Source: Dehalococcoidia bacterium (GTDB lineage Bacteria; Chloroflexota; Dehalococcoidia; Bin125). Taken from it: a DNA stretch of 64,000 bases. Location of the stretch: contig CAXXRD010000001.1 in assembly GCA_963663895.2 (NCBI GenBank), positions 800,001-864,000 on the forward strand, in the 5' to 3' direction. The position numbers and the translations under genes were made by a program. This document shows positions 1 through 64,000 of the stretch, piece after piece. The notes under the pieces are model-generated. The model was not told the DNA's origin. It made no database searches and saw nothing but the letters and a program-made list of their open reading frames with translations. The number at the start of each line of letters is the position of its first letter. The first letter of the stretch is position 1.

Positions 1-571
1 CTACCGCCAGTCCGTGCCGCTTGGCGATCGCGCGGACGCCGTCCTTGTGCAGCTCGCCGAGGGGGAAGCGCGTGCGCGCGCGCGCCTCGGCCGGCAGGGT
101 GTAGAGAACGTAGGACTGGTCCTTGCCGGCATCAAGGGCGCGGTGGAGTTCGACGCCGCCGGGTCCTTCGACGCGGCGGGCGTAGTGGCCGGTCGCGATA
201 TAGTCGGCGCCGAGGGCCATGGCCCGCTGGAAGAAGGCGTCGAACTTGATGTGCGTGTTGCATTCGAGGCACGGGTTGGGGGTGCGGCCGCGCGCGTAGG
301 AGCCGACGAAGTGGTCGACGACCTTGGTGCGGAAGGGTTTCTCTAAGTTGAGCACGTAGTGGGGAATATCGATCTGCTGGGCGATGCGGCGGGCGTCGTC
401 GATGTCCTCGACGCCGCAGCACTGGGTGCGGCCGCTGAAGCCGGCAGGGCGCGCCTCGGTCCAGAGACGCATGGTGATGCCGATAGTGTCGTAGCCCTGC
501 TCCTTGCAGAGCAAGGCGGCGACGGAGGAGTCCACGCCGCCGCTCATGGCGACGACGATCCGCTCGGGCAT
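1..571 (-). CDS. mnmA: tRNA 2-thiouridine(34) synthase MnmA (runs off the window edge)
   Basis: Manual translation from ATG at 571: MPERIVVAMSGGVDSSVAALLCKEQGYDTIGITMRLW; SGGVDS PP-loop, later RTPNPCLECN and IATGHYA motifs. Not in ORF track because there is no stop in the window. Confidence 0.93.
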   Translation of the reverse strand, partial: MPERIVVAMSGGVDSSVAALLCKEQGYDTIGITMRLWTEARPAGFSGRTQCCGVEDIDDARRIAQQIDIPHYVLNLEKPFRTKVVDHFVGSYARGRTPNPCLECNTHIKFDAFFQRAMALGADYIATGHYARRVEGPGGVELHRALDAGKDQSYVLYTLPAEARARTRFPLGELHKDGVRAIAKRHGLAV

Positions 572-639
572 TGCTATACTCCCGCCTGCTGTGCCGCGCT
601 GCGGTCGCGCGCGCGGCTGCCCGAGAGAGGACGGAGCGC

Positions 640-987
640 CTGCAAGGATCGCAGCTTGCTCGCCATATCGCCGACGCGCTGGCCGAGTTGCAGGCGGAGG
701 CGGTCGTGGTGCTGGATATCAGCCGGGTCGCCGGATTCACGGACTATTTCGTGATCGCGACGGCGAAGTCGCCGCGTCAATTCGAAGCGCTGGCGCACGT
801 GGTGGAGCGGGAGGTCCCCGCCGAGACGGGGGCGGCCAAACCGCGACGTGAGGGAAAGTCCGACTCCGGCTGGCAGCTGTTCGATTACGGGGACGTGGTC
901 GTGCATTTGCTCACTCCCGAGCAGCGCCACTACTACGGCCTAGAGCAGCTCTGGTCGGGCGGGACGCCGCTGCTGCGGATCGAATAG
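640..987 (+). CDS. rsfS: Ribosome silencing factor RsfS (Iojap)
   Basis: ORF 571..987 contains VVLDISRVAGFTDYFVIATA and SGWQLFDYGDVVVHLLTPEQRHYYGLEQLW; start uncertain, in-frame CTG at 640 follows GGAG. Confidence 0.9.
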   Translation: MQGSQLARHIADALAELQAEAVVVLDISRVAGFTDYFVIATAKSPRQFEALAHVVEREVPAETGAAKPRREGKSDSGWQLFDYGDVVVHLLTPEQRHYYGLEQLWSGGTPLLRIE

Positions 988-1013
988 GCGCGCTGCCGGC
1001 GCATGCGGCGCAA

Positions 1014-1469
1014 TCACTCGTAAATCCAACGATCGGTATCGCGATCCCAGGGAAGCAGCTCGTCTTCGGAGAAGAAGAGGGCGATCTCCCTCCGGCCCGA
1101 CTCGACCGAGTCGGAGCCGTGGACGAGGTTGCGGCCCACTTCGAGCGCGTAGTCGCCGCGGACGGTGCCGGGGCCCGCCTCGAGTGGATTGGTTGCGCCC
1201 ATGGCGCTGCGGATGGCGCCGACGGCGCCGGGCCCTTCGAAGGCGGCCACGACGACGGGACCGCTGGTCATGTATGCGAGCAGGCCGGGAAAGAAAGTCT
1301 TGTCGACGTGCTCCGCGTAGTGCCGGCGGCCGAGGGCGTCGCTCATGCGGATGAGCTTGAGGCCGATGAGCTTGAGGCCACGCTCCTCAAGGCGGCCAAG
1401 GATGCGGCCGCTGAGGCCGCGCTGCACACCGTCGGGCTTCACGAGAACAAGGCTACGTTCGATCGTCAT
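1014..1469 (-). CDS. ndk: Nucleoside-diphosphate kinase
   Basis: ERSLVLVKPDGVQRGL, GATNPLEAGPGTVRGD, catalytic NLVHGSDS. Confidence 0.97.
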   Translation of the reverse strand: MTIERSLVLVKPDGVQRGLSGRILGRLEERGLKLIGLKLIRMSDALGRRHYAEHVDKTFFPGLLAYMTSGPVVVAAFEGPGAVGAIRSAMGATNPLEAGPGTVRGDYALEVGRNLVHGSDSVESGRREIALFFSEDELLPWDRDTDRWIYE

Positions 1470-1474
1470 TTTCT

Positions 1475-2251
1475 CTACTTCCGCGAAGGTAGTGAGGCTG
1501 AGTGCCGACCCTCCGCCGCTGTTGGCAGGTCTTTGTTCTGCGACTCCGTTGGCGCCGCCGGCTGGGGTTGGGGACCGATGGCGGGCTCGCGCAGGTAGAT
1601 GGGCTCAAGGCGGCCGGGGGCGAAGTCGCCGCCCGCTTGGAGCCGGTTCCACCCTAGCTCGGCGAGGAGTCCTGCGCGACGCAGCGCGACGGCGGGGGTG
1701 GCAAGGATCCAGCCTTGCGCGACAAGCGCGCTACGATCGGCGTCGCTCAGCCGATCGAGGTCGCCCGTGAGCAGGCCGGGGGATGCCGCTGCGCAGGGCA
1801 GGGCGTCGAGGAGGGCGCTCCAGGCAGGGTAGAGATTGGGCGGGCTGAGCTCGGTCCATGCGCCGGCAGGGCCGCGGTAGCGAGCGAGGGCCCATTGGTC
1901 GCGTCCAGCAGCATGCACGGCGGCGATGTCGCCGGGACTCGCGGCATGAGCGTAGGCCTCGATCTCCAGGCGGCCGACGCCCAGGGCGGGAACCGTCAGG
2001 GCGAGAGCGAGGGCGGTCGCGGTGGCAATGCCGGCGCGGATGCCGCCATACGCGCCGGGGCCCAGATCGACGAAGACGGCGCTGAGCGCTTGGGGCTCGA
2101 CTTGGGCAAGGCGACAGGCCTGATCGATCATGGGGACGAGCGTGGCGGTGTGCCGGCGACCGGCAGGCCAGGTGAACTCGGCGACGATACGGCCCTCCAA
2201 ACTGAGGGCGACGCTGGCAGTGGGGCCGACGGTATCGATGGCAAGTTCCAC
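1475..2251 (-). CDS. tsaB: tRNA threonylcarbamoyladenosine biosynthesis protein TsaB
   Basis: LAIDT N-terminus, GPGAYGGIRAG (variant of GPGSFTGLR), LEPIYLR C-terminus; adjacent to tsaE. Confidence 0.88.
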   Translation of the reverse strand: MELAIDTVGPTASVALSLEGRIVAEFTWPAGRRHTATLVPMIDQACRLAQVEPQALSAVFVDLGPGAYGGIRAGIATATALALALTVPALGVGRLEIEAYAHAASPGDIAAVHAAGRDQWALARYRGPAGAWTELSPPNLYPAWSALLDALPCAAASPGLLTGDLDRLSDADRSALVAQGWILATPAVALRRAGLLAELGWNRLQAGGDFAPGRLEPIYLREPAIGPQPQPAAPTESQNKDLPTAAEGRHSASLPSRK

Positions 2252-2808
2252 TAGCGCCCACTCACCTTCGCGGCGCCCCGAGGCGAGCGCTCATCGGTCG
2301 TGAAGTCCTGAAGCCGCGCGGCGGCCGTGGGTCCACAGGCGGCGATGGTGATGACACGGTGCTCCGTGATCGCCTGCGGGCCAAGATCGGCCTCGAAACG
2401 CACCACGAGGTGGTCGGCCGGAGTATCCGCCGCCCAGCGCTCGGGCCACTCAACGACGAGGACTCCATCAGCAGCCTCCTCATCGAGCCAGAGGTCGGCC
2501 ACTTCGGCGGCGGCGAGCCGATAGAGGTCGGCGTGGAAGAGCGGCAAGCGGCCGTCGGGGTGCTCGGAGAGCAGCACGAAGCTGGAGCTGCGCACCGGCG
2601 TGGGCGTGCCGAGGCCGCAGCCGAGGCCCTGGGCGAAGACGGTTTTGCCAACGCCGAGCTCGCCGGAGAGCAAGACGACGTCGCCACGCTGCAGCAGACG
2701 GCCGAGGCGCTCGCCGAGAGCGGCGGTCTCCGCCGGCGAGCGGGTGGTGGCCGACCAAGGGGACGCCGAAGCCGCAGGGTCCGCAGTGCCTTCTTTGGAG
2801 GAACGCAT
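2251..2808 (-). CDS. tsaE: tRNA threonylcarbamoyladenosine biosynthesis ATPase TsaE
   Basis: LSGELGVGKT Walker A, FHADLYRL, VVEWPER. Confidence 0.93.
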   Translation of the reverse strand: MRSSKEGTADPAASASPWSATTRSPAETAALGERLGRLLQRGDVVLLSGELGVGKTVFAQGLGCGLGTPTPVRSSSFVLLSEHPDGRLPLFHADLYRLAAAEVADLWLDEEAADGVLVVEWPERWAADTPADHLVVRFEADLGPQAITEHRVITIAACGPTAAARLQDFTTDERSPRGAAKVSGR

Positions 2809-2918
2809 TCTTCCGCAAGTATATGAGGAGGAACGGCGAAGTACCGTCCTGCCGGCGATTGCGCAGCAGATGGACCCGTCGCCAGGGGCGTAGACTGACG
2901 CGGTCGAAGGAGGCGCCG

Positions 2919-3926
2919 ATGAGCGAGCCAGTGCGGGTGCTGTCGGCCTTGCCGTTGCCGGAGGCGACCCAGCAGGCGCTGCGGGCCGTCGATGCGCGGG
3001 TCCGCGTGCGGGTGCTGAGCCGGGAGGCGCGACGGCGCTTCCGGAGAGCGGCAGGGGGAGACGAGGCGGCGGCGGAGATCCGCGAGGCCCTGTCGGAGAG
3101 CGCGGTGCTGTTCGCGCTGGGATTCGATCATTCCTGGCTGCCGGAGAAGGGACCGCTGCGCTGGATCCAACTGGCGTCGGCGGGAGCAGATCACGCGATC
3201 AGCAGGCCACTGCCCGCCGGCGTGGTCCTGACCAATGCCGGCGATCTGTACGCGACGCCGGTGGCGGAGTGGGTGCTGGCGTTCTTGCTGATGCACGCCA
3301 AGCAGATGCCGTTTTTCTTGGCGCGGCAAGCGGAGGCCGTGTGGAGCCGCACGGATCGCCTGGGCACGCTCCGCGGAGCGACGGTGGCGATCGTAGGGAT
3401 GGGAGCGATCGGAGGAGAGACGGCGCGCCTCTGCCAGGCGTTCGGGGCGCGGGTGCTGGGGTCAACGCGCAGCGCGCGCGCCGGCGGGCGGACGCCGCCC
3501 CACTGCGATCAACTCTTTGGGCCCGACCATCTGCACGCGATGGTGGCACAAGGGGATTACGTGGTGCTGGCCGTGCCGCTGACCGAGACGACGCGCGGCT
3601 TCTTCGACGCGGAAGCGCTCGCGGCCATGAAGCCGGAAGGGGTGTTGGTGAACGTCGCGCGCGGAGCCGTGGTGGACCAGGCGGCATTGGTGGAGGCGCT
3701 GAGCGAGAAGCGGATCGCGGCGGCTTACACGGACGTCGTGGTGCCGGAGCCGCTGCCCGACGGGGATGATCTGTGGTCAACGCCGAATCTGCACATCACG
3801 CCGCACAACAGCGGCGTGTTCAACGACTGGGTGGCGGAGGCGGGAAAGGTGCTTGAGGCGAATCTGCGGCGGTTCGTGGCGGGGGAAGCGCTGGCGCACG
3901 TCGTGTACTTGGAGCGCGGTTACTAA
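2919..3926 (+). CDS. D-2-hydroxyacid dehydrogenase family protein
   Basis: GMGAIG Rossmann motif, VNVARG, EPLP...TPH catalytic motifs; ATG 2919 preceded by GGAGG. Confidence 0.9.
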   Translation: MSEPVRVLSALPLPEATQQALRAVDARVRVRVLSREARRRFRRAAGGDEAAAEIREALSESAVLFALGFDHSWLPEKGPLRWIQLASAGADHAISRPLPAGVVLTNAGDLYATPVAEWVLAFLLMHAKQMPFFLARQAEAVWSRTDRLGTLRGATVAIVGMGAIGGETARLCQAFGARVLGSTRSARAGGRTPPHCDQLFGPDHLHAMVAQGDYVVLAVPLTETTRGFFDAEALAAMKPEGVLVNVARGAVVDQAALVEALSEKRIAAAYTDVVVPEPLPDGDDLWSTPNLHITPHNSGVFNDWVAEAGKVLEANLRRFVAGEALAHVVYLERGY

Positions 3927-3929
3927 GTC

Positions 3930-3947
3930 CTCCCGCTGAAGCGGGAG
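3930..3947. terminator. Short GC-rich hairpin between convergent dehydrogenase and gyrA genes
   Basis: ctcccgct-ga-agcgggag inverted repeat just after the TAA at 3926; no strong U-tract. Confidence 0.4.
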
Positions 3948-4027
3948 CTGGGACGTCCTGCGCCGGCGAGCGGGGCCGTTGATTGATCCCCGTCCTTCGC
4001 GCGGCGCGGATGGAGCAGGGATGCGCG

Positions 4028-6478
<2,451 letters not shown>

Positions 6479-6588
6479 GCGCTTTGAGCGTAACACCCCC
6501 CCAGCGCGCGAGCGATCGCCCGCGTGACGGCAGGCTGCAGGGCGCGTGGCGGTCCGGACGCCGCCGCGGACGAAGGGCGGCGCGCGGG

Positions 6589-7620
6589 TTAGGCGCCGAC
6601 GAGCAGGCTTTCGTCTATGGGGGAGTTGCGCTCGATCACATCCAGGTATTCGAGCGCGAGGCTGGCACCTTGGGCGACACACTCGATGGGGTGGTCGGCA
6701 AGATGGCAGGGGATCCCCGTCTCTTCGGTGACGAGTCGGGGGAGGTTGCGGAGGAGAGAGCTGCCCCCCGTCATAACGATGCCGCGGTCGATGACATCGG
6801 CGGCGAGCTCGGGCGGGGTTTTCTCGAGCGCGGCTTTGATGGCGCCGAGAGCGACGGCAAGCGGCTCTTGCAAGGCGGTAGCGACCTCGTTCGAGGTGAC
6901 GGTCACGGTACGGGGCAGGCCGCTGAGCTGATCGCGCCCGCGCACTTGGGTGCGGAGCGTGTCGTCCACCGGGAGGGCGGAGCCGATGTTGATCTTGAGA
7001 TCTTCGGCGGTGCGCGTGCCGATGATGAGGTTGTGGCGGCGCTTCATGTAGGCGACGATCGCATCATCAAAGCGGTCGCCGGCGACGCGCACGGATTCCC
7101 AGGTCATCATGCCGTACATGGTGATGAGCGCCGCTTCCGTGCGACCGGCGCCGATGTCACAGACGAGGTTCCCGCGCGGGGTAGCGACGGGGAGGCCGGC
7201 GCCGATGGCGGCGGCGAGCGGCTCAGGGATGAGGTGCGCGGGACGGCGGGCACCGGCCTGCTCGGCGGCATCACGAACGGCCCGCTGCTCGACGGTATTC
7301 ACTCCAGCCGGAATACAGATCATGACTTCTGGCTTCACGAGAGCGAAACGACCCGTGACCTTGCCGATGAAATAGCGCAGCATCGCCTCCGTGACGACGT
7401 AGTCGGCGATCACGCCGTCGCGCAAGGGACGAATGACGCTGATGCTGTCCGGGCTACGGCCCAGCATGGCGCGGGCGGCCGTTCCGACGGCGACGACAGC
7501 GTTATCGCGGTGGGTGAGTGCCACGGTGGCGGGCTCGTTGAGCACTACGCCTTGGCCCCGCACGGCGGCGAGGATATTGGCGGTGCCGAGATCGATGCCG
7601 ATCTTTTTGCCGAGTACCAT
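6589..7620 (-). CDS. mreB: Rod shape-determining protein MreB/Mbl
   Basis: [47 protein letters not shown]. Confidence 0.93.
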
Positions 7621-7731
7621 GGTCCTCCTTGGCGCCTACGCAATCGCTGGCAGGGCCACTCGCTAGTGTATATCGATCGCGAGACGATTCGGACGGAAAC
7701 GCAGGCGACGCGGCGGCGGGCGCTGGAGCAG

Positions 7732-9012
7732 TCAGGCGCTGGATTCGCGAGGAGCGACACGCTCGATGGAGGCGCCGAGCGCGCGTAGCTTGCGGTCGAG
7801 GCACTCATAACCCCGATCGAGGTGGTACGCGTCCCGTAGCTCGGTGCGACCGCTCGCGGCGAGGGCGGCGACGACAAGCGCCGCGGCGGCGCGGATGTCG
7901 AGGCCGCGCACGGTGGAGCCGCGGAGCGGAGTCGGGCCCTGGACGATCGCCGTGCTGCCGGCGGTGTGGATGCGGGCGCCAAGCTTACGCAGCTCGCCGA
8001 CGTACTGGAGGCGGCTCTCGAAGACACGCTCGTGCACGACGCTGACGCCGTCGGCCTGAGTAAGGAGCGTGGTCATGAGGGCTTGCAGATCGGTAGGGAG
8101 GCCCGGGAAGGGGACTGCTTGGACGGTGCTGGCGTTGAGACGATCAGCGGCAGCCACGCGGACTGCGGTCTCGTCCTCGTGGACGTGGACGCCGATATCG
8201 GTGAGCTTGCTAAAGAGCGCATCAAGGTGCCGGGGCTGGGCCCCGTCGAGCGTCAGGTCGCCACCGGTCATGGCAGCGGCGATCGCGAAGGTGCCGGTCT
8301 CGATACGGTCGGGGATGAGGCGGTGGTCGGCGCCGGCGAGGGCGGGGACGCCGTCGATCTCAATCGTATGGGTACCGGCGCCGTGCACCTGTGCGCCCAT
8401 GGCGGTCAGCATGGAGGCAAGGCAGACGACTTCTGGTTCGGCGGCAGCGTTCACGATGGTGGTGTGGCCAGCGGCGAGGACGGCGGCGAGGAGCAGGTTC
8501 TCCGTGCCGAGCACGCTGGGGTAGTCAAGGACGACGCGGGCGCCGCGCAGCTGCGCCGCGGAGGCAACATGGCGGCCGCCGACTTCGCGGATATCGGCGC
8601 CGAGGGCAGCGAAGCCCCGGAGATGGACGTCCAGCGGCCGCTGGCCGATCCCGTCACCGCCGGGGGCGCTGCAGGCAGCACGGCCGAGGCGGGCGAGGAG
8701 CGGGCCCATGACAAGGAAAGAGGCGCGCTGATTGGCGACGAGACGATCGGGCGGCGCGTCGCCGAGCGGGCCGGGGGCCGCGAGATGGAGCGTGTTGGCA
8801 GCAGGGTCGACAGTGACATCGGCACCGAGGTGTTCGAGGATGGCGCCGAATAGACGGACGTCGTCGATCATGGGGACGTTGGTGATGCGACAGGGTGCAT
8901 CGGTGAGGAGGGCAGCGGCCATGCAGGGCATGGCGGCGTTCTTGCCCCCGCTGATCGGAACGGCGCCGTGCAAACGAGCGCCCCCGTCGATGAGGTAGGA
9001 GACTTGGGTCAA
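7732..9012 (-). CDS. murA: UDP-N-acetylglucosamine 1-carboxyvinyltransferase MurA (Asp in place of the active-site Cys)
   Basis: SGGKNAAMP, RASFLVMGPLLAR, PGGDGIGQRPLDVH, PDRIETGT, DRGYE; TTG start at 9012 after GGAGG. Confidence 0.94.
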   Translation of the reverse strand: MTQVSYLIDGGARLHGAVPISGGKNAAMPCMAAALLTDAPCRITNVPMIDDVRLFGAILEHLGADVTVDPAANTLHLAAPGPLGDAPPDRLVANQRASFLVMGPLLARLGRAACSAPGGDGIGQRPLDVHLRGFAALGADIREVGGRHVASAAQLRGARVVLDYPSVLGTENLLLAAVLAAGHTTIVNAAAEPEVVCLASMLTAMGAQVHGAGTHTIEIDGVPALAGADHRLIPDRIETGTFAIAAAMTGGDLTLDGAQPRHLDALFSKLTDIGVHVHEDETAVRVAAADRLNASTVQAVPFPGLPTDLQALMTTLLTQADGVSVVHERVFESRLQYVGELRKLGARIHTAGSTAIVQGPTPLRGSTVRGLDIRAAAALVVAALAASGRTELRDAYHLDRGYECLDRKLRALGASIERVAPRESSA

Positions 9013-9125
9013 CTGAGGCCTCCGACGCCTAACACATCCCCAACTTGCGCCGAACAGGACCACTCCACTGTACGCCTGTACGCGGGCGCGGTGACACGCG
9101 TTCACCGCGCGGCGCCGGCAGCGCG

Positions 9126-9575
9126 TTAACGGCTGGGGGAATCGCCGCTGCGCTGCGAGGCACGCCGTCGCGCACGGCGCTCACCGACGCGGATACGCAT
9201 CAGGGAGCGCTGCATGGCGGCCTGGGCCCGCGCGCGGTTGACGTCCACCTCACTCCGCAGGCGGTCGGCAGCGCGGGCCCGCGCCGCCTCGGCGCGCTCG
9301 AGATCGATTTCATCCCCGCGCTCGGCGGTGTCGGCGAGCACAGTGACGGTGTCTTCGTGGACTTCGAGGAAGCCCCCACTGACGAAGAATGGCTCGTCGT
9401 CGTTGCCTTCCCTTTGGACGCGAAGCTCGCCGGGCTGGAGGACGGTGACGAGCGGGGCGTGGTTAGGGAGGATGCCGAGCTCGCCGATGACGCCGGGCGC
9501 AATGACCGCGTCGATGCCGGTCTCTTCGAAGAGGACCCGCTCACCGGTGATGATTTCGAGACTGAGTTTCGCCAT
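9126..9575 (-). CDS. atpC: F1Fo ATP synthase epsilon subunit
   Basis: GELGILPNHAPL, VSGGFLEV, IDLERAEAA. Confidence 0.96.
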   Translation of the reverse strand: MAKLSLEIITGERVLFEETGIDAVIAPGVIGELGILPNHAPLVTVLQPGELRVQREGNDDEPFFVSGGFLEVHEDTVTVLADTAERGDEIDLERAEAARARAADRLRSEVDVNRARAQAAMQRSLMRIRVGERRARRRASQRSGDSPSR

Positions 9576-9630
9576 CTTTTCTCGTTAGCGGTTGGGGGCG
9601 CGCTGCTTGCGGGCGGACCCCCAGAACTTA

Positions 9631-11068
<1,438 letters not shown>

Positions 11069-11091
11069 TGCTCTCTCCTCTCGTCGCGGGG

Positions 11092-11780
11092 CTAGCTCGC
11101 GACCCGTGCGGCGTTGACGGAGGCGTCGTTTCGCAGCAACTCCGTCAGATCGAACTCCTGGAGGGATTCCAACACGCGATCGGCACTCCCGAGCGCCGCG
11201 CGGGGAGATGTATTCGCTGCGGACGGCAAGCACGCGCATGCCGGCGCGGCGCGCGGACTCAATGCCGGCCGGCGCATCCTCGATGGCTACGCAGTCTTGG
11301 GGGGCGCGGCCGAGACGCGCGGCGGCGGTGCGGTAGATCTCCGGGTCCGGTTTGCCGTTGTGCACTTCGTCCCCGGTGACGATCGCCCTGGAAATAGTCG
11401 CCGAAGCGCAACGTGGCGAGCGCGATCTGGACCCACTCCCTGCGAGAGGATGAAGCCAGCGCGCACGGAAGACCGGCGGCGCGGACCTGGTCCAGAGCGG
11501 CCCGGGCGCCGGGCAGAGGCCGGGCGGCGGTGCGGTAGAGCTCGGCCAGCGTCGCGTCGTAGCGGGCGCTGTAGGTCTCGAAATCGGTGCGGAGATCGAA
11601 GCGGGCGCGGAGGTCTTCCCAGATATCGCGGCCCGTTCTGCCCACGTAGCCCGCGTAGGTCGCCACATCGAGCTGGATGCCCTGCTCCGCGAGGATCGCG
11701 CGGGCCGCCCCATAGTGGAGGCGCTCACCATCGACGAGTACGCCGTCCATATCGAAAATGATCGCGGTTGCGGTCGTCAT
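11092..11780 (-). CDS. HAD-superfamily phosphatase (beta-PGM/CbbY-like), apparent frameshifts near 11390 and 11210
   Basis: [10 protein letters not shown] motif I, LASSS motif [10 protein letters not shown] and AIEDAPAGI in the next frame; ATG overlaps the atpG TGA. Confidence 0.88.
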
Positions 11781-12663
11781 CCGGCCAAGGCCTCGACGCC
11801 GCCTGCGATATCGAGCAGCTCGGCGGTGATCTGATTCTGGCGCGCCTTGTTGTAGTCGAGCGTGAGATCTTCAACCATCTCGTTGGCGGCGTCGGTCGCG
11901 TTCTTCATCGCGACCATGCGGGCGGACTGCTCGCTCGCGGCAGCCTCCAGGATGGCTTGATAGAGCTTGCGTCTCGACGTAGCGGGGGAGGAGCTCCTCC
12001 AGCAACGCTTGCGGGGACGGCTCGAAGATGTACGGCATTTCCTGCGCGGGACCATCCGTCTCGGGCGGTTGGACCGGGAGGATCTGCACGGTGGTGGGTT
12101 TCTGGTTGGCGGTACTGACGAACTGGGCGTAGACGAGCAGCACTTGGTCGACGGCGCCGGCGATGTAGTCGTCGATTGCGACGCGGGAGATGGGGCGAAT
12201 CTGGGGCAAGGGAGGGGTAGTCGCCGAGCTGGGTGAACTCGGCGCGAAAAGGAATGTCGAAGCGGGCGTAGTAATCGCGGCCTTTGCGGCCGACGGGGAT
12301 CATGGAGACCTCGCCCGTGCGGTCGGGACTGAGGACGATCTCTCCGGCGTGACGCTCAAGGTTGGCGATGAGGCCGCCGGCGAGGCCGCGGTCCGGCGTG
12401 ACGAGGAGCACGGTCGCTTCACGGATCTCGCGCTGCTGGAGGAGGGGATGCGCAGCGCCGCCATCTTCCGCGTCCTCGCCGCTGTGGGCCGTGGCGAGGT
12501 TGCGCAACACGGCGCGCATGTGTTCGGCGTACGGCCGGGCGGCGAGGGCTCGCTCCTGCGCGCGGCGCATCTTGGAGGCGGCGACGAGCTGGAGCGCATT
12601 GGTGATCTTGGCCGTGTTTTCGACCGAGCGAATGCGGCGGCGGATCTCGCGGAGGGTTGCCAT
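11777..12663 (-). CDS. atpG: F1Fo ATP synthase gamma subunit (apparent frameshifts near 12205 and 11968)
   Basis: [61 protein letters not shown]. Confidence 0.93.
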
Positions 12664-12700
12664 GCAGTCGTGTCCGCTCCTCTATGTCACGGCGCTGCGC

Positions 12701-14234
12701 CTAGAAAGGCACCGTGGCTTTGAAGTCTCCGAGCGCTTTGGTGAGTTGTGCCTCGGTGTCCTCGTTCAGATCGCCGGTCGCATCAATGGCGTCGGCGATC
12801 TGGGGGTGGCTGCTGTTGAGGAAGTCGACGAGGGCTTTTTCGAAGGCGCCGACCTTGTTGACCGCGACATCGTCCAGGAAAGCCGTGCCCGGCGGCCCAG
12901 ATCGCGGCGACCTGGTGACCAAGGCGCAGGGGCTCGTTCTCGGGTTGAACGAGGAGGGCGTTGAGCCGCAGGCCCCGCTCCAGCTGACGGCGGGTAGCGG
13001 GGTCGAGGTCGGCGGTCCCAAACTGGGCGAACGCCTGGAGATCGCGGAATTGCGCCATATCGAGGCGGAGCTGGCCAGCGACCGCCCGCATCGCCTTGCG
13101 CTGGGCGGCACCCCCGACGCGGCTGACCGAGATGCCGGCGTTCACGGCGGGGCGCTGGCCGGCATTGAAGAGGTCCGCCTCCAGGAAGATCTGGCCGTCG
13201 GTGATGGAGATGACGTTCGTGGGAATGTAGGCGGAGACGTCGCCCGCCTGGGTTTCGATGATCGGCAGAGCGGTCATTGACCCGCCGCCGTTGGCGGCGT
13301 TGAGCTTGGCGGAGCGCTCCAACAGACGGGAGTGCAGGTAGAAAACGTCGCCCGGGAAGGCTTCGCGACCGGGAGGACGGCGCAGCAGCAACGAGACTTG
13401 ACGGTAGGCCCAGGCATGCTTGCTGAGGTCGTCATAGACGATGAGGGTGTCCTTGGCCTTGCTCCATGAAGTGCTCGGCGATGGCGCAACCGGCGTAGGG
13501 CGCGATGTATTGCTGGGCGGCGGCCTCGGAGGAACTGGCGGCGACGACGACCGTGTGATCGAGCGCGCCGTGCTCCTCTAAAACGCCGACGACCTGCGCG
13601 ACTTTGGCCTGTTTTTGGCCGATGGCGACGTAGACGCAGAGTAGGGTCGCCCCCTTTTTGGTTAATGATGGTGTCGATTGCGATGGCGGACTTGCCGGTC
13701 TGGCGGTCGCCGATGATGAGTTCGCGCTGGCCGCGACCGATGGGGATCATGGCATCGATCGCTTTGATGCCCGTTTGCACGGGGGTGTCGACGCTCTGGC
13801 GCGTGACGACGTTGGGGGCGATGCGCTCGACGGGACGGCGGGCGGCCGCCTGGATAGGGCCTTTGCCGTCGATCGGATCGCCCAGGGCGTTGACAACGCG
13901 ACCGATGAGCGCGTCGCCAACGGGGACGTCGGCAACGCGGCCAGTGGTCCGGACCTCGTCGCCTTCCTCGATCTGCTCGTAGGCACCGAGGATGACGGCG
14001 CCGACGATCTCCTCTTCCAAGTTCAAGGCCATGCCCATGATCGGATTGCCTTGCGCGTCGGTGTGGGGAAACTCCAGCAGCTCCCCAGCCAAAGCGCCGG
14101 AGAGGCCGTGGATGCGGGCGATCCCATCCGCGGCTTCGACAACCGTGCCCACGTCTGCCGCGACGACGCCCGTCTCGAAGCCTTCGATCTGCTGGCGAAT
14201 GATGGAAGCGATTCTCTTCTGGGCGAACAGCCAT
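12701..14234 (-). CDS. atpA: F1Fo ATP synthase alpha subunit (several apparent frameshifts)
   Basis: [69 protein letters not shown] across frames. Confidence 0.93.
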
Positions 14235-14243
14235 AGTTCTCTC

Positions 14244-14789
14244 CTACCGGCTGCGGCCGGCGATGCTTTGGCGGAGGCCGTGCAGTCGCGTACGAACGCT
14301 GCCGTCGACGAGGTGGTCGCCGATGCGCAGGACGGCTCCACCGAGCACTTCCCGCGCGACATCTTCCTGGAGCGCCACTTCCGTCGCGCCGGCAGCGGTA
14401 CGGATGGCAGCGGACAGCTGCGTGCGCGCGTTGTCCGTGAGGGGGATTGCCGTGGTGATGTGCGCGCGGACGACGCCGCGCTGATCGTTGAGGAGCTCGT
14501 CGAAGATCTCGACGATCTCCTCAGTGAGGGCGAGACGACGCTTACGTACGAGCAAGCGGGCGAAGTTGAGGACCTGGGGGTCCACGCCCTCAAGGCCCTG
14601 TTGCAACAGCTCGGTCTTGCGGGCTTCGGGGGTCGTGGCGCTGGTCAGGAAACCGCCGACGGTGGGCTCAGCGACGAGAGCGCGCAGCCTCTCGAGGTCG
14701 GCGCGCCAGCGGTCGAAGGCAGCCGCGTCACGGGCGATCCCGAAGATCGCTTGAGCGTAACGCTTGGCGGCGACTTCGCGAACGGGCAC
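14244..14789 (-). CDS. atpH: F1Fo ATP synthase delta subunit
   Basis: [31 protein letters not shown]; position between atpF and atpA. Confidence 0.94.
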
Positions 14790-14807
14790 GACAGCCGTTC
14801 TCCCGCG

Positions 14808-15314
14808 CTAATTCTGACTGGCGGTGCCGAAGGTCGACTCGGCCAGCATTTCCTGGATAAGGCGCTCGTGGGCGTCGCGATCGAGGGCCTGGCCGATCAC
14901 GCGCTCGGCGGCGGCGATGGTCAGGTCGGCGAACTCTTCGCGGACACGGGCGATGGCAAGATCGCGCTCCTGCTGGATCTCCTGTCGCGCACGGGCGACG
15001 ATCTGCTCCGCTTCTTGGCGCGCGTTGTCGCGCGCCTCGGCTTCGATGCGTTGCGCGATCTCCTGGGCTTGGGCGACGAGGGCCTGGCCCTCCTGCCTCC
15101 CTTGCTGAATTTCGGTCTGAGCCTGGGCCTGGGCGTCTTGCACGGCAGCCTGGGCACGCTCAGAGGCCTTCAAGCCATCTTCAATCCGCCGCCGGCGCTC
15201 GTCCAAGACGCGCCGGAGAGGCTTGTGCAGGAATACCCAGAGGATCAGCAACAGGATGCCGAAGTTGACAAACTGCGTGATCAGGCCGGGCAAGTTAATG
15301 CCGAGACCGTCCAC
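14808..15314 (-). CDS. atpF: F1Fo ATP synthase b subunit
   Basis: N-terminal TM helix QFVNFGILLLILWVFL followed by a long charged coiled coil. Confidence 0.94.
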   Translation of the reverse strand: MDGLGINLPGLITQFVNFGILLLILWVFLHKPLRRVLDERRRRIEDGLKASERAQAAVQDAQAQAQTEIQQGRQEGQALVAQAQEIAQRIEAEARDNARQEAEQIVARARQEIQQERDLAIARVREEFADLTIAAAERVIGQALDRDAHERLIQEMLAESTFGTASQN

Positions 15315-15389
15315 GGCGCTCTCCTTTCCGAAAGGGAGGGCGGCGAGTCGCGGGAGCGTGCCGCCCTCGGGGTCGCACGCGCGGCGGCG

Positions 15390-15653
15390 TTAGAAGACGA
15401 ACCCGATCATCACGGCGACGACCAGAGCGTAGATGCCGATCGCTTCCGCAAAGGCCATGCCCAAGATCATGTTGGGCTGGATGCGCTCGGCGGCGTCTGG
15501 GTTGCGGCCGAGCGATTCCATCGCTTTGCCCACCAACCAGCCGATGCCGAGTGCCGGTCCCAGGGCCCCGAACCCGATCGCGAGTCCGGCTCCGAGGAAC
15601 TTCAGTCCGTCCGAGAATCCTGTGTCGCCGATTTGGAGTACGAGATCAGGCAT
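15390..15653 (-). CDS. atpE: F1Fo ATP synthase c subunit (H+-type)
   Basis: GAGLAIGFGALGPALGIG, RNP loop, AFAEAIGIY with the ion-binding Glu followed by Ala (no Na+-type E-S/T). Confidence 0.95.
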   Translation of the reverse strand: MPDLVLQIGDTGFSDGLKFLGAGLAIGFGALGPALGIGWLVGKAMESLGRNPDAAERIQPNMILGMAFAEAIGIYALVVAVMIGFVF

Positions 15654-15707
15654 ACCTTCCTCCGCCAGCGGCCACGCGGCCGCACTTGCCTCGAATGAAT
15701 GAGCCGC

Positions 15708-17243
15708 TCAATGGGCGGCGGGACTCCCTTTCGTGCTCTTCGTCATCGTGGGCGCCGTGGGAAACGGCGGTGACCGCGAAGACGAGCGTGAGCATGGCGA
15801 AGACAAACGCTTGGATGACGCTCACGAAGACTTCCAAGCCGTAGAACACCGTGGCCACCAGGAAGGGGACCAGGAACGCCGCCATGAATAGCAGGATTTC
15901 GCCCGCGAAGATATTGCCGAAGAGTCCGGAAGGTGAAGGAAACGATGCGGGCGACCTCGGAGATGATCTCCAGGATCCCCACCATCAAACCGACGGGGCC
16001 CTTGACGAGGGCGGCGTCCCCGACGCCGATGAAGCGCCCCGAAATTGGTGCCGAGGCCGAGGGATCGGATCCCCCACCACTGCACCCAGATAAAGGCCCA
16101 CAGGGCGATGGCCAGCGGCAAGTTGATGTCTGTGGCGATCGATCGGAAGAAGGGAAAGATCAGGCCGATGCCTTCGCCGTCTTCCAGGCCCTCTTGGGCA
16201 CGCTTGAGCACAACGCCGACATGGGCGGTGTTGACGGTGATGGGCAGGGTGATCTCGCCGGCGGCGGCGGGGCGATTCTCTTCGCTGGCTTCGTGTGTAG
16301 GCGTGAAGATGCGGGCGTCGCTGTAGCCGCCCACGTCGGCGACGATGGGGTCGACGAAGGGGTCGAATTCAAAGTCCTTGGCGCGGAGAGGAATGATGTC
16401 GACGCCGCCCGCGTTGAGGATGGCGCCGTTGAGCTCGGTGTCGCCGACATCGGTGACGGCGAGCGGCAAGTTGAAGACGAGGTAGTGCTCGATCGCCGCT
16501 TCTGGGAGGCCGGCGGCGAGGAGCCGCTCCTCAATGGCATGCTCCACGTCGGCGGGATCGGTATCGGCGGGGATGGGATGATCCGTGAACTGGGCACGGA
16601 CGGCGGCGTCCTGGGAGCCGATCTCCCCCGTAAGGAGCGTGGCGATGCGTTGGTCCGCCTCGGCCTGGTGACTCGCCTCGACGGGGATGGGTTCGGTCGC
16701 GACGTTGGCGAAGGCCTGGTTCAAGGCCTCGATGGAGATGACCTGCTCGTGCCCTTGATGGATCTCGTGGAACAGCTCTTCGGCATTCTCCTCTAGCTCT
16801 TCGAGCCACAAGACGCGTTCGTCCTCGGTGACGCCGATCACGTTGTTCCAGGGAAAGAGGCCGAACCAGTTGCCGATCAGGAGGAAGAGGAAGATCGAGG
16901 CGACGACCGGAAAGAAGCGGCGGGCGTTCTTCCTGCCCGCAACGAGCTCGACGATGTTGTAGAAGGCCTCAATGAGCGCCTCAAGGAGATTCTGAAACCC
17001 GCGCGGAACGAGCGCGCTCTCCACACGGCGCAGACGCCGGTAGAGCAGGAGCGTGGGGATGGCCATCAAGATGATGACGACCCAGGCGGAGAGGAATCGT
17101 GTTGGTGATGCTGTAGCCCCCGAGGTCCACGATCTCCTCGGCGGCGATGGACGATGTGCGGGGTGGGTGCCCTTGAGGAACGCGAAGCCGACGACAAGGA
17201 TGATCAGGGAGAGGAGCAGGTACCCGTTGCGCTTACTCAGCAC
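15708..17243 (-). CDS. atpB: F1Fo ATP synthase a subunit with large acidic insertion (several apparent frameshifts)
   Basis: VPRGFQNLLE, FLLIGNWFGLFP, RSIATDINLPLAIA, ARIVSFTFR(LFGNIFAGE), LEVFVSVIQAFVFAMLT; stop inferred at 15708 after correcting one extra base. Confidence 0.9.
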
Positions 17244-17271
17244 GCGAGACCTCCCAAGGCGCGCGGGAGCG

Positions 17272-17510
17272 TCACGGCCGACCGCTGCCGGGGGGAGACA
17301 TGACGTTCTTCAGCATGCGATAGGCGCCCCAAGCCGCCACGATCATCCCCAAGAGGATGCCGAGAAGCGTGAACAATGGTTTTGCGTCGACCTTGGCCGT
17401 CGAGCCAGAGTCCGCCCAACGTGCCGAGGACGATACAGGTGGCAAAGTACCAGCCGATCCCCACAAGCTGAAAGGCCGGCGGAAGATTACGTATCGCCGC
17501 GACCCCCCAT
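17272..17510 (-). CDS. AtpZ/AtpI (ATPase gene 1) family protein, frameshifted
   Basis: GIGWYFATCIVLGTLGGLWLD + KPLFTLLGILLGMIVAAWGAYRML; immediately upstream of atpB. Confidence 0.8.
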
Positions 17511-17580
17511 TAAACCAGGAGGGAGCCTATCACGCGCGATCGGGTGGAGCAATGAAGCCGTCGCCCGCGCCCTCCATCGG

Positions 17581-18124
17581 TTAGCGCTTGTCGAAGTCGT
17601 CGAGATCAAGGGCTTTCGATAAAGTCGCGGAAGGCAGACATCTTCTCCAGGTCCTCTTCCTTGACGGGAGTCGGAGGGGGGCGCTCGCCCGCCTGGGTGG
17701 CGACGGCCATCTCGCCCTCTTTATCCATGACCACGCCAGGCTTTTTCGAGCACGGCTTCCTCGGCGAAGATCGGGGCAGCGGCGCGGACGGCGAGGGCGA
17801 GGGCGGCGCTAGGACGGGAGTCGATCTCGAAGGAGCGGATCGTTGATCTGAAATATGGATGCGAGCGTAGAAAGTGTCGTTGTTGAGGTCGTTAACAACA
17901 ACGCGCCTGACCGAGGCGCCGAATTCCTTGAGCGCGTTGGAGAGGAGATCGTGCGTCATGGGACGGGCGACGCTGACGTCTTGAAGGCGAACCGCGATGG
18001 CGTCCGCCTCGGCGGCGCCGATCCAGATCGGGAGGAAGCGCTCTGCTCCTTTCTCTTTGAGCACGACGACCCGCTGATAATTCATCAGGGAGACGCGAAT
18101 GCTTTCGATCCGGAGTTCGATCAT
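17581..18124 (-). CDS. Bifunctional nuclease (DUF151) family protein, frameshifted
   Basis: RVVVLKE...RFLPIWIGAAEADAIA, RPMTHDLL, DTFYARI; C-terminus AFRDFIE(SLDLDDF). Confidence 0.88.
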
Positions 18125-18169
18125 CGCCGCCTCGCGCGAGGACAAGGAGTGCGGTGGGCCAGCGCGTCG

Positions 18170-18199
18170 AGCATAGGACCGCTTAAAAAAACATGTCAA
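18170..18199 (-). promoter_or_regulatory. Sigma70-type promoter upstream of DUF151/atp genes
   Basis: Minus strand TTGACA-18 nt (includes a T7 run)-TATGCT. Confidence 0.6.
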
Positions 18200-18214
18200 T
18201 GAAGGGGCGGGCAG

Positions 18215-19644
18215 CTACGGGGGCGCGGGCTGGGCGGGGGGAGCCGTTTGGCGGGCGGCCAGGCGCCGCATCTGCACGCTCACCAGAGCGAGAAAGAGCG
18301 TAATCCCGGCGACGACGAAGAGCACCCGCTCGATGCCGATGGCGTCGGCGATCCCGCCGACGGCGAGGAGAACCACCATGGAGACCCCGTTAGCCAGCAT
18401 CAGCTGGGCCGCGAAGATGCGGCCGCGCATTTCGGCGGGGGCGCGCTCGTGCAGCTCGGTCTGGGGCGGGCGCGTTGACCAGGCCGTAGCAAACGCCGAG
18501 AGGGAAGGCGAAGAGCAGGGTGACGAAGACGAGGAGGGAGACGCCGCCGACTTGGTCGGGGCCGAGGAGGCCGAAGGGTTGCCGGTCTTGCAGGAAGTCG
18601 ACGAAGAAATTGATGCCGCCCATGGCCGCGATGACCACGGTGAGGCCGAAGAGAGCGACCGTGACGATGCCGTTGCCGGTGAAGCGGCGGCCCAGCCAAG
18701 GAAGCATGCGCAAAGCGAGCAGGGCACCGATGCCGGTGGGCCAAAAGATGAAGACGGAGTTGTCGGCGTCGATCTCCAGGATCTCTTGGACGAAGCGCGG
18801 CACGAGAAGCGCGAAGAGGAAGAGCAGCATGCCGCCACTGGCAAGTTGGATGAGCGCGAGGGTGGTCAGACGATCGGCGCGGACGGCATGCCAGGCAGCG
18901 GCGAGCTCACGGGGGACGGTAGCGAGGCGGTCGCGCCAGGTCTCGCTTGTGTAATCGCCGAGGGAGGGGAGGCCGGGCAGGCGACCGATCAGGGGAACGG
19001 TGAGGAGGATGAGGGCGGCGGCAAGGATGTAGGAGCCGTCGAAGCCGAGCGCTTTGAGCATCACCGGGGCCAGGAAGACCATGCCGACCAGTTGGGAGAA
19101 GGTGAGCGTGACGATGAAAGCCGAGTTGGCGGCGAGCAGTTGGCGGCGGGCCACGAAGCTGGGCACGGCGGCAGTGGCCGCCGGAAGAAAGAACTGCCCC
19201 ATGGTCGCGGTCAGGAAGGTGATGGCGTAGATGGCGAGGAGGGAGTTGTCGGCGAAGAGGAGGAGCACGGTCAGCACGGCACGCAAGGCGTTGGTGATGA
19301 TCATGACCGTGCGCTTGTTCCAGCGGTCCACAAGGACGCCGGAGACCAAGCCGAAAACGACGGGCGGGGCGGCGAGGGCGATGAATCAAGCCGGAACCCG
19401 CCAAGCTACTGCCGGTTTTTTCGACGATCAGGATGAGGAGAACGAACTGCAGCGCCGTGTTGGTGGTTTGGGCGATACCCTGCGCGGCCCACAGCGAGAC
19501 GAAGCGATCGTTACGAAAAAGGGGACCGTCCACCGGCGCTTCGGAGCGAGCGGCCGTGTGGAAGATCCAAGCGAGCAAGCCCAGCCGCCCCGGCCGAGAA
19601 GGGGCGGGCGGCGGCCCGTCCTGCGCGGGCTTATCCGCGCTCAC
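18215..19644 (-). CDS. MFS transporter (apparent frameshifts near 19385 and 18465)
   Basis: FVSLWAAQGIAQ, motif A GVLVDRWNKRTVM, multiple TM helices, MRGRIFA. Confidence 0.85.
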
Positions 19645-21018
19645 GGCGCGGAGCGAACGCGGCGCAAGCGCCGCGTGAGATTCAAGGGATCGGCTTTACC
19701 CCATTGGGCGTAGGCCCAGGCGTAGACCAGCAGCAGCGGCGCCAAGGCAAGGACGATGCGCACGTCCACGACTTCGGCCAGCGCCCCTCCCACGAGGAGC
19801 GGAGCGATGGAGGCGAGGCTGGACATCAAGCTCTGGACGGAGAAGATGCGCCCCTGCATGAGCAAGGGCACCCGCTCATTGAGGACGACGTTGGCGGCGA
19901 CATTGACGACCGAGAGGGCAAACCCCAGCGGGAAGGCGATCAGCATCACCATCTGCGACTTGGCGCTGATGTCGGGGAGCGGGCCGAGACCCTGGTCGCT
20001 GAAGCCGAAGAGGGTCCCGATCGTGGCGTCGACGCCGTCGATAAAGGCAAGCAGCAAGAGAGCGGCGATGAAGCCAACGATGCCGGCCGTACCCAGCCAA
20101 GCAGCGTCGCGGCGGCGGGCGAGGGAGGAAACGAGGCGCAGCCCGACGAGCATGCCGATCACGCCGGGCAAGAGCACGATCGGAAGGTCGCTCACCCCTT
20201 GGCCCAGCACCTCCTGTAAGTAGACGGGCATCAGCGCGGCGAGCAAGGGGATGGTGGCGGCGAGGAGGGTGAGCTGGACGGCGGCGCGAAAGACGATGCG
20301 GTCCTGCTTGAGGAAATCGAGCGCTTCGAGAAAGGCCTGTTTGCCCCAGCGTGAGGCTTCGTCCGGGAAGCGAGGGGCGAGCCTCCCGGAACCGCCGGGG
20401 ATCACGGCGGCGTAGATGGCGGCCGCGGAGAAGAAGATGGCGGTGACCACAAAGAGCGCACCAATGCCAGCGAGCTCGGCGAGCAGCGGGGCGAGGATCG
20501 CGAGTCCCGCGATCTGCGCAAGGTAGCGCATGAGGTTGAGGAAGGCGTTGGCGCTGGTGAGCTCGGCCTTCCCGACGAGCGTGGGAACGAGCGCGGACTC
20601 AGCCGGGCCGACGAAGGGGGCGAGCATCGCAAGCAGGGCCGCCAAGAAGTAGATCTCGACCACGCCTTGCGTGCTGAGAACGAACACAAAGCAGACGCCG
20701 GCGCGCAGGGCGTTAGCGGCGAGGAGCGTCCAGCGCTTGGGAACGGCGTCGATCACGGAGCCCGCGACCACGCCGAGGACGGCGGAGGGGAGGACCCACA
20801 GGAGCACGAGGAGGCTGATCTCGATGCCCGAGCTGGTTAGCTGGGCGATGGCGATGAGCGATCCGAACTGAGCGGTGTTGGAAGCGATCTGGCCGAGGGG
20901 TGCGGGCGAGCCAGAGGACACGGAAATCGCGGTTCAGGTAGACGGGCGAGTGCGCCGACTCCGGAGCTTCGGCGCCCGGGTCGCCCTCGGAGCCCGCGCC
21001 GGTCGCGAGCCGCATCAT
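19641..21018 (-). CDS. MFS transporter (apparent frameshift near 20900)
   Basis: NRDFRVLWLA, GSVIDAVPKRWTL, many TM helices, MQGRIFS. Confidence 0.85.
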
Positions 21019-21815
21019 GGGGGATCGGGCAGGGGAAGGGCTGCGTTGATCGCGTCGCGCAGGCGCATCGCCGCCGCCCGCGCGGCAGCCGCAAAATCGG
21101 GGCCCTGCGAAGCGTAGAGGATGGATCGAGAGGCCGTAATGAGGAGGCCCGCGCCCCCGGCGTCGACGCCCGCCGCGAGGGAAGCTTCAAGGTCGCCGCC
21201 CTGAGCGCCGATGCCGGGGATGAGGATGGGAAGGGTGGGGCAGCGCGCGCGCACGGCTCGCAGCGCCGCTGGGTCGGCGGCGCCGACGACGAGGCCGCTG
21301 TTGCCGTGTTCGGCGCCCCATTCCATCGCGAGCTGCGCAACACGCAGGTAGAGCGGCTCGCCGCCCACGTCGAGATCCTGCAGATCGGCGGCGCCAGGAT
21401 TGGAGGTGCGACAGAGTACGAAGGCGGCGCGGTCCGGGCGGGCGAGAAAGGGGCGTACCGCGTCGCCGCCCATATAGGGGCTGACCGTGACGGCATCCGC
21501 GCCAAGCTCGTCGAAGGCGGCCGCAGCGTAAGCGGCGGCGCTATTGGGGATATCACCGCGCTTGCCGTCAAGGATGACGGGAATGGCATCCGGCACCGCT
21601 GCGATGGTCTGGCGCAGGATGCGCCAGCCTTCGGAGCCGTATGCCTCATAAAAGGCCGCGTTGGGTTTGTAGGCGCATACGAGGTCGTTCGTCGCGTCGA
21701 TGATGGCGCGATTGAAGAGGAGCGCGTCTTCAAGGTCAGGGCGGGGGTCGAGGCCGACGCAAAGCAGCGAGCGGTTGGTGATGCGGGCGGCGGCCAAGGT
21801 TTCGCGGAAGCTCAT
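21015..21815 (-). CDS. pyrF: Orotidine-5'-phosphate decarboxylase
   Basis: LCVGLDP, YKPNAAFYE, DGKRGDI, LIPGIGAQGG, SRSILYA. Confidence 0.96.
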   Translation of the reverse strand: MSFRETLAAARITNRSLLCVGLDPRPDLEDALLFNRAIIDATNDLVCAYKPNAAFYEAYGSEGWRILRQTIAAVPDAIPVILDGKRGDIPNSAAAYAAAAFDELGADAVTVSPYMGGDAVRPFLARPDRAAFVLCRTSNPGAADLQDLDVGGEPLYLRVAQLAMEWGAEHGNSGLVVGAADPAALRAVRARCPTLPILIPGIGAQGGDLEASLAAGVDAGGAGLLITASRSILYASQGPDFAAAARAAAMRLRDAINAALPLPDPP

Positions 21816-21908
21816 GTGGTGATCTTACCGGGCAGGTTTCCCACAGCCGTACCGGCATCGCGAGGCGGGGCGTTTCGCGGACGGCACGGCGCGAGTATGG
21901 TCGGCGAA

Positions 21909-22640
21909 ATGGCGGCCCGAGCATCTGTCGCCGTGCACTTGACGCCACCCGCACCGTATCTGGTCGCGGGGCGGACGGCGGTGCTGATCGACACACTGCG
22001 GGCGACCACGACCATGACGACGTTGGTACGGGGCGGAGTGGCGGCGATCTACGCCTGCCCAAGTATCGAGGCGGCGCGTGCGCTGGCGGGGCGCTTGCAG
22101 GGCAGCCGGCTGTGCGGCGAGGTGGAGGGAGAGCGCCCGGAAGGGTTCGATTTCGGCAACTCGCCGACGGAGTTCGCAGCGCTGGACGTCGCGGGGTGGA
22201 ACGTGGTGCAGGCCACCACCAACGGTACCCCCGCGCTGCGGTTAGCAGCCAATGCGAGGCAGACGCTGGCCTGCTGTCTGCGCAATCGCGGCGCGGTGGC
22301 GGCCCGACTTGCCGGCGAGCCCGCGATCGCGATCGTGTGCGGGGGGGAGGAAGGCGGAACGACAGCCTCCGTCGAGGATACCTACACGGCGGGAGCGCTG
22401 GTGGACAGACTGTGTACCCACGACCCGGCACTCCAGTTCAACGCGGGAGCGCGGCTCGCGCGCCGGGTGTTTCAAGCATACGGAGACAGCATGGCGGCGT
22501 TTCAGGAGTCTCCGCACGCGGCCGATCTGCGAGCGCGGGGGTTCGCAGCGGACTTGGCGTACGCTGCGGAGCTCGATGTGGAGCGGGCCGTGCCGCGGGC
22601 GCTGGTCAACGCGGAGGGGCAGGTTATCGTCAGCGGCTAA
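21909..22640 (+). CDS. 2-phosphosulfolactate phosphatase (ComB) family protein
   Basis: VLIDTLRATTT, GFDFGNSP, TTNGT, VEDTYTAG. Confidence 0.9.
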   Translation: MAARASVAVHLTPPAPYLVAGRTAVLIDTLRATTTMTTLVRGGVAAIYACPSIEAARALAGRLQGSRLCGEVEGERPEGFDFGNSPTEFAALDVAGWNVVQATTNGTPALRLAANARQTLACCLRNRGAVAARLAGEPAIAIVCGGEEGGTTASVEDTYTAGALVDRLCTHDPALQFNAGARLARRVFQAYGDSMAAFQESPHAADLRARGFAADLAYAAELDVERAVPRALVNAEGQVIVSG

Positions 22641-22665
22641 GCTGCATGGCGAATAGGGGGATGCG

Positions 22666-23910
22666 ATGCGCGCGGAGATCGTGTCGGTCGGAACCGAGAT
22701 CCTGCTTGGCGAGATCCAGGACACGAACGCACGGTACCTGGCCCAGCGGCTCCCGGCGCTCGGCATCGATCTCTATTTCATGCACCAAGCAGGCGATAAC
22801 CTGGCGCGCCTGCGCGACACCATCGCCGCGGCGCTGGCGCGGGCCGATCTGGTGCTGGTGACGGGAGGACTGGGCCCCACCGAGGACGACATCACCCGCG
22901 CCGCGATCGCGGCGGTCTTCGGTGAGGAGCCGGCCGTCGACGCGGAGTTGGAGCGCACGCTGCGCGAATTCTTCGCGAGCCGCAACTTAAGGATGCCGGA
23001 GCGGAACGTGAAGCAGGCGATGCTGATCCCGTCGGCCACGGCGATCCCCAACCCACGGGGGACGGCGCCCGGCTGGTGGGTTGAGCGAGACGCCAAGATC
23101 GTGGTGGCCATGCCCGGCCCGCCGGCGGAGCTGTCCGGGATGTGGGAGCGGGATGTGCGCCCGCGGCTGGCCGAGCGCAGCGAGGGAATGGTGATCGTCA
23201 GTCGCACGCTGAAGACGGTGGGGATCGGGGAGGGAGTCGTGGACGAGACGGTCGCGCCGCTGCTGGAGAGCCACAACCCGACGATCGGCGTGTACGCCAA
23301 AGGGGACGGCGTGCATCTGCGGCTGACGGCCAAGGCAACGTCGCCGGCGGCGGCGCGGGCGTTGATCGCGCCCGTGGAAGCGCAGGTGCGGGCGCTGTTC
23401 GGAACGGCGGTATGGGGCGCGGACGACGACACCCTGGCACAAGCCGCGGGCGTGCTGCTCAAGGAGAAGGGGCTCACGCTCGCGGTGATGGAGTCTTGCA
23501 CGGGCGGGTTGCTGGCCAGCGCGATCACGGACGTAGCGGGGTCGAGCGCATACTTCCGGGGTGGGCTGGTGCCGTATACGGCCGAGGCGAAGCAGCAGTA
23601 CGGGGTGCCGGCGCAGGTGATCGCGGCCCATGGATTAGTGAGCGAGGCGACGGCGCGCGCGATGGCGGCGGCGGCGCGCGCAGAGCTGGGCGCGGACGTG
23701 GGGGTCGGGGTCACGGGCGTGGCGGGCCCGGAACCCCACGATGGCGCGCCGGTGGGGACGATCGAGGTCGCGATCGAGACGCCGGATGCGTCGGGGCACG
23801 GGGGATTTGTCTTCGCACAGAGCCGCGAGGCGATCAAACGCCGGGCGGTGACGACGGCGCTGCTGCTGATCCGCAGAGCGGCGCTGGGCGAGCTGCGCGC
23901 AAAGAGCTAA
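22666..23910 (+). CDS. cinA: Competence/damage-inducible protein CinA (MocF + NMN deamidase)
   Basis: VGTEILLGEIQDTN, TGGLGPTEDDIT, ESCTGGL, GSSAYF, TGVAGP. Confidence 0.94.
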   Translation: MRAEIVSVGTEILLGEIQDTNARYLAQRLPALGIDLYFMHQAGDNLARLRDTIAAALARADLVLVTGGLGPTEDDITRAAIAAVFGEEPAVDAELERTLREFFASRNLRMPERNVKQAMLIPSATAIPNPRGTAPGWWVERDAKIVVAMPGPPAELSGMWERDVRPRLAERSEGMVIVSRTLKTVGIGEGVVDETVAPLLESHNPTIGVYAKGDGVHLRLTAKATSPAAARALIAPVEAQVRALFGTAVWGADDDTLAQAAGVLLKEKGLTLAVMESCTGGLLASAITDVAGSSAYFRGGLVPYTAEAKQQYGVPAQVIAAHGLVSEATARAMAAAARAELGADVGVGVTGVAGPEPHDGAPVGTIEVAIETPDASGHGGFVFAQSREAIKRRAVTTALLLIRRAALGELRAKS

Positions 23911-24050
23911 CCACGTCCAGCGCGATCGGTCAGAGCCGGCGGTACGCATGGTACCGTTGGCCGCGGCGGGGTGGCATGGCCGACGCCAATGCTCCCCGTG
24001 AGCCGATCCGTCGCGCGGCGCGGACAGCAGGCGCTCCTAGTAGAGACGGC

Positions 24051-25073
24051 ATGCAAACCACCGCTCTCCCAATCGCGTTGGGCGCGAACTGGATATACGC
24101 GCTGCCCTCCAAGGAGGGGCTGTTGCTCGTCGACGCGGGGCCGGACTACCCCGGCTCGTGGGACGAGCTGGTGACGCAGCTCGACGGCTACGGCTACCGG
24201 CCCGAGCAAGTGCGGCGGGTCGTGGTCACGCATGCGCACGTGGATCACGCGGGGCTGGCGGCGCGGTGGCAGGAGTTGGGGGCGGAGGTGTGCGGGTCGG
24301 CGGATGAGGTGGAGCGCTTCGCGGCGGGGCTGGCGGTCGGCTGGTACGACTCCGATCTGGTGCTGCGCTTGCTGGCCGAGTGCGGGGTCCCGGAGGAGCG
24401 ACTGACGGGGCTGCGCCAGCACTATCCGCCTCATCCGGAGCAACTGGCCGCCTGGCGGCGGTCGCCCCCGGAAAAGCTGCCGAGCAAGCGCTGGCCGGGA
24501 ATGTTGTGGGCGACGCCGTTTCGTCCCGACCGCACGCTGCAGGCGGGGGATGTGGTGTCGGTGGGGGAGCGCGCGGTGCGCTTCGTGGCGACGCCGGGCC
24601 ATACCCCCGGCGACTCGGTCTACTACGAGGAAGCCAGCGGCGCCTTGTTCAGCGGCGACCACTTGCTGCCGCGGACGACATCAACGCCCGGGATTCACTT
24701 CTTCAACCACCGCTACGAGGAACGGATGCGGAGCCTGCCCGAACAGGGGCGCTCGCTACAGCGGGTGCGAGCACTGGGTGCGACGCATCTGTATCCGGGG
24801 CACGGCGAGGCAACGCCGGATGTCGCCGGCGCGGCCGAGCGGACGGCGGCGCGGCGTGCCAAGCGGCAAGGCAGGATCTTGCGCGAGGTCGAGCGGGGAC
24901 CGCTGACGCCCTACGAGGCGCTTCAGCGCTTTTTCCCGCATCTGCCGGACGGCCGGATCCGGCAGGCGCTGGCGGAGATCATCGGGCTGATCGACGCCCT
25001 GATCGTGGCAGGGCTGGTCGAGGAGCATCGCGAGGACGGAGTGATCCGAATCGCGGCGGCGTCTAGCGGGTGA
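24051..25073 (+). CDS. Metallo-beta-lactamase fold hydrolase with C-terminal winged-helix-like tail
   Basis: THAHVDH, PGHTPG, SGDH, YPGHG metal ligands. Confidence 0.88.
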   Translation: MQTTALPIALGANWIYALPSKEGLLLVDAGPDYPGSWDELVTQLDGYGYRPEQVRRVVVTHAHVDHAGLAARWQELGAEVCGSADEVERFAAGLAVGWYDSDLVLRLLAECGVPEERLTGLRQHYPPHPEQLAAWRRSPPEKLPSKRWPGMLWATPFRPDRTLQAGDVVSVGERAVRFVATPGHTPGDSVYYEEASGALFSGDHLLPRTTSTPGIHFFNHRYEERMRSLPEQGRSLQRVRALGATHLYPGHGEATPDVAGAAERTAARRAKRQGRILREVERGPLTPYEALQRFFPHLPDGRIRQALAEIIGLIDALIVAGLVEEHREDGVIRIAAASSG

Positions 25074-28000
25074 GACGGCGGTAGAGGGCGGGGAGATGGC
25101 GGGGCAAGGAGCCGATGTCGCTGACGATCTCGTAGCCCATGTCCTGGCACATCTCTTGGAGGTAATCGTGGCCTTGCCGGTCGACGGTGAGGCAGAAAGG
25201 CGTAATGCCCTCGCGGCGGGCCTCGGTGAGCGCCATCTTGGTGTCGTGGATGGCGTACTCCTTTTCGGTACGGTCGCGGCCGTAGCCGTGATCTTGGGGC
25301 CGGCCGTCGGAGATCACGACGAGAATGCGGACTTTCGAGCGCGCTTCCTTCAGCTTGACGATAGCGTGACGGATGGCGGGACCCATACGGGTCGAGCGTA
25401 CGGGAGTGATCTTATCGATGCGCTTCTTGATGCCGTCTGAGAAGGGCTCCTCTATGTCCTTGATGACGTAGAACTCGACGTTGTCCCGGCCGTAGCCGCT
25501 AAAGCCGTAGATGCCGTAAGTGTCGCCGATGGATTCGAGAGCTTCGGTGAGGAGGACGATGGCGTCCTTTTCGAGGTCGATGATGCGTTTGGAGGGCTGG
25601 CCGGCCTCCCGGGCGCGCTTCTGCGCCCACCAGGTGAAGTACTTACGCGGGTCGTCGTCGAAGGCGGCGTCGTCCGCACCGAAGCGTTTGCGACGATGGA
25701 TCTCCTCGTCGGTACTGGCGGACATATCGAGGAGGAAACCCACGGTGACGTCACGCTCGACCTTGTTGCGGCGATAAAAGAGGTTGGAGTCCGTGGGAGC
25801 GCCAGCGGCGCGCTGGACGATCCATTCGACCACGGCGTCAAGGTCGAACTCCTCGCCATCGGGAAGATGTCTGATCTTGCGGAAGAGCTCGGGGCGGAGC
25901 AGCTCGAACTGCTTGCGCGTTTCCTTCACAAGGGCGGCGTTCTCGCTGAGCGTGTGGTTGTAGAAGTCGACCTCCCCGCTTGGGAGCGTGCGCTGCTGCA
26001 GGCGGCACCAGCGGGGCTTGTAGTCGTTCGCGCGGAAGTCCCACTCATCATAAAAGAAGAACTGGGGATCGTCGGGGAGTGATGCGTCACCGGAGTCCTG
26101 GCTGGAGGCGTAGTCGCCCTGGAGCTGCTGCCCCGGGGTATCGGATGGGACGCGGGTGCTGGCCATCTCCTCCATCAGGTTGTCCATCATGGCGGAGACC
26201 GCGCCGTCGAGATCGCCGGCGTCGTCCTCCGCGAACTCGATCTCCGCGCTCTTCTCGATGAGCTCCTTGAGCTGCTCGGGGGTGATGGGGATAGGCTCGC
26301 CCTCGTCCGTACCCTCGCCGCGCATCTGGAGCAGCATCTGAACGAGCTCGGGTTTGAAGTCGCCGCGGAAGTCGACGGGCTCGGGGCTCTGATAGGCCTG
26401 CGGGCTGCGGCCGCTCAGGGACGCGGTCGTCGCAGCGGGGGCGCTGAGGGACTCATCACCCTGTGGCACGTCCTGCTCCTCCGTGACCTCCTCTTCGGGC
26501 GGATCAGCGGGGAGCCACTGCGACTCGTCAAGCTGGACGTTGGGAATCGAGGCGATCCACTCGTAGAGGCGGAGAGCGGCCTCGGCGGAATCTTCGACGG
26601 AGGCGTCGCCGTCGCGCATCCGAGCGAGAATCTGAAGCGGGGTCTTGATGAGCTCCGCGATCTCGGGGGGCCACTGGATCGTGTCGCCGGCATCCAGGCT
26701 CAGGCGGACAAGATTCTCGACGGCGGCTTCGCGGGCGGGCATGGTTGCAAGAGCGCGGCGGCGGACGACGGCGGCACGCTGCAAGCGCTCGAAGGCCGTG
26801 CGGACGCCGGGATACTCCCGGCGGAGGACGCTATCAATGCGGGTGTCCTCAACGATCGTGAAGAGATCGGCGATGAGGCGGCGATCGTCGAAGAGGTCGA
26901 AGAAGCGCTCCATGTCCGTGAGGGCAGGATCACCGTCGCGGGCCGGAGCGCGCGTGAAGCGGAGATCGTCGAAGAGGGTGGCCGGGCGGGAGAAGCGGAA
27001 GTGGAAGGAGTCAAATTCCAGCCGCCCCGCTTGGTGTGTCGCGAAGACTTTGTAGACGGAGAAGTTCAGCGCTTTGTCGTTGTGCTCCTCGACGACCGCG
27101 GGCAGGTAGATGGCCGTGCCTTCCGTCGTGGGGCTGCTCTGACTGACCCAGCCGACTCCACGCTCGGCGAGGGCGTCGAGCGGGAAGACGGCCACGTCGG
27201 CGCCGGTGAGCGCGCGACAGTAGAGCCGGATCAGCTCGGCGACGTTCTCGAGCTCAACGCGGGAGGAGAGCGCCTGGATGACCTCTTCGCCTTTGGCGGA
27301 CTCCAGGCGAAAGAAGGCCTCCCCGCCCGCTGCGCTCTTCTGCAGGATGGCCAAGCCCTGCGCATGCCAGCGGGCGAGATCGTCGTGGCTGACGCGCGCA
27401 AGGACGGCGGGCGACGATTTGATGAACTCCATCGCGGCGAGGCCGGAGTGGGGAAGCAATTCCTCGGCGAGAGCGATAACGCGGCCGTGCACGGCGTCAT
27501 CAACTTCCGCCAGCGCCGCGGCCGCATCGAGGAAATAGGGATGGCCTTGCCGTCCCACCATCAGCGCGACGCGGCCGGAGAGCGCAAGGAAGCGCGCGCG
27601 CTGCTGGGGCTCGACGCGCTTGATGGCGTTGGGGCTGCGCTCAAAGTAGTTGCGCGCGTCGGCCCAGGCCGTGTTGGCGACGATCGAACCGAATTCGAGG
27701 ACGGGAGCCCGATCGGCGCGGTCGAGCTCGCCAAGGACGGCGGCGGACATGCCCAGGCAAGCGCTGGCCAGCTCGTAGGAGTGACCGGCGAGGGCGTCGA
27801 TCAGTTCGACGAGGAGGCGCGTCTGGCCGAGGGGCAGCTGCGAGAGGATGGCGGGGCTGACGTCGAAATACTGCGCGGCGAGGGAGCCCGACTTCCAGGT
27901 GCCACGGTAAAGCAGGCGACCCTGCTCGCCCCAGTCGGGCGCCTGCGCGGGAGCAAGGTGCGGAAGCGCGGCGGGGCTGGCGCGGAAGTAGGCCGCAGCA

Positions 28001-28329
28001 AGCGCGGGGGAATCGGCGGCGAGATCACGGCCACTGCCTGCCCAGGCTTGGAAGTGGGGGAGGGGCAGTTGGTCGAGCACGGCGGCGCTGACGCGACAGT
28101 AGACGCTGGCGGCTTCCCAAGCACGGAGGGAATGGCGGGCGACCGCGAGCCCTTCGTCCGCCCAGGCAAGGAGGGCGTCCGCGTCTAGGCGCTCCTGGAG
28201 CTGGGTGCAGGCTTCGTCGAACTCCTGCAAGAGCGGCGGAGGGAAGGTGGCGAGCGCCTCACGGATGGCGGCCAGGGCGGGCTCCGTGGCGCTGGGCCTG
28301 GGAGAGTGTGGGCGGGGACTATCGGGCAT
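25063..28329 (-). CDS. Large NorD/CbbO-like VWA domain protein with N-terminal helical repeats
   Basis: YDEWDFRANDYKPRWC, DGEEFDLDA, MIDAS LLDMSAST, STRMGPAIRHA, ISDGRPQD. Confidence 0.88.
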   Translation of the reverse strand: MPDSPRPHSPRPSATEPALAAIREALATFPPPLLQEFDEACTQLQERLDADALLAWADEGLAVARHSLRAWEAASVYCRVSAAVLDQLPLPHFQAWAGSGRDLAADSPALAAAYFRASPAALPHLAPAQAPDWGEQGRLLYRGTWKSGSLAAQYFDVSPAILSQLPLGQTRLLVELIDALAGHSYELASACLGMSAAVLGELDRADRAPVLEFGSIVANTAWADARNYFERSPNAIKRVEPQQRARFLALSGRVALMVGRQGHPYFLDAAAALAEVDDAVHGRVIALAEELLPHSGLAAMEFIKSSPAVLARVSHDDLARWHAQGLAILQKSAAGGEAFFRLESAKGEEVIQALSSRVELENVAELIRLYCRALTGADVAVFPLDALAERGVGWVSQSSPTTEGTAIYLPAVVEEHNDKALNFSVYKVFATHQAGRLEFDSFHFRFSRPATLFDDLRFTRAPARDGDPALTDMERFFDLFDDRRLIADLFTIVEDTRIDSVLRREYPGVRTAFERLQRAAVVRRRALATMPAREAAVENLVRLSLDAGDTIQWPPEIAELIKTPLQILARMRDGDASVEDSAEAALRLYEWIASIPNVQLDESQWLPADPPEEEVTEEQDVPQGDESLSAPAATTASLSGRSPQAYQSPEPVDFRGDFKPELVQMLLQMRGEGTDEGEPIPITPEQLKELIEKSAEIEFAEDDAGDLDGAVSAMMDNLMEEMASTRVPSDTPGQQLQGDYASSQDSGDASLPDDPQFFFYDEWDFRANDYKPRWCRLQQRTLPSGEVDFYNHTLSENAALVKETRKQFELLRPELFRKIRHLPDGEEFDLDAVVEWIVQRAAGAPTDSNLFYRRNKVERDVTVGFLLDMSASTDEEIHRRKRFGADDAAFDDDPRKYFTWWAQKRAREAGQPSKRIIDLEKDAIVLLTEALESIGDTYGIYGFSGYGRDNVEFYVIKDIEEPFSDGIKKRIDKITPVRSTRMGPAIRHAIVKLKEARSKVRILVVISDGRPQDHGYGRDRTEKEYAIHDTKMALTEARREGITPFCLTVDRQGHDYLQEMCQDMGYEIVSDIGSLPRHLPALYRRLTR

Positions 28330-28957
28330 CGGATGCTCTGGGCGCGGGGGAGACGCCGGAGTGTCGCGCGACCACGCGGGTGGGATCAGGAAAATTGTCG
28401 AAGGTCACGGACTCGTCGATCGTATCCAACACAGCGTAGGAGAGCTGGAAGCCGTTATGGGGATCGCGGGGCTCGCCGGCGGAGCCGGGGTTAATCACCA
28501 AGGCATCGCCGATGCGCCGCTCCAGCTGGTAGTGCGTGTGGCCGTAGATCACGAAGTCCGCCTCTAAATGGGCGAGCTTCTGCAGATCGGCGCTGGAGGG
28601 GTAGAGATAGTCGCGGTAAGGCTCCCAAGGCGTCGCATGGAACATGAAGAGGGTCTTGCCGTCCAGCGTGGTGCGCAGGGTGTTGGGATGGGCGCTGGTC
28701 CAGGCGAGTAGCTCCCGATCGACCTTGGGGGACTCGCGCGCGCGTACGCCCGCGGCGCTCAAGAGGATCTCCTCATGGTTGCCGAGGATGAACCGGGCGC
28801 CGCGTTCGCGCAGGCGGGCGACGACCTCGTTGCTGAAGCGGAACTGGTAGACGGCATCGCCGGCGCAGAGCAGCTCATCGACGGGGCCCATGCGGGCAAG
28901 AGCGGTGTCCAGCGCCTCGATATTGCAGTGGATGTCGGAGAGGATGCCTAGGCGCAC
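28319..28957 (-). CDS. Calcineurin-like metallophosphoesterase (YfcE-like)
   Basis: SDIHCN, AGD, GNHE, FHA, GHTH, NPGSAG. Confidence 0.9.
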   Translation of the reverse strand: MRLGILSDIHCNIEALDTALARMGPVDELLCAGDAVYQFRFSNEVVARLRERGARFILGNHEEILLSAAGVRARESPKVDRELLAWTSAHPNTLRTTLDGKTLFMFHATPWEPYRDYLYPSSADLQKLAHLEADFVIYGHTHYQLERRIGDALVINPGSAGEPRDPHNGFQLSYAVLDTIDESVTFDNFPDPTRVVARHSGVSPAPRASDAR

Positions 28958-29002
28958 TGGGGTCCTCGAAGCGGATGCAGGAAGAGCGAGGAACGAGCGG
29001 CG

Positions 29003-29914
29003 CTATTCAAAGATGGACGCGATCACTTCTTCGACGCTGCGCTGGATCTCGGCGTCGTCGGTCAGAGACCACACGATCGCAATCTGACAAGCGCGGCGGG
29101 GGGCGATGCCCTGGCGGATGAGGCTGCCTGCGTAGATCAGCAGGCGGGTGCTGGCACCCTCGCTGAGGCCGTGCTCGCGAAGATGGCGGATTTTTTCGGC
29201 CATCTTGGCGAGGCGGAGCGCGGTCTCGGCATCAATGCCGGATTCGTGCTGGATGATCTCGGCCTCGATCTCACGAGGCGGGTAGTCAAACTCGATGGCG
29301 ACGAAGCGCTGGCGCGTGCTCTGCTTGAGGTCTTTCAGGGCGCTCTGATAGCCCGGGTTGAACGAGATGACGAGGAGGAAGCCGTCGCGGGCTTGGAGGA
29401 GCTGCGACTTCTTCTCGACGGGAAGGATCCGGCGGTGATCGGTGAGGGGGTGAATGAGGACTGTGGTGTCCTTGCGTGCCTCGACGACCTCGTCGAGGTA
29501 ACAGATCGCGCCCGCTTTGACGGCGCGAGTGAGGGGGCCGTCGATCCAGACCGTCTCCTGCCCTTCGAGCAGGTAGCGGCCGACGAGGTCGCTGGCGGTG
29601 AGGTCTTCGTGGCAGGCAACGGTGACGAGCGGCAGGCTGCTCTCCTGCACGATCTCTTTTCTGCCGTCACGGGAGACGACGACGGGGCGGTTGAGGTGAA
29701 AGGCCATGTACTCCACGAAGCGGGTTTTGCCGCAGCCGGTGGGCCCTTTGAGGAGCACGGGGATCTTGGAGTTCCAGGCCGCGCGGAAGAGCTCGACCTC
29801 GTCCCCGACGGGAACGTAGTACGGCTCTTCTTGGAAGCGGAACTCCTCAACCGCCCAGGAGCGGTATTCGGTAAGGGGAGCTTCGGTTTGGGAAGTCATG
29901 ATCTCTCGCTGCAT
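29003..29914 (-). CDS. CbbQ/NirQ/NorQ family MoxR AAA+ ATPase
   Basis: [66 protein letters not shown]. Confidence 0.94.
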
Positions 29915-29930
29915 CCAGTCGCGTGGCGCT

Positions 29931-30542
29931 CTAGCCAGTTGGCAGGAGGCGCCCTCGCAGCGCCTCCCATTCTTGGTCCACTCGCGCCCAAGCCTCCTCT
30001 ACTGAGCCGCTGTTGTCGATCACGCGGTCAGCATGCTTGATCCGCTCCCCGTCGGTGAGCTGGGAGTCGATGCGCGCGTTGGCGGCTTCGGTGCTGAGGC
30101 CGTTGCGCTGCATGAGGCGCTGCCGGGCGATGGAGCGGGGCACCGTGACGACCCAGACTTCGTCGGCGAGGTCCTGCCAGTCCGCTTCGATGAGGACCGC
30201 CGCTTCGAGCACGGCGACCTGGGATCCGGCGCGCTCAAGGCCGCGCAACTCTTCCACGGCGAGCGCCTTGATGGCGGGCCAGACGATATCGGTCAGGCGC
30301 TTGAGCGCGGCGGCGTCGCCGAAGACTTTGGCGCCGAGGACACGGCGGTCGATAGCGCCATCGTCGGCGACGATCTCGCGGCCGAAGCGGTCGACGACGG
30401 CATCGTAGACGGGACCGCCGGGCGCGTAGGTTCGATGTCCGAGCAGATCGGCGTCGAGCAGCGCGGCGCCACGCTCGACGAGCCTGGCGGAGACGGCGGA
30501 TTTACCAGAGGCGATGCCGCCGGTCAGTCCGATCACGTGCAT
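29931..30542 (-). CDS. coaE: Dephospho-CoA kinase
   Basis: [37 protein letters not shown]. Confidence 0.93.
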
Positions 30543-30620
30543 GCGCCCCGCCTTCAAAGAACCGAGCCGACCGGCACGCCTGGTGGCGAAACAAACAAGG
30601 CCCATCCGGGCCGAGAAATG

Positions 30621-30650
30621 AGGCTATCAATGGCCAATTCCGAGCGTCAA
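30621..30650 (-). promoter_or_regulatory. Putative sigma70 promoter of the coaE-cbbQ-MPP-VWA operon
   Basis: Minus strand TTGACG-18 nt-TAGCCT. Confidence 0.45.
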
Positions 30651-30834
30651 GGTAAACCCCCCAGGGACTCCCCGGCGCTGCGGCCGTCCAGGCGGTAGCG
30701 GGACGGCTCGATCGCTTGCGCTCGGCGCGGGCTCCAGACTCCGAGAGAGTGTATCGCCGCTGTCAGTGATGGGAGGAGAGCGAACATGATAATAGAGGCG
30801 CGCGTCCGCACGATCGTCCCAGGGAGAGCAGGCG

Positions 30835-31308
30835 ATGGCCGTCGAAGCGTTGAGCAGTACCGCGGACTTGGAAGACGCCCGCGAGCAGTTGCTGCAGAGC
30901 TTCGCCGGCTTGGATGAGTCGCTCCTGAACGAACCCAACGTCGTGGGCGAATGGAGCATCCGCGAGGTGGTCGCACACATCGCCACCTGGGATGCGTGGG
31001 TGCGCGAGGTGCTCGACGCTGCCCCGCAGGGCGCCCCGGCCAGCGTGCCCGACGAGGAAGCGACGAACCAGCGAGCGCAGGAGCGCTTTGCCGGGACGCC
31101 GTTCGGAGAGATCCGGCGCGAGATGCGATCAACGCGAATGCCGATCCTCTGCCAGTTCGCGGCGATGAGTGATGCGGAGCGGGCGCGCCCCCGCTACCTG
31201 ATGGACGACAAGCTGATCTCCGCGGACGATCTGGCCGAGAGCTTCATCGAGCACGATCTGACGCACGCATCGGAGATCCGGGCTTGGCGCAAGCTGCGGG
31301 GCGTCTAA
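30835..31308 (+). CDS. DinB/DfsB-like four-helix bundle protein
   Basis: GEWSIREVVAHIATWD and IEHDLTH metal-binding His pattern. Confidence 0.8.
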   Translation: MAVEALSSTADLEDAREQLLQSFAGLDESLLNEPNVVGEWSIREVVAHIATWDAWVREVLDAAPQGAPASVPDEEATNQRAQERFAGTPFGEIRREMRSTRMPILCQFAAMSDAERARPRYLMDDKLISADDLAESFIEHDLTHASEIRAWRKLRGV

Positions 31309-31324
31309 CCCGACCCCTAGACCG

Positions 31325-32302
31325 CTAGTCTTGGAGGAGCTCGCGCAAGGCCGCGGCAAGCGGCGGTAGCACCTTCTGGTAGTCCTCGACCACGCCAAAA
31401 CGGCAGAAGTTGTAGATGTTCGCGCCGGGGTCCTTGTTAATCGCGACGATGTTCTTGCTGCCCCCGCAGCCGGCCATGTGCTGACTGGCGCCGCTGATCG
31501 CGACGGCGAGGTAGAGCGTGGGCGAGACGACCGTGCCCGTGAGCCCCACCTGTTGCGCGGGCGGGTACCAGCCGAGGTCGCAAGCGGCGCGGCTGGCGCC
31601 CACCGCAGCGCCCAGCACGGAGGCGAGCTCCTCCAAGTCACGGAAGGCGCTCTCTTGGCCGAGGCCGCGACCACCGGCAACGACGATCTCCGCCGTGTTG
31701 AGCGGAATCCCTTCCGACTGGGCCCGCTCCTTGCCGGTGACGGCGGCGCGGGGGGCGACGGGATCGACCGCGATGGCGGTGATCGATCCGCGCCGTGAGG
31801 CGTCGGGATCCAGCGCGTCCTGCGATTTCGCGCGCACGGTGATGACCTGCGGATCGCTGGTGATGGTCACGACCTGACGAGCGTTGCCGCCGAAGCAGGG
31901 ACGCGTGGCGCGGATCCGTCCCTCCGCGACGGCGAGGTCCACGGCGTCCATGACGACGGCCGTGTCGAGACGGGCGGCGAGGCGGGGGGCCAGATCTCGG
32001 CCGATACTGGTTTGGCCGATCAGGACGACTTGCGGCCTCTCTTGCTGGACGATCGCGGCGGCCAGGGGAACGTAGGCTTCGGTGTGGTACTGCACGAGCG
32101 ATTCGTGGTCGGCGGTGTAGACGGTTTCGGCGCCGGCCGCGACCGCGGCTTGGGCAGCGCTAGCGAGCGCGCCGCCGATCAGGGCGCAGGCGACGCCACC
32201 GCCAAGCTCTTCGGTCAAGCGCGTGGCGGCGCCTAAGAGTTCGGCGCTGGTCGCGCTGAACTGCCCGTCCGGCGCTTCGCCGATGACGAGGACGCTCGCC
32301 AT
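31325..32302 (-). CDS. etfA: Electron transfer flavoprotein alpha subunit
   Basis: VVAGGRG, GASRAA, QVGLTG, AISGASQH, AINKD. Confidence 0.95.
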   Translation of the reverse strand: MASVLVIGEAPDGQFSATSAELLGAATRLTEELGGGVACALIGGALASAAQAAVAAGAETVYTADHESLVQYHTEAYVPLAAAIVQQERPQVVLIGQTSIGRDLAPRLAARLDTAVVMDAVDLAVAEGRIRATRPCFGGNARQVVTITSDPQVITVRAKSQDALDPDASRRGSITAIAVDPVAPRAAVTGKERAQSEGIPLNTAEIVVAGGRGLGQESAFRDLEELASVLGAAVGASRAACDLGWYPPAQQVGLTGTVVSPTLYLAVAISGASQHMAGCGGSKNIVAINKDPGANIYNFCRFGVVEDYQKVLPPLAAALRELLQD

Positions 32303-33105
32303 TAGACGATCTTGGCCTCGCGCAGCTTCCGCGCGAGGGCCTGTGCCTTCTCTGCAGGCGAGTCGCCATCGATAAATTCCACTTGGGTCTCGTTCTTGGG
32401 AACGAAGAGTTGCTCCATCTTGACGCGAGCGCCGGCGGCGCCGACCGCGTGCGGATCGAGCCCGAGATCGGCCGGGGTCCAGACCGTCACATCTTTCTTG
32501 GCCGCTTGCATGATCTGCCGCAGCTGCGGATAGCGGGGATCGCCGAACTCATTGCTGATCGTGAGGACGCAAGGAGTGGCGGTGATAACGGACTCGAAAC
32601 CGTCACTGACGACCCGCGAGGCGCCGATCTTCCCGTCGCGCCACTCGACGGAGCGCAGCACGGTGACGGACGGCAGGTCCAAGAGCTCCGCGACCATGCC
32701 GCCGACGACGCCGTAGTCCCAATCGGCAGCTTGACGGCCGAAGAGGAGAACGTCCGGGAGGCCGATCTTTTCGATCGCCTTGGAGAGCGCGAGCGCAGTG
32801 GTCCAAGAGTCACCGTCTTCGAAGGCGGGATCGTTCAAGTGGTACCCCTCGTCGGCGCCCATGGCGAGTCCGTGCTTGACCGCATCGCGGGCGGAGTCGG
32901 GGCCTAAGGAGAGCACGCCGATCGTGCCGGCGCCGGCGGCATCACGCAGCTGGAGGGCAGCCTCGACGGCTTGGGCGTCGAATGGGCTAATGACCTGCTG
33001 TACCCCCGGCGGCGGGACGATGGTCATGCTGGCTTCGTCCACCTTGAAGGCGGAAGCGGGCATCTCCGGGTCGAGGATCTGCTTCACGCAGACGATCGCG
33101 TCCAT
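32302..33105 (-). CDS. etfB: Electron transfer flavoprotein beta subunit
   Basis: IVCVKQILD, AVEAALQL, LAMGAD, GRQAAD, PRYP. Confidence 0.95.
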   Translation of the reverse strand: MDAIVCVKQILDPEMPASAFKVDEASMTIVPPPGVQQVISPFDAQAVEAALQLRDAAGAGTIGVLSLGPDSARDAVKHGLAMGADEGYHLNDPAFEDGDSWTTALALSKAIEKIGLPDVLLFGRQAADWDYGVVGGMVAELLDLPSVTVLRSVEWRDGKIGASRVVSDGFESVITATPCVLTISNEFGDPRYPQLRQIMQAAKKDVTVWTPADLGLDPHAVGAAGARVKMEQLFVPKNETQVEFIDGDSPAEKAQALARKLREAKIV

Positions 33106-33189
33106 TGGGTCTCTCTTGTTTTCCCAGAAAACCGGGAAGGCCGGACAGCATTGTCGCGCTCGGTCCGCGCTGAGGCAACGCGGCGCCGG

Positions 33190-35424
33190 TTAGCCCGGCT
33201 CGGACGGAGGCGGCGGCGGGGAAGGAGAGTCGCTGGATAGGGGTGCTGCGGCCAGGAGCTCGGCAACGTCAAAGGCCTGCATCTGGCGCGCCGCGTCCGT
33301 CTCCATCTGCACGGTCGGGAGGCCGGAGTCGAACATTTGGATGCAGAAGGGGCAGGCGGTGCAGGCCTTGTCGGCGCCGGTATCGACGGCCTCGCGGGCA
33401 CGCACCTCGTTGACGCGCTCGCGGCCCTGCTCCTCCATCCACATATTGCCGCCGCCGGCTCCGCAGCAGAGGCCTTGCTCGCGATTGCGGGGCATCTCGA
33501 CCAAGGTGACGTTGGGGATGCGCGTCAAGATACGACGGGGCGCCTCGTAGATATTGTTGTGGCGACCGAGGTAGCAAGAGTCGTGGAACGTGACCGTCTG
33601 CTGGGCCGTGGCTTTGGGCGTGAGCTTGCCCGCGTCGAGCAAGCGCTCCAGCAGGACGGAATGGTGAATGACTTCGTAGGTACCGCCTAACTCGGGGTAC
33701 TCGTTCTTGAACGTGTTGAAGCAGTGCGGGCAGTGGGTCACGATCTTTTTGACACCAGCCTCGTCGAGCGTAGCGATGAGCTGCTGGGCGAGGATCTGGA
33801 AGAGATACTCGTTGCCGAGGCGGCGGGCAGGGTCGCCGTTGCAGGGTTCGTTGAGACCGAGCACGCCAAAGGAGACGCCCGCGTCCTTCAGCAAGGTCAC
33901 CACCGAGCGCGTGATCGACTGCGCCCGATCGACCAGGGCCCCGGTGCAGCCCACGAAGTAGAGATACTCCTGCTCTCCAGTCCAGGGCGGGACTTCGAGC
34001 CCCTCCATCCAGGACTCACGGGTATGGGCCGTGCCGCGCCAGGGATGGCCCTGCCGCTCTAGGGTTTCGAGGGCGCCTTGCACGGACTCGGGCATGCGCG
34101 CCTCTTCCATCACGAGACTGCGGCGCATGTCGACGATGGTGGGAATGTGCTCGATAAAGACCGGGCATTCCTGGACACAGGCTCCGCAGGTACGGCAGGC
34201 CCAGAGCGCCTCCTCGGTGACCGCGCCGCCGATCATGGAGGGCGCCCCGTCGAGGCCTGCGTCAAGGGCGGCGCCACGGGCCTGGTTGGTGGCCATGCGG
34301 GCACCGACGGTGGAGGCATGGTCCTTGAGATTGAGGATGATGTGCATCGGAGAGAGCGGTTGGCCGGCGATGTCGGCGGGGCAGGCGCTGGTACAGCGGC
34401 CACAGTGGACGCAGGCATCGAGTTCGAACAGCTGCTTCATGGAGAAGTGATTGAGCTGGCTGGCGCCGAAGTGCTCGGCTTCCTCAATGTTGGGGATGAG
34501 CGGCAACTTGCCGGAGGAAGCCGGGTTCCTGAGGAACGCATTGAGCGGCGCGGCAACGACATGGTTGAGCTTGGTGTAGCCCAGCAGGCCGAGCCAGCTG
34601 AGCGCGGTGACCATGTGAAACCACCAGAGGGCTTGGTGCAGGTCGAGCTGGGTGGTCGTGCTGAAGCCGCCGAAGATCTTCGCCACGACCCAGCCGCCCG
34701 GGGACCAGATGGCCCAGCCGGGGTTCTCGTGGATCTCCGAAGAGGCGATGCGCAGCCCTTCAACCAAGAAGCCGGTGATGAGAAGCGCGCCGAGCCCGCC
34801 GAGAATCGCCCAGTCCTCCCAGCGCAGCTCCCAGCGAGTGCGCGGCCGCACCCAGCGATGCGCAACCGCCAAGCCGACGCCGATCAGCCCCACGATCCCG
34901 AAGATGTCGCCGACGAGCGAGTAGCCGAGATAGCGGTCGCCGACGAGGATGCGGACTTCATCGTCGGGGAGGTAGTCATCAATGGCGAGGAGAGCGGTGA
35001 CCAGGAAGAGGACCACGATGCTGGACATCAGGCAGGCGTGCATGAGTCCGGAGTAGGGATCGTTGAGCACGCGCTCCGTGGCGAAGCCGCCGCGCACGAC
35101 ATTGCGCAGCCGGGCGCGGGGATTATCGAAGCGGAAGTCGGGCCGGCCGAGCCGCCAGATGCGGGAGCGCCGGATGAGCGGGTAGACGATGACGGCGACG
35201 AGAAGCGGCAAGAGTGCGTAGAGCACCCAGAAGTGATCGATATTGAAGAAGATCTCGCGGTGCGGCCCGTCGAAGCGGGCGGTCTCGGCAGCGCTGAGCA
35301 GCAGCAGACCTCCGAGCGGGATCCACAGGGGGATGGCGAGGCCGAGCAGTGGACGCGCGCGCTTGGCAGCGGGACGCCGTCGGGCGCGCGACGGACGGGA
35401 CCGGCCGGAGGTGGAGGAGGTGAT
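33190..35424 (-). CDS. Membrane Fe-S oxidoreductase (FadF/EMO/HdrD-like: TM heme-b-type module + 2x[4Fe-4S] + CCG domains)
   Basis: TM helices with His residues, CVHCGRCTSACP, CRTCGACVQECP, HCPHC, HDSCYLGR, CCGAGGG, ACPFC. Start codon uncertain (ORF is open to 35553). Confidence 0.88.
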   Translation of the reverse strand: MTSSTSGRSRPSRARRRPAAKRARPLLGLAIPLWIPLGGLLLLSAAETARFDGPHREIFFNIDHFWVLYALLPLLVAVIVYPLIRRSRIWRLGRPDFRFDNPRARLRNVVRGGFATERVLNDPYSGLMHACLMSSIVVLFLVTALLAIDDYLPDDEVRILVGDRYLGYSLVGDIFGIVGLIGVGLAVAHRWVRPRTRWELRWEDWAILGGLGALLITGFLVEGLRIASSEIHENPGWAIWSPGGWVVAKIFGGFSTTTQLDLHQALWWFHMVTALSWLGLLGYTKLNHVVAAPLNAFLRNPASSGKLPLIPNIEEAEHFGASQLNHFSMKQLFELDACVHCGRCTSACPADIAGQPLSPMHIILNLKDHASTVGARMATNQARGAALDAGLDGAPSMIGGAVTEEALWACRTCGACVQECPVFIEHIPTIVDMRRSLVMEEARMPESVQGALETLERQGHPWRGTAHTRESWMEGLEVPPWTGEQEYLYFVGCTGALVDRAQSITRSVVTLLKDAGVSFGVLGLNEPCNGDPARRLGNEYLFQILAQQLIATLDEAGVKKIVTHCPHCFNTFKNEYPELGGTYEVIHHSVLLERLLDAGKLTPKATAQQTVTFHDSCYLGRHNNIYEAPRRILTRIPNVTLVEMPRNREQGLCCGAGGGNMWMEEQGRERVNEVRAREAVDTGADKACTACPFCIQMFDSGLPTVQMETDAARQMQAFDVAELLAAAPLSSDSPSPPPPPSEPG

Positions 35425-35461
35425 GCGGCGCCCCCGATCGAGTGCGCCCCCAGGGGCGCGG

Positions 35462-37024
35462 CTAGTGGGAATCGGCGCCCCCGTGGGCTTGGCGGATCTC
35501 GTTCTTGAGAAGCTTACCCATGTGATTGCGGGGGAGATCGGATACGAGCGCAAGGTAGGCGGGGGCTTTGTAGCTCGCGAGCCGACTCTTGGTGTACGCC
35601 ACCACCTCGTCGAGCTTGGGCGTGCTACCAGCGGCCGGAACGACGACCGCCTTCACGACTTCGCCCCACTCGTTGTCAGGGACGCCGATCACGGCGACGG
35701 CGGCGATGGCAGGGTGATCTTCAAGGACCTGTTCGATCTCGCCGGGGGCGATGTTCTCGCCGCCGCGGATGATGAGGTCCTTGGTGCGGCCCGTGATGAA
35801 GAGGTAGCCGTCTTCGTCGAGATAGCCGACATCGCCCGTGTGGAGCCAGCCGTCGTGAATGGCTTCGTTCGTGGCATCCTCTTGCTTGTAGTAGCCCTTC
35901 ATGATGCGGGCAGACTGGACGCAGATCTCCCCCTCTTCGCCGGAGGCGAGGATCTGGCCTTGCGGGTCCTGGATGGTGATGTCGACATCGTCCATGGAAC
36001 GGCCGACCGAGCGCAGCCGCCGTATCTTCTTCGCGTTTTCTTCGTCGGAGCCGTCGAGACGGTGGTCGTCAGGACCGAGGAACGTGACGGTGGAAGTGGA
36101 CTCCGTCTGGCCGTAGGCGTTCATGAGGTCGGCGCTGAAGACATCGATCGCTTTGCGCACGACTTCGAAGGGCATGGGCGCGGCGCCGTAGGTGATGAGG
36201 CGCAGGCTGTCGCCCTTGAAGCTCGCGAACTCCGGCGCCTCCATGATGCGCTTCAGCATCGTGGGGACGACCATGCTGTGGGTCACGCCGTGCTTGTCGA
36301 CGGCTTCGATCCAGCCGGCGGGGCTGAACTGGGGGAGCAGGACGAGGGCGCGGCCTCCCCAGATCGACGAGATCATGGCGGTGGCGCCGGCGATGTGGAA
36401 GAGCGGCACACTGAGCAATGTGCGGTCTTGGCCGGCGCTGGGGTCGGCGGGAGCCATGGTATTGGTGACGTAGACGGTGAAGTCTCCGTAGGAGACGACG
36501 ACCCCCTTGGGTATCGCCGTGGTCCCGGACGTGTACATGAGAATGGTCGGCGCGTCGTCGTCGACTTCGGTGTAGACGAATTCGTCGCTGCCGCTCGCGA
36601 CAAGCTCGGGGTAGTGGATCATGCCGTCGCGCTTGGTTTCGAACGTGACGGCGTGCTGCAGGGCGGTCAGCCCGGGCCGGAGTTGATCGAGCAGATCCAG
36701 GTAGCGGTCCGAGACGAAGAGCGCCTTCACTTCGGAGGTGTTGAGCATGTAGGTCAGCTCTTCGGTCTTGGCGCGGTAGTTGAGCGGGACGAAGATCAGG
36801 CCGAGCTTGGCGCAGGCGTAGTAGACGATCACGTACTCCGAGGAATTGACGGACATGCTGCCGACGTGGTCGCCCGCGCGCAGGCCCAGCGCTTGCAGTG
36901 CGTTGGCAAGCTTGGTGACGTGCGCCGCCATCTCCGCGTAGGTGTACTGGCGCTCGCCACAGATCAGAGCAGGGCGGTCCGGCACCACGCCCGACGAGAT
37001 GTCCAGGAATTCCGCCGTGTTCAT
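35462..37024 (-). CDS. Acyl-CoA synthetase (long-chain fatty acid-CoA ligase family)
   Basis: YTSGTTAIPKG, YGQTE, WLHTGDVG, IIRGGENI, GKLLK. Confidence 0.93.
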   Translation of the reverse strand: MNTAEFLDISSGVVPDRPALICGERQYTYAEMAAHVTKLANALQALGLRAGDHVGSMSVNSSEYVIVYYACAKLGLIFVPLNYRAKTEELTYMLNTSEVKALFVSDRYLDLLDQLRPGLTALQHAVTFETKRDGMIHYPELVASGSDEFVYTEVDDDAPTILMYTSGTTAIPKGVVVSYGDFTVYVTNTMAPADPSAGQDRTLLSVPLFHIAGATAMISSIWGGRALVLLPQFSPAGWIEAVDKHGVTHSMVVPTMLKRIMEAPEFASFKGDSLRLITYGAAPMPFEVVRKAIDVFSADLMNAYGQTESTSTVTFLGPDDHRLDGSDEENAKKIRRLRSVGRSMDDVDITIQDPQGQILASGEEGEICVQSARIMKGYYKQEDATNEAIHDGWLHTGDVGYLDEDGYLFITGRTKDLIIRGGENIAPGEIEQVLEDHPAIAAVAVIGVPDNEWGEVVKAVVVPAAGSTPKLDEVVAYTKSRLASYKAPAYLALVSDLPRNHMGKLLKNEIRQAHGGADSH

Positions 37025-37204
37025 CGCCCCTCCTCAGTTAACGAACCCGTCACGCCCGGATCGGCGTCCTGTTCGGCACTCTGCCGCGCGACGACGCCTG
37101 CACACCGCCAGGAACCGGCTTGCTCGCCGAGGGCTTGCCCAATGGCGCGGGCGCCCCCGCATGATCTCCAACGGCTGTTGCTCATGTCCAGCCCCATGCG
37201 ACGG

Positions 37205-37918
37205 CTAGCCGCGGAATGATATCGCGGTAAGCGCGTCGCGGCGGAGAGCGGCGTCCATGGGAAGCTCAAGCCCGCGACGGATCGCGCGCTTGAGCGCGCG
37301 CGACAGGGCGGGGCGGTCCCGCTGGAGTGAGCGGGCCAGTTGGGTGACCGCCGAATCGAGCCGGGCAGGCGGGACGACGCGGTTGACGAGGCCCCAGCGC
37401 AGCGCTTGGTCCGCGGTCAGCTCTTCGCCGCTGCAGACCACCCCCAGCGCCACCCCCGGCGCCATCATGCGGGGAAGCATTTGCGTGCCGCCGGCGGAAG
37501 GGATGTAGCCCAGCCCAACCTCCGGCAGTGCGATGCGGGCGTCGTCTGCGGCGACACGGAGATCACAGTAGAGGGCAAGCTCGATACCGGCGCCGTAGCA
37601 ATAGCCGTGCAGCGCCGCGATCGTCAGACAGGGGATCTCTTCCAACAGCCACCACAGGTCGCGCTGGCGCCGGGCCTCGCGGGCCGCCCAGAGCGAAGGG
37701 GCCGTGCCGAAGTCCCCGATGTCGGCGCCGGCGGAGAAGCTGTCGCCAGCGCCGCCGATACAGAGGACCTGTAAGTCGGGATCATCGCGGGCGGCTCGGA
37801 GATAGGTCCAGAGCACGTCGCGGGTGGCCAGATCGATGGCGTTGTGCTTGTGGGGGCGGTTGAGTGCGAGATAAGCGGTGGCACCGCTCTTCGTGTAGCG
37901 GACGGCTTCCTCGGCCAC
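37205..37918 (-). CDS. Enoyl-CoA hydratase/crotonase (both catalytic Glu, short C-terminus)
   Basis: LNRPHKHNA, FSAGAD, GAGIELALYCD, LPEVGLG. Confidence 0.9.
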   Translation of the reverse strand: MAEEAVRYTKSGATAYLALNRPHKHNAIDLATRDVLWTYLRAARDDPDLQVLCIGGAGDSFSAGADIGDFGTAPSLWAAREARRQRDLWWLLEEIPCLTIAALHGYCYGAGIELALYCDLRVAADDARIALPEVGLGYIPSAGGTQMLPRMMAPGVALGVVCSGEELTADQALRWGLVNRVVPPARLDSAVTQLARSLQRDRPALSRALKRAIRRGLELPMDAALRRDALTAISFRG

Positions 37919-37927
37919 GCGGAAGGC

Positions 37928-38170
37928 TCAGCGCCAGTCGGGGCGGTGGGTAGGACGGCGCCGACGGATCTCGTAGAGCCGCGCCAGATCTTGATTCATC
38001 TTCTCCTGCAGGGACTGCATCTCCTCGCCGCCGACGCGCATCTCGTTGGTCTTCCAACGCCGGACCTTGGCCCGGTCGCCTTTGGCGATCTCGACATCCG
38101 CGAGCACCGCGTTGAAGACGTGCGACATCAGCGCCCAGCACTCTTCGGTATCAAGCGCGATTTTGACCAT
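37928..38170 (-). CDS. Hypothetical 80-aa protein, paralog of the adjacent ORF
   Basis: GAGGGGGG RBS, compact operon spacing, visible alignment with 38192..38437. Confidence 0.8.
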   Translation of the reverse strand: MVKIALDTEECWALMSHVFNAVLADVEIAKGDRAKVRRWKTNEMRVGGEEMQSLQEKMNQDLARLYEIRRRRPTHRPDWR

Positions 38171-38191
38171 ACTTCCCCCCTCTCCGGACCA

Positions 38192-38437
38192 CTACGCCTT
38201 GCGAAAGTAGTCTTTGCGACGGATGACGCGCGTCAGCTCCTCGTCGATCCGGTTACCGAGCGCCTCGTTCATGCCGTAGGCGAGCTGCAGCATAAGCTCG
38301 GAGCCCTCGTTGTGCTCGTGCCGCCACTCGCGCAGGGCGTCCGCAGTTTTCTCGTCGATCTCCACTTGGTCGATCACTTGCGCCACGATCAACGACATCA
38401 GCGACCAGGCTTCCTCTTCGTCTAACAGAATGCGCAT
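38192..38437 (-). CDS. Hypothetical 81-aa protein, paralog of the adjacent ORF
   Basis: GGAG RBS, compact operon spacing, visible alignment with 37928..38170. Confidence 0.8.
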   Translation of the reverse strand: MRILLDEEEAWSLMSLIVAQVIDQVEIDEKTADALREWRHEHNEGSELMLQLAYGMNEALGNRIDEELTRVIRRKDYFRKA

Positions 38438-38463
38438 GCCGGCTCCGCTTCCCCGGGCTGGTA

Positions 38464-39189
38464 TCAGCTCCCCCGAAAGCGGGGAGAGCGCTTCTCGATG
38501 AACGCGCGCACTCCCTCGGCTCGGTCGTCGGTAGCCTGCAGAAGCACGGTGAGATCAGTTTCATAGCGTAGCGCTTGATCGAGGGGGAGCTCGACCCCGC
38601 GACGCACCGCCTCTTTGGCGAGGCGCGTCGCGACCGGTCCCCGGGCGGCGATCACGCCTGCGCGTCGCTCGGCCTCGGCCAGCGGATCAGGGACGACAGC
38701 GCTCACCAGACCCCAGGTGAGCGCCGCAGCAGCAGCGACGGCGTGATCGGCGAGGCTGAGCTCGAGTGCGCGGCTGCGACCGATCGTCCGGCTAAGGCGC
38801 TGGAGGCCGCCGGCGATGGGGAAGGAGGGAGCGTGGGGATCGAGGATGGCGAAACGGGCATTGGCGCCGGCGATCCGAATGTCGGCGCAGAGAGCCAGCT
38901 CCAAGCCCCCGCCGACGATATCGCCTTCCAAGGCGGCGATGACCGGTTGGGGCAGGGCAGCGAGCGATCCAAAGGGATCGCCGATCAACGCCTCGGGGGG
39001 AGCGGGCCCCCAGCCCGCCCAGGCGCTGCCATCGGCGGTCAGAAGGAGGACGCGCGGCCCTTCCTCCGTGCCGGCCTGCACGAGCGTCTCGCAGGCCGCG
39101 GCAAGGTCGGCGACGAGATCAGCATCGAGCGGCCCGCCGAGCGACAGGCGGGCGATGGGACCGTCATGGGAGATCGAACAGCGCAGCAT
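38464..39189 (-). CDS. Crotonase-family protein with degenerate N-terminal motifs
   Basis: GGGLELALCADIR, C-terminal AEGVRAFIEKRSPRF; lacks NRP/FxAGxD motifs and the second Glu. Confidence 0.85.
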   Translation of the reverse strand: MLRCSISHDGPIARLSLGGPLDADLVADLAAACETLVQAGTEEGPRVLLLTADGSAWAGWGPAPPEALIGDPFGSLAALPQPVIAALEGDIVGGGLELALCADIRIAGANARFAILDPHAPSFPIAGGLQRLSRTIGRSRALELSLADHAVAAAAALTWGLVSAVVPDPLAEAERRAGVIAARGPVATRLAKEAVRRGVELPLDQALRYETDLTVLLQATDDRAEGVRAFIEKRSPRFRGS

Positions 39190-39275
39190 CGCGAAGGGAT
39201 TCTAGCGCCGTGCCGCGGCAGGGCCTTGACCCACGCACTACCATGCCGACGATTCAGCAGAGACGGAGTGCCGCC

Positions 39276-40085
39276 ATGCCCGATTTCGACCGCTATCAGT
39301 TCCTGCAAATCAGTCGCGACGGGCCCGTGCTCGTGATCACGCTGAACCGGCCGGAGCGCCTCAACGCGATTCACGGCCCGATGCACACGGAGCTGGCGAC
39401 GATCTTCCGCGACGCGAACGAGGACGAAGACTCGCGGGCAGTGCTCCTGACGGGAGCGGGGCGGGGTTTCTGCGCCGGCGGCGATGTGCGCGGGATGCAA
39501 GAGCGGGAGAGCAGCGACAGCGTGTTGAACGTGGCATTCCGCACGGTGCGCACGGAGGCGCAAGAGATCGTGCACAGCATGCTGGACCTGCAGAAGCCGC
39601 TGGTCGGCGCGATCAACGGACCGGCAGTGGGTCTGGGATCGACGATCGCGTTGCTGTGCGATGTGGTGATCGCATCGGAGCGCGCCCGGATCGGCGATAC
39701 GCACGTAGCGGTGGGGCTCGTCGCCGGCGACGGGGGCTGCCTTATCTGGCCGGCGATTGTGGGGATCAACAAGGCCAAGGAGCTCTTGATGACCGGCGAA
39801 TTGATCACGGGCGACGATCTGCTGCGGCTGGGCATCGTCAACCACTTGGTGCCCGAAGACGACTTGCCACGCGCGGCGATGGAGATGGCCCAGCGGCTGG
39901 CGGGGATGGCGCCCTTCGCGGCGCGCGCGACCAAGGTGACGATCAATAAGCTACTCAAGGAACGGGCCGAAACCGTGCTGGACGTTGGCTTGGCCTGGGA
40001 GGCGATCTCCGCGCGGAGCGCGGATCACCGGGAGGCCATCGCCGCGTTCATGGAGAAGCGGCCGCCGACGTTCCACGGCCGTTAG
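39276..40085 (+). CDS. Crotonase-family protein (His/Asp type)
   Basis: LNRPERLNA, FCAGGD, GDTHVAVGLVAGDGG, AFMEKRPPTF. Confidence 0.9.
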   Translation: MPDFDRYQFLQISRDGPVLVITLNRPERLNAIHGPMHTELATIFRDANEDEDSRAVLLTGAGRGFCAGGDVRGMQERESSDSVLNVAFRTVRTEAQEIVHSMLDLQKPLVGAINGPAVGLGSTIALLCDVVIASERARIGDTHVAVGLVAGDGGCLIWPAIVGINKAKELLMTGELITGDDLLRLGIVNHLVPEDDLPRAAMEMAQRLAGMAPFAARATKVTINKLLKERAETVLDVGLAWEAISARSADHREAIAAFMEKRPPTFHGR

Positions 40086-42537
40086 GAACGAGCTCGAGCC
40101 GCTGGCGCGCGGCGGCCTCCACCGCCGCGCGCTGCATGTGCAGTGGACGGTAGCGGCCCTGCCGCCAATCGTGGAGTAGGTCCACGGGTTGCGCCCCGCC
40201 GCGCTGTCCAGACTGGGCGCCGGCGAGCGCGAATTCCGCGCGCGGCTGCGGCCCCATCTCCACGATGAGTCGGAGAATGGGCACTCCGACCACGGGAGCG
40301 AAGGCGTCGGTCGAGAGTGGCGCGGCCTGCCAGACGGTGTTGGCGTCGCCGCAGAGCGGGTAGGGACCCTGGTTGAAGAGGCGCCCCAGGACCGGTGACT
40401 CGCCGAAGACGTGACGGACGTGGAGCTGATGGCAGCGGCCCCAGGTCCAGCGCTCGGGGCGAGAGCCGAGGCGATCGCGCAGGATCGCGAGAGCGTCGCG
40501 GAAGGCGCGCGTGAGGGCGGTGTTCCAGACCGTGCGCCCGTCGACACCGGACGCAACAGGGCCAAACCACTCAGCGGGGGATTCGTCCAGGAGTCCCATG
40601 AGCATGGAAGCTGCTCGGGCGAGGATGGGATTGATGGTGGGAACGGGAAGCAGGTCGGCGAAGAAGACGGGAGTGGCGGCGCCGAGCTTTGCTCGCAGAA
40701 CCGTGTCCAGCAAGCGCCCGAACGTGGCCGCCGCGACCGCGGCCGGAACGGAGTCCGGCGCCATATCGCCGTTCCAGTCGCGCAGGGCACCGAGGAGGCG
40801 GCGCTCCGTCGCACTCCGCGGAGTGATGGAGAGCAGATGATCGCGCAGAGCCAGCATCGGCAGCGAGCGGCAGTCGATCTGCAGCTCGCGGGCAGCTTCA
40901 AAACTGTCCATCCCTTCGCTGCAAAGCGCTTGACCGATGCGCCGCGCGCGGAAGGCGTCGAGGGCTTCGACTCGGAAGCCGAGCTGCGCGGCAGGAGCGA
41001 GCGCGTTATTGGCGCTCCAGACGCGGCCCGCGGCGGGATTGAAGGTGGAGGGCAGCTCGTCGCGAGGGATGTAGCCGTCCCAGTCGAAGGCCGGATCCCA
41101 GCCGGGCGCGGGCAGCCAGCCGGCTGCGGGAGTACGGCGCTTGGGGATGGCACCGCAGGTCTGCATGCCGATCTGCCCTTCGCCGTCGCTGTAAGCGAAG
41201 CAGAGGTTGAATTCGTGGAACTCCGCGAGCGCGGCGCGGAAGCTCGCGAAGTCGTGCGTCGCGTTGAGGGCCAGCAGCGCCTTGGCCGACTGCCAAGGCT
41301 CGTTCAGCGTCGAGCGCAGCGCGAGGGCCAAGCGCACGCCGTGGACCTGCGAGGAGACGACGGGGCCGTGACGGGTCATGGGAACGCGGTGGTGCTCGTC
41401 CGGGAAGCCCCGGACGCGGATCCGTTCGTGGACGTAGTCCGGCTGCTCCCAGCCGTCGGGCGTGCGGTAGCGACCCCGGTCGTCGAATTCCTCGACGTAG
41501 AGATCCTGCGTGACGGCGAGACCGGCCGTGGGACCCCAAGCGACATGGCGATTGAAGCCCCAGATCACCCCGGGCAGGCCGGGAAACGTGGCCCCCGCGA
41601 CCGACCACTCGGGACAGTCGAGATGCAGGAAGTAGCCCGAAGGCGGGACGTTCGCAGAGAGGTGCGGGTCGGCGGCGAGGAAGGCGTGGCCGGAGTCGGT
41701 CTTGTGTCCGGCCACGGCCCAGTTGTTGCTACCGAAGCCGGCGGTGGTGAGCCCGGTGAGCTTGACGATCTCGGCATAGCCGCTCCGCAAGTCTTGGCTC
41801 AGCGCGCCGTACGGCGCGCCGGGAGGCACAACCACGGGATCATCCGGAGAGGGCGACGGGTCGATGGCGAGGAGCACGTCCAGGCCCGCCGCTTCGACGA
41901 GGCGGGCGCGCTCGATCTGCTCCAGCCAGCCGGGAGCGAGGAAGAAGGCAAGCGCCTTGGCGCCCTGAACGGAGTGCTCGGGACGCCAGTCTTCAGGCTG
42001 GTAGTTGAGGATGCGGACCTCGAGCGGGGGTGGGGTGCAGGTGATGGCGGCTTGGATACCGGCAAGGTAGGGAGCGACCTCGTCGCGGACATCGTCCGGA
42101 GTCCGGGCCCAAGCGTCGACCGAGGCGCGGTGCAGGCCGATGTAGCGCATAAGCCGGTCCATCGGCAGGCCGGATGGACCGACGACCTCCGCCAGCCGGC
42201 CGGCGGCCATCCGCCGGAAGATCTCCATCTGCCAGAAGCGATCCTGCACGTGGACGAAGCCCATGGCGAAGAGCGCGTCGGCGGCGCTCTGGGCGTAGCA
42301 ATGCGGCACGCCGAACTCGTCGCGGAGGATCTCGATGGGTGCGTCCGGCCCGTCGACAACGATGCGCCCTTGGCGTTGCGGCCGCGGGGCGCCGGACAGC
42401 GTTTCCACGGCGATGGCCCGAAGGAACGCGGTCGCCTGGTTGGTGAAGAACTTGGCGCTCCGCCCCCAGTGACGCAGTTGGGCAGGCGGGGTTGCGCGCG
42501 CTACGGCGGGGGGATGGAGATCGCTTGGGATAGGCAC
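40048..42537 (-). CDS. Penicillin/AHL acylase family Ntn-hydrolase
   Basis: RDEFGVPH, GFVHVQDRFWQME, nucleophile GSNNWAV, DPHL, TRHGPV, SANN. Confidence 0.92.
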   Translation of the reverse strand: MPIPSDLHPPAVARATPPAQLRHWGRSAKFFTNQATAFLRAIAVETLSGAPRPQRQGRIVVDGPDAPIEILRDEFGVPHCYAQSAADALFAMGFVHVQDRFWQMEIFRRMAAGRLAEVVGPSGLPMDRLMRYIGLHRASVDAWARTPDDVRDEVAPYLAGIQAAITCTPPPLEVRILNYQPEDWRPEHSVQGAKALAFFLAPGWLEQIERARLVEAAGLDVLLAIDPSPSPDDPVVVPPGAPYGALSQDLRSGYAEIVKLTGLTTAGFGSNNWAVAGHKTDSGHAFLAADPHLSANVPPSGYFLHLDCPEWSVAGATFPGLPGVIWGFNRHVAWGPTAGLAVTQDLYVEEFDDRGRYRTPDGWEQPDYVHERIRVRGFPDEHHRVPMTRHGPVVSSQVHGVRLALALRSTLNEPWQSAKALLALNATHDFASFRAALAEFHEFNLCFAYSDGEGQIGMQTCGAIPKRRTPAAGWLPAPGWDPAFDWDGYIPRDELPSTFNPAAGRVWSANNALAPAAQLGFRVEALDAFRARRIGQALCSEGMDSFEAARELQIDCRSLPMLALRDHLLSITPRSATERRLLGALRDWNGDMAPDSVPAAVAAATFGRLLDTVLRAKLGAATPVFFADLLPVPTINPILARAASMLMGLLDESPAEWFGPVASGVDGRTVWNTALTRAFRDALAILRDRLGSRPERWTWGRCHQLHVRHVFGESPVLGRLFNQGPYPLCGDANTVWQAAPLSTDAFAPVVGVPILRLIVEMGPQPRAEFALAGAQSGQRGGAQPVDLLHDWRQGRYRPLHMQRAAVEAAARQRLELVPNGRGTSAAASP

Positions 42538-42611
42538 CGCGCAGGGAGCGTACAGGAACGCGCCCTGTGCGAAAGCGGGAATGCAGCGGAGGCGCTGCTA
42601 TCCTGCGCGCG

Positions 42612-43373
42612 ATGGATCTCGGACTGCAGGGTAAAGTCGCGCTGGTGACGGCCGCGTCCGAAGGGATCGGCAAGCACTGCGCGCTGGCGTTGGCGGAGGA
42701 AGGGGCGCACGTCGCGATCTGCGCGCGGCGAGCCGCGTTGCTCAAGGCCGCGCGGGCGGAGATCGACGCGGCCGGCGCCGGGACGACGATCGCCGAGGTA
42801 GCCGATCTGACCGAGGCCGCGGCGGCGGAGCAGGTGGTGGAACGAACCGTGGAAGCGCTCGGCGGGCTCGACATCCTGGTGAACAACATGGGCGGTTCGG
42901 TGAGCGGCGACGAGGACGCGGTCTGGAGCGAGATGTTCGAGTTGAACTTGCTGTCCACGGTCCGGGCAACGCGGGCGGCGATTCCGCACATGACGGCGCG
43001 GGGAGGCGGATCGATCATCCACATCGGCTCGGTGTTCGGGCGGGAGGCGGGCGGGCGGCCGCCCTACAACACGATGAAGGCGGCGGTGCACGCCCATGCG
43101 ACGGCGATGGCGTTGGCGCACGCGCGCGACAACATCCGCGTGAACGCAGTCGCGCCGGGGTCGATCGCATGGCCGGGGAGCAAGTGGCAGCGACGTTACG
43201 AGGACGACCCCGCGACGATCCAGCGGGAAGTGCTGGATACGATCGCGTTCGGGCGCTTCGGCCGGCCGGAGCAAGTGGCAGCGGTGGTGACGTTCCTGGC
43301 ATCGGAGAAGGCGGGCTGGGTGACGGGCGCCTGCCTGAACGTCGATGGCGGGCAGAGCCGGTCGATTATTTAG
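42612..43373 (+). CDS. SDR family oxidoreductase
   Basis: VTAASEGIG, LVNNMG, YNTMK, VNAVAPG, VDGG. Confidence 0.92.
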   Translation: MDLGLQGKVALVTAASEGIGKHCALALAEEGAHVAICARRAALLKAARAEIDAAGAGTTIAEVADLTEAAAAEQVVERTVEALGGLDILVNNMGGSVSGDEDAVWSEMFELNLLSTVRATRAAIPHMTARGGGSIIHIGSVFGREAGGRPPYNTMKAAVHAHATAMALAHARDNIRVNAVAPGSIAWPGSKWQRRYEDDPATIQREVLDTIAFGRFGRPEQVAAVVTFLASEKAGWVTGACLNVDGGQSRSII

Positions 43374-43407
43374 GCTATTTCGGCGGCCGGTCACCGGAGG
43401 AGCAAGC

Positions 43408-43863
43408 ATGATGGGCGGGTTGGCCGAGCTGCGGGAGACAAGCCGGGAGCGGGCACGGCGCTGGTGGCCGGCGGCGCGGCCACTGGTGGGAGGAGCAGTG
43501 GGGACGGCGATCATCGTGGGGTTCTTGGCGGGGCGGGGCGGGGATCCGAGCGGACCGTTCGACGCGATCACGGGGACCCAGCGCGGGGGCTGGAACCGGC
43601 ACGAGGATTTCCATCTGGCGCTGGTGGTAGGGGGCGCGGCCGCGGCCGCGGTGATGGTGACGTTGGTCGCGGAGTGGGTGCGACGCTGGTGGTGGGTGAC
43701 GGCGGCCGTCGTCGCGGGCGGGGTCTGCTTGCTGATCCGGGAGACGGCCGGCGTGGAGGGCACGGGGGGCAGCGTGCTCCTCGCGCTCGTCTTTTTCTGT
43801 CTGTGCCTGGCGGGCGCGGTGGCGGTGATCGACCTGCTCGGCGCCCGGCGGCGGGGACGCTAA
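43408..43863 (+). CDS. Hypothetical membrane protein (~4 TM)
   Basis: GGAGG RBS, hydrophobic segments; no family recognised. Confidence 0.6.
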   Translation: MMGGLAELRETSRERARRWWPAARPLVGGAVGTAIIVGFLAGRGGDPSGPFDAITGTQRGGWNRHEDFHLALVVGGAAAAAVMVTLVAEWVRRWWWVTAAVVAGGVCLLIRETAGVEGTGGSVLLALVFFCLCLAGAVAVIDLLGARRRGR

Positions 43864-43870
43864 TCGCAAG

Positions 43871-44188
43871 CTAGGGCGCCTCTTCCACCACGGCGGACAT
43901 CGATCCTTGGCAGTGCTCGACGCGGGGATCCGGCCCGTAGCCGTGGATACCCTGCTGATGCCGCTTCACCTGATCAAAGCCGGCCGTCTCGACGATGGCG
44001 CGGCCCTGCGTATCGACGAGGCGGGCAAGCGCGAAGGCTTTCTCGCGGCCGTGACCGAGCACGCGGCCCAGCATCTCCACGACGTAAGCGTAGGTGTGAT
44101 CGTTGTCGTTCAGGAGGACGAGATGGTAGATGGGGGCGGTGCGGACCGATTCGTCGGTGGCGGGGCGGGCCGTCGTTTCGCTTGCCAT
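43871..44188 (-). CDS. clpS: ATP-dependent Clp protease adaptor ClpS
   Basis: YHLVLLNDNDHTYAYVVEML, VDTQGRAIV. Confidence 0.88.
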   Translation of the reverse strand: MASETTARPATDESVRTAPIYHLVLLNDNDHTYAYVVEMLGRVLGHGREKAFALARLVDTQGRAIVETAGFDQVKRHQQGIHGYGPDPRVEHCQGSMSAVVEEAP

Positions 44189-44229
44189 GGGGCGATCGTA
44201 GTCGAAGCGGCCAATCGATCCAGCGCAAC

Positions 44230-45056
44230 CTAGATCCGGGCCGTCGCCGCGCCGTCCACAACGACGACCTGGCCGGTGAAGTAGCCGCTGTCGGCGGCGA
44301 GCATGACGACGGCTCCGGTGACTTCGTCGTTGGTCACGAGGGCGCGGGCGGGAGGATCTTGGTGAGGGTCTTGCGATGCTCCGGATCGTCGCCGATCCCC
44401 GCCTGGTCCTCGTACCAACCGACTTGGACCGTGTTGACGGTGACGCCCGTGCGGGCCCACTCGGTCGCGAGGGCGCGGGTGAGGGCGAGGACGCCGCTCT
44501 TGGCGGCGGCGTAGGCGGCCATGTTCATGACGCCGCGATCACCGGCGACGGAGGCAACGTTGATGATGCGGCCGTAGCCAGCGCGCAGCATGACCCGGCC
44601 GGCGGCCTGACAGGTCAGCGCCACCGAAGTGAGATTCGCCGCGAGGGTGGCGTTCCATTCCTCCAGGCTGGTTTCACCGAAGGGCATGGCGAAGAGCAGG
44701 TCCTGCGCATTGACCAGCAGATCGAGGCGGCGCCACTCGTCTTCCACCCGTTGAACGGCGGCCTCGACGGCAACAGGGTCCGTGAGGTCGACTTGCAAAG
44801 CAAGATTGCGCCGTCCCAGCGACCAGACTTGGTTGGCGGCGGAGTTCACTTGGAAGTGCTCGTCGGCAGAGCCGGTGAGGCCGGCCAAGGCGACATCGGC
44901 GCCGGCTTCGGCCAAGGCCAGGGCGATGGCGCCGCCGAGCGGGCGGGCAGCCCCCGTCACCAAGGCGACGCGGCCGCGGAGATCGAAGGGCCGCTCGGGC
45001 TGCGGAGGCGCGGGCACGCCGCCCGCAGCGGTGGGAGGGGAAAGTTGGTCGCTCAT
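44230..45056 (-). CDS. SDR family oxidoreductase (apparent frameshift near 44345)
   Basis: VTGAARPLG, INVAS, YAAAK; C-terminal YFTGQVVVVDG in another frame. Confidence 0.85.
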
Positions 45057-45865
45057 GCCGAAGCGCCGGGCAAGGGGATTCGAGGCGCCCAACCGAAGGG
45101 CGTCACGCCGCCTGCGAGGCCGCCGCCGTCTTGCACGATGACCGCGCCGTTGATGCCGTCGGCGGCGGGGGAGCAAAGGAAGACGGCGACGGGGCCGATC
45201 TCCCAGGTCGTGCCAAAGCGTCCGACCGGGATATAGCGACCGCCGCCCCAACGGGTCGCTTGCGCTTCCGTCTGGGGAAAGAGACCGAGGGCCATGGTGT
45301 TGATCTGGATGTTATGGCGGCCGTAGCTGAGCGCCAGCGACCGGGTCAGGTTAATCACCCCCGCCTTCGCCGCCGTGTACATGTTGAGGTCACGGTTGCC
45401 GCGCAGGCCCAACCCCGACGCGGTCGTGAGGATCTTGCCGCGGCCCTGCTCCAGCATCTGGGGGATCACGGCGCGGATGCAAGAGACGGTGCTGGTGAGA
45501 TTCGTGTCGATGCCGGCCAGCCAATCGGCCTCGCTGATCGTGTGCAGGGGCCGGCCGTCACCGGCGGTGCGGCCGCCGGCGTTGTGGAGCAGGATGTCGA
45601 TGCGGCCGAGCTCGGCGAGGGAGCGCTCCACCATCCGCTCGACCGAGGCGCTGTCGGTGACGTCGGCTCGTACGGCCGCCGCGCGGCGGCCTCTGGCGCG
45701 CACCTCGTCGGCGACGGCGTCGATCTCCGCCTGCGTGCGGGCGCTGCACACGACATCGGCACCGGCGTCGGCAAAGGCGAGCGCCATGGCGCGGCCGAGG
45801 CCGCGGCCGGATCCGGTGATCAGCGCGACGCGGCCGTCAAGGCGGAGGCGATCGAGGACGGTCAT
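45053..45865 (-). CDS. SDR family oxidoreductase
   Basis: TGSGRGLG, HNAG, YTAAK, QDGG. Confidence 0.92.
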   Translation of the reverse strand: MTVLDRLRLDGRVALITGSGRGLGRAMALAFADAGADVVCSARTQAEIDAVADEVRARGRRAAAVRADVTDSASVERMVERSLAELGRIDILLHNAGGRTAGDGRPLHTISEADWLAGIDTNLTSTVSCIRAVIPQMLEQGRGKILTTASGLGLRGNRDLNMYTAAKAGVINLTRSLALSYGRHNIQINTMALGLFPQTEAQATRWGGGRYIPVGRFGTTWEIGPVAVFLCSPAADGINGAVIVQDGGGLAGGVTPFGWAPRIPLPGASA

Positions 45866-46482
45866 CGGCTGCCTCCAGCGGCGGCGGGAGCCGCCTCGAC
45901 GACGACCGCGTCCGCAGGTACAAGGTCGCCGCGGTCCGTGAGCAGGGCAACGGCGGTGCGGCCGATGGCCTGCGCGTCTGGCGATCCGGGAACGAGCAGG
46001 GCGACCACGGTGACACCGGCGATCGAGTTGAGGAGCGAGCGCAGATCAAAGCGCTGCGCGTCGCCGGCGGGGTCGGCTTCCGCGACGATCAGCACCACGC
46101 GACTCGCATCTGCGCCGGCGCCTCTCGCGATCTCCTTGGCGGCGATGCGCAGCGGCTCGGCCGCCGTGGCCGCGCTCCGCTCCAGGGTGGAGGCGTGCAG
46201 AACCAAGGCCGCGAGGTCCAAGCCGCCCAGCGCCTTGCGCAGCTTCTTGGTAGCGACCCGCACGCTGGTGGGGTTGGCGAGGTCGGTCGCCTCGGCGGGA
46301 CCGCCGGCGGCGGCACGCTTGAGTGCGAAAAGCGCTTGACCGTCCGTGGTCGTACCGGTGACGCCGACCAGCGCGCCGGCATCGCGGAGCGCAGCGGCAA
46401 GCGCGCGCCCGAGGGCGGTGTCGCCGCCGAAGACGATCGCCCTACGTCCGATGAGATCCGCAGGAGTCCGATTGTCGCTCAA
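45862..46482 (-). CDS. Degenerate SDR/Rossmann-fold protein
   Basis: GRRAIVFGGDTALG, DLANPTSV, GGLD; no YxxxK; TTG start after GGAGG. Confidence 0.65.
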   Translation of the reverse strand: MSDNRTPADLIGRRAIVFGGDTALGRALAAALRDAGALVGVTGTTTDGQALFALKRAAAGGPAEATDLANPTSVRVATKKLRKALGGLDLAALVLHASTLERSAATAAEPLRIAAKEIARGAGADASRVVLIVAEADPAGDAQRFDLRSLLNSIAGVTVVALLVPGSPDAQAIGRTAVALLTDRGDLVPADAVVVEAAPAAAGGSR

Positions 46483-46616
46483 GAGACCTCCCTTAAGCCG
46501 GGCCGCCAGATACGGGCATGCTATCGCGTCTTGCACAGTGTGCGGTCGCGACTGGCGAGGAGGGGATCGATGGACTAGATTGCACACCCACCCGAGCCAG
46601 CCGTTCTGGAGCAACG

Positions 46617-47750
46617 ATGGACCTCGGCCTCTCTGAAGAGCAAGAGATGCTACGCAATTTCGCGCGCGACTTCTTGGAGAAGGAGTGTCCGGAGTCGCTG
46701 GTGCGGGAGATGGAGGAGGACGAGCGCGGCTACCCGGCCACACTCTGGCAGGGGATGGCGCGGCAGGGCTGGCAAGGGTTGATCATCCCCGCAGAGTACG
46801 GGGGTACGGGGATGCAGTTCCTGGACCTCTGCGTGCTGCTGGAAGAGTTTGGGCGGGCGCTGGTACCGGGGCCGTTCTTGAGCACGGCCGTGCTCGGCGC
46901 CGTACCGGTGATGGACGCCGGCAGCGACGCGCAGAAGCAGGAGATCCTGCCGCGCGTCGCGAGCGGCGAGCTGGTGATGACGCTGGCTCTCACGGAGCCG
47001 TCGGGGCGGTTTGAGGCGGACGCGGTCACCATGCGCGCGAGCAAGCAAGACGACGCGTACGTGCTGAACGGCACGAAGCTGTTCGTGCCGGACGCGCACG
47101 TGGCGGACACGCTCGTGGTAGCGGCGCGGACGGGCGGCGAGAGCGAACGAGGGATCTCGCTCTTCCTGGTCGACGGGGCAGCGACGGGGCTGAGCACCAC
47201 GGTGCTCAAGACGATCGCGGCGGACAAGCAGTGCGAGGTGCGTTTCGAGGACGTGCGCGTGCCGGCGGCGGCGCTGCTGGGGGCGGAGGGAGCAGGCTGG
47301 GAAGCGTTACGCGGGGTGCGGCGCAAGGCCACAGTCGCGTACTGCGCATACCTCGTGGGGCTGGCGCAGCGCGATTTCGAGATCAGCGTCGACTACGCCA
47401 AGGAACGGGAGCAGTTCGGGCGGCCCATCGGCTCGTTCCAGGCGATCCAGCACAAGGCGGCGGACATGGTGACGGACGTCGACGCGTCGCGGTTCATCAT
47501 GTATCGGGCGGCATGGGCCGTGAGCGAGGATGAGCCGGATCAGGACCTGCAGGTGAGCATGGCGAAGGCGTGGTGCTCCGACGCGAGCCAGCGGGTGGTG
47601 GCGCACGGGCAGCAGATCCACGGCGGGATCGGTTTCACCAAGGAATACAAGATCCAGCTCTTCTTCCGCCGGCAGAAGATGGCGGAGCTCATGTGGGGGG
47701 ATGGAGACTACCATCGGGAGCAGGTAGCGCAGCTATTGGAGATCGCGTAG
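46617..47750 (+). CDS. Acyl-CoA dehydrogenase family protein (resembles the non-catalytic subunit of heteromeric ACADs)
   Basis: LALTEP, LNGTKLFV, REQFGRPIGSFQAIQHKAADM, QIHGGIGFT. Confidence 0.92.
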   Translation: MDLGLSEEQEMLRNFARDFLEKECPESLVREMEEDERGYPATLWQGMARQGWQGLIIPAEYGGTGMQFLDLCVLLEEFGRALVPGPFLSTAVLGAVPVMDAGSDAQKQEILPRVASGELVMTLALTEPSGRFEADAVTMRASKQDDAYVLNGTKLFVPDAHVADTLVVAARTGGESERGISLFLVDGAATGLSTTVLKTIAADKQCEVRFEDVRVPAAALLGAEGAGWEALRGVRRKATVAYCAYLVGLAQRDFEISVDYAKEREQFGRPIGSFQAIQHKAADMVTDVDASRFIMYRAAWAVSEDEPDQDLQVSMAKAWCSDASQRVVAHGQQIHGGIGFTKEYKIQLFFRRQKMAELMWGDGDYHREQVAQLLEIA

Positions 47751-47795
47751 CGACTTCCCTGGCACCCGGCTTTGGTGGCGGGGTGGCCAGCCTTC

Positions 47796-47833
47796 ACGCA
47801 GAAGCCCGAGGGATGTCCCTCGGGCTTCTGCGT
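47796..47833. terminator. Perfect 18-bp inverted repeat, likely terminator between convergent units
   Basis: acgcagaagcccgaggga-tg-tccctcgggcttctgcgt. Confidence 0.7.
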
Positions 47834-47956
47834 TGTGGGACGGGCCGTTCTTAGTGATGAAAGCTCGGTGATGGAAGATTGTCGAAAGAGCGCCCATGTG
47901 GCCGGGGAGCCGTGTCTGCGCCATAAACCCGGCCCGTTCGCTTCAGCGGCCGCCTC

Positions 47957-48289
47957 TCAAGCCGACCCGCCGCGCCGTCCCGCCGCGTAACTCCCGCCCG
48001 CCAGCGTGACGAGGACGCCGGCGACGATGGCCCAGGGCCAGCGGTCGCTGCTCGACCCGGCAGACGCGGCCGGCGACGGAATCTGCTGCGGCATGACCTC
48101 AACGGTCTCGGCAGCGAGCGGCGCTTCGCTCGTCTCCGCAGCCTCGGCAACGAGGGTCGCCGCGACGAAGACTCCCGCCAGCAAGGCCACAGCCACGTTC
48201 AGCCTGCAGATGCGCAGCAGACCCGCACGGGCTTGCCGGGAATTGGGCGGCGCCACCCGGGGCCGATCGTCAAACGGGACGAGGTTCAT
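47957..48289 (-). CDS. Small protein with N-terminal hydrophobic signal and C-terminal TM anchor
   Basis: GGAGG RBS; VAVALLAGVFVAATLVAEA signal-like; RWPWAIVAGVLVTLAGG + RR tail; ATG overlaps the upstream TGA. Confidence 0.55.
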   Translation of the reverse strand: MNLVPFDDRPRVAPPNSRQARAGLLRICRLNVAVALLAGVFVAATLVAEAAETSEAPLAAETVEVMPQQIPSPAASAGSSSDRWPWAIVAGVLVTLAGGSYAAGRRGGSA

Positions 48290-48693
48290 GAACGTGATCC
48301 CTCCGCGTTGGTGAAGGTGGCTACTTTGGGGGAGAGACAGCGGTCGCGCAACCAGAGGAGCGCGAACAAGAGCAGCGGCGCGACGGCCAGCGAGACCCAA
48401 AGCCAGCGCTTGTCCCACCCCTGGGCGCTGGAGTTGCTGGAAGCGGCGGCGGCGATTTCGAGCGCGGCGCTGGTTTGGCTCTGGACGGCCAAGCGGTCGC
48501 CGGAGGCAGCGTCTGCGATCCCCGCATCCAGCGGCGCGGCCCCGGCCGGGCGCTCGTAGGCGGGCTGGGCATGGGCAGCTCCAGTGACGGCCACCAAACC
48601 GAGCGCCAACATGGCCCAGACCACCGCCGCAACGATCGCGGGGCGTGCGCGTAGGCCGAACCTCGGGCCGGTTGGAAGCCAACGTGTGCGCAT
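48286..48693 (-). CDS. Small protein with signal peptide and C-terminal TM anchor
   Basis: AIVAAVVWAMLALGLVAVTGAAHA|Q signal; KRWLWVSLAVAPLLLFALLWLR TM. Confidence 0.55.
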   Translation of the reverse strand: MRTRWLPTGPRFGLRARPAIVAAVVWAMLALGLVAVTGAAHAQPAYERPAGAAPLDAGIADAASGDRLAVQSQTSAALEIAAAASSNSSAQGWDKRWLWVSLAVAPLLLFALLWLRDRCLSPKVATFTNAEGSRS

Positions 48694-48801
48694 CCTTCCA
48701 CCACCTTGGATCGCCGCCGACCCGCCACGTATCGACGGCTCCATGAGTGAAACGCGAAACGAGGCGGAAGGGTTCCGAAAAAGGGGCCGGGGAGGCAGGG
48801 T

Positions 48802-48819
48802 GTTACAGAGGCTTTACAT
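48802..48819. promoter_or_regulatory. TTACA direct repeat at 11-bp period (OmpR/PhoP-type operator candidate)
   Basis: gTTACAgaggctTTACAt in the divergent intergenic region. Confidence 0.45.
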
Positions 48820-48912
48820 TTCCCTGGCGCCGGGGACGGACCGCTGCCGTGTAGCGGCGGGGACGGGAGACGGCTAGGCTCGGCGCGCCGGACAGTGAGA
48901 TCGAGGGATGCG

Positions 48913-49260
48913 ATGCACGAGGCCGACTGCCTGTTCTGCAAGATGACGCAGGGCGAGATCCCGACCGAGCGACTGATCGATGATGATCAGCTCTTCGCGA
49001 TCCGAGACATCAATCCACGGGCTCCCGTCCACGTGCTGCTGATCCCCAAGCAGCACCTGCCCTCCGCCCGGGCGATCGAGTCCTCGCACGGGCCACTGCT
49101 GGGCGCGCTGTTCGCCCGAGCAAACGAGGCGGCGCGGATCGAAGGCGTGTTCGAGGACGGGTTCCGGTTGGCCTTCAACGTAGGCGACGCGGCGGGGATG
49201 ACGGTCCATCACCTCCATCTGCACCTCCTGGGCGGCCGCCAGTTGGGCCCGGAGGGATGA
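48913..49260 (+). CDS. Histidine triad (HIT) nucleotide-binding protein
   Basis: DCLFCKM, DINPRAPVHVLLIPK, HHLHLHLLGG. Confidence 0.95.
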   Translation: MHEADCLFCKMTQGEIPTERLIDDDQLFAIRDINPRAPVHVLLIPKQHLPSARAIESSHGPLLGALFARANEAARIEGVFEDGFRLAFNVGDAAGMTVHHLHLHLLGGRQLGPEG

Positions 49261-49862
49261 GCGAGGCGGCGCTGGGGCTGGAGCGATTGCGCCTAGAGGC
49301 GCAGTCGCTCCCGGCGGCGCTGCGGGCGCACACCGGCCGGGTGGTGGCGGAGGCGCGCCGACTCGCGCGGCACTACGCGCTGGATACGGCACGCGTGGAG
49401 GCGGCCGCCTGGGGGCACGACCTCTTCCGTGGACACAGCGGCGACGCCCTGCTGGAGGTCGCAGGGAAGCTCGGGATCGAGGCCGACCTCGCGGCCCGCG
49501 CGCGGCCGATCCTGCTGCATGGGCCGGTGGCGGCAGCGACCGCCGAGGAGCAATGGGGAGTGGAGGACGCGGAGGTGATCGAGGCGATCCGCTGGCACAC
49601 GACGGCGCGCCCAGGGATGTCGCTGTTCGCGGCGGTGGTCTTCCTCGCGGACAAGATCGAACCGGAGAAGGTCGGGGCGGATGCGGAGCTAGCGGCGATT
49701 CGGGATCTCGCCCCGCGCGATCCAGAGGCCGCAGTGCTCGCCTACCTGGACCGGCAGATGGAGCGGCACTTGCGGGCGGGACGGATTATCCACCCCGCGA
49801 GCGTCGAGGCGCGGAATGCGCTGCTGCTTCGCGATCCCGGATCCGGTGGTCCACAGGCTTGA
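49257..49862 (+). CDS. yqeK: YqeK-like HD-domain Ap4A hydrolase
   Basis: HTGRV, GHD, LLHGPVAA, IRWHTT, FLADKIEP. Confidence 0.85.
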   Translation: MSEAALGLERLRLEAQSLPAALRAHTGRVVAEARRLARHYALDTARVEAAAWGHDLFRGHSGDALLEVAGKLGIEADLAARARPILLHGPVAAATAEEQWGVEDAEVIEAIRWHTTARPGMSLFAAVVFLADKIEPEKVGADAELAAIRDLAPRDPEAAVLAYLDRQMERHLRAGRIIHPASVEARNALLLRDPGSGGPQA

Positions 49863-50028
49863 GTTGTCCACCGGGACGCCGTCGGCTGCGTTGCAGGAGC
49901 GGTGTGACGCATCTTCGCGACGGAGAAGGCGCCGCGCGGGGCAACGTGATTGGGGCGGGGAAAATCCGCGAAGGCGATCGCGAAGCGAGGGTCGGGCACC
50001 GCACTTCTCCCCCTGCTCTTCCGTGTTT

Positions 50029-50048
50029 CGAACACTTGTGCGTATAGT
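50029..50048 (+). promoter_or_regulatory. LexA (SOS)-box-like site next to the -10 element of ruvB
   Basis: cGAAC-actt-GTGCg (consensus GAAC-N4-GTTC, one mismatch) followed by TATAGT, 6 nt before the ATG. Confidence 0.6.
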
Positions 50049-50054
50049 GGCAGC

Positions 50055-51179
50055 ATGACCGCCACGACCGATCGCGTGCCACGCGCTACCGAGGCTCCCG
50101 ACGCCCTGCCCGATGCCGCGCCCGGCCCCGTCCCCGCTCCCGGCGAGGAGGAGCCGATCACGCGCTCGCTACGCCCCCGCCGCCTCCAAGACTTCGTGGG
50201 GATGGGCGTGATCAAAGACTCGCTGGCGATCGCGATCACAGCGGCGCAGCGTCGCGAGGAGCCCGTGGACCACATCTTGTTCTACGGGCCACCCGGGCTG
50301 GGCAAGACGACGCTGGCGGCGATCGTCGCGGCGGAGATGGGCGTGAACCTGCGCACCACGTCGGGACCGGCGATCGCCCGGCCGGGCGACTTGGCCAGCA
50401 TCCTCACGTCGCTGCAAGCGGGAGACGTGCTGTTCATCGATGAATGTCACCGGCTGGCGCGCGGCGTCGAGGAGGTGCTCTACCCCGTGATGGAGGACTT
50501 CGCCCTGGACCTCATGATCGGCAAGGGGGCGGGCGCGCGCAGCGTACGACTGGCGGTCCAACCGTTCACGTTGATCGCCGCCACGACCCGCTACGCCCTG
50601 CTGAGCCCTCCTCTGCGCGAGCGCTTCGGCGCCGTGTACCGAGTCGACTTCTACGCGCCGGAGGATCTGAGCGCGATCGTCCAGGCCAACGCGGCGAAGC
50701 TCTCGATCCCCATCTCGGACGAGGGAGCGCGGACGCTGGCCGAGCGATCGCGGGGGACGCCGCGAATCGCAAACCGGCTCTTGCGCCGCGCGCGGGACTT
50801 CGCACAGGTGCGGGCGGATGGGACGATTTCGGCACAGGTCGCAGAGGAAGCGCTGGCGCGCATCCAGATCGACGCGTTGGGACTTGACGACCGCGATCGC
50901 GTTCTGCTGCGAACGCTCGTCGAGCGGTTCAAGGGCGGGCCGGTGGGACTGGAGACGCTCGCGGCCGCGATCACGGAGGAGCCAGATACGGTGATGGACG
51001 TGTACGAGCCGTACTTGCTACAGCTCGGCTTCCTCCAGCGCACGCCCCGCGGGCGGGTCGCGATGCCGGCGGCGTTCGAGTATCTCAACGCCAAGGTGCC
51101 GGCGGCACTCGCGGCCGATCCGACGACGCGCCAGCCGAATCTTTTCGATAAGAGAGAGGGAGATGCGCCGGCCCAGTAG
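50055..51179 (+). CDS. ruvB: Holliday junction branch migration helicase RuvB
   Basis: [52 protein letters not shown]. Confidence 0.97.
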
Positions 51180-51915
51180 CGGAGCGCGCGCCGTGGGCGC
51201 GGGAGCCGATGCGCTGGTGCAGCCGGCCACGATGGAGAGGTGCGGCGATCGGCCGCGGATCGGTTCGCCCGCCGCCCAACCGCCGGGGCAGGCTGTCGAG
51301 GAAACGCCGGAAGCGACGACGCCCGGCGAGCCTGCTGCGACGAGTTCCTACGTCCTGCGCCCGATGACGGCGAGCGACGTACCGCAGATCGTCGCGATCG
51401 AGCGTCGGGTGTTCGGAGCGGACGCTTGGCCCGCGCGCGCGTTTCAGGAGGAGCAGTGCAACCGCGTTGCCTACTACTTCGTCCTTACGCCCGCGCCGGA
51501 CAAGCGTCCCGGCGTGATCGCCGGGTACGTGGGGCTGTGGGCGTTGTCTGATTCGGTTCAGATCGTCACGATCGCCGTGCGGCCGGAGTCGCAGCGTGGT
51601 GGTCTTGGCGAGCTGTTGGTGCAACGGGCCTTCGCGCTGGCCGAGGAGGTGGGAGCCGAGGAGGTGACGCTGGAATGCCGCGAGTCGAACGAGCCGGCGC
51701 GGCGCTTGTACGGCAAGTACGGTTTCGAAGAGGTCGGGCGGCGGCGGCGCTACTACCAGGACAACGGCGAGGATGCGCTGATCATGACGGCGCCCGCGTT
51801 AAGCGCGGCGGCGCGGCGCCGGCGAGATCAGCTGCGAAGCCGACATTGGGCGCGCTTCGGGATCGTGCTGCGCGACGAGACGGACGAGGTGGAGGAGCGG
51901 AGGCGGGCACCCTAG
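51163..51915 (+). CDS. rimI: Ribosomal protein S18 alanine N-acetyltransferase RimI (start uncertain)
   Basis: [46 protein letters not shown]. Confidence 0.88.
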
Positions 51916-51940
51916 TGATCTCCCTCGTATACTCGCGCGG

Positions 51941-52213
51941 ATGACGATAGCCGCGTTGATCGCCGAGCAACTCGCGAGCGCCCGCCGCATCCGGGCGGAC
52001 GGGCCGACCACGATCGACTACTTGCGCTGGCGTGACGCCACAGACGAGTTGTTGGTCGACCTGTTGGGCGCGTCGCACACGGGGGTCGCGGCGTTCCGCG
52101 CGGCGGTAGGGCCGACGCACGCCAAGGACGCGGAGGGTCTTCAGATCGACGGTCCGCACGGGATGCTGGCGCGCCTCGATCGGGGAACGGCGGTACTGCG
52201 CCGCCTGCGCTAA
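51941..52213 (+). CDS. Hypothetical 90-aa protein
   Basis: ORF preceded by TATACT 7 nt upstream of the ATG; no family recognised. Confidence 0.6.
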   Translation: MTIAALIAEQLASARRIRADGPTTIDYLRWRDATDELLVDLLGASHTGVAAFRAAVGPTHAKDAEGLQIDGPHGMLARLDRGTAVLRRLR

Positions 52214-52920
52214 GTGATCACGCCCTCCGCGGGCTTCGTGTGGGCCCGGACGATCTGCGCGGCGATCTCGGCTGCGTCGTCGTAGGAGAGAGCGGTGGTG
52301 TTAAGGACGGCGTCGTAGAGGCGCGGGTCCCACACGTCGACTTTCCAAAACCGTTGATGGAAGCGCTGCCGGTTCTTGCGGAATTCGAGGATGCGGCGCC
52401 GGGCGCTCTCCTTGCTGAGCGACTCCCACTCCTGCACGCGGGCGACGCGGACCTCCAAGTCGGCGATGATCTGCAGATGCACGGTCTGGGGGCGGTGGCG
52501 AAGGATCATCTGTCCACCGCGCCCGATGATGACGACATCGCCGCGGTCCGCGATCCCCGTGATCACGCGGGTCAGCGTTTCAAGGTGGGTCTTGTCATCG
52601 ACCCGGACGGCGCGCCCCTCGTAGGTCACGTCCTGATAGCTCTGGGAGAGCATCATCTCCAGGGTGCCGGCGCCGATGAAGAGGTCGCTGCCACCGGCCG
52701 AGCGCTCCAGCGCGCGCTCGAGGAAATGGACGAGCCGTTGGCGAAACGAGTCGGCGCGCTCGTCGCGCGCCTCGACGCTGCTGAGGCCCACGCCGAGCAT
52801 GCGCGCGGCTTCCACCAGGACCGCGTGATCGACGTAGTCGAACTCCAAGACCCGCGCGAGGCGCTGCCCCACCTCGCGGGCGCCAGCGCCGAACTGTGCC
52901 GAGATCGTGACGACGGGCAT
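52210..52920 (-). CDS. Cytidylate kinase-like family protein
   Basis: VVTISAQFGAGAREVG, VIIGRGG, YDAVLNT. Confidence 0.88.
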   Translation of the reverse strand: MPVVTISAQFGAGAREVGQRLARVLEFDYVDHAVLVEAARMLGVGLSSVEARDERADSFRQRLVHFLERALERSAGGSDLFIGAGTLEMMLSQSYQDVTYEGRAVRVDDKTHLETLTRVITGIADRGDVVIIGRGGQMILRHRPQTVHLQIIADLEVRVARVQEWESLSKESARRRILEFRKNRQRFHQRFWKVDVWDPRLYDAVLNTTALSYDDAAEIAAQIVRAHTKPAEGVIT

Positions 52921-52990
52921 GGCTGAACCCTCTCTCCTTCAGTCTCTCCCATAAGTCGACCGTTGGGTCCAGGCAGCGGTCATGGGGACG

Positions 52991-53968
52991 TTACCACCAG
53001 ACGATCCCTTCCAAGTCCTCGTCGGCGCCGGGCTCGCGGAGCCAGAGGGGAGAATCGAGATATTTCCAGCCGGCGTCGGCGAAGACGCAGACGATGCTGA
53101 TCTCGCCGGCGCTGGGGAACTCGCCGAACCGCCGCATACGATCGGCGTAGGTCCGGGCAGCATGGAGGACGGCGCCGGCAGAGACGCCGCCGAAGATGCC
53201 CTCCAGGGTCACGAGCTCCCGGGCGGCGCGGAAGGCGTCGGCGCTTCGGACGAGGATCTTGGCGTCGAGGAGATCGGAGTCGAGGAGGGGCGGCACGAAG
53301 CCATCGTCGAAGGTCGCCAGCCCTTGCACCTGGCTGGCCGGATGCGCCTCCGTCGCGACGACCTTGAGCTGAGGGATCCGCTCCTTGAGGTAGCTTCCGG
53401 CTCCCGTGATCGTGCCACCGGTGCCAACGCCGGCGACGAACACGTGGGGCGCGGGGATGGCCGCGTGGATCTCGGGCCCGGTGGTGTCGTAGTGGGTGTC
53501 GCAGTTGGCGGCGTCGTGGAACTGGTCGAGGAAATATGCCCCGATCTCGGCAGCGCGCCGCGCCGCTTCCCGCATCGCGCCGCGCATCCCCGCTGCGGCG
53601 GGCGTCCAGGTGAGACTGGCCCCGTAGACTTCCAGCAGCCGGGCGATGGGCGGGTAGGCATTCTCCGGGGCAACGACCTCGATCGGGTGACCCAGGCGGC
53701 GACCGATCATCGCCAGGGCAATGCCGGTATTGCCGGTGGAGGCCTCCACAACGGGCTGGCGCGGCATGAGCCGCCCGTCTTCGTGCCCATGCGCCAGCAT
53801 GTGATAGACGATGCGGTCCTTGACGCTGCCGGTGGGATTGGTGCCTTCGAGCTTCGCGAAGAGCCGCACGCCCGCGGGGCGCGCGACGGCAGTGAGCTCG
53901 ACGAAAGGGGTCGCCCCAATCGCGGTGAAGATGTCGCCGTAGAGGCGATGGTGGGCGATCTCGGCCAC
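52991..53968 (-). CDS. PLP-dependent cysteine synthase family protein (CysM-like)
   Basis: KLEGTNPTGSVKDR, EASTGNTG, GVGTGGT, DAGWKYL. Confidence 0.92.
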   Translation of the reverse strand: MAEIAHHRLYGDIFTAIGATPFVELTAVARPAGVRLFAKLEGTNPTGSVKDRIVYHMLAHGHEDGRLMPRQPVVEASTGNTGIALAMIGRRLGHPIEVVAPENAYPPIARLLEVYGASLTWTPAAAGMRGAMREAARRAAEIGAYFLDQFHDAANCDTHYDTTGPEIHAAIPAPHVFVAGVGTGGTITGAGSYLKERIPQLKVVATEAHPASQVQGLATFDDGFVPPLLDSDLLDAKILVRSADAFRAARELVTLEGIFGGVSAGAVLHAARTYADRMRRFGEFPSAGEISIVCVFADAGWKYLDSPLWLREPGADEDLEGIVWW

Positions 53969-54538
53969 CTATGCCCCTCCCTCCCGGATCGCGCCGAGCT
54001 TCACCGTGCGCTCGATGGACCAGACATCGTGGCGCTGCTCGAGTAACGCGATCTGCTGGACGACGACGAAGTACTGGCGGCCCGCCAGTTCGCCCACGGC
54101 GGCGGCGCAATCGGACTCCGAATCAAAGCGGCCGACGGTGATGGCCGGAGTCAGCCCATCGCCGTCGAGAAGCGAAGGCTCCGGAGGATCGAGGGGAAGC
54201 ACTCCGGCGATCGCGCCGGCGAGACCGCGTGCGTCGTCCGCGCCACGGCCCGCGTATAGCTGCAGCAGGTGACGGTCGCCATCGAAGTACCGGCCCGGCG
54301 CACTGAGCGTCAGCACAAAGGGCTGGTAGGCGCCGACCAGCAGCCGCATGGCGTCAACCAGATCGCCCGCGCTGCCGGCGATGGGGCGCGGACCGATCAA
54401 GGGGACATGCGGCGGCACGGCGTCGACCTCGCCCCGGTCGTACAACGCGCGCACCAGGTTGACCTGATCGCGCACGAGATCATCAAGCACGATCGCGATC
54501 ATCCGGTTCGGGCTGTCCGAGGGTGTGGTGCTCATCAT
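53969..54538 (-). CDS. 2H phosphoesterase (2'-5' RNA ligase-like) fold protein, motifs degenerate
   Basis: VPPHVPL and TPAITVGR at the positions of the two HxT/S motifs. Confidence 0.6.
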   Translation of the reverse strand: MMSTTPSDSPNRMIAIVLDDLVRDQVNLVRALYDRGEVDAVPPHVPLIGPRPIAGSAGDLVDAMRLLVGAYQPFVLTLSAPGRYFDGDRHLLQLYAGRGADDARGLAGAIAGVLPLDPPEPSLLDGDGLTPAITVGRFDSESDCAAAVGELAGRQYFVVVQQIALLEQRHDVWSIERTVKLGAIREGGA

Positions 54539-54554
54539 GCTCTGAGCTTAAAGG

Positions 54555-54584
54555 AGACCGCCCCCGCAGATGCAGGGGCGGTCT
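54555..54584 (-). terminator. Hairpin downstream of hsp20
   Basis: agaccgcccc...ggggcggtct 10-bp stem followed on the minus strand by cctttaa. Confidence 0.6.
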
Positions 54585-54608
54585 GAAGGGACAAGGCAGA
54601 AGCAGGCG

Positions 54609-55112
54609 TTAGCCGGCCTTCACCGTGATCTGCTTGGGCTGCACCTCCGGCAGCAACTGGATGGTGAGGGTCAGCACGCCATCTTTGAGCGTGGCCTCGA
54701 CGGAGTCCGCGTCGTACTCCTCGCCGATGAGAATGCTGCGCGAGGCGCCGCCACTGTAGCGCTCGCGAACCACGTAGGTACGATCGGCGCCGGCACGCGC
54801 GCCTTGGTCACCAGAGGCATGGCTGGTGGTCTCTCCCGTGTGCTCGCTCGTGTGCCCGGCGCGGATGGCGAGGACACCTTTCTCAAGGCTGACGTTGATC
54901 TCGTCCGGGCTAAAGCCGGGGAGAGGCGTTTCGACCGTGAGGGCCCCCTCCGTCTTGTAGGCGTCGAGAGGGGGAGCGATCTCACCGTTGTGGGAGCGCC
55001 AGCCCAAGCTCCGGTCTTTGCCGCGCGCCGGGAAGAAGAAGGGGTCCTCGTTCATGCGCCGCATCATGGCCCGTACCTCGCGGAAGGGATCGAAAACGGT
55101 GATCTGGGTCAT
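54609..55112 (-). CDS. Hsp20/alpha-crystallin small heat shock protein
   Basis: FDPFRE, LPGFSPDEINV, RERYSG, EATLKDGVLTL. Confidence 0.93.
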   Translation of the reverse strand: MTQITVFDPFREVRAMMRRMNEDPFFFPARGKDRSLGWRSHNGEIAPPLDAYKTEGALTVETPLPGFSPDEINVSLEKGVLAIRAGHTSEHTGETTSHASGDQGARAGADRTYVVRERYSGGASRSILIGEEYDADSVEATLKDGVLTLTIQLLPEVQPKQITVKAG

Positions 55113-55200
55113 CGGTATCAACTCTCCTCTCTCGTTCTGCTTTCCTGCTGGGTCATCAAGTACCGTTATTTTGGCAAGTCACTCCAAATAAGTCAAATAA

Positions 55201-55221
55201 CTTGAGTGTCTTTTACTCAAC
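55201..55221. promoter_or_regulatory. HAIR element (HspR operator)
   Basis: CTTGAGT-gtctttt-ACTCAAC versus consensus CTTGAGT-N7-ACTCAAG, in an AT-rich divergent promoter region; hspR is 1.1 kb away. Confidence 0.85.
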
Positions 55222-55315
55222 TAATCATACTCTTAAATATGAGACTACTGTACTCTGTGATGTGTAGCTGAGATAGACCTTCCGATGACACTGGCAATCT
55301 GGAGAGGGGGCGCGT

Positions 55316-56338
55316 ATGGCCGGGGACTACTACGCCGTTCTGGGCGTAGGGCGCGACGCTTCCTCTAAGGAGATCCAGTCGGCCTACCGGCGGCTGGCGC
55401 GGAAGTTTCACCCCGATGTGACGGGCGGGGACAAGAAGGCGGAGGAGCGCTTCAAGGCGATCAACGAAGCGCACGAGGTGCTCTCGGATAAAGAAAAACG
55501 GGCAGCGTACGACCGCTGGGATGATCAGTGGATGCATGCGGAGCAACTGGAGAAGGCACAGCAAGCGAGCGCCCGCTTCGGCGGCCCGGGCGCCGGGGGA
55601 GGCGGTTGGCGCTTCGAGTTCGGTGGAGATCCCTCGCAGTTCGAGGTGGGCGACTTGGGCCGAGGCGGCTTCGGGCAGATGTTCGAACGGCTATTTCGAA
55701 GCGGGTCGGGCAATCGGGCAGCGCGCACCCCACCCCCTCCGACGCACGAGGTCACGGTATCGCTCACGGAAGCGTACCAAGGCGCGTCGCGCACCGTGCA
55801 GTTACAGACCCAGGAGGCCTGCGCCACGTGCGGGGGCTCGGGGAGTATCGGCACGGCCGTGTGCCACGCCTGCCAAGGCAGGGGGCACGCCGCCGCCGGC
55901 AAGCGGCTGGAGGTGAAGATCCCGGCCGGAGTGGAGACCGGGAGCAAGATCCGGCTGCGCGGCAAGGACCCAACACCGTCGAGCGACATCGTCCTGGTGG
56001 TGCATGTGGAGAAGGATCCGCGGTTCGAGCGGCGCGGCGCGGCGCTGCACAGCGAGGTGTTGGTGCCGCTGACGACGGTGGTGCTGGGCGGCGAGGTCGC
56101 GGTGCCGACGGTTGATTCGTCGGTGATGTTGCGCGTTCCGTCGGGCACGCAGAACGGTCGCGTGTTCCGGCTGGCGGGGAAGGGGATGCCGATCTTGAAC
56201 AAGAAAGGGCGCGGCGACCTCTTCGCCAAAGTGCGGGTCGTCCTGCCCGAGCATCTGACGCCACGGATGCGAGAGCTGTTCGAAGAGCTGCACCGTCTCA
56301 CGAACGGCGCCGAGCCAGGCGAGCGGCGCTCGGCTTAG
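55316..56338 (+). CDS. dnaJ: DnaJ-class co-chaperone
   Basis: J-domain with HPD, G/F region, two CxxCxGxG motifs, C-terminal domain (GKGMP, GDL). Confidence 0.9.
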   Translation: MAGDYYAVLGVGRDASSKEIQSAYRRLARKFHPDVTGGDKKAEERFKAINEAHEVLSDKEKRAAYDRWDDQWMHAEQLEKAQQASARFGGPGAGGGGWRFEFGGDPSQFEVGDLGRGGFGQMFERLFRSGSGNRAARTPPPPTHEVTVSLTEAYQGASRTVQLQTQEACATCGGSGSIGTAVCHACQGRGHAAAGKRLEVKIPAGVETGSKIRLRGKDPTPSSDIVLVVHVEKDPRFERRGAALHSEVLVPLTTVVLGGEVAVPTVDSSVMLRVPSGTQNGRVFRLAGKGMPILNKKGRGDLFAKVRVVLPEHLTPRMRELFEELHRLTNGAEPGERRSA

Positions 56339-56361
56339 GGGAAGACGAGGAAGATTCGCGA

Positions 56362-56718
56362 ATGACGGCACCATCGACTGAACCGGTCTACGTGATCAGC
56401 GTCGTGGCGCGGATGATCGGCGTGCATGCCCAGACGCTGCGGATATACGAACGCGAGGGGTTGGTGCAGCCGGCGCGGTCGCGGGGCGGGCTGCGGATGT
56501 ACTCGGAGGCCGACATTGAGCGGCTGCGATTGATTCGCCGGCTCATGGACGAACTCGGCGTCAACATCGCCGGGGTGGACGTGATTCTGAACTTGATGGA
56601 GCGCGTGGGGGCATTGGAGCAGCAGATCGAAAAGCTCCAGGACGAGCTCCAGCGCGCGCGCGACCGGCATCTGCCGGCGCCGCAGCCGTTCCGGCCGCAA
56701 GCGCGCGAAGAGGCTTAA
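56362..56718 (+). CDS. hspR: Heat shock repressor HspR (MerR family)
   Basis: YVISVVARMIGVHAQTLRIYEREGL, RMYSEAD, GVNIAGV. Confidence 0.9.
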   Translation: MTAPSTEPVYVISVVARMIGVHAQTLRIYEREGLVQPARSRGGLRMYSEADIERLRLIRRLMDELGVNIAGVDVILNLMERVGALEQQIEKLQDELQRARDRHLPAPQPFRPQAREEA

Positions 56719-56736
56719 GCGGGGAGGGCACGAACA

Positions 56737-59217
<2,481 letters not shown>

Positions 59218-59320
59218 CTCCCGGCGCACACGTTCGCGGCCCGGGGCGAGCGCCAGGCATTCTTCCCGAGGTCAATAGGGGAAGCCCAGGGCAGCCGATC
59301 CAATGGGGAAGTAGCGCCCC

Positions 59321-59971
59321 TCAGTCGCGGCGGGGGACGCCCAAGCGGCCGAGCACGCTGGCGAAGGTCTCGAAATCCTGGGCGCCCATCATCATGTAGC
59401 GGTCGCCGAACAGAAACGTGGGCGTGCTGGTGATGCCGTGCTCGCGCATGCGAGCGGTGCTCTCGGTGACCGCCTCGCTATAGGCGCCGCGCTCCAAATG
59501 GGCGCGGAGATCGGCGCCGTCGAGGCCTTGCTCGCCGGCGATGGCGACCACTTGGTCGACGGTGCTGATGTTGCGGGCCTCGCCGAAGTAGGCGGTGAAG
59601 ATGGCGTAGTGGAGCTTGTCGTAGGCATCGGGGCCTTGGTCCCGGGCCCATTCGCTCGCGGCGAGGGCGTTGTGGCTGTTGGCGATGAGGGGGTTGCCCT
59701 GGAAGGGCAGGCCGGCTTGCTGGGCCTCCGCGGCGAGGTACTCGCGCACCTCCGGCTTCATAAGGGGGCGGCGCTCGTCTCGCTCATAGCCTTGGGCGGG
59801 AATTTCAGGGTGGAGCTCGAACGGGACCCATTCGGCTTCGGCCGTGAACTCGCGCACCATGCGGTCGGTGCGAGCCAGACCGATGTAGCACCAGGGTCAG
59901 AGGTAGTCGGAGACGATGGTGATCTTGATGGGGTTGGCAGCGCTGTAGACGATCTCGGGTTGGTCAGGCAT
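59321..59971 (-). CDS. DsbA/FrnE family thiol oxidoreductase with in-frame TGA (probable selenocysteine, UPWC)
   Basis: MPDQPEIVYSAANPIKITIVSDYL-TGA(59897-59899)-PWCYIGLARTDRMVREF...WVPFELHPE...GITSTPTF...GAQ in one frame; GAGGAG RBS. Confidence 0.88.
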
Positions 59972-61154
59972 CGGGCTCTCCTCCGGGCGGTTGGCCGTCC
60001 GTCTCCCTGGCGGCGGGGAGCGCGGGCTCCACGGTGGCGGCGGCCGAGGCGGCGGGCCGCCAGGGTTGCCGTGCTGCCCGAACCCACTCGCTCCAAGCGG
60101 CTCTGGGGTTGCCGGCGATATCGTGCAGCCCCATCTGCGCGACGAGATCATAGGGGCTTTCGCTAGCGTAGGCAGGGTCACGGGGGGCGAGCCAAACGAG
60201 GAGTTCCCATTGCTGGGCCTGCGCTTCGGCCAGCATGCGCCGGAGAAAGCTGGCCTGCCCGGATTCGGTGCCGTAGGTAAGGCCGCCGCGGCCGGAGCCG
60301 GCCGCGTAGCCGACGGGGACGAGGGCGAGGGGCTTTTCAAAGGCGCGCAGCCGGGAGAAGTACTCCGCCGGGATCTCGGTGACGAAGGGGAAGACGAAGG
60401 AAGGGAAAGTGCTGACGGCGAGGAGATCGAGGACGTCGCTCAGGCGCTGGACGAGGGGCCATTGGGGAGGGTGGGGGGCGACCCACTGGAGCAGGCCCTG
60501 CAGGTCTTCGAGCTGGAAGGTGGCGAACACGGCGCTGCCGGGGCGCTGCGCTTTGGCGCGCGCGTAGGCCTGGCGGTAAGCGGCTTCGAAGGGAGCGAAG
60601 CCGCTGGGGTTGGCACGCGCGATCTGGTCCATGTCCACAGCGAGGGCGAGCCAGCGAGGCTGGTAGTGCTCAAGGATGAGATCGACGTAGCGCAGGTAGG
60701 CATCGACGACGGCGGGATCCGCGAAGGAAGCGCCGGGGGCGCCGGCGGTGAGACGGGCGCGGTCGGTGAGATCGAAGGGGTCGATGGCGAAGAGAAGATC
60801 GAGACCGAGTTGGTCGAGGAGGGAGCGCTCGTGGGCGATCGTGGCGCGCGTGTCGTCGGAGAGCTGGACGCCGGCGAGGAGCTCGGGCCAAGGAGGTGCG
60901 CGCTGAATCATGATGACGTCGCCGAAGGCGGCGGCCGTGTGGAAGAGAGCGAGGTGCGACTCGGCGGTGAGGTCGCCGGGGACGGCGCTGAAGCCCATGG
61001 CGAAGGGGCGCGGATCGGCAGGGGGCGAGGCGGTTGTAGTGGGAGTGGAAGCGGGAACGGGGGCGGGATCAGCGGCGCAAGCGGCGATCAGCGGAAGGGC
61101 GGCCAGAAGAAGAGCAACAGGGCGCAGTTGCAGGAACCAGTTGCGCATCATCAT
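59964..61154 (-). CDS. Lipoprotein with glycoside hydrolase-like TIM barrel
   Basis: Lipobox LIAAC; DLLAVSTFP, KPLALVPVGY, ESGQASFL, MGLHD...PRAAW pattern typical of clan GH-A-like barrels. Confidence 0.6.
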   Translation of the reverse strand: MMMRNWFLQLRPVALLLAALPLIAACAADPAPVPASTPTTTASPPADPRPFAMGFSAVPGDLTAESHLALFHTAAAFGDVIMIQRAPPWPELLAGVQLSDDTRATIAHERSLLDQLGLDLLFAIDPFDLTDRARLTAGAPGASFADPAVVDAYLRYVDLILEHYQPRWLALAVDMDQIARANPSGFAPFEAAYRQAYARAKAQRPGSAVFATFQLEDLQGLLQWVAPHPPQWPLVQRLSDVLDLLAVSTFPSFVFPFVTEIPAEYFSRLRAFEKPLALVPVGYAAGSGRGGLTYGTESGQASFLRRMLAEAQAQQWELLVWLAPRDPAYASESPYDLVAQMGLHDIAGNPRAAWSEWVRAARQPWRPAASAAATVEPALPAARETDGQPPGGEPDA

Positions 61155-61300
61155 CGCGGTGCCTGCGTTGGGCTCCGTGGCCGCCGTCCCCCTCCCGCGT
61201 GCACGATTGTACCGGCGGATCGCCGGTCCGCGCGTTTGGACCGGGCGCGGTTCGATATACTCATCAGCGGGGGTCGCAGGGTGGACGACGGAGTGTGGGC

Positions 61301-63505
61301 ATGCTCGAGCGCTGCCGCGCCCGCGCGCTCATCGCGATCGTGGTATCGGTTGCCCTTGCGGGCGCGTGCGCCGACGACGCTCCCGATCTTTCCGAATTCT
61401 TTCCGTCACCCGACGAGGAAGCGGCGGAGCCGGAGCCGCCGAGCGCCGCCGCCCAAGTAGATACGGTCCCGCCAAGCACGGAGGCGCCGGAGCTGGATCT
61501 GTCGGTGGCGCCAGCGACCGCCCTGGCAGCCGTGCAGACCTTCTTCACTCTGGTATCGGAGGAACGCTTTGAGGAAGCGTATCGCCTGTTGACGACCGCG
61601 GTGCGGGAGACAACGACGGTCGAGGACTTCGCGGAGCGGTATCGGGATATCTACGCGGCGGCGGCGATCACGGGGATGACGTACGAGATACCGCCCCCGC
61701 CGGGGCCCAACGTAGCGGGGGTCGAGGTCGTCCTGCGCTACGAGAGCGCATTTTTCGGGCCAATCGAGGAGCGGATCTTCACCCCAACCCGGCGGGAACC
61801 GAACTGGGTCGTGGAATGGAGTGCGGATCTGATCTTTGCAGGGTTGGGCGTGCCGGGATATCTCATCACGCGGCTACCGGAGGTACCGGTGCGGGGCAAC
61901 ATCTACGACCGCAACGGCGTCCCGCTCGCGGCCGAGGGTGAGGTCGCCGTGGTGGGGGTGTCCTTGGATCTGACACCGGACCCGGAGGTCGTGATCGAGT
62001 TGCTGGTCGATCTGCTGGAGCTTGAGGAGCGGGTTGTTCGGGACCTGGTGTACCAAGACGTGCCGGGCTACTACTTCATCCCGATCGCCCGGCTGCCCTA
62101 CGACGCCCATCCGGCCCTGATCGCGGAGCTGGAGCAGCTCGCGGCGCAAGGGATCTTGATCCAGCGGGAGACGCGCCGCGTATATCCGGAGGGAACGCTG
62201 GCGGCGCACGTGGTTGGCTTCATGGCGGAGGTGACGGCGGAAGAGCTGGAGGAAGGGCTCGCGTTGCAGGGGTATCGCCCGGGAGACCGGGTGGGGCGCG
62301 ACGGCGTCGAGGCAGCCTTCGAAGAGGCGCTGGCCGGTAAGCGGGGGGGGCGGTTGACGATCGTGGGGCCGGGAGGGGCGATCGTGCGCGAGATCGCGAC
62401 GGTGGCGTCGGAGCCGTCACGCGATGTGCACTTGACGATCGACGTGCGGATTCAACGGATCGCAGAGTTTTCGCTGAACGATCGGGACGGGGCAGTCGTG
62501 GTGATGGATCCGCGCAACGGCGAGATTCTGGCGCTGGCATCCTATCCGCGTTTCGACCCGAATGCGTTCGTTCGCGGGCTGACGGAGGAGGAATTCGAGC
62601 TCTACTTCGAGGATCCCGGACAGCCGTTCGTGAATCGGCCGACGGAGCGGCTGTATCCGCCGGGATCGACGTTCAAGGTGGTGACGCTGGCAGCGGGGCT
62701 GGAGGCGGGGGGATACGACGAGAGCTCACGGATCGATTGCCCGGCGGTGTGGACGGGATTGGGGCCGGACGTTCCCCTGCTCAACTGGAAAGAGGAAGAC
62801 CAAGGACAGCTGTCGCCGACACAGGCATTAGCGGAGTCCTGCAACCCGGTCTTCTACGAGATCGGAGCGGAGCTGTACAACCGGGGCGAGGATCTTTTGA
62901 GCCAGTTCGCGCACGGGTTCGGGTTCGGGCAGTCGACCGAAGTCGTAGGGCTGCACGATGAGGAGGGGGTCAATCCGGGGCCGGACTGGAAGCGGATCAA
63001 CGAGAACGATTTTTGGTTCGTGGGGGACAACGTCCTGATGAGCATCGGGCAGGGGTTCTTGTTGGCGACACCGCTGCAGATCACGAACGCCTACGCGGCG
63101 TTGGGAACGAACGGGATCGTGAGCAACCCCATTGTGGTGGCGACGCTGCGAACGGCAACGGGCGAGGTGGTGGAGGAGTTCAGGTCGGAGCCGATCGGCG
63201 TCCTCCCGGTGTCGGCAGCGACGCTGGAGTACCTGCAAGCAGCGACGCGGCAGGTGATCGGGACGCGGCGGGGAACGGGGTGGATTCCGTTCAACGGGAG
63301 CGGGGTGCTGGCGGCAGGAAAGTCTGGGACGGCGGAGGATCAGGGGGAGCAGGAGCACGCGCTGTTCGTCGCCTACGCGAATATCCCGGAGCCAAGCGTC
63401 GTAGCGACGGTGGTGCTGGACGACGGCGAATCCGGGGCAGACGACGCAGGACCGATCGTGCGGCGGCTACTGGAGCAGGTGTTGCTGGAAGGGCTGGGAC
63501 CCTAG
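61301..63505 (+). CDS. Class B penicillin-binding protein (PBP2/MrdA-like) with lipobox and NTF2-like N-domain
   Basis: LAGAC lipobox, RGNIYDRNG, RVYP, STFK, SCN, KSGT motifs. Confidence 0.92.
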   Translation: MLERCRARALIAIVVSVALAGACADDAPDLSEFFPSPDEEAAEPEPPSAAAQVDTVPPSTEAPELDLSVAPATALAAVQTFFTLVSEERFEEAYRLLTTAVRETTTVEDFAERYRDIYAAAAITGMTYEIPPPPGPNVAGVEVVLRYESAFFGPIEERIFTPTRREPNWVVEWSADLIFAGLGVPGYLITRLPEVPVRGNIYDRNGVPLAAEGEVAVVGVSLDLTPDPEVVIELLVDLLELEERVVRDLVYQDVPGYYFIPIARLPYDAHPALIAELEQLAAQGILIQRETRRVYPEGTLAAHVVGFMAEVTAEELEEGLALQGYRPGDRVGRDGVEAAFEEALAGKRGGRLTIVGPGGAIVREIATVASEPSRDVHLTIDVRIQRIAEFSLNDRDGAVVVMDPRNGEILALASYPRFDPNAFVRGLTEEEFELYFEDPGQPFVNRPTERLYPPGSTFKVVTLAAGLEAGGYDESSRIDCPAVWTGLGPDVPLLNWKEEDQGQLSPTQALAESCNPVFYEIGAELYNRGEDLLSQFAHGFGFGQSTEVVGLHDEEGVNPGPDWKRINENDFWFVGDNVLMSIGQGFLLATPLQITNAYAALGTNGIVSNPIVVATLRTATGEVVEEFRSEPIGVLPVSAATLEYLQAATRQVIGTRRGTGWIPFNGSGVLAAGKSGTAEDQGEQEHALFVAYANIPEPSVVATVVLDDGESGADDAGPIVRRLLEQVLLEGLGP

Positions 63506-63664
63506 CGGCGGCTGACCCGTGGCGAGCGGGCGTTCGGCCGATCGCCGGCGAGGGACGCGAGACGGCAGAGGCCATGTCGATCGGCCCACAAGAGAGACCC
63601 TGATCGCGGATCGGCACGGATACGCACGGCACGGAGGCAGGCACGGTGCTAGAGTCCGGCGGTT

Positions 63665-64000
63665 ATGCAGCGCGCTCGGTTCCGCCGTTTGGTGCAACGT
63701 GCGATCGCATCCCTGCCGCCGGAGCTGGCGGAGCGGATGGAGAACGTGGACGTGCAGGTGCGCAGCCGGCCCACGGAGGACGAGCTGGCAGGGGCGGAGA
63801 TCGAAGCGGGGGCAACGCTGTTGGGACTCTACATCGGGGTTCCTCTTACGGAGCGGGGGCACGGATACGGACAGGCGCTGCCGGACCGGATCCTGATCTA
63901 CCAGGAAGCGATCGAGGCGGTGGGGTTCAGCGAAACGGAGGTGGTGGCGCAGATCCGGCAAACGGTGTTGCACGAGATCGCACACCATTTCGGGATCGAC
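63665..64000 (+). CDS. Zincin-like metallopeptidase family protein (runs off the window edge)
   Basis: Manual translation MQRARFRRLV...LLGLYIGVPLTER...LPDRILIYQ...TVLHEIAHHFGID; HExxH motif. Confidence 0.88.
   Translation, partial: MQRARFRRLVQRAIASLPPELAERMENVDVQVRSRPTEDELAGAEIEAGATLLGLYIGVPLTERGHGYGQALPDRILIYQEAIEAVGFSETEVVAQIRQTVLHEIAHHFGID

Follow-up and report, generated by a model that had tools for sequence, protein, structure and literature searches.

The closest described relatives of the proteins considered here pair an AAA+ ATPase with a VWA protein. NorQD inserts iron into NorB of the cytochrome c-dependent NO reductase, and its cryo-EM structures (9qh4-9qhg) are described in PMC13036017. 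CbbQ/CbbO (5c3c, 6l1q) is the corresponding RuBisCO activase, and the CobS/CobT and BchI/BchD chelatases follow the same AAA+ plus VWA/MIDAS motor logic. The two-gene core is also found in CbbQ-type pairs connected neither with NO reductase nor with RuBisCO (the amidase-linked pairs of Labrenzia and Paraburkholderia plasmids, a pair in Ancylobacter and one on a Miltoncostaea plasmid); unlike the locus described below, none of these is linked to coaE, NUDIX or metallophosphoesterase (MPP) genes.

We analysed a 64,000-nucleotide stretch of DNA (hereafter "the window") from a Dehalococcoidia bacterium whose genome comprises 2.37 Mb in 5 contigs and is 91.4% complete. Judging from sequence comparisons, an ATPase and a 1088-aa VWA protein encoded there probably constitute a remodelling machine of the NorQD/CbbQO type, with a new client encoded elsewhere and with its own genes placed among those of CoA turnover.

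Layout of the gene cluster

According to the ORF listing, the cluster consists of four genes, all on the minus strand, preceded by an intergenic region:

29931-30605, minus strand: coaE, dephospho-CoA kinase (224 aa; first gene of the unit; Pfam CoaE, 5.9e-48)
29003-29914, minus strand: CbbQ/NorQ-type (MoxR CGN) AAA+ ATPase (303 aa; AAA_5 and CbbQ_C)
28319-28957, minus strand: YfcE-like MPP, an accessory "slot" gene (212 aa; Metallophos_2, 9e-26)
25063-28329, minus strand: NorD/CbbO-like VWA protein, whole gene (1088 aa; Pfam VWA, 4.5e-06 at residues 921-1065)
30606-30834, unstranded: intergenic region between the divergent coaE and DinB_2 genes, presumed promoter region (flanking ORFs on opposite strands)

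Gaps of 16 bp (coaE to ATPase) and 45 bp (ATPase to MPP) and an 11-bp overlap of the MPP and VWA genes, together with the Pfam and NCBIfam matches, agree with the first-pass annotation, which described four packed, co-oriented genes of which the last two overlap. The single candidate promoter proposed there was not recovered: a consensus scan of positions 24500-31500 returned no promoter-like site, and only a weak TTGACG-18 nt-TAGCCT arrangement at 30650-30621 was noticed by eye. No Rfam family was matched in 20000-36000. The plus-strand DinB_2 gene (30835-31308) limits the unit upstream, and an MBL-fold ORF converging on it and ending at 25073 limits it downstream, which places the neighbouring ETF genes outside the four-gene transcription unit. 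CoaE scores 157.4 bits against the NCBIfam equivalog TIGR00152 (cut-off 65.55) and is encoded by a single-copy gene; its alignment with relatives begins at about residue 21, so translation may in fact start downstream of 30605. The MPP remains under the cut-off of TIGR00040 (yfcE) with 51.8 versus 56.25 bits.

Relationships of the ATPase and architecture of the VWA protein

The ATPase, the only CbbQ_C protein encoded in the whole genome, is composed of an AAA_5 module (PF07728, 5.2e-30) followed by a CbbQ_C domain (PF08406, 2.5e-30), the domain composition of the MoxR CGN group. In the PDB it matches CbbQ best (5c3c, 2.7e-103) and also matches NorQ (9qh4, 8.4e-95). It exhibits a Walker A motif GPTGCGKT, which shares the cysteine with NorQ, a Walker B motif (DE) and the helix-2-insert motif GRxLL/IxxxxT, described as a conserved feature of the CGN (CbbQ/GvpN/NorQ) ATPases in PMC13036017. 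In the careful phylogenetic tree five NorQ references form a clade with support 100/99 and both CbbQ references (two only) fall in a clade with support 99/99, the window ATPase being placed outside each of them; those of the amidase-linked pairs cluster with the CbbQ references. The earlier expectation that the protein does not nest within the CbbQ or NorQ reference clades is thus borne out. All 11 references are plasmid genes from Proteobacteria and Actinobacteria, support on the Chloroflexota side of this tree is weak (78/27), and the root on GvpN is unreliable, with a GvpN branch length of 10. In a quick tree of 61 rows, 48 Chloroflexota rows form one clade (support 99, starred). The closest annotated relative, with 62% identity, is the Miltoncostaea plasmid ATPase, whose VWA partner belongs to the same family as the window protein and is split into two genes of 362 and 548 aa.

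Four regions can be distinguished in the VWA protein, all encoded on the minus strand:

27280-28212, minus strand: residues about 40-350, seven tandem helical (HEAT-like) repeats of ~37 aa with the core motif YFxxSPxxLxxL
[quoted passage not shown]
26059-26409, minus strand: residues 641-757, acidic, poorly conserved linker (from reading the sequence; columns mostly unconserved in family alignment A1)
25063-26058, minus strand: residues 758-1088, finger region, VWA domain with MIDAS and conserved C-terminus (aligned to NorD 355-643)

The C-terminal 330 residues, covering the finger, the MIDAS and the C-terminus, match NorD 355-643 (3.1e-39 when the single sequence is used, 8.5e-70 with the profile). 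Identity is about 30% to NorD and CbbO alike, the VWA domain being compared with CbbO of Nitrobacter and Cereibacter. The MIDAS is complete, with D868, S870, S872 and T980 invariant and D1008 present in at least 90% of the rows of A1; unlike NorD, the window protein carries an insertion of ~35 residues after the DxSxS motif. The linker corresponds in position to one that is unresolved in NorD (PMC13036017). The middle domain, in which N422, R497, Y506 and G508 are invariant and the H432-Q433 block nearly so, is weakly colinear in profile searches with NorD residues 36-119 and 157-198 and weakly matches CobT 96-279 (1.8e-4). BLAST detects no similarity between residues 1-700 and CbbO or NorD, nor between the N-terminal 450 residues of CbbO and the window protein. 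The likeness to NorD is clear in the C-terminal half and weak in the N-terminal domain, and there is an extra repeat region of 350 residues; the protein measures 1088 aa versus about 640 in NorD. The repeat consensus recurs visibly in A1, and the profile of this region (A1 positions 80-306) weakly matches symplekin, AP-3 beta and designed helical repeats; short forms of ~705 aa do not have it. As for the chelatases, the window ATPase contains CbbQ_C and is not of the CobS or ChlI type, and no substrate subunit of the CobN/BchH type is encoded near it.

The VWA protein is a member of the large, uncharacterised "long-VWA" family, near-core among the Chloroflexota of this class. Among 8000 candidates scored, 2218 were hits, and the family comprises 4211, 3088 and 1421 representative clusters at E≤1e-3, 1e-10 and 1e-30, respectively. 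Carriers make up 263 of the 401 class genomes sampled (a count that takes in the unpublished genome G519) and 208 of the 300 high-quality ones. In a sample of 301 genomes from the phylum, the nine with strong CbbQ_C matches are the same nine that encode the VWA protein, so that the ATPase and the VWA protein co-occur in 9/9. Some source databases label relatives "NorD".

Conservation of the operon and the link to CoA

The usual order in the class is coaE, ATPase, a NUDIX gene resembling CoA pyrophosphatase or (as in the window) the MPP gene, and VWA. Of the two linkages that the first-pass annotation asked about, the one to coaE is conserved: in 51 of 52 related loci the coaE gene precedes that of the ATPase by no more than 300 bp, in 21 of 24 families it stands directly before it, and the pair is kept in all five genomes in which the VWA gene has been relocated. 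This exceeds both the flanking synteny (18/44 and 16/49) and the ATPase-VWA adjacency itself (48/65). The linkage to the phosphoesterase did not hold: MPP orthologues occupy the slot between ATPase and VWA in 33 of 80 related loci, and about half of the loci as well as 20 of 24 family representatives lack the MPP gene in the operon while retaining the ATPase-VWA pair. Elsewhere the slot holds the NUDIX gene (10 families), a cyclophilin, or nothing. As the ATPase and VWA genes are interleaved with genes of CoA turnover, they are expected to be expressed alongside these housekeeping functions.

A functional connection with CoA is a tentative proposal, which would refine the remodelling-machine interpretation and does not contradict it. 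The machine might serve a CoA-binding or CoA-dependent client, while CoaE and a hydrolase (NUDIX or MPP) handle a CoA-type nucleotide that is released or required. Besides the tight association with coaE, it is favoured by the identity of the slot NUDIX: for 12 of 12 proteins (10 of the 24 family representatives plus L086 and L087) the top NCBIfam match is "CoA pyrophosphatase" NF007980, although with 79-121 bits all scores stay below the curated cut-off of 134, and the top five PDB matches are CoA diphosphatases, including 1nqy (3.7e-23), NUDT7 and Nudix hydrolase 11. An LLxxRSx(8)GxxxFPGG-like stretch, taken here as the CoA-type motif that precedes the Nudix box, is seen in such NUDIX sequences. 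Other phosphoesterases also recur beside the ATPase, namely the MPP of the 33 loci, an MPP encoded immediately before the ATPase in L176, and a NadN/UshA-like 5'-nucleotidase near the short-form VWA in L084 and L085. In the window genome the NUDIX gene (C5) now lies outside the operon, while coaE has stayed with the ATPase. On the other hand, coaE is followed directly by the same NUDIX gene in 8 of 28 genomes devoid of the machine, so the CoA pair is independent of it and the ATPase may merely depend on the coaE promoter. The slot is also filled by unrelated proteins (cyclophilin in 9 loci, a 23S-rRNA-IVP protein in 4, an SDR in 1) or left empty. In a divergent long-form clade, all 46 metagenome loci that encode both ATPase and VWA protein lack an upstream CoaE and any NUDIX or MPP (the neighbours being PriA, FtsJ, a Zn-ribbon-TPR protein and a CoxE-type VWA protein), and no CoA genes adjoin the Miltoncostaea plasmid copy. 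The initial suggestion of CoA-derivative salvage or repair thus gains from the NUDIX genes in the slot of ten other families and loses from the coaE-NUDIX pairs that occur without the machine.

Candidate clients and proposed mechanism

The client is neither RuBisCO nor NO reductase, nor is it generally a heme-copper oxidase, ETF or the product of a flanking gene. The statement that the window holds no rbcL or norB extends to the 91.4%-complete genome, in which profile checks found no RuBisCO large subunit (PF00016: 0 matches) and a single COX1, which adjoins a COX2-cytochrome c fusion and is therefore of the caa3 type and not NorB. NorC and carboxysome genes are likewise missing, and the pair resides in a coaE operon and not in a nor cluster. 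Together with the position of the ATPase in the tree, this upholds the first-pass view of an uncharacterised MoxR/VWA system with a different client.

NorQD loads iron into NorB, a relative of the heme-copper oxidases (PMC13036017), and by extension the caa3 oxidase might be considered as the client here; COX1 is indeed present in 7/7 of the long-form carriers examined first and scores over the cut-off in 41 of 52 further carriers with a completeness of 90% or more. We regard this as improbable: COX1 over the cut-off is missing from the other 11 of the 52, including G459 (100% complete) and G434 (one contig), and from both short-form carriers, the COX genes of the window genome are on a different contig from the operon, and the ATPase falls outside the NorQ clade. 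As a general client, the heme-copper oxidase is largely refuted by the 11 carriers without COX1 (absence calls in this work rest on genomes that are 90-100% complete).

Similarly improbable is a client among the enzymes of the flanking acyl-CoA region (EtfAB, the EtfD-like Fe-S/CCG oxidoreductase, the MBL hydrolase or the crotonases), where the first-pass annotation had sought it. The ETF-alpha gene immediately precedes coaE in 18 of 44 near loci, and the arrangement recurs in L169, L181 and L183, which represent three further families. However, in the window the ETF genes are cut off from the operon by the plus-strand DinB_2 gene. Of the 401 class genomes, 369 encode ETF, carriers and non-carriers of the machine alike, and its presence is therefore non-discriminating; it was not found in the carriers G300 and G377, both 95% complete, and the MBL gene lies downstream of the operon in only 1 of 49 loci. 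Still less probable is the MPP itself, whose di-metal site the machine would load. The overlap of the MPP stop with the VWA start and the intact metal-ligand motifs (DxH, GD, GNHE, H and GHTH, five of five) speak for it, but roughly every second locus lacks the MPP gene, so the protein does not qualify as a general client. Finally, a bona fide CbbQO RuBisCO activase or NorQD, suggested by the high similarity of the ATPase to both and by the name "NorD" given to relatives, is practically out of the question, since the genome contains neither RuBisCO nor NorB (within 91% completeness), the ATPase lies outside both reference clades and VWA residues 1-700 lack BLAST similarity to CbbO and NorD.

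For the preferred interpretation, a remodelling machine with a client encoded elsewhere, all motifs needed for a NorQD-like mechanism are present in the ATPase and the VWA protein. The mechanism is carried over from NorQD as presented in PMC13036017, and it is to be read with the weak match of the N-terminal half of the VWA protein to NorD. By homology, a hexameric AAA+ ring would take the VWA finger into its pore and grip the VWA C-terminus. ATP-driven steps could then twist the VWA/MIDAS head relative to the N-terminal domain, itself lengthened here by the HEAT-like solenoid. With both ends gripping the client, the machine might pry it open, allowing a metal or cofactor to enter or a tightly bound ligand to be released. 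The long-VWA family would thus represent a remodeller that is related to the helpers of RuBisCO and NO reductase and is seated, in most relatives, in a housekeeping operon of CoA metabolism.

The coaE operon and its VWA protein

The minus strand of the window (G+C ~67%) carries a CbbQ/NorQ-type AAA+ ATPase and a NorD/CbbO-like VWA protein, together referred to below as the machine, in the following gene arrangement:

29931-30605, minus strand: CoaE (dephospho-CoA kinase), 224 aa (Pfam 5.9e-48; TIGR00152 157 bits, above the cut-off)
29003-29914, minus strand: CbbQ/NorQ-type ATPase, 303 aa (Pfam AAA_5 and CbbQ_C, each ~1e-30)
28319-28957, minus strand: YfcE-like metallophosphoesterase (MPP), 212 aa (Metallophos_2 9e-26)
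25063-28329, minus strand: VWA protein, 1088 aa (Pfam VWA at residues 921-1065 only)
30835-31308, plus strand: DinB_2/mycothiol-maleylpyruvate-isomerase-N-like gene, divergent from coaE
31325-35553, minus strand: EtfA, EtfB and a 787-aa membrane Fe-S protein (Nitrate_red_gam-like, 4Fe-4S and two CCG domains)
23142-25073, plus strand: MBL-fold ORF, 643 aa, convergent with the VWA gene and ending at 25073

The first-pass annotation described four tightly packed, co-oriented genes, the last two overlapping, and this is borne out by the ORFs and by Pfam/NCBIfam domains: the intergenic gaps measure 16 and 45 bp, and the MPP and VWA genes overlap by 11 bp. The MPP scores 51.8 bits against the YfcE subfamily model, slightly below the cut-off of 56.25; among solved structures, 3qfm is an Ap4A hydrolase. 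The single candidate promoter that had also been proposed was not recovered, as a consensus scan around the operon returned none; no Rfam families were found within positions 20000-36000 of the window, and a terminator scan of the stretch gave nothing useful. Three metatranscriptome runs compared with the stretch yielded short contig pieces only (e.g. 151 nt identical within the VWA gene, and a piece of 179 nt within the ATPase gene), which demonstrate neither a transcript nor co-transcription of the operon.

EtfA, EtfB and the 787-aa Fe-S protein, which we read as an EtfD-type ETF:quinone oxidoreductase module, adjoin coaE in several families; in the window they form a separate transcription unit, since the plus-strand DinB_2 gene lies upstream of coaE. 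The latter gene, whose superfamily is that of thiol-dependent transferases, is kept in the nearest relatives only (loci L002-L015). The MBL-fold domain begins only at residue ~312 of its ORF, which overlaps the CinA gene (22666-23910), and the true start is probably near 23950; the best NCBIfam match is the Strvi_7410-family MBL hydrolase, far below the cut-off.

No NCBIfam model matched the VWA protein, and a Pfam search at E<=10 reported no match for residues 1-876. Residues ~40-350 comprise seven tandem ~37-aa repeats with the core YFxxSPxxLxxL, and the family profile gives weak matches to HEAT/ARM-type solenoids over this region. [quoted passage not shown] It is followed by a non-conserved acidic linker (residues 641-757). 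Residues 758-1088 align to NorD 355-643 with a profile E-value of 8.5e-70, finger, MIDAS and C-terminal tail included; the MIDAS residues D868, S870, S872 and T980 show no variation, with D1008 kept in at least 90% of the aligned rows. This C-terminal region is ~30% identical to CbbO and NorD alike, and residues 1-700 show no BLAST-level similarity to either.

Distribution and gene neighborhood

For the VWA family, a word-indexed search gave 2218 matches among 8000 candidates scored, of which the best 120 were all full length and 51-99% identical. In an exhaustive search the representative clusters numbered 4211 at E<=1e-3, 3088 at 1e-10 and 1421 at 1e-30, including many proteins of ~1000-1100 aa with 30-48% identity and shorter forms (~650-790 aa) that begin near residue 355. 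Named members come from Chloroflexota, Dehalococcoidia or SAR202 MAGs, with one MAG labelled Deltaproteobacteria; carriers include Tepidiformaceae and Tepidiformales MAGs, and the group including Tepidiforma has cultured members. Of 301 genomes sampled evenly across the phylum, nine have the family, all within the window's class, and strong (at least 100-bit) CbbQ_C matches occurred in exactly the same nine. Within the class it is present in 263 of the 401 genomes sampled (one of them, G519, unpublished) and in 208/300 high-quality ones, which makes the machine near-core for much of the class and no oddity of the window genome; carriage by family is 100% in many cases and 0% in some. A VWA orthologue (G412:C1:2740996-2744235) has an in-frame TGA and the ATPase orthologue of locus L183 (genome G320) an in-frame TAA; each may reflect a sequencing error or a pseudogene.

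Among 80 species-representative loci of near relatives (VWA protein at least 48% identical), 52 have enough flank to show what precedes the ATPase, and in 51 of these it is CoaE, at a distance of no more than 300 bp. The VWA gene has the ATPase gene at most 1.4 kb upstream in 48/65, further upstream in 4, and not within 10 kb in 13; all five genomes tested of those whose VWA gene has no nearby ATPase encode the ATPase elsewhere, still preceded by CoaE. The flanks are less stable (ETF-alpha upstream of CoaE in 18/44, CinA downstream in 16/49, the MBL gene in 1/49). The slot, i.e. the gene position between the ATPase and VWA genes, contains an MPP (33 loci), a cyclophilin (9), a 23S-rRNA-IVP protein (4) or an SDR (1), or is empty.

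A class-wide probe with the ATPase, covering 25 additional families by a single genome each, found it in 24, with CoaE directly upstream in 21 of these. Here the slot holds a NUDIX protein (10) or an MPP (4), or is empty (6); the other four have either a VWA gene away from the ATPase or an uninformative flank. In locus L176 an MPP is directly upstream of the ATPase. The claimed linkage to coaE is thus conserved among near loci, displaced-VWA genomes and families alike, whereas that to the phosphoesterase holds in part only.

All ten slot NUDIX proteins and those of loci L086 and L087 have the "CoA pyrophosphatase" family NF007980 as their best, mostly sole NCBIfam match (E 4e-22 to 6e-35; 79-121 bits, below the curated cut-off of 134). 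For one of them the best match is the D. radiodurans CoA pyrophosphatase (1nqy, 3.7e-23), followed by NUDT7 and Nudix hydrolase 11. The NuCoA motif is the CoA-type signature upstream of the Nudix box.

Short-form systems, in which the VWA protein of ~705 aa is devoid of the HEAT-like repeats, lack both CoaE and NUDIX (L084, L085, L167 and L168). In L084 and L085 (genomes G078 and G141, without COX1) this is the sole system, with neighbors encoding a NadN/UshA-like 5'-nucleotidase, an ORF of 265 aa that belongs to no known family, and MgtE-like and Nramp proteins; in L167 and L168 (G309 and G308) it is a second, paralogous system beside a coaE-linked or long one. The 265-aa ORF upstream of the L084 ATPase was ruled out as the missing N-terminal domain.

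A divergent long-form clade from metagenomes retains the ATPase-VWA pair in 46/80 loci; CoaE upstream, or any NUDIX or MPP, was found in none of these 46, many of which have short flanks. Recurrent neighbors are a Zn-ribbon-TPR protein, a CoxE-type VWA protein, PriA, FtsJ and a tRNA methyltransferase. In two other metagenome contigs of this clade (L296, L298) CoaE directly follows the VWA gene, giving the gene order ATPase, VWA, CoaE. Among annotated ATPases, the nearest (62% identity) is encoded on a Miltoncostaea oceani plasmid (Actinomycetota; L092, 7989-11699), where the long VWA family is represented by two genes after the ATPase, an N-terminal one of 362 aa and a VWA one of 548 aa, with no adjoining CoA genes; the opposite strand carries thiolase, DUF35-like OB-fold and AMP-binding genes. 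On Labrenzia and Paraburkholderia plasmids (L099/L101) a CbbQ-type ATPase and a VWA gene are directly downstream of an aliphatic amidase, together with ANTAR and urea-type transporter genes, a context of neither RuBisCO nor NOR.

ATPase phylogeny and candidate clients

The ATPase matches the solved structures of CbbQ (5c3c, 2.7e-103) and NorQ (9qh4, 8.4e-95) along its whole length, with Walker A GPTGCGKT, which places a cysteine within the P-loop, and Walker B DE. A 10-residue motif in its helix-2 insert fits GRxLL/IxxxxT, which touches the NorD finger according to the NorQD cryo-EM paper (PMC13036017).

Tree references were taken from annotated loci on plasmids: five clusters of norCBQD type, two with rbcL or carboxysome genes, two with an aliphatic amidase, two orphans, and GvpN. 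The references are few and plasmid-borne only, and the GvpN root branch is very long. In the careful tree the NorQ references form a 100/99 clade, and CbbQ, the amidase-linked ATPases (L099/L101) and that of Ancylobacter a 99/99 clade; the window ATPase and 24 others from Chloroflexota fall outside both, on one side of a weak branch (78/27). In a quick 61-row tree 48 Chloroflexota rows form a 99* clade. Within this small reference set, the ATPase stands apart from NorQ and from the CbbQ-containing clade.

The window genome (2.37 Mb, 5 contigs, 91.4% complete) encodes one CbbQ_C protein, one CoaE and one COX1. A whole-genome search found no RuBisCO large subunit, and the sole COX1 is a caa3-type oxidase rather than NorB, as its gene adjoins a COX2-cytochrome c fusion; the suggested absence of an rbcL or NorB client is thus upheld at this completeness. 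COX1 is present in all seven long-form carriers first examined and in neither short-form carrier, and over the cut-off in 41 of 52 further carriers at least 90% complete. The 11 without it, among them the 100%-complete G459 and the single-contig G434, largely rule out a heme-copper oxidase as the general client.

The first-pass annotation plausibly placed the client among the flanking genes, which the comparisons do not support: ETF was not found in carriers G300 and G377, the MBL gene is rarely adjacent, and too large a share of the operons lack the MPP for it to be the general client. ETF occurs in 369/401 class genomes irrespective of carrier status and is an uninformative co-occurrence marker; CoaE is universal. 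Genes inserted between the VWA gene and the preceding ATPase or MPP gene in L027, L046, L052 and L077 (cyclophilins, BNR, BsuPI/dockerin proteins and an SDH-type protease) share no common candidate. The locus probably encodes an AAA+/VWA remodeller of the NorQD/CbbQO type, whose client would be a new one, encoded outside the locus. By analogy with NorQD, it would work by finger-in-pore twisting, and the HEAT-like extension could serve as an added client-docking arm.

Possible relationship to CoA metabolism

In 8 of 28 genomes without the machine (26 families) a NUDIX gene of this kind comes immediately after coaE. Thus, coaE and the NudL-like (CoA-pyrophosphatase-like) gene are a pair in their own right, with which the ATPase and VWA genes are interleaved or from which they are lost. 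The window genome's NudL-like NUDIX stands between a PPK2 polyphosphate kinase and MgsA (L189: contig 5, 139000-155000), with genes for MutS2/Smr and a 1095-aa Type ISP restriction-modification enzyme nearby; the coaE-less operon of L086 likewise adjoins MgsA. Since this NUDIX is retained, the MPP is no simple replacement of it, and the idea that the MPP functionally displaced the NUDIX was dropped, tree support for the slot states also being too weak to order events.

A function of the machine tied to CoA or nucleotide turnover is suggested by the extremely stable bond between coaE and the ATPase gene, by the recurrence of three kinds of phosphoesterase beside the machine and by its interleaving with CoA genes. 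Against it, the coaE-NUDIX pair exists independently of the machine, the slot accepts unrelated genes and the CoA link is missing in the divergent clade. We consider such a function a real possibility, though less likely than not. Mere dependence of the ATPase gene on the promoter of the essential coaE would explain their adjacency without any shared function.

A more specific proposal, which we regard as quite improbable, is a "CoA-enzyme activase", the CoA counterpart of RuBisCO activase and its inhibitor phosphatase; CbbY is the XuBP phosphatase. The machine would pry dead-end CoA species from a client enzyme, candidate inhibitors being oxidised CoA, CoA persulfide (which inhibits acyl-CoA dehydrogenases) and dephospho-CoA; the NUDIX, or the MPP in the window genome, would destroy the freed inhibitor, and CoaE would finish CoA resynthesis from salvaged 4'-phosphopantetheine. 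The docking arm would be the HEAT-like N-terminal extension, which is confined to the coaE-linked long form.

AAA+/VWA pairs of the MoxR type occur widely, and to our knowledge clients are known for a handful only (RuBisCO, NO reductase, CO dehydrogenase, chelatases and RavA-ViaA targets); gene names relevant here include B. subtilis yojN/yojO and P. aeruginosa amiB. In the full-text literature searched, which omits most subscription journals, no paper connected MoxR/VWA systems with either dephospho-CoA kinase or CoA pyrophosphatase. This analysis defines a large, near-core family in Dehalococcoidia-class Chloroflexota, which include abundant marine and soil lineages, with a new architecture and the textbook clients excluded, and reveals deep conservation of a machine interleaved with the last gene of CoA biosynthesis and a predicted CoA-degrading NUDIX. 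If the CoA link is functional, no ATP-driven remodeller before this one would have been linked with CoA homeostasis or CoA-enzyme repair; otherwise, the locus still offers a clean test bed for finding a new MoxR client.

Follow-up and report, generated by a model that had tools for sequence, protein, structure and literature searches.

Results

Position, reading frame and neighbours of the gene

The window (the whole 64,000-nt stretch of DNA analysed here, taken from a Dehalococcoidia genome) carries on its minus strand a gene for a putative DsbA/FrnE-like selenoprotein, together with a co-oriented gene upstream and a convergent chaperone gene (Table 1). The start codon of the selenoprotein frame is an ATG at 59971-59969 on the minus strand. 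When TGA was translated as U, the frame read MPDQPEIVYSAANPIKITIVSDYL-TGA-CCC-TGG-TGC-TAC-ATC-GGT and then continued to the stop codon TGA at 59323-59321. A single internal TGA was found in the 216-codon frame, in the protein context SDYL-U-PWC-YIG. An earlier note on this DNA had described a frame in which TGA is followed by CCC-TGG-TGC-TAC-ATC-GGT and which continues into the ORF at 59321..59860, and this frame was present as described.

Under translation table 11, the ORF list contained 59321..59860 alone, which encodes 179 aa starting at Met38 and is without the active site. This is exactly the ORF that would be obtained if the TGA were a true stop and the gene a pseudogene or a split gene, from which a peptide of 24 aa, the 179-aa product that starts at Met38 or both would be made and in which the redox motif would be lost. 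However, the Shine-Dalgarno-like sequence and the ATG that follows it are located at 59971 and not at Met38, which argues against a true stop and for the longer frame.

Table 1. Features of the selenoprotein locus and groups of homologous loci mentioned in the text
Feature	Coordinates or loci	Strand	Details
DsbA/FrnE-like selenoprotein CDS (putative)	59321..59971	-	216 codons/aa, Sec at residue 25, stop TGA 59321-59323
In-frame TGA, codon 25, first position of UPWC redox motif	59897..59899	-	sequence and translation
TGC = Cys28, resolving cysteine of UxxC	59888..59890	-	invariant column in 36 aligned homologs
Shine-Dalgarno-like GGAGGAG	59978..59984	-	read from sequence; ATG 6 nt downstream
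Candidate SECIS, long imperfect hairpin +17..+62, 46 nt, apical loop GCAU at +38..+41	59838..59883	-	predicted MFE and RNAalifold
Short hairpin counterpart +17..+35	59865..59883	-	in register with the family's compact SECIS-like hairpin
Upstream co-oriented gene, 396 aa	59964..61154	-	lipoprotein-like N-terminus (…LIAAC…)
ClpB-type AAA+ chaperone gene, 826 aa	56737..59217	+	convergent with selenoprotein gene, ~100 nt between stops
U-P-F-C-Y-I-D loci	L049, L053-L058, L060, L062-L064, L068, L071, L081, L093, L108, L110
Archaeal-titled Cys loci	L070, L078, L079, L090, L105, L107, L109, L113, L114, L116

The stop codon of the upstream gene overlaps the start of the selenoprotein frame by 8 nt (ATGCCTGA). 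A tblastn search showed that the 396-aa gene is located directly upstream of the selenoprotein gene in all 14 same-family loci, and the same search in six more distant loci (L035-L040) gave no match to this neighbour. The Pfam search of the 396-aa protein returned no family. Its look-alikes in a language-model search were hypothetical proteins of Chloroflexota, with GH53/GH5-like clusters at lower ranks, which can serve as a lead only.

The read-through product resembles FrnE

The read-through product matched the Pfam DSBA family (PF01323; profile positions 2-190 of 191) with an E-value of 9.7e-32. Among proteins of solved structure, FrnE of D. radiodurans was the closest in sequence (5cnw/5cp1; phmmer E 1.4e-22 over residues 12-210, ~30% identity), and this alignment agreed with the claim of the earlier note that the TGA takes the place of the first Cys in the CPWC motif of FrnE. 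The AlphaFold2 model (36 homologs) had a mean pLDDT of 95.1 and a pTM of 0.90, and residue 25 was located in it between strand 15-21 and helix 26-41, which is the usual place of CxxC in the thioredoxin fold. When the structure was compared using Foldseek, the top five matches were all entries of D. radiodurans FrnE (drFrnE), with TM 0.81-0.85 and rmsd 2.0-2.8 (5co3: TM 0.83, rmsd 2.1), and SCO1869, kappa-class GSTs and HCCA isomerases ranked below FrnE. Five positions were invariant among the 36 aligned sequences, namely D22, position 25, P26, C28 and P184, the presumed cis-proline. The Rcas_1661 family thioredoxin-like (seleno)lipoprotein (NF041057) was rejected as an assignment for the product, as its score of 61.4 bits fell short of the cut-off of 190 and the C-terminal half alone matched.

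U25 and C28 are the sole Sec/Cys residues of the product, which ends at residue 216 (...LGVPRRD), and the C-terminal CxxxxC tail of the FrnE type was absent from the 216-aa selenoprotein. Direct reading of the sequence shows that the N-terminus MPDQPEIVYSAANP is polar and leads directly into strand 15-21, with the active site at residue 25. This leaves no room for a signal peptide, which suggests that the protein is cytoplasmic. By analogy with D. radiodurans FrnE, it may function as a reductase or an isomerase.

The TGA is conserved and alternates with Cys codons

Six-frame translations of 61 genomes (the source genome and 60 relatives) were searched, and matches were found in 30 of them. The best 22 matches (at least 81.7 bits, from 21 genomes, 32-100% identity) each contained exactly one TGA, and the weaker or partial matches contained none. 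In all 20 loci fetched from the relatives, the TGA was present at the identical codon, within the motif D-[YF]-[ILV]-U-P-[WF]-C and at identities down to 32%; the motif with its TGA is therefore not a product of chance. In addition, 80 public loci were obtained when one genome was scanned for each species, and the position of codon 25 was TGA in 31, TGC in 34 and TGT in 15 of them; four of the 31 TGA loci duplicate the contigs of L022, L025, L029 and L032. The records of the Sec forms were titled Chloroflexota/Dehalococcoidia, Dormiibacterota, Eisenbacteria and a Wukongibacter isolate, among others. Alternation of TGA with Cys codons in homologs, which the earlier note had named as a check on Sec recoding, was thus found, with TGA exchanged for TGC or TGT at exactly codon 25.

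These results bear directly on the possibility of a true stop. The 24 codons that precede the TGA, and the U-P-W/F-C motif behind them, show conservation at the protein level at identities as low as 32%, and the TGA itself is kept in the 20/20 fetched loci and in 31/80 public loci. A single stop that is kept across genera and phyla does not mark a dead gene.

The archaeal-titled homologs in our sample (Promethearchaeota/Promethearchaeia, Bathyarchaeota, Halobacteriota and 'uncultured archaeon'; Table 1) were all Cys forms, with TGT or TGC. DsbA-like selenoproteins have been reported in Asgard archaea, according to the excerpted part of a 2026 review (PMC13188914).

In the runs X3 and X6, which belong to two other studies, contigs with 16 differences over 778 nt and 7 differences over 591 nt, respectively, were identical to the window at 59897-59899. 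The TGA, which the earlier note had wished to see confirmed in raw reads, was thus confirmed at the level of contigs. As the same TGA was also present in the assemblies of all 20 relatives, the probability that a TGC or TGT was turned into it by faulty sequencing or assembly is negligible. The RNA-library run X20 gave one contig (168 nt, 6 differences), which matched 59348-59515. As this contig does not extend to the TGA, it carries no information on expression or read-through.

At 59874-59923, many other contigs with matches of 35-40 nt only were observed in all four metagenome/metatranscriptome runs, and their summed depth was far above that of the flanks. This pile-up probably represents homologous genes of other community members that share the motif region only.

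The genome encodes the Sec machinery and uses TGA as a stop codon

Recoding of UGA as Sec, as proposed in the earlier note, implies that the Sec machinery is encoded elsewhere in the genome. The tRNA-Sec, selA, selB and selD were all present in the source genome (2.37 Mb, 5 contigs, 66.5% GC). The tRNA-Sec scored 71 bits and was called SeC by ARAGORN, with the anticodon tca. The scores were 497.9 bits for selA and 359.4 bits for selD, and selB, a 634-aa frame with a long C-terminal extension, reached 349.3 bits with its two matched parts joined. A complete Sec machinery is a further argument against a true stop, which, given also the conservation of the TGA and the position of the ribosome-binding site, we regard as extremely unlikely.

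The selD gene (contig C2:564495-565427 (+), locus L018) is itself a selenoprotein gene, with one in-frame TGA in the motif LCGG-U-ASK. A heuristic for more selenoprotein genes, applied to the whole genome, looked for TGA codons with high-GC3 frames on both sides and Cys/Ser/Thr close by; it returned 391 candidates yet missed both the target gene and selD, and was rejected as too noisy.

Among the 61 genomes, selA was above the cut-off in 21/21 genomes with the TGA form, and the TGA form was found in 0/9 genomes without a selA match; since 52 of the 61 genomes have selA, this association is statistically weak. It nevertheless bears on a second alternative, namely that the UGA is read as an ordinary amino acid, through near-cognate decoding as Trp or Cys, through Cys mis-charged on tRNA-Sec or through a reassigned code. 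The Cys homologs, which are common (49/80) and look functional, would be compatible with such a reading. In contrast, the TGA form was found in selA-bearing genomes only, the position is a classic Sec/Cys redox site, and the hairpin after the UGA that was predicted in the Sec forms is weaker in the Cys forms (see below). Furthermore, TGA terminates 510 of the 1251 open frames of at least 400 codons in the genome, and also the selenoprotein gene itself, so the genetic code is not reassigned. Decoding as an ordinary amino acid is therefore very unlikely.

Recoding of the UGA as Sec is thus supported by the machinery, by conservation of the TGA, by the alternation of Sec and Cys and by the contigs of other studies. 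Collectively, these results indicate, with a probability that we estimate at about 0.92, that 59321..59971 on the minus strand is one gene, which encodes a cytoplasmic DsbA-like thiol-disulfide oxidoreductase of the FrnE type with Sec as its N-terminal attacking residue (U25-P-W-C28).

Sec forms outside the clade have a predicted compact hairpin downstream of the UGA

For comparison of RNA structures, the U of the UGA was numbered +1, and three sets were used: 32 unique Sec sequences from outside the clade of the window's gene (non-clade), 13 unique sequences of its own clade and 49 unique Cys sequences. In the non-clade Sec forms, a compact hairpin was predicted at +17..23/+29..35 with mean pair probabilities of 0.64-0.71, and its apical loops were 5 nt long and mostly began with GG(U), as in GGUCG, GGUGC and GGAGA. 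The helix was paired in 93.1% of cells, with compensatory changes in 4/7 pairs, and the whole 10-pair structure was 91.9% paired, compared to 20-50% when the partner was slid by 1-3 columns. Among the 49 Cys forms, mean pair probabilities reached 0.12 at most, and the helix +17..23/+29..35 was 67.9% paired. The median fold z-score of +14..+40 was -1.80 in the non-clade Sec forms versus +0.38 in Cys forms with a GC of at least 0.55; because the compared sequence sets are related, p-values overstate the case.

A tight group of Sec forms with the motif U-P-F-C-Y-I-D (Table 1) carries a perfectly paired hairpin, UCGACUC-GGUCG-GAGUCGA, and its records are titled Dormiibacterota, 'Chloroflexi CF_*', Chloroflexota or uncultured Actinomycetes. 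This group contributes most of the compensatory changes counted among the non-clade Sec forms.

The 32 non-clade Sec hairpins served to build a covariance model (R1), with which the window, 12 loci of the clade and 49 Cys loci were searched. Within the window, the selenoprotein gene scored 46.1 bits and the next match 11.1 bits. As a test of structure, R1 was rejected, as three Cys forms (62.2, 59.4 and 58.7 bits) outscored every Sec form of the clade; R1 thus mainly scored the conserved I-G-L-x-R-V-E codons on which the stem lies, and these account for part of the hairpin signal. These results show that the hairpin signal in the non-clade Sec forms is real but not clean.

A longer hairpin is predicted for the gene itself and for its clade

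In the gene itself, the counterpart of the compact hairpin would consist of the pairs U17-A35, C18-G34, G19-C33, G20-C32, U21-A31 and U23-G29, with a C22/C30 mismatch and the loop GGCUC. On the gene's own sequence, this short hairpin had an energy of -4.1 kcal/mol and an ensemble P of 0.00, and across the 13 unique sequences of the clade it was 75.8% paired. The long hairpin at +17..+62 was the MFE structure when the RNA of the gene was folded from +11, +14 or +16; these starts were chosen from the size of the ribosome footprint and were meant to mimic a ribosome on the UGA. RNAalifold on the 13 clade sequences independently gave the pairs 17-21/58-62, 24-26/51-53 and 28-31/46-49. The long structure derived from the gene's own sequence was 80.8% paired across the clade versus 27-42% when slid, with four pairs changed on both sides. 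Support for it is moderate, because the structure was derived from one of the tested sequences, and 17-38 of 500 shuffles reached the observed values, which relatedness alone can produce. The median MFE of +14..+66 was -20.8 in the clade versus -18.3 in GC-matched Cys forms.

The whole 73-nt region was not unusually stable, with a z-score of -1.38 and 23/200 shuffles that folded as well, and this unexceptional fold is a point in favour of a true stop. An Rfam scan of 59300-60000 with E-values up to 10 gave matches at chance level and no SECIS family. When all 20 relatives were placed in one alignment, RNAalifold returned three pairs only, because the 3' arm lies in different codons in different clades.

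The earlier note had pointed to a different helix, between GGUGC (+8..+12) and GCACC (+29..+33), around a GGUCUG segment likened to the loop of fdhF. The quoted letters are all present downstream of the UGA. The helix can form (-6.9 kcal/mol) but has an ensemble P of 0.00, and only 4 nt separate it from the UGA. Across the clade, 4/5 of its pairs persist without any compensatory change, for no other cause than that the Trp-Cys codons never vary. The GGUCUG segment sits in the 5' arm of the favoured 46-nt fold and outside its loop, and the helix named in the earlier note was not supported. The hairpin that starts at +17 is predicted to be the best SECIS candidate for the gene.

Discussion

In the mechanism that we propose, the UGA at 59897-59899 would be recoded during translation. 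SelB with Sec-tRNA(Sec) would bind the mRNA hairpin that starts 13 nt after the UGA (+17) and would deliver Sec to the ribosome, and the terminal UGA of the gene, which lacks the hairpin context, would still terminate the protein. The enzyme may then exchange electrons with substrate disulfides via a U25-C28 selenenylsulfide. The insertion of Sec at residue 25 itself and the hairpin conformation bound by SelB are both steps that we infer. For annotation, the value of the finding is that the true product would be a 216-aa selenoenzyme in place of the 179-aa fragment without an active site that table 11 calls. The genome further indicates that this Chloroflexota lineage, although its genome is small, has a full Sec system in which SelD is itself a selenoprotein.

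The longer hairpin of the clade and the overlapping upstream gene invite a further, rather doubtful reading, in which this family would have a remodelled SECIS of 46 nt in place of the compact one of 19 nt, and translational coupling to a glycoside-hydrolase-like lipoprotein would tie the enzyme to a dedicated redox partner. If true, the remodelled SECIS and the coupling would suggest such a dedicated partnership and not a general housekeeping role of FrnE.

Among proteins with a solved structure, drFrnE (DR_0659; PDB 5cnw, 5co3 and 5cp1) is a cytoplasmic disulfide oxidoreductase of the DsbA family. Like the selenoprotein, it has a CP(W/F)C-type site at the same place and no N-terminal signal segment. 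The two proteins differ in that Sec is found in the selenoprotein where drFrnE has its first active-site Cys, and in that the selenoprotein is without the CxxxxC tail that drFrnE carries at residues 239-244. In the part of the literature on FrnE that was available (PMC8945050), this tail is given a proposed role in regeneration of the active site, and it is also missing from S. roseofulvus FrnE and from the D. maricopensis homolog. Since some FrnE proteins are without it, the CxxxxC tail is not strictly defining for FrnE. In its mode of action, the gene product would be a FrnE with Sec in place of the first active-site Cys and with no CxxxxC tail.

The sequences gathered here, 45 unique ones with Sec and 49 with Cys, form a clean natural set on what a bacterial SECIS needs within a strongly constrained coding region. 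In the fdhF-type SECIS of E. coli, the hairpin starts ~11 nt after the UGA and has a G/U-containing apical loop and a bulged U, and it is bound by the C-terminal domain of SelB. The present system is similar in that its predicted hairpin starts 13 nt after the UGA, the non-clade loops have 5 nt and are mostly GG(U), and selB has a long C-terminal extension. It is unlike the fdhF type in that there was no Rfam match and in that the favoured fold in the gene is an imperfect hairpin of 46 nt with the loop GCAU. A bacterial SECIS close behind the UGA would be expected to have a G in a small apical loop; the predicted loop GCAU contains a G, but alternative folds compete with this hairpin, its statistics are moderate, and R1 did not separate Sec from Cys forms. 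The hairpin of the clade appears longer, and its predicted apical loop is ~35 nt away from the UGA, compared to ~21 nt in the non-clade Sec forms.

The statement of the earlier note that DsbA-like selenoproteins exist in bacteria is borne out in print. As far as the consulted sections of the two sources go, a DsbA-like selenoprotein family (COG2761, UxxC) with widespread Cys homologs was first described on the basis of metagenomic sequences of the Sargasso Sea (Zhang, Fomenko, Gladyshev 2005; PMC1088965), and a 'DsbA-like protein form 1' (PF01323, UxxC) is listed in the 2026 review (PMC13188914). Since the UxxC family was published in 2005, there is little new in the finding itself, which makes a well-supported addition to a catalogued selenoprotein family and changes no open question. 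The present gene shares with the 2005 family the domain PF01323, a UxxC motif with Sec for the first Cys, the Cys homologs and a stem-loop after the UGA, which in the present gene is predicted. Nothing essential differs between them, the present copy coming from an uncultured Chloroflexota (Dehalococcoidia) genome, and the gene is an ordinary member of the DsbA-like selenoprotein family known since 2005.
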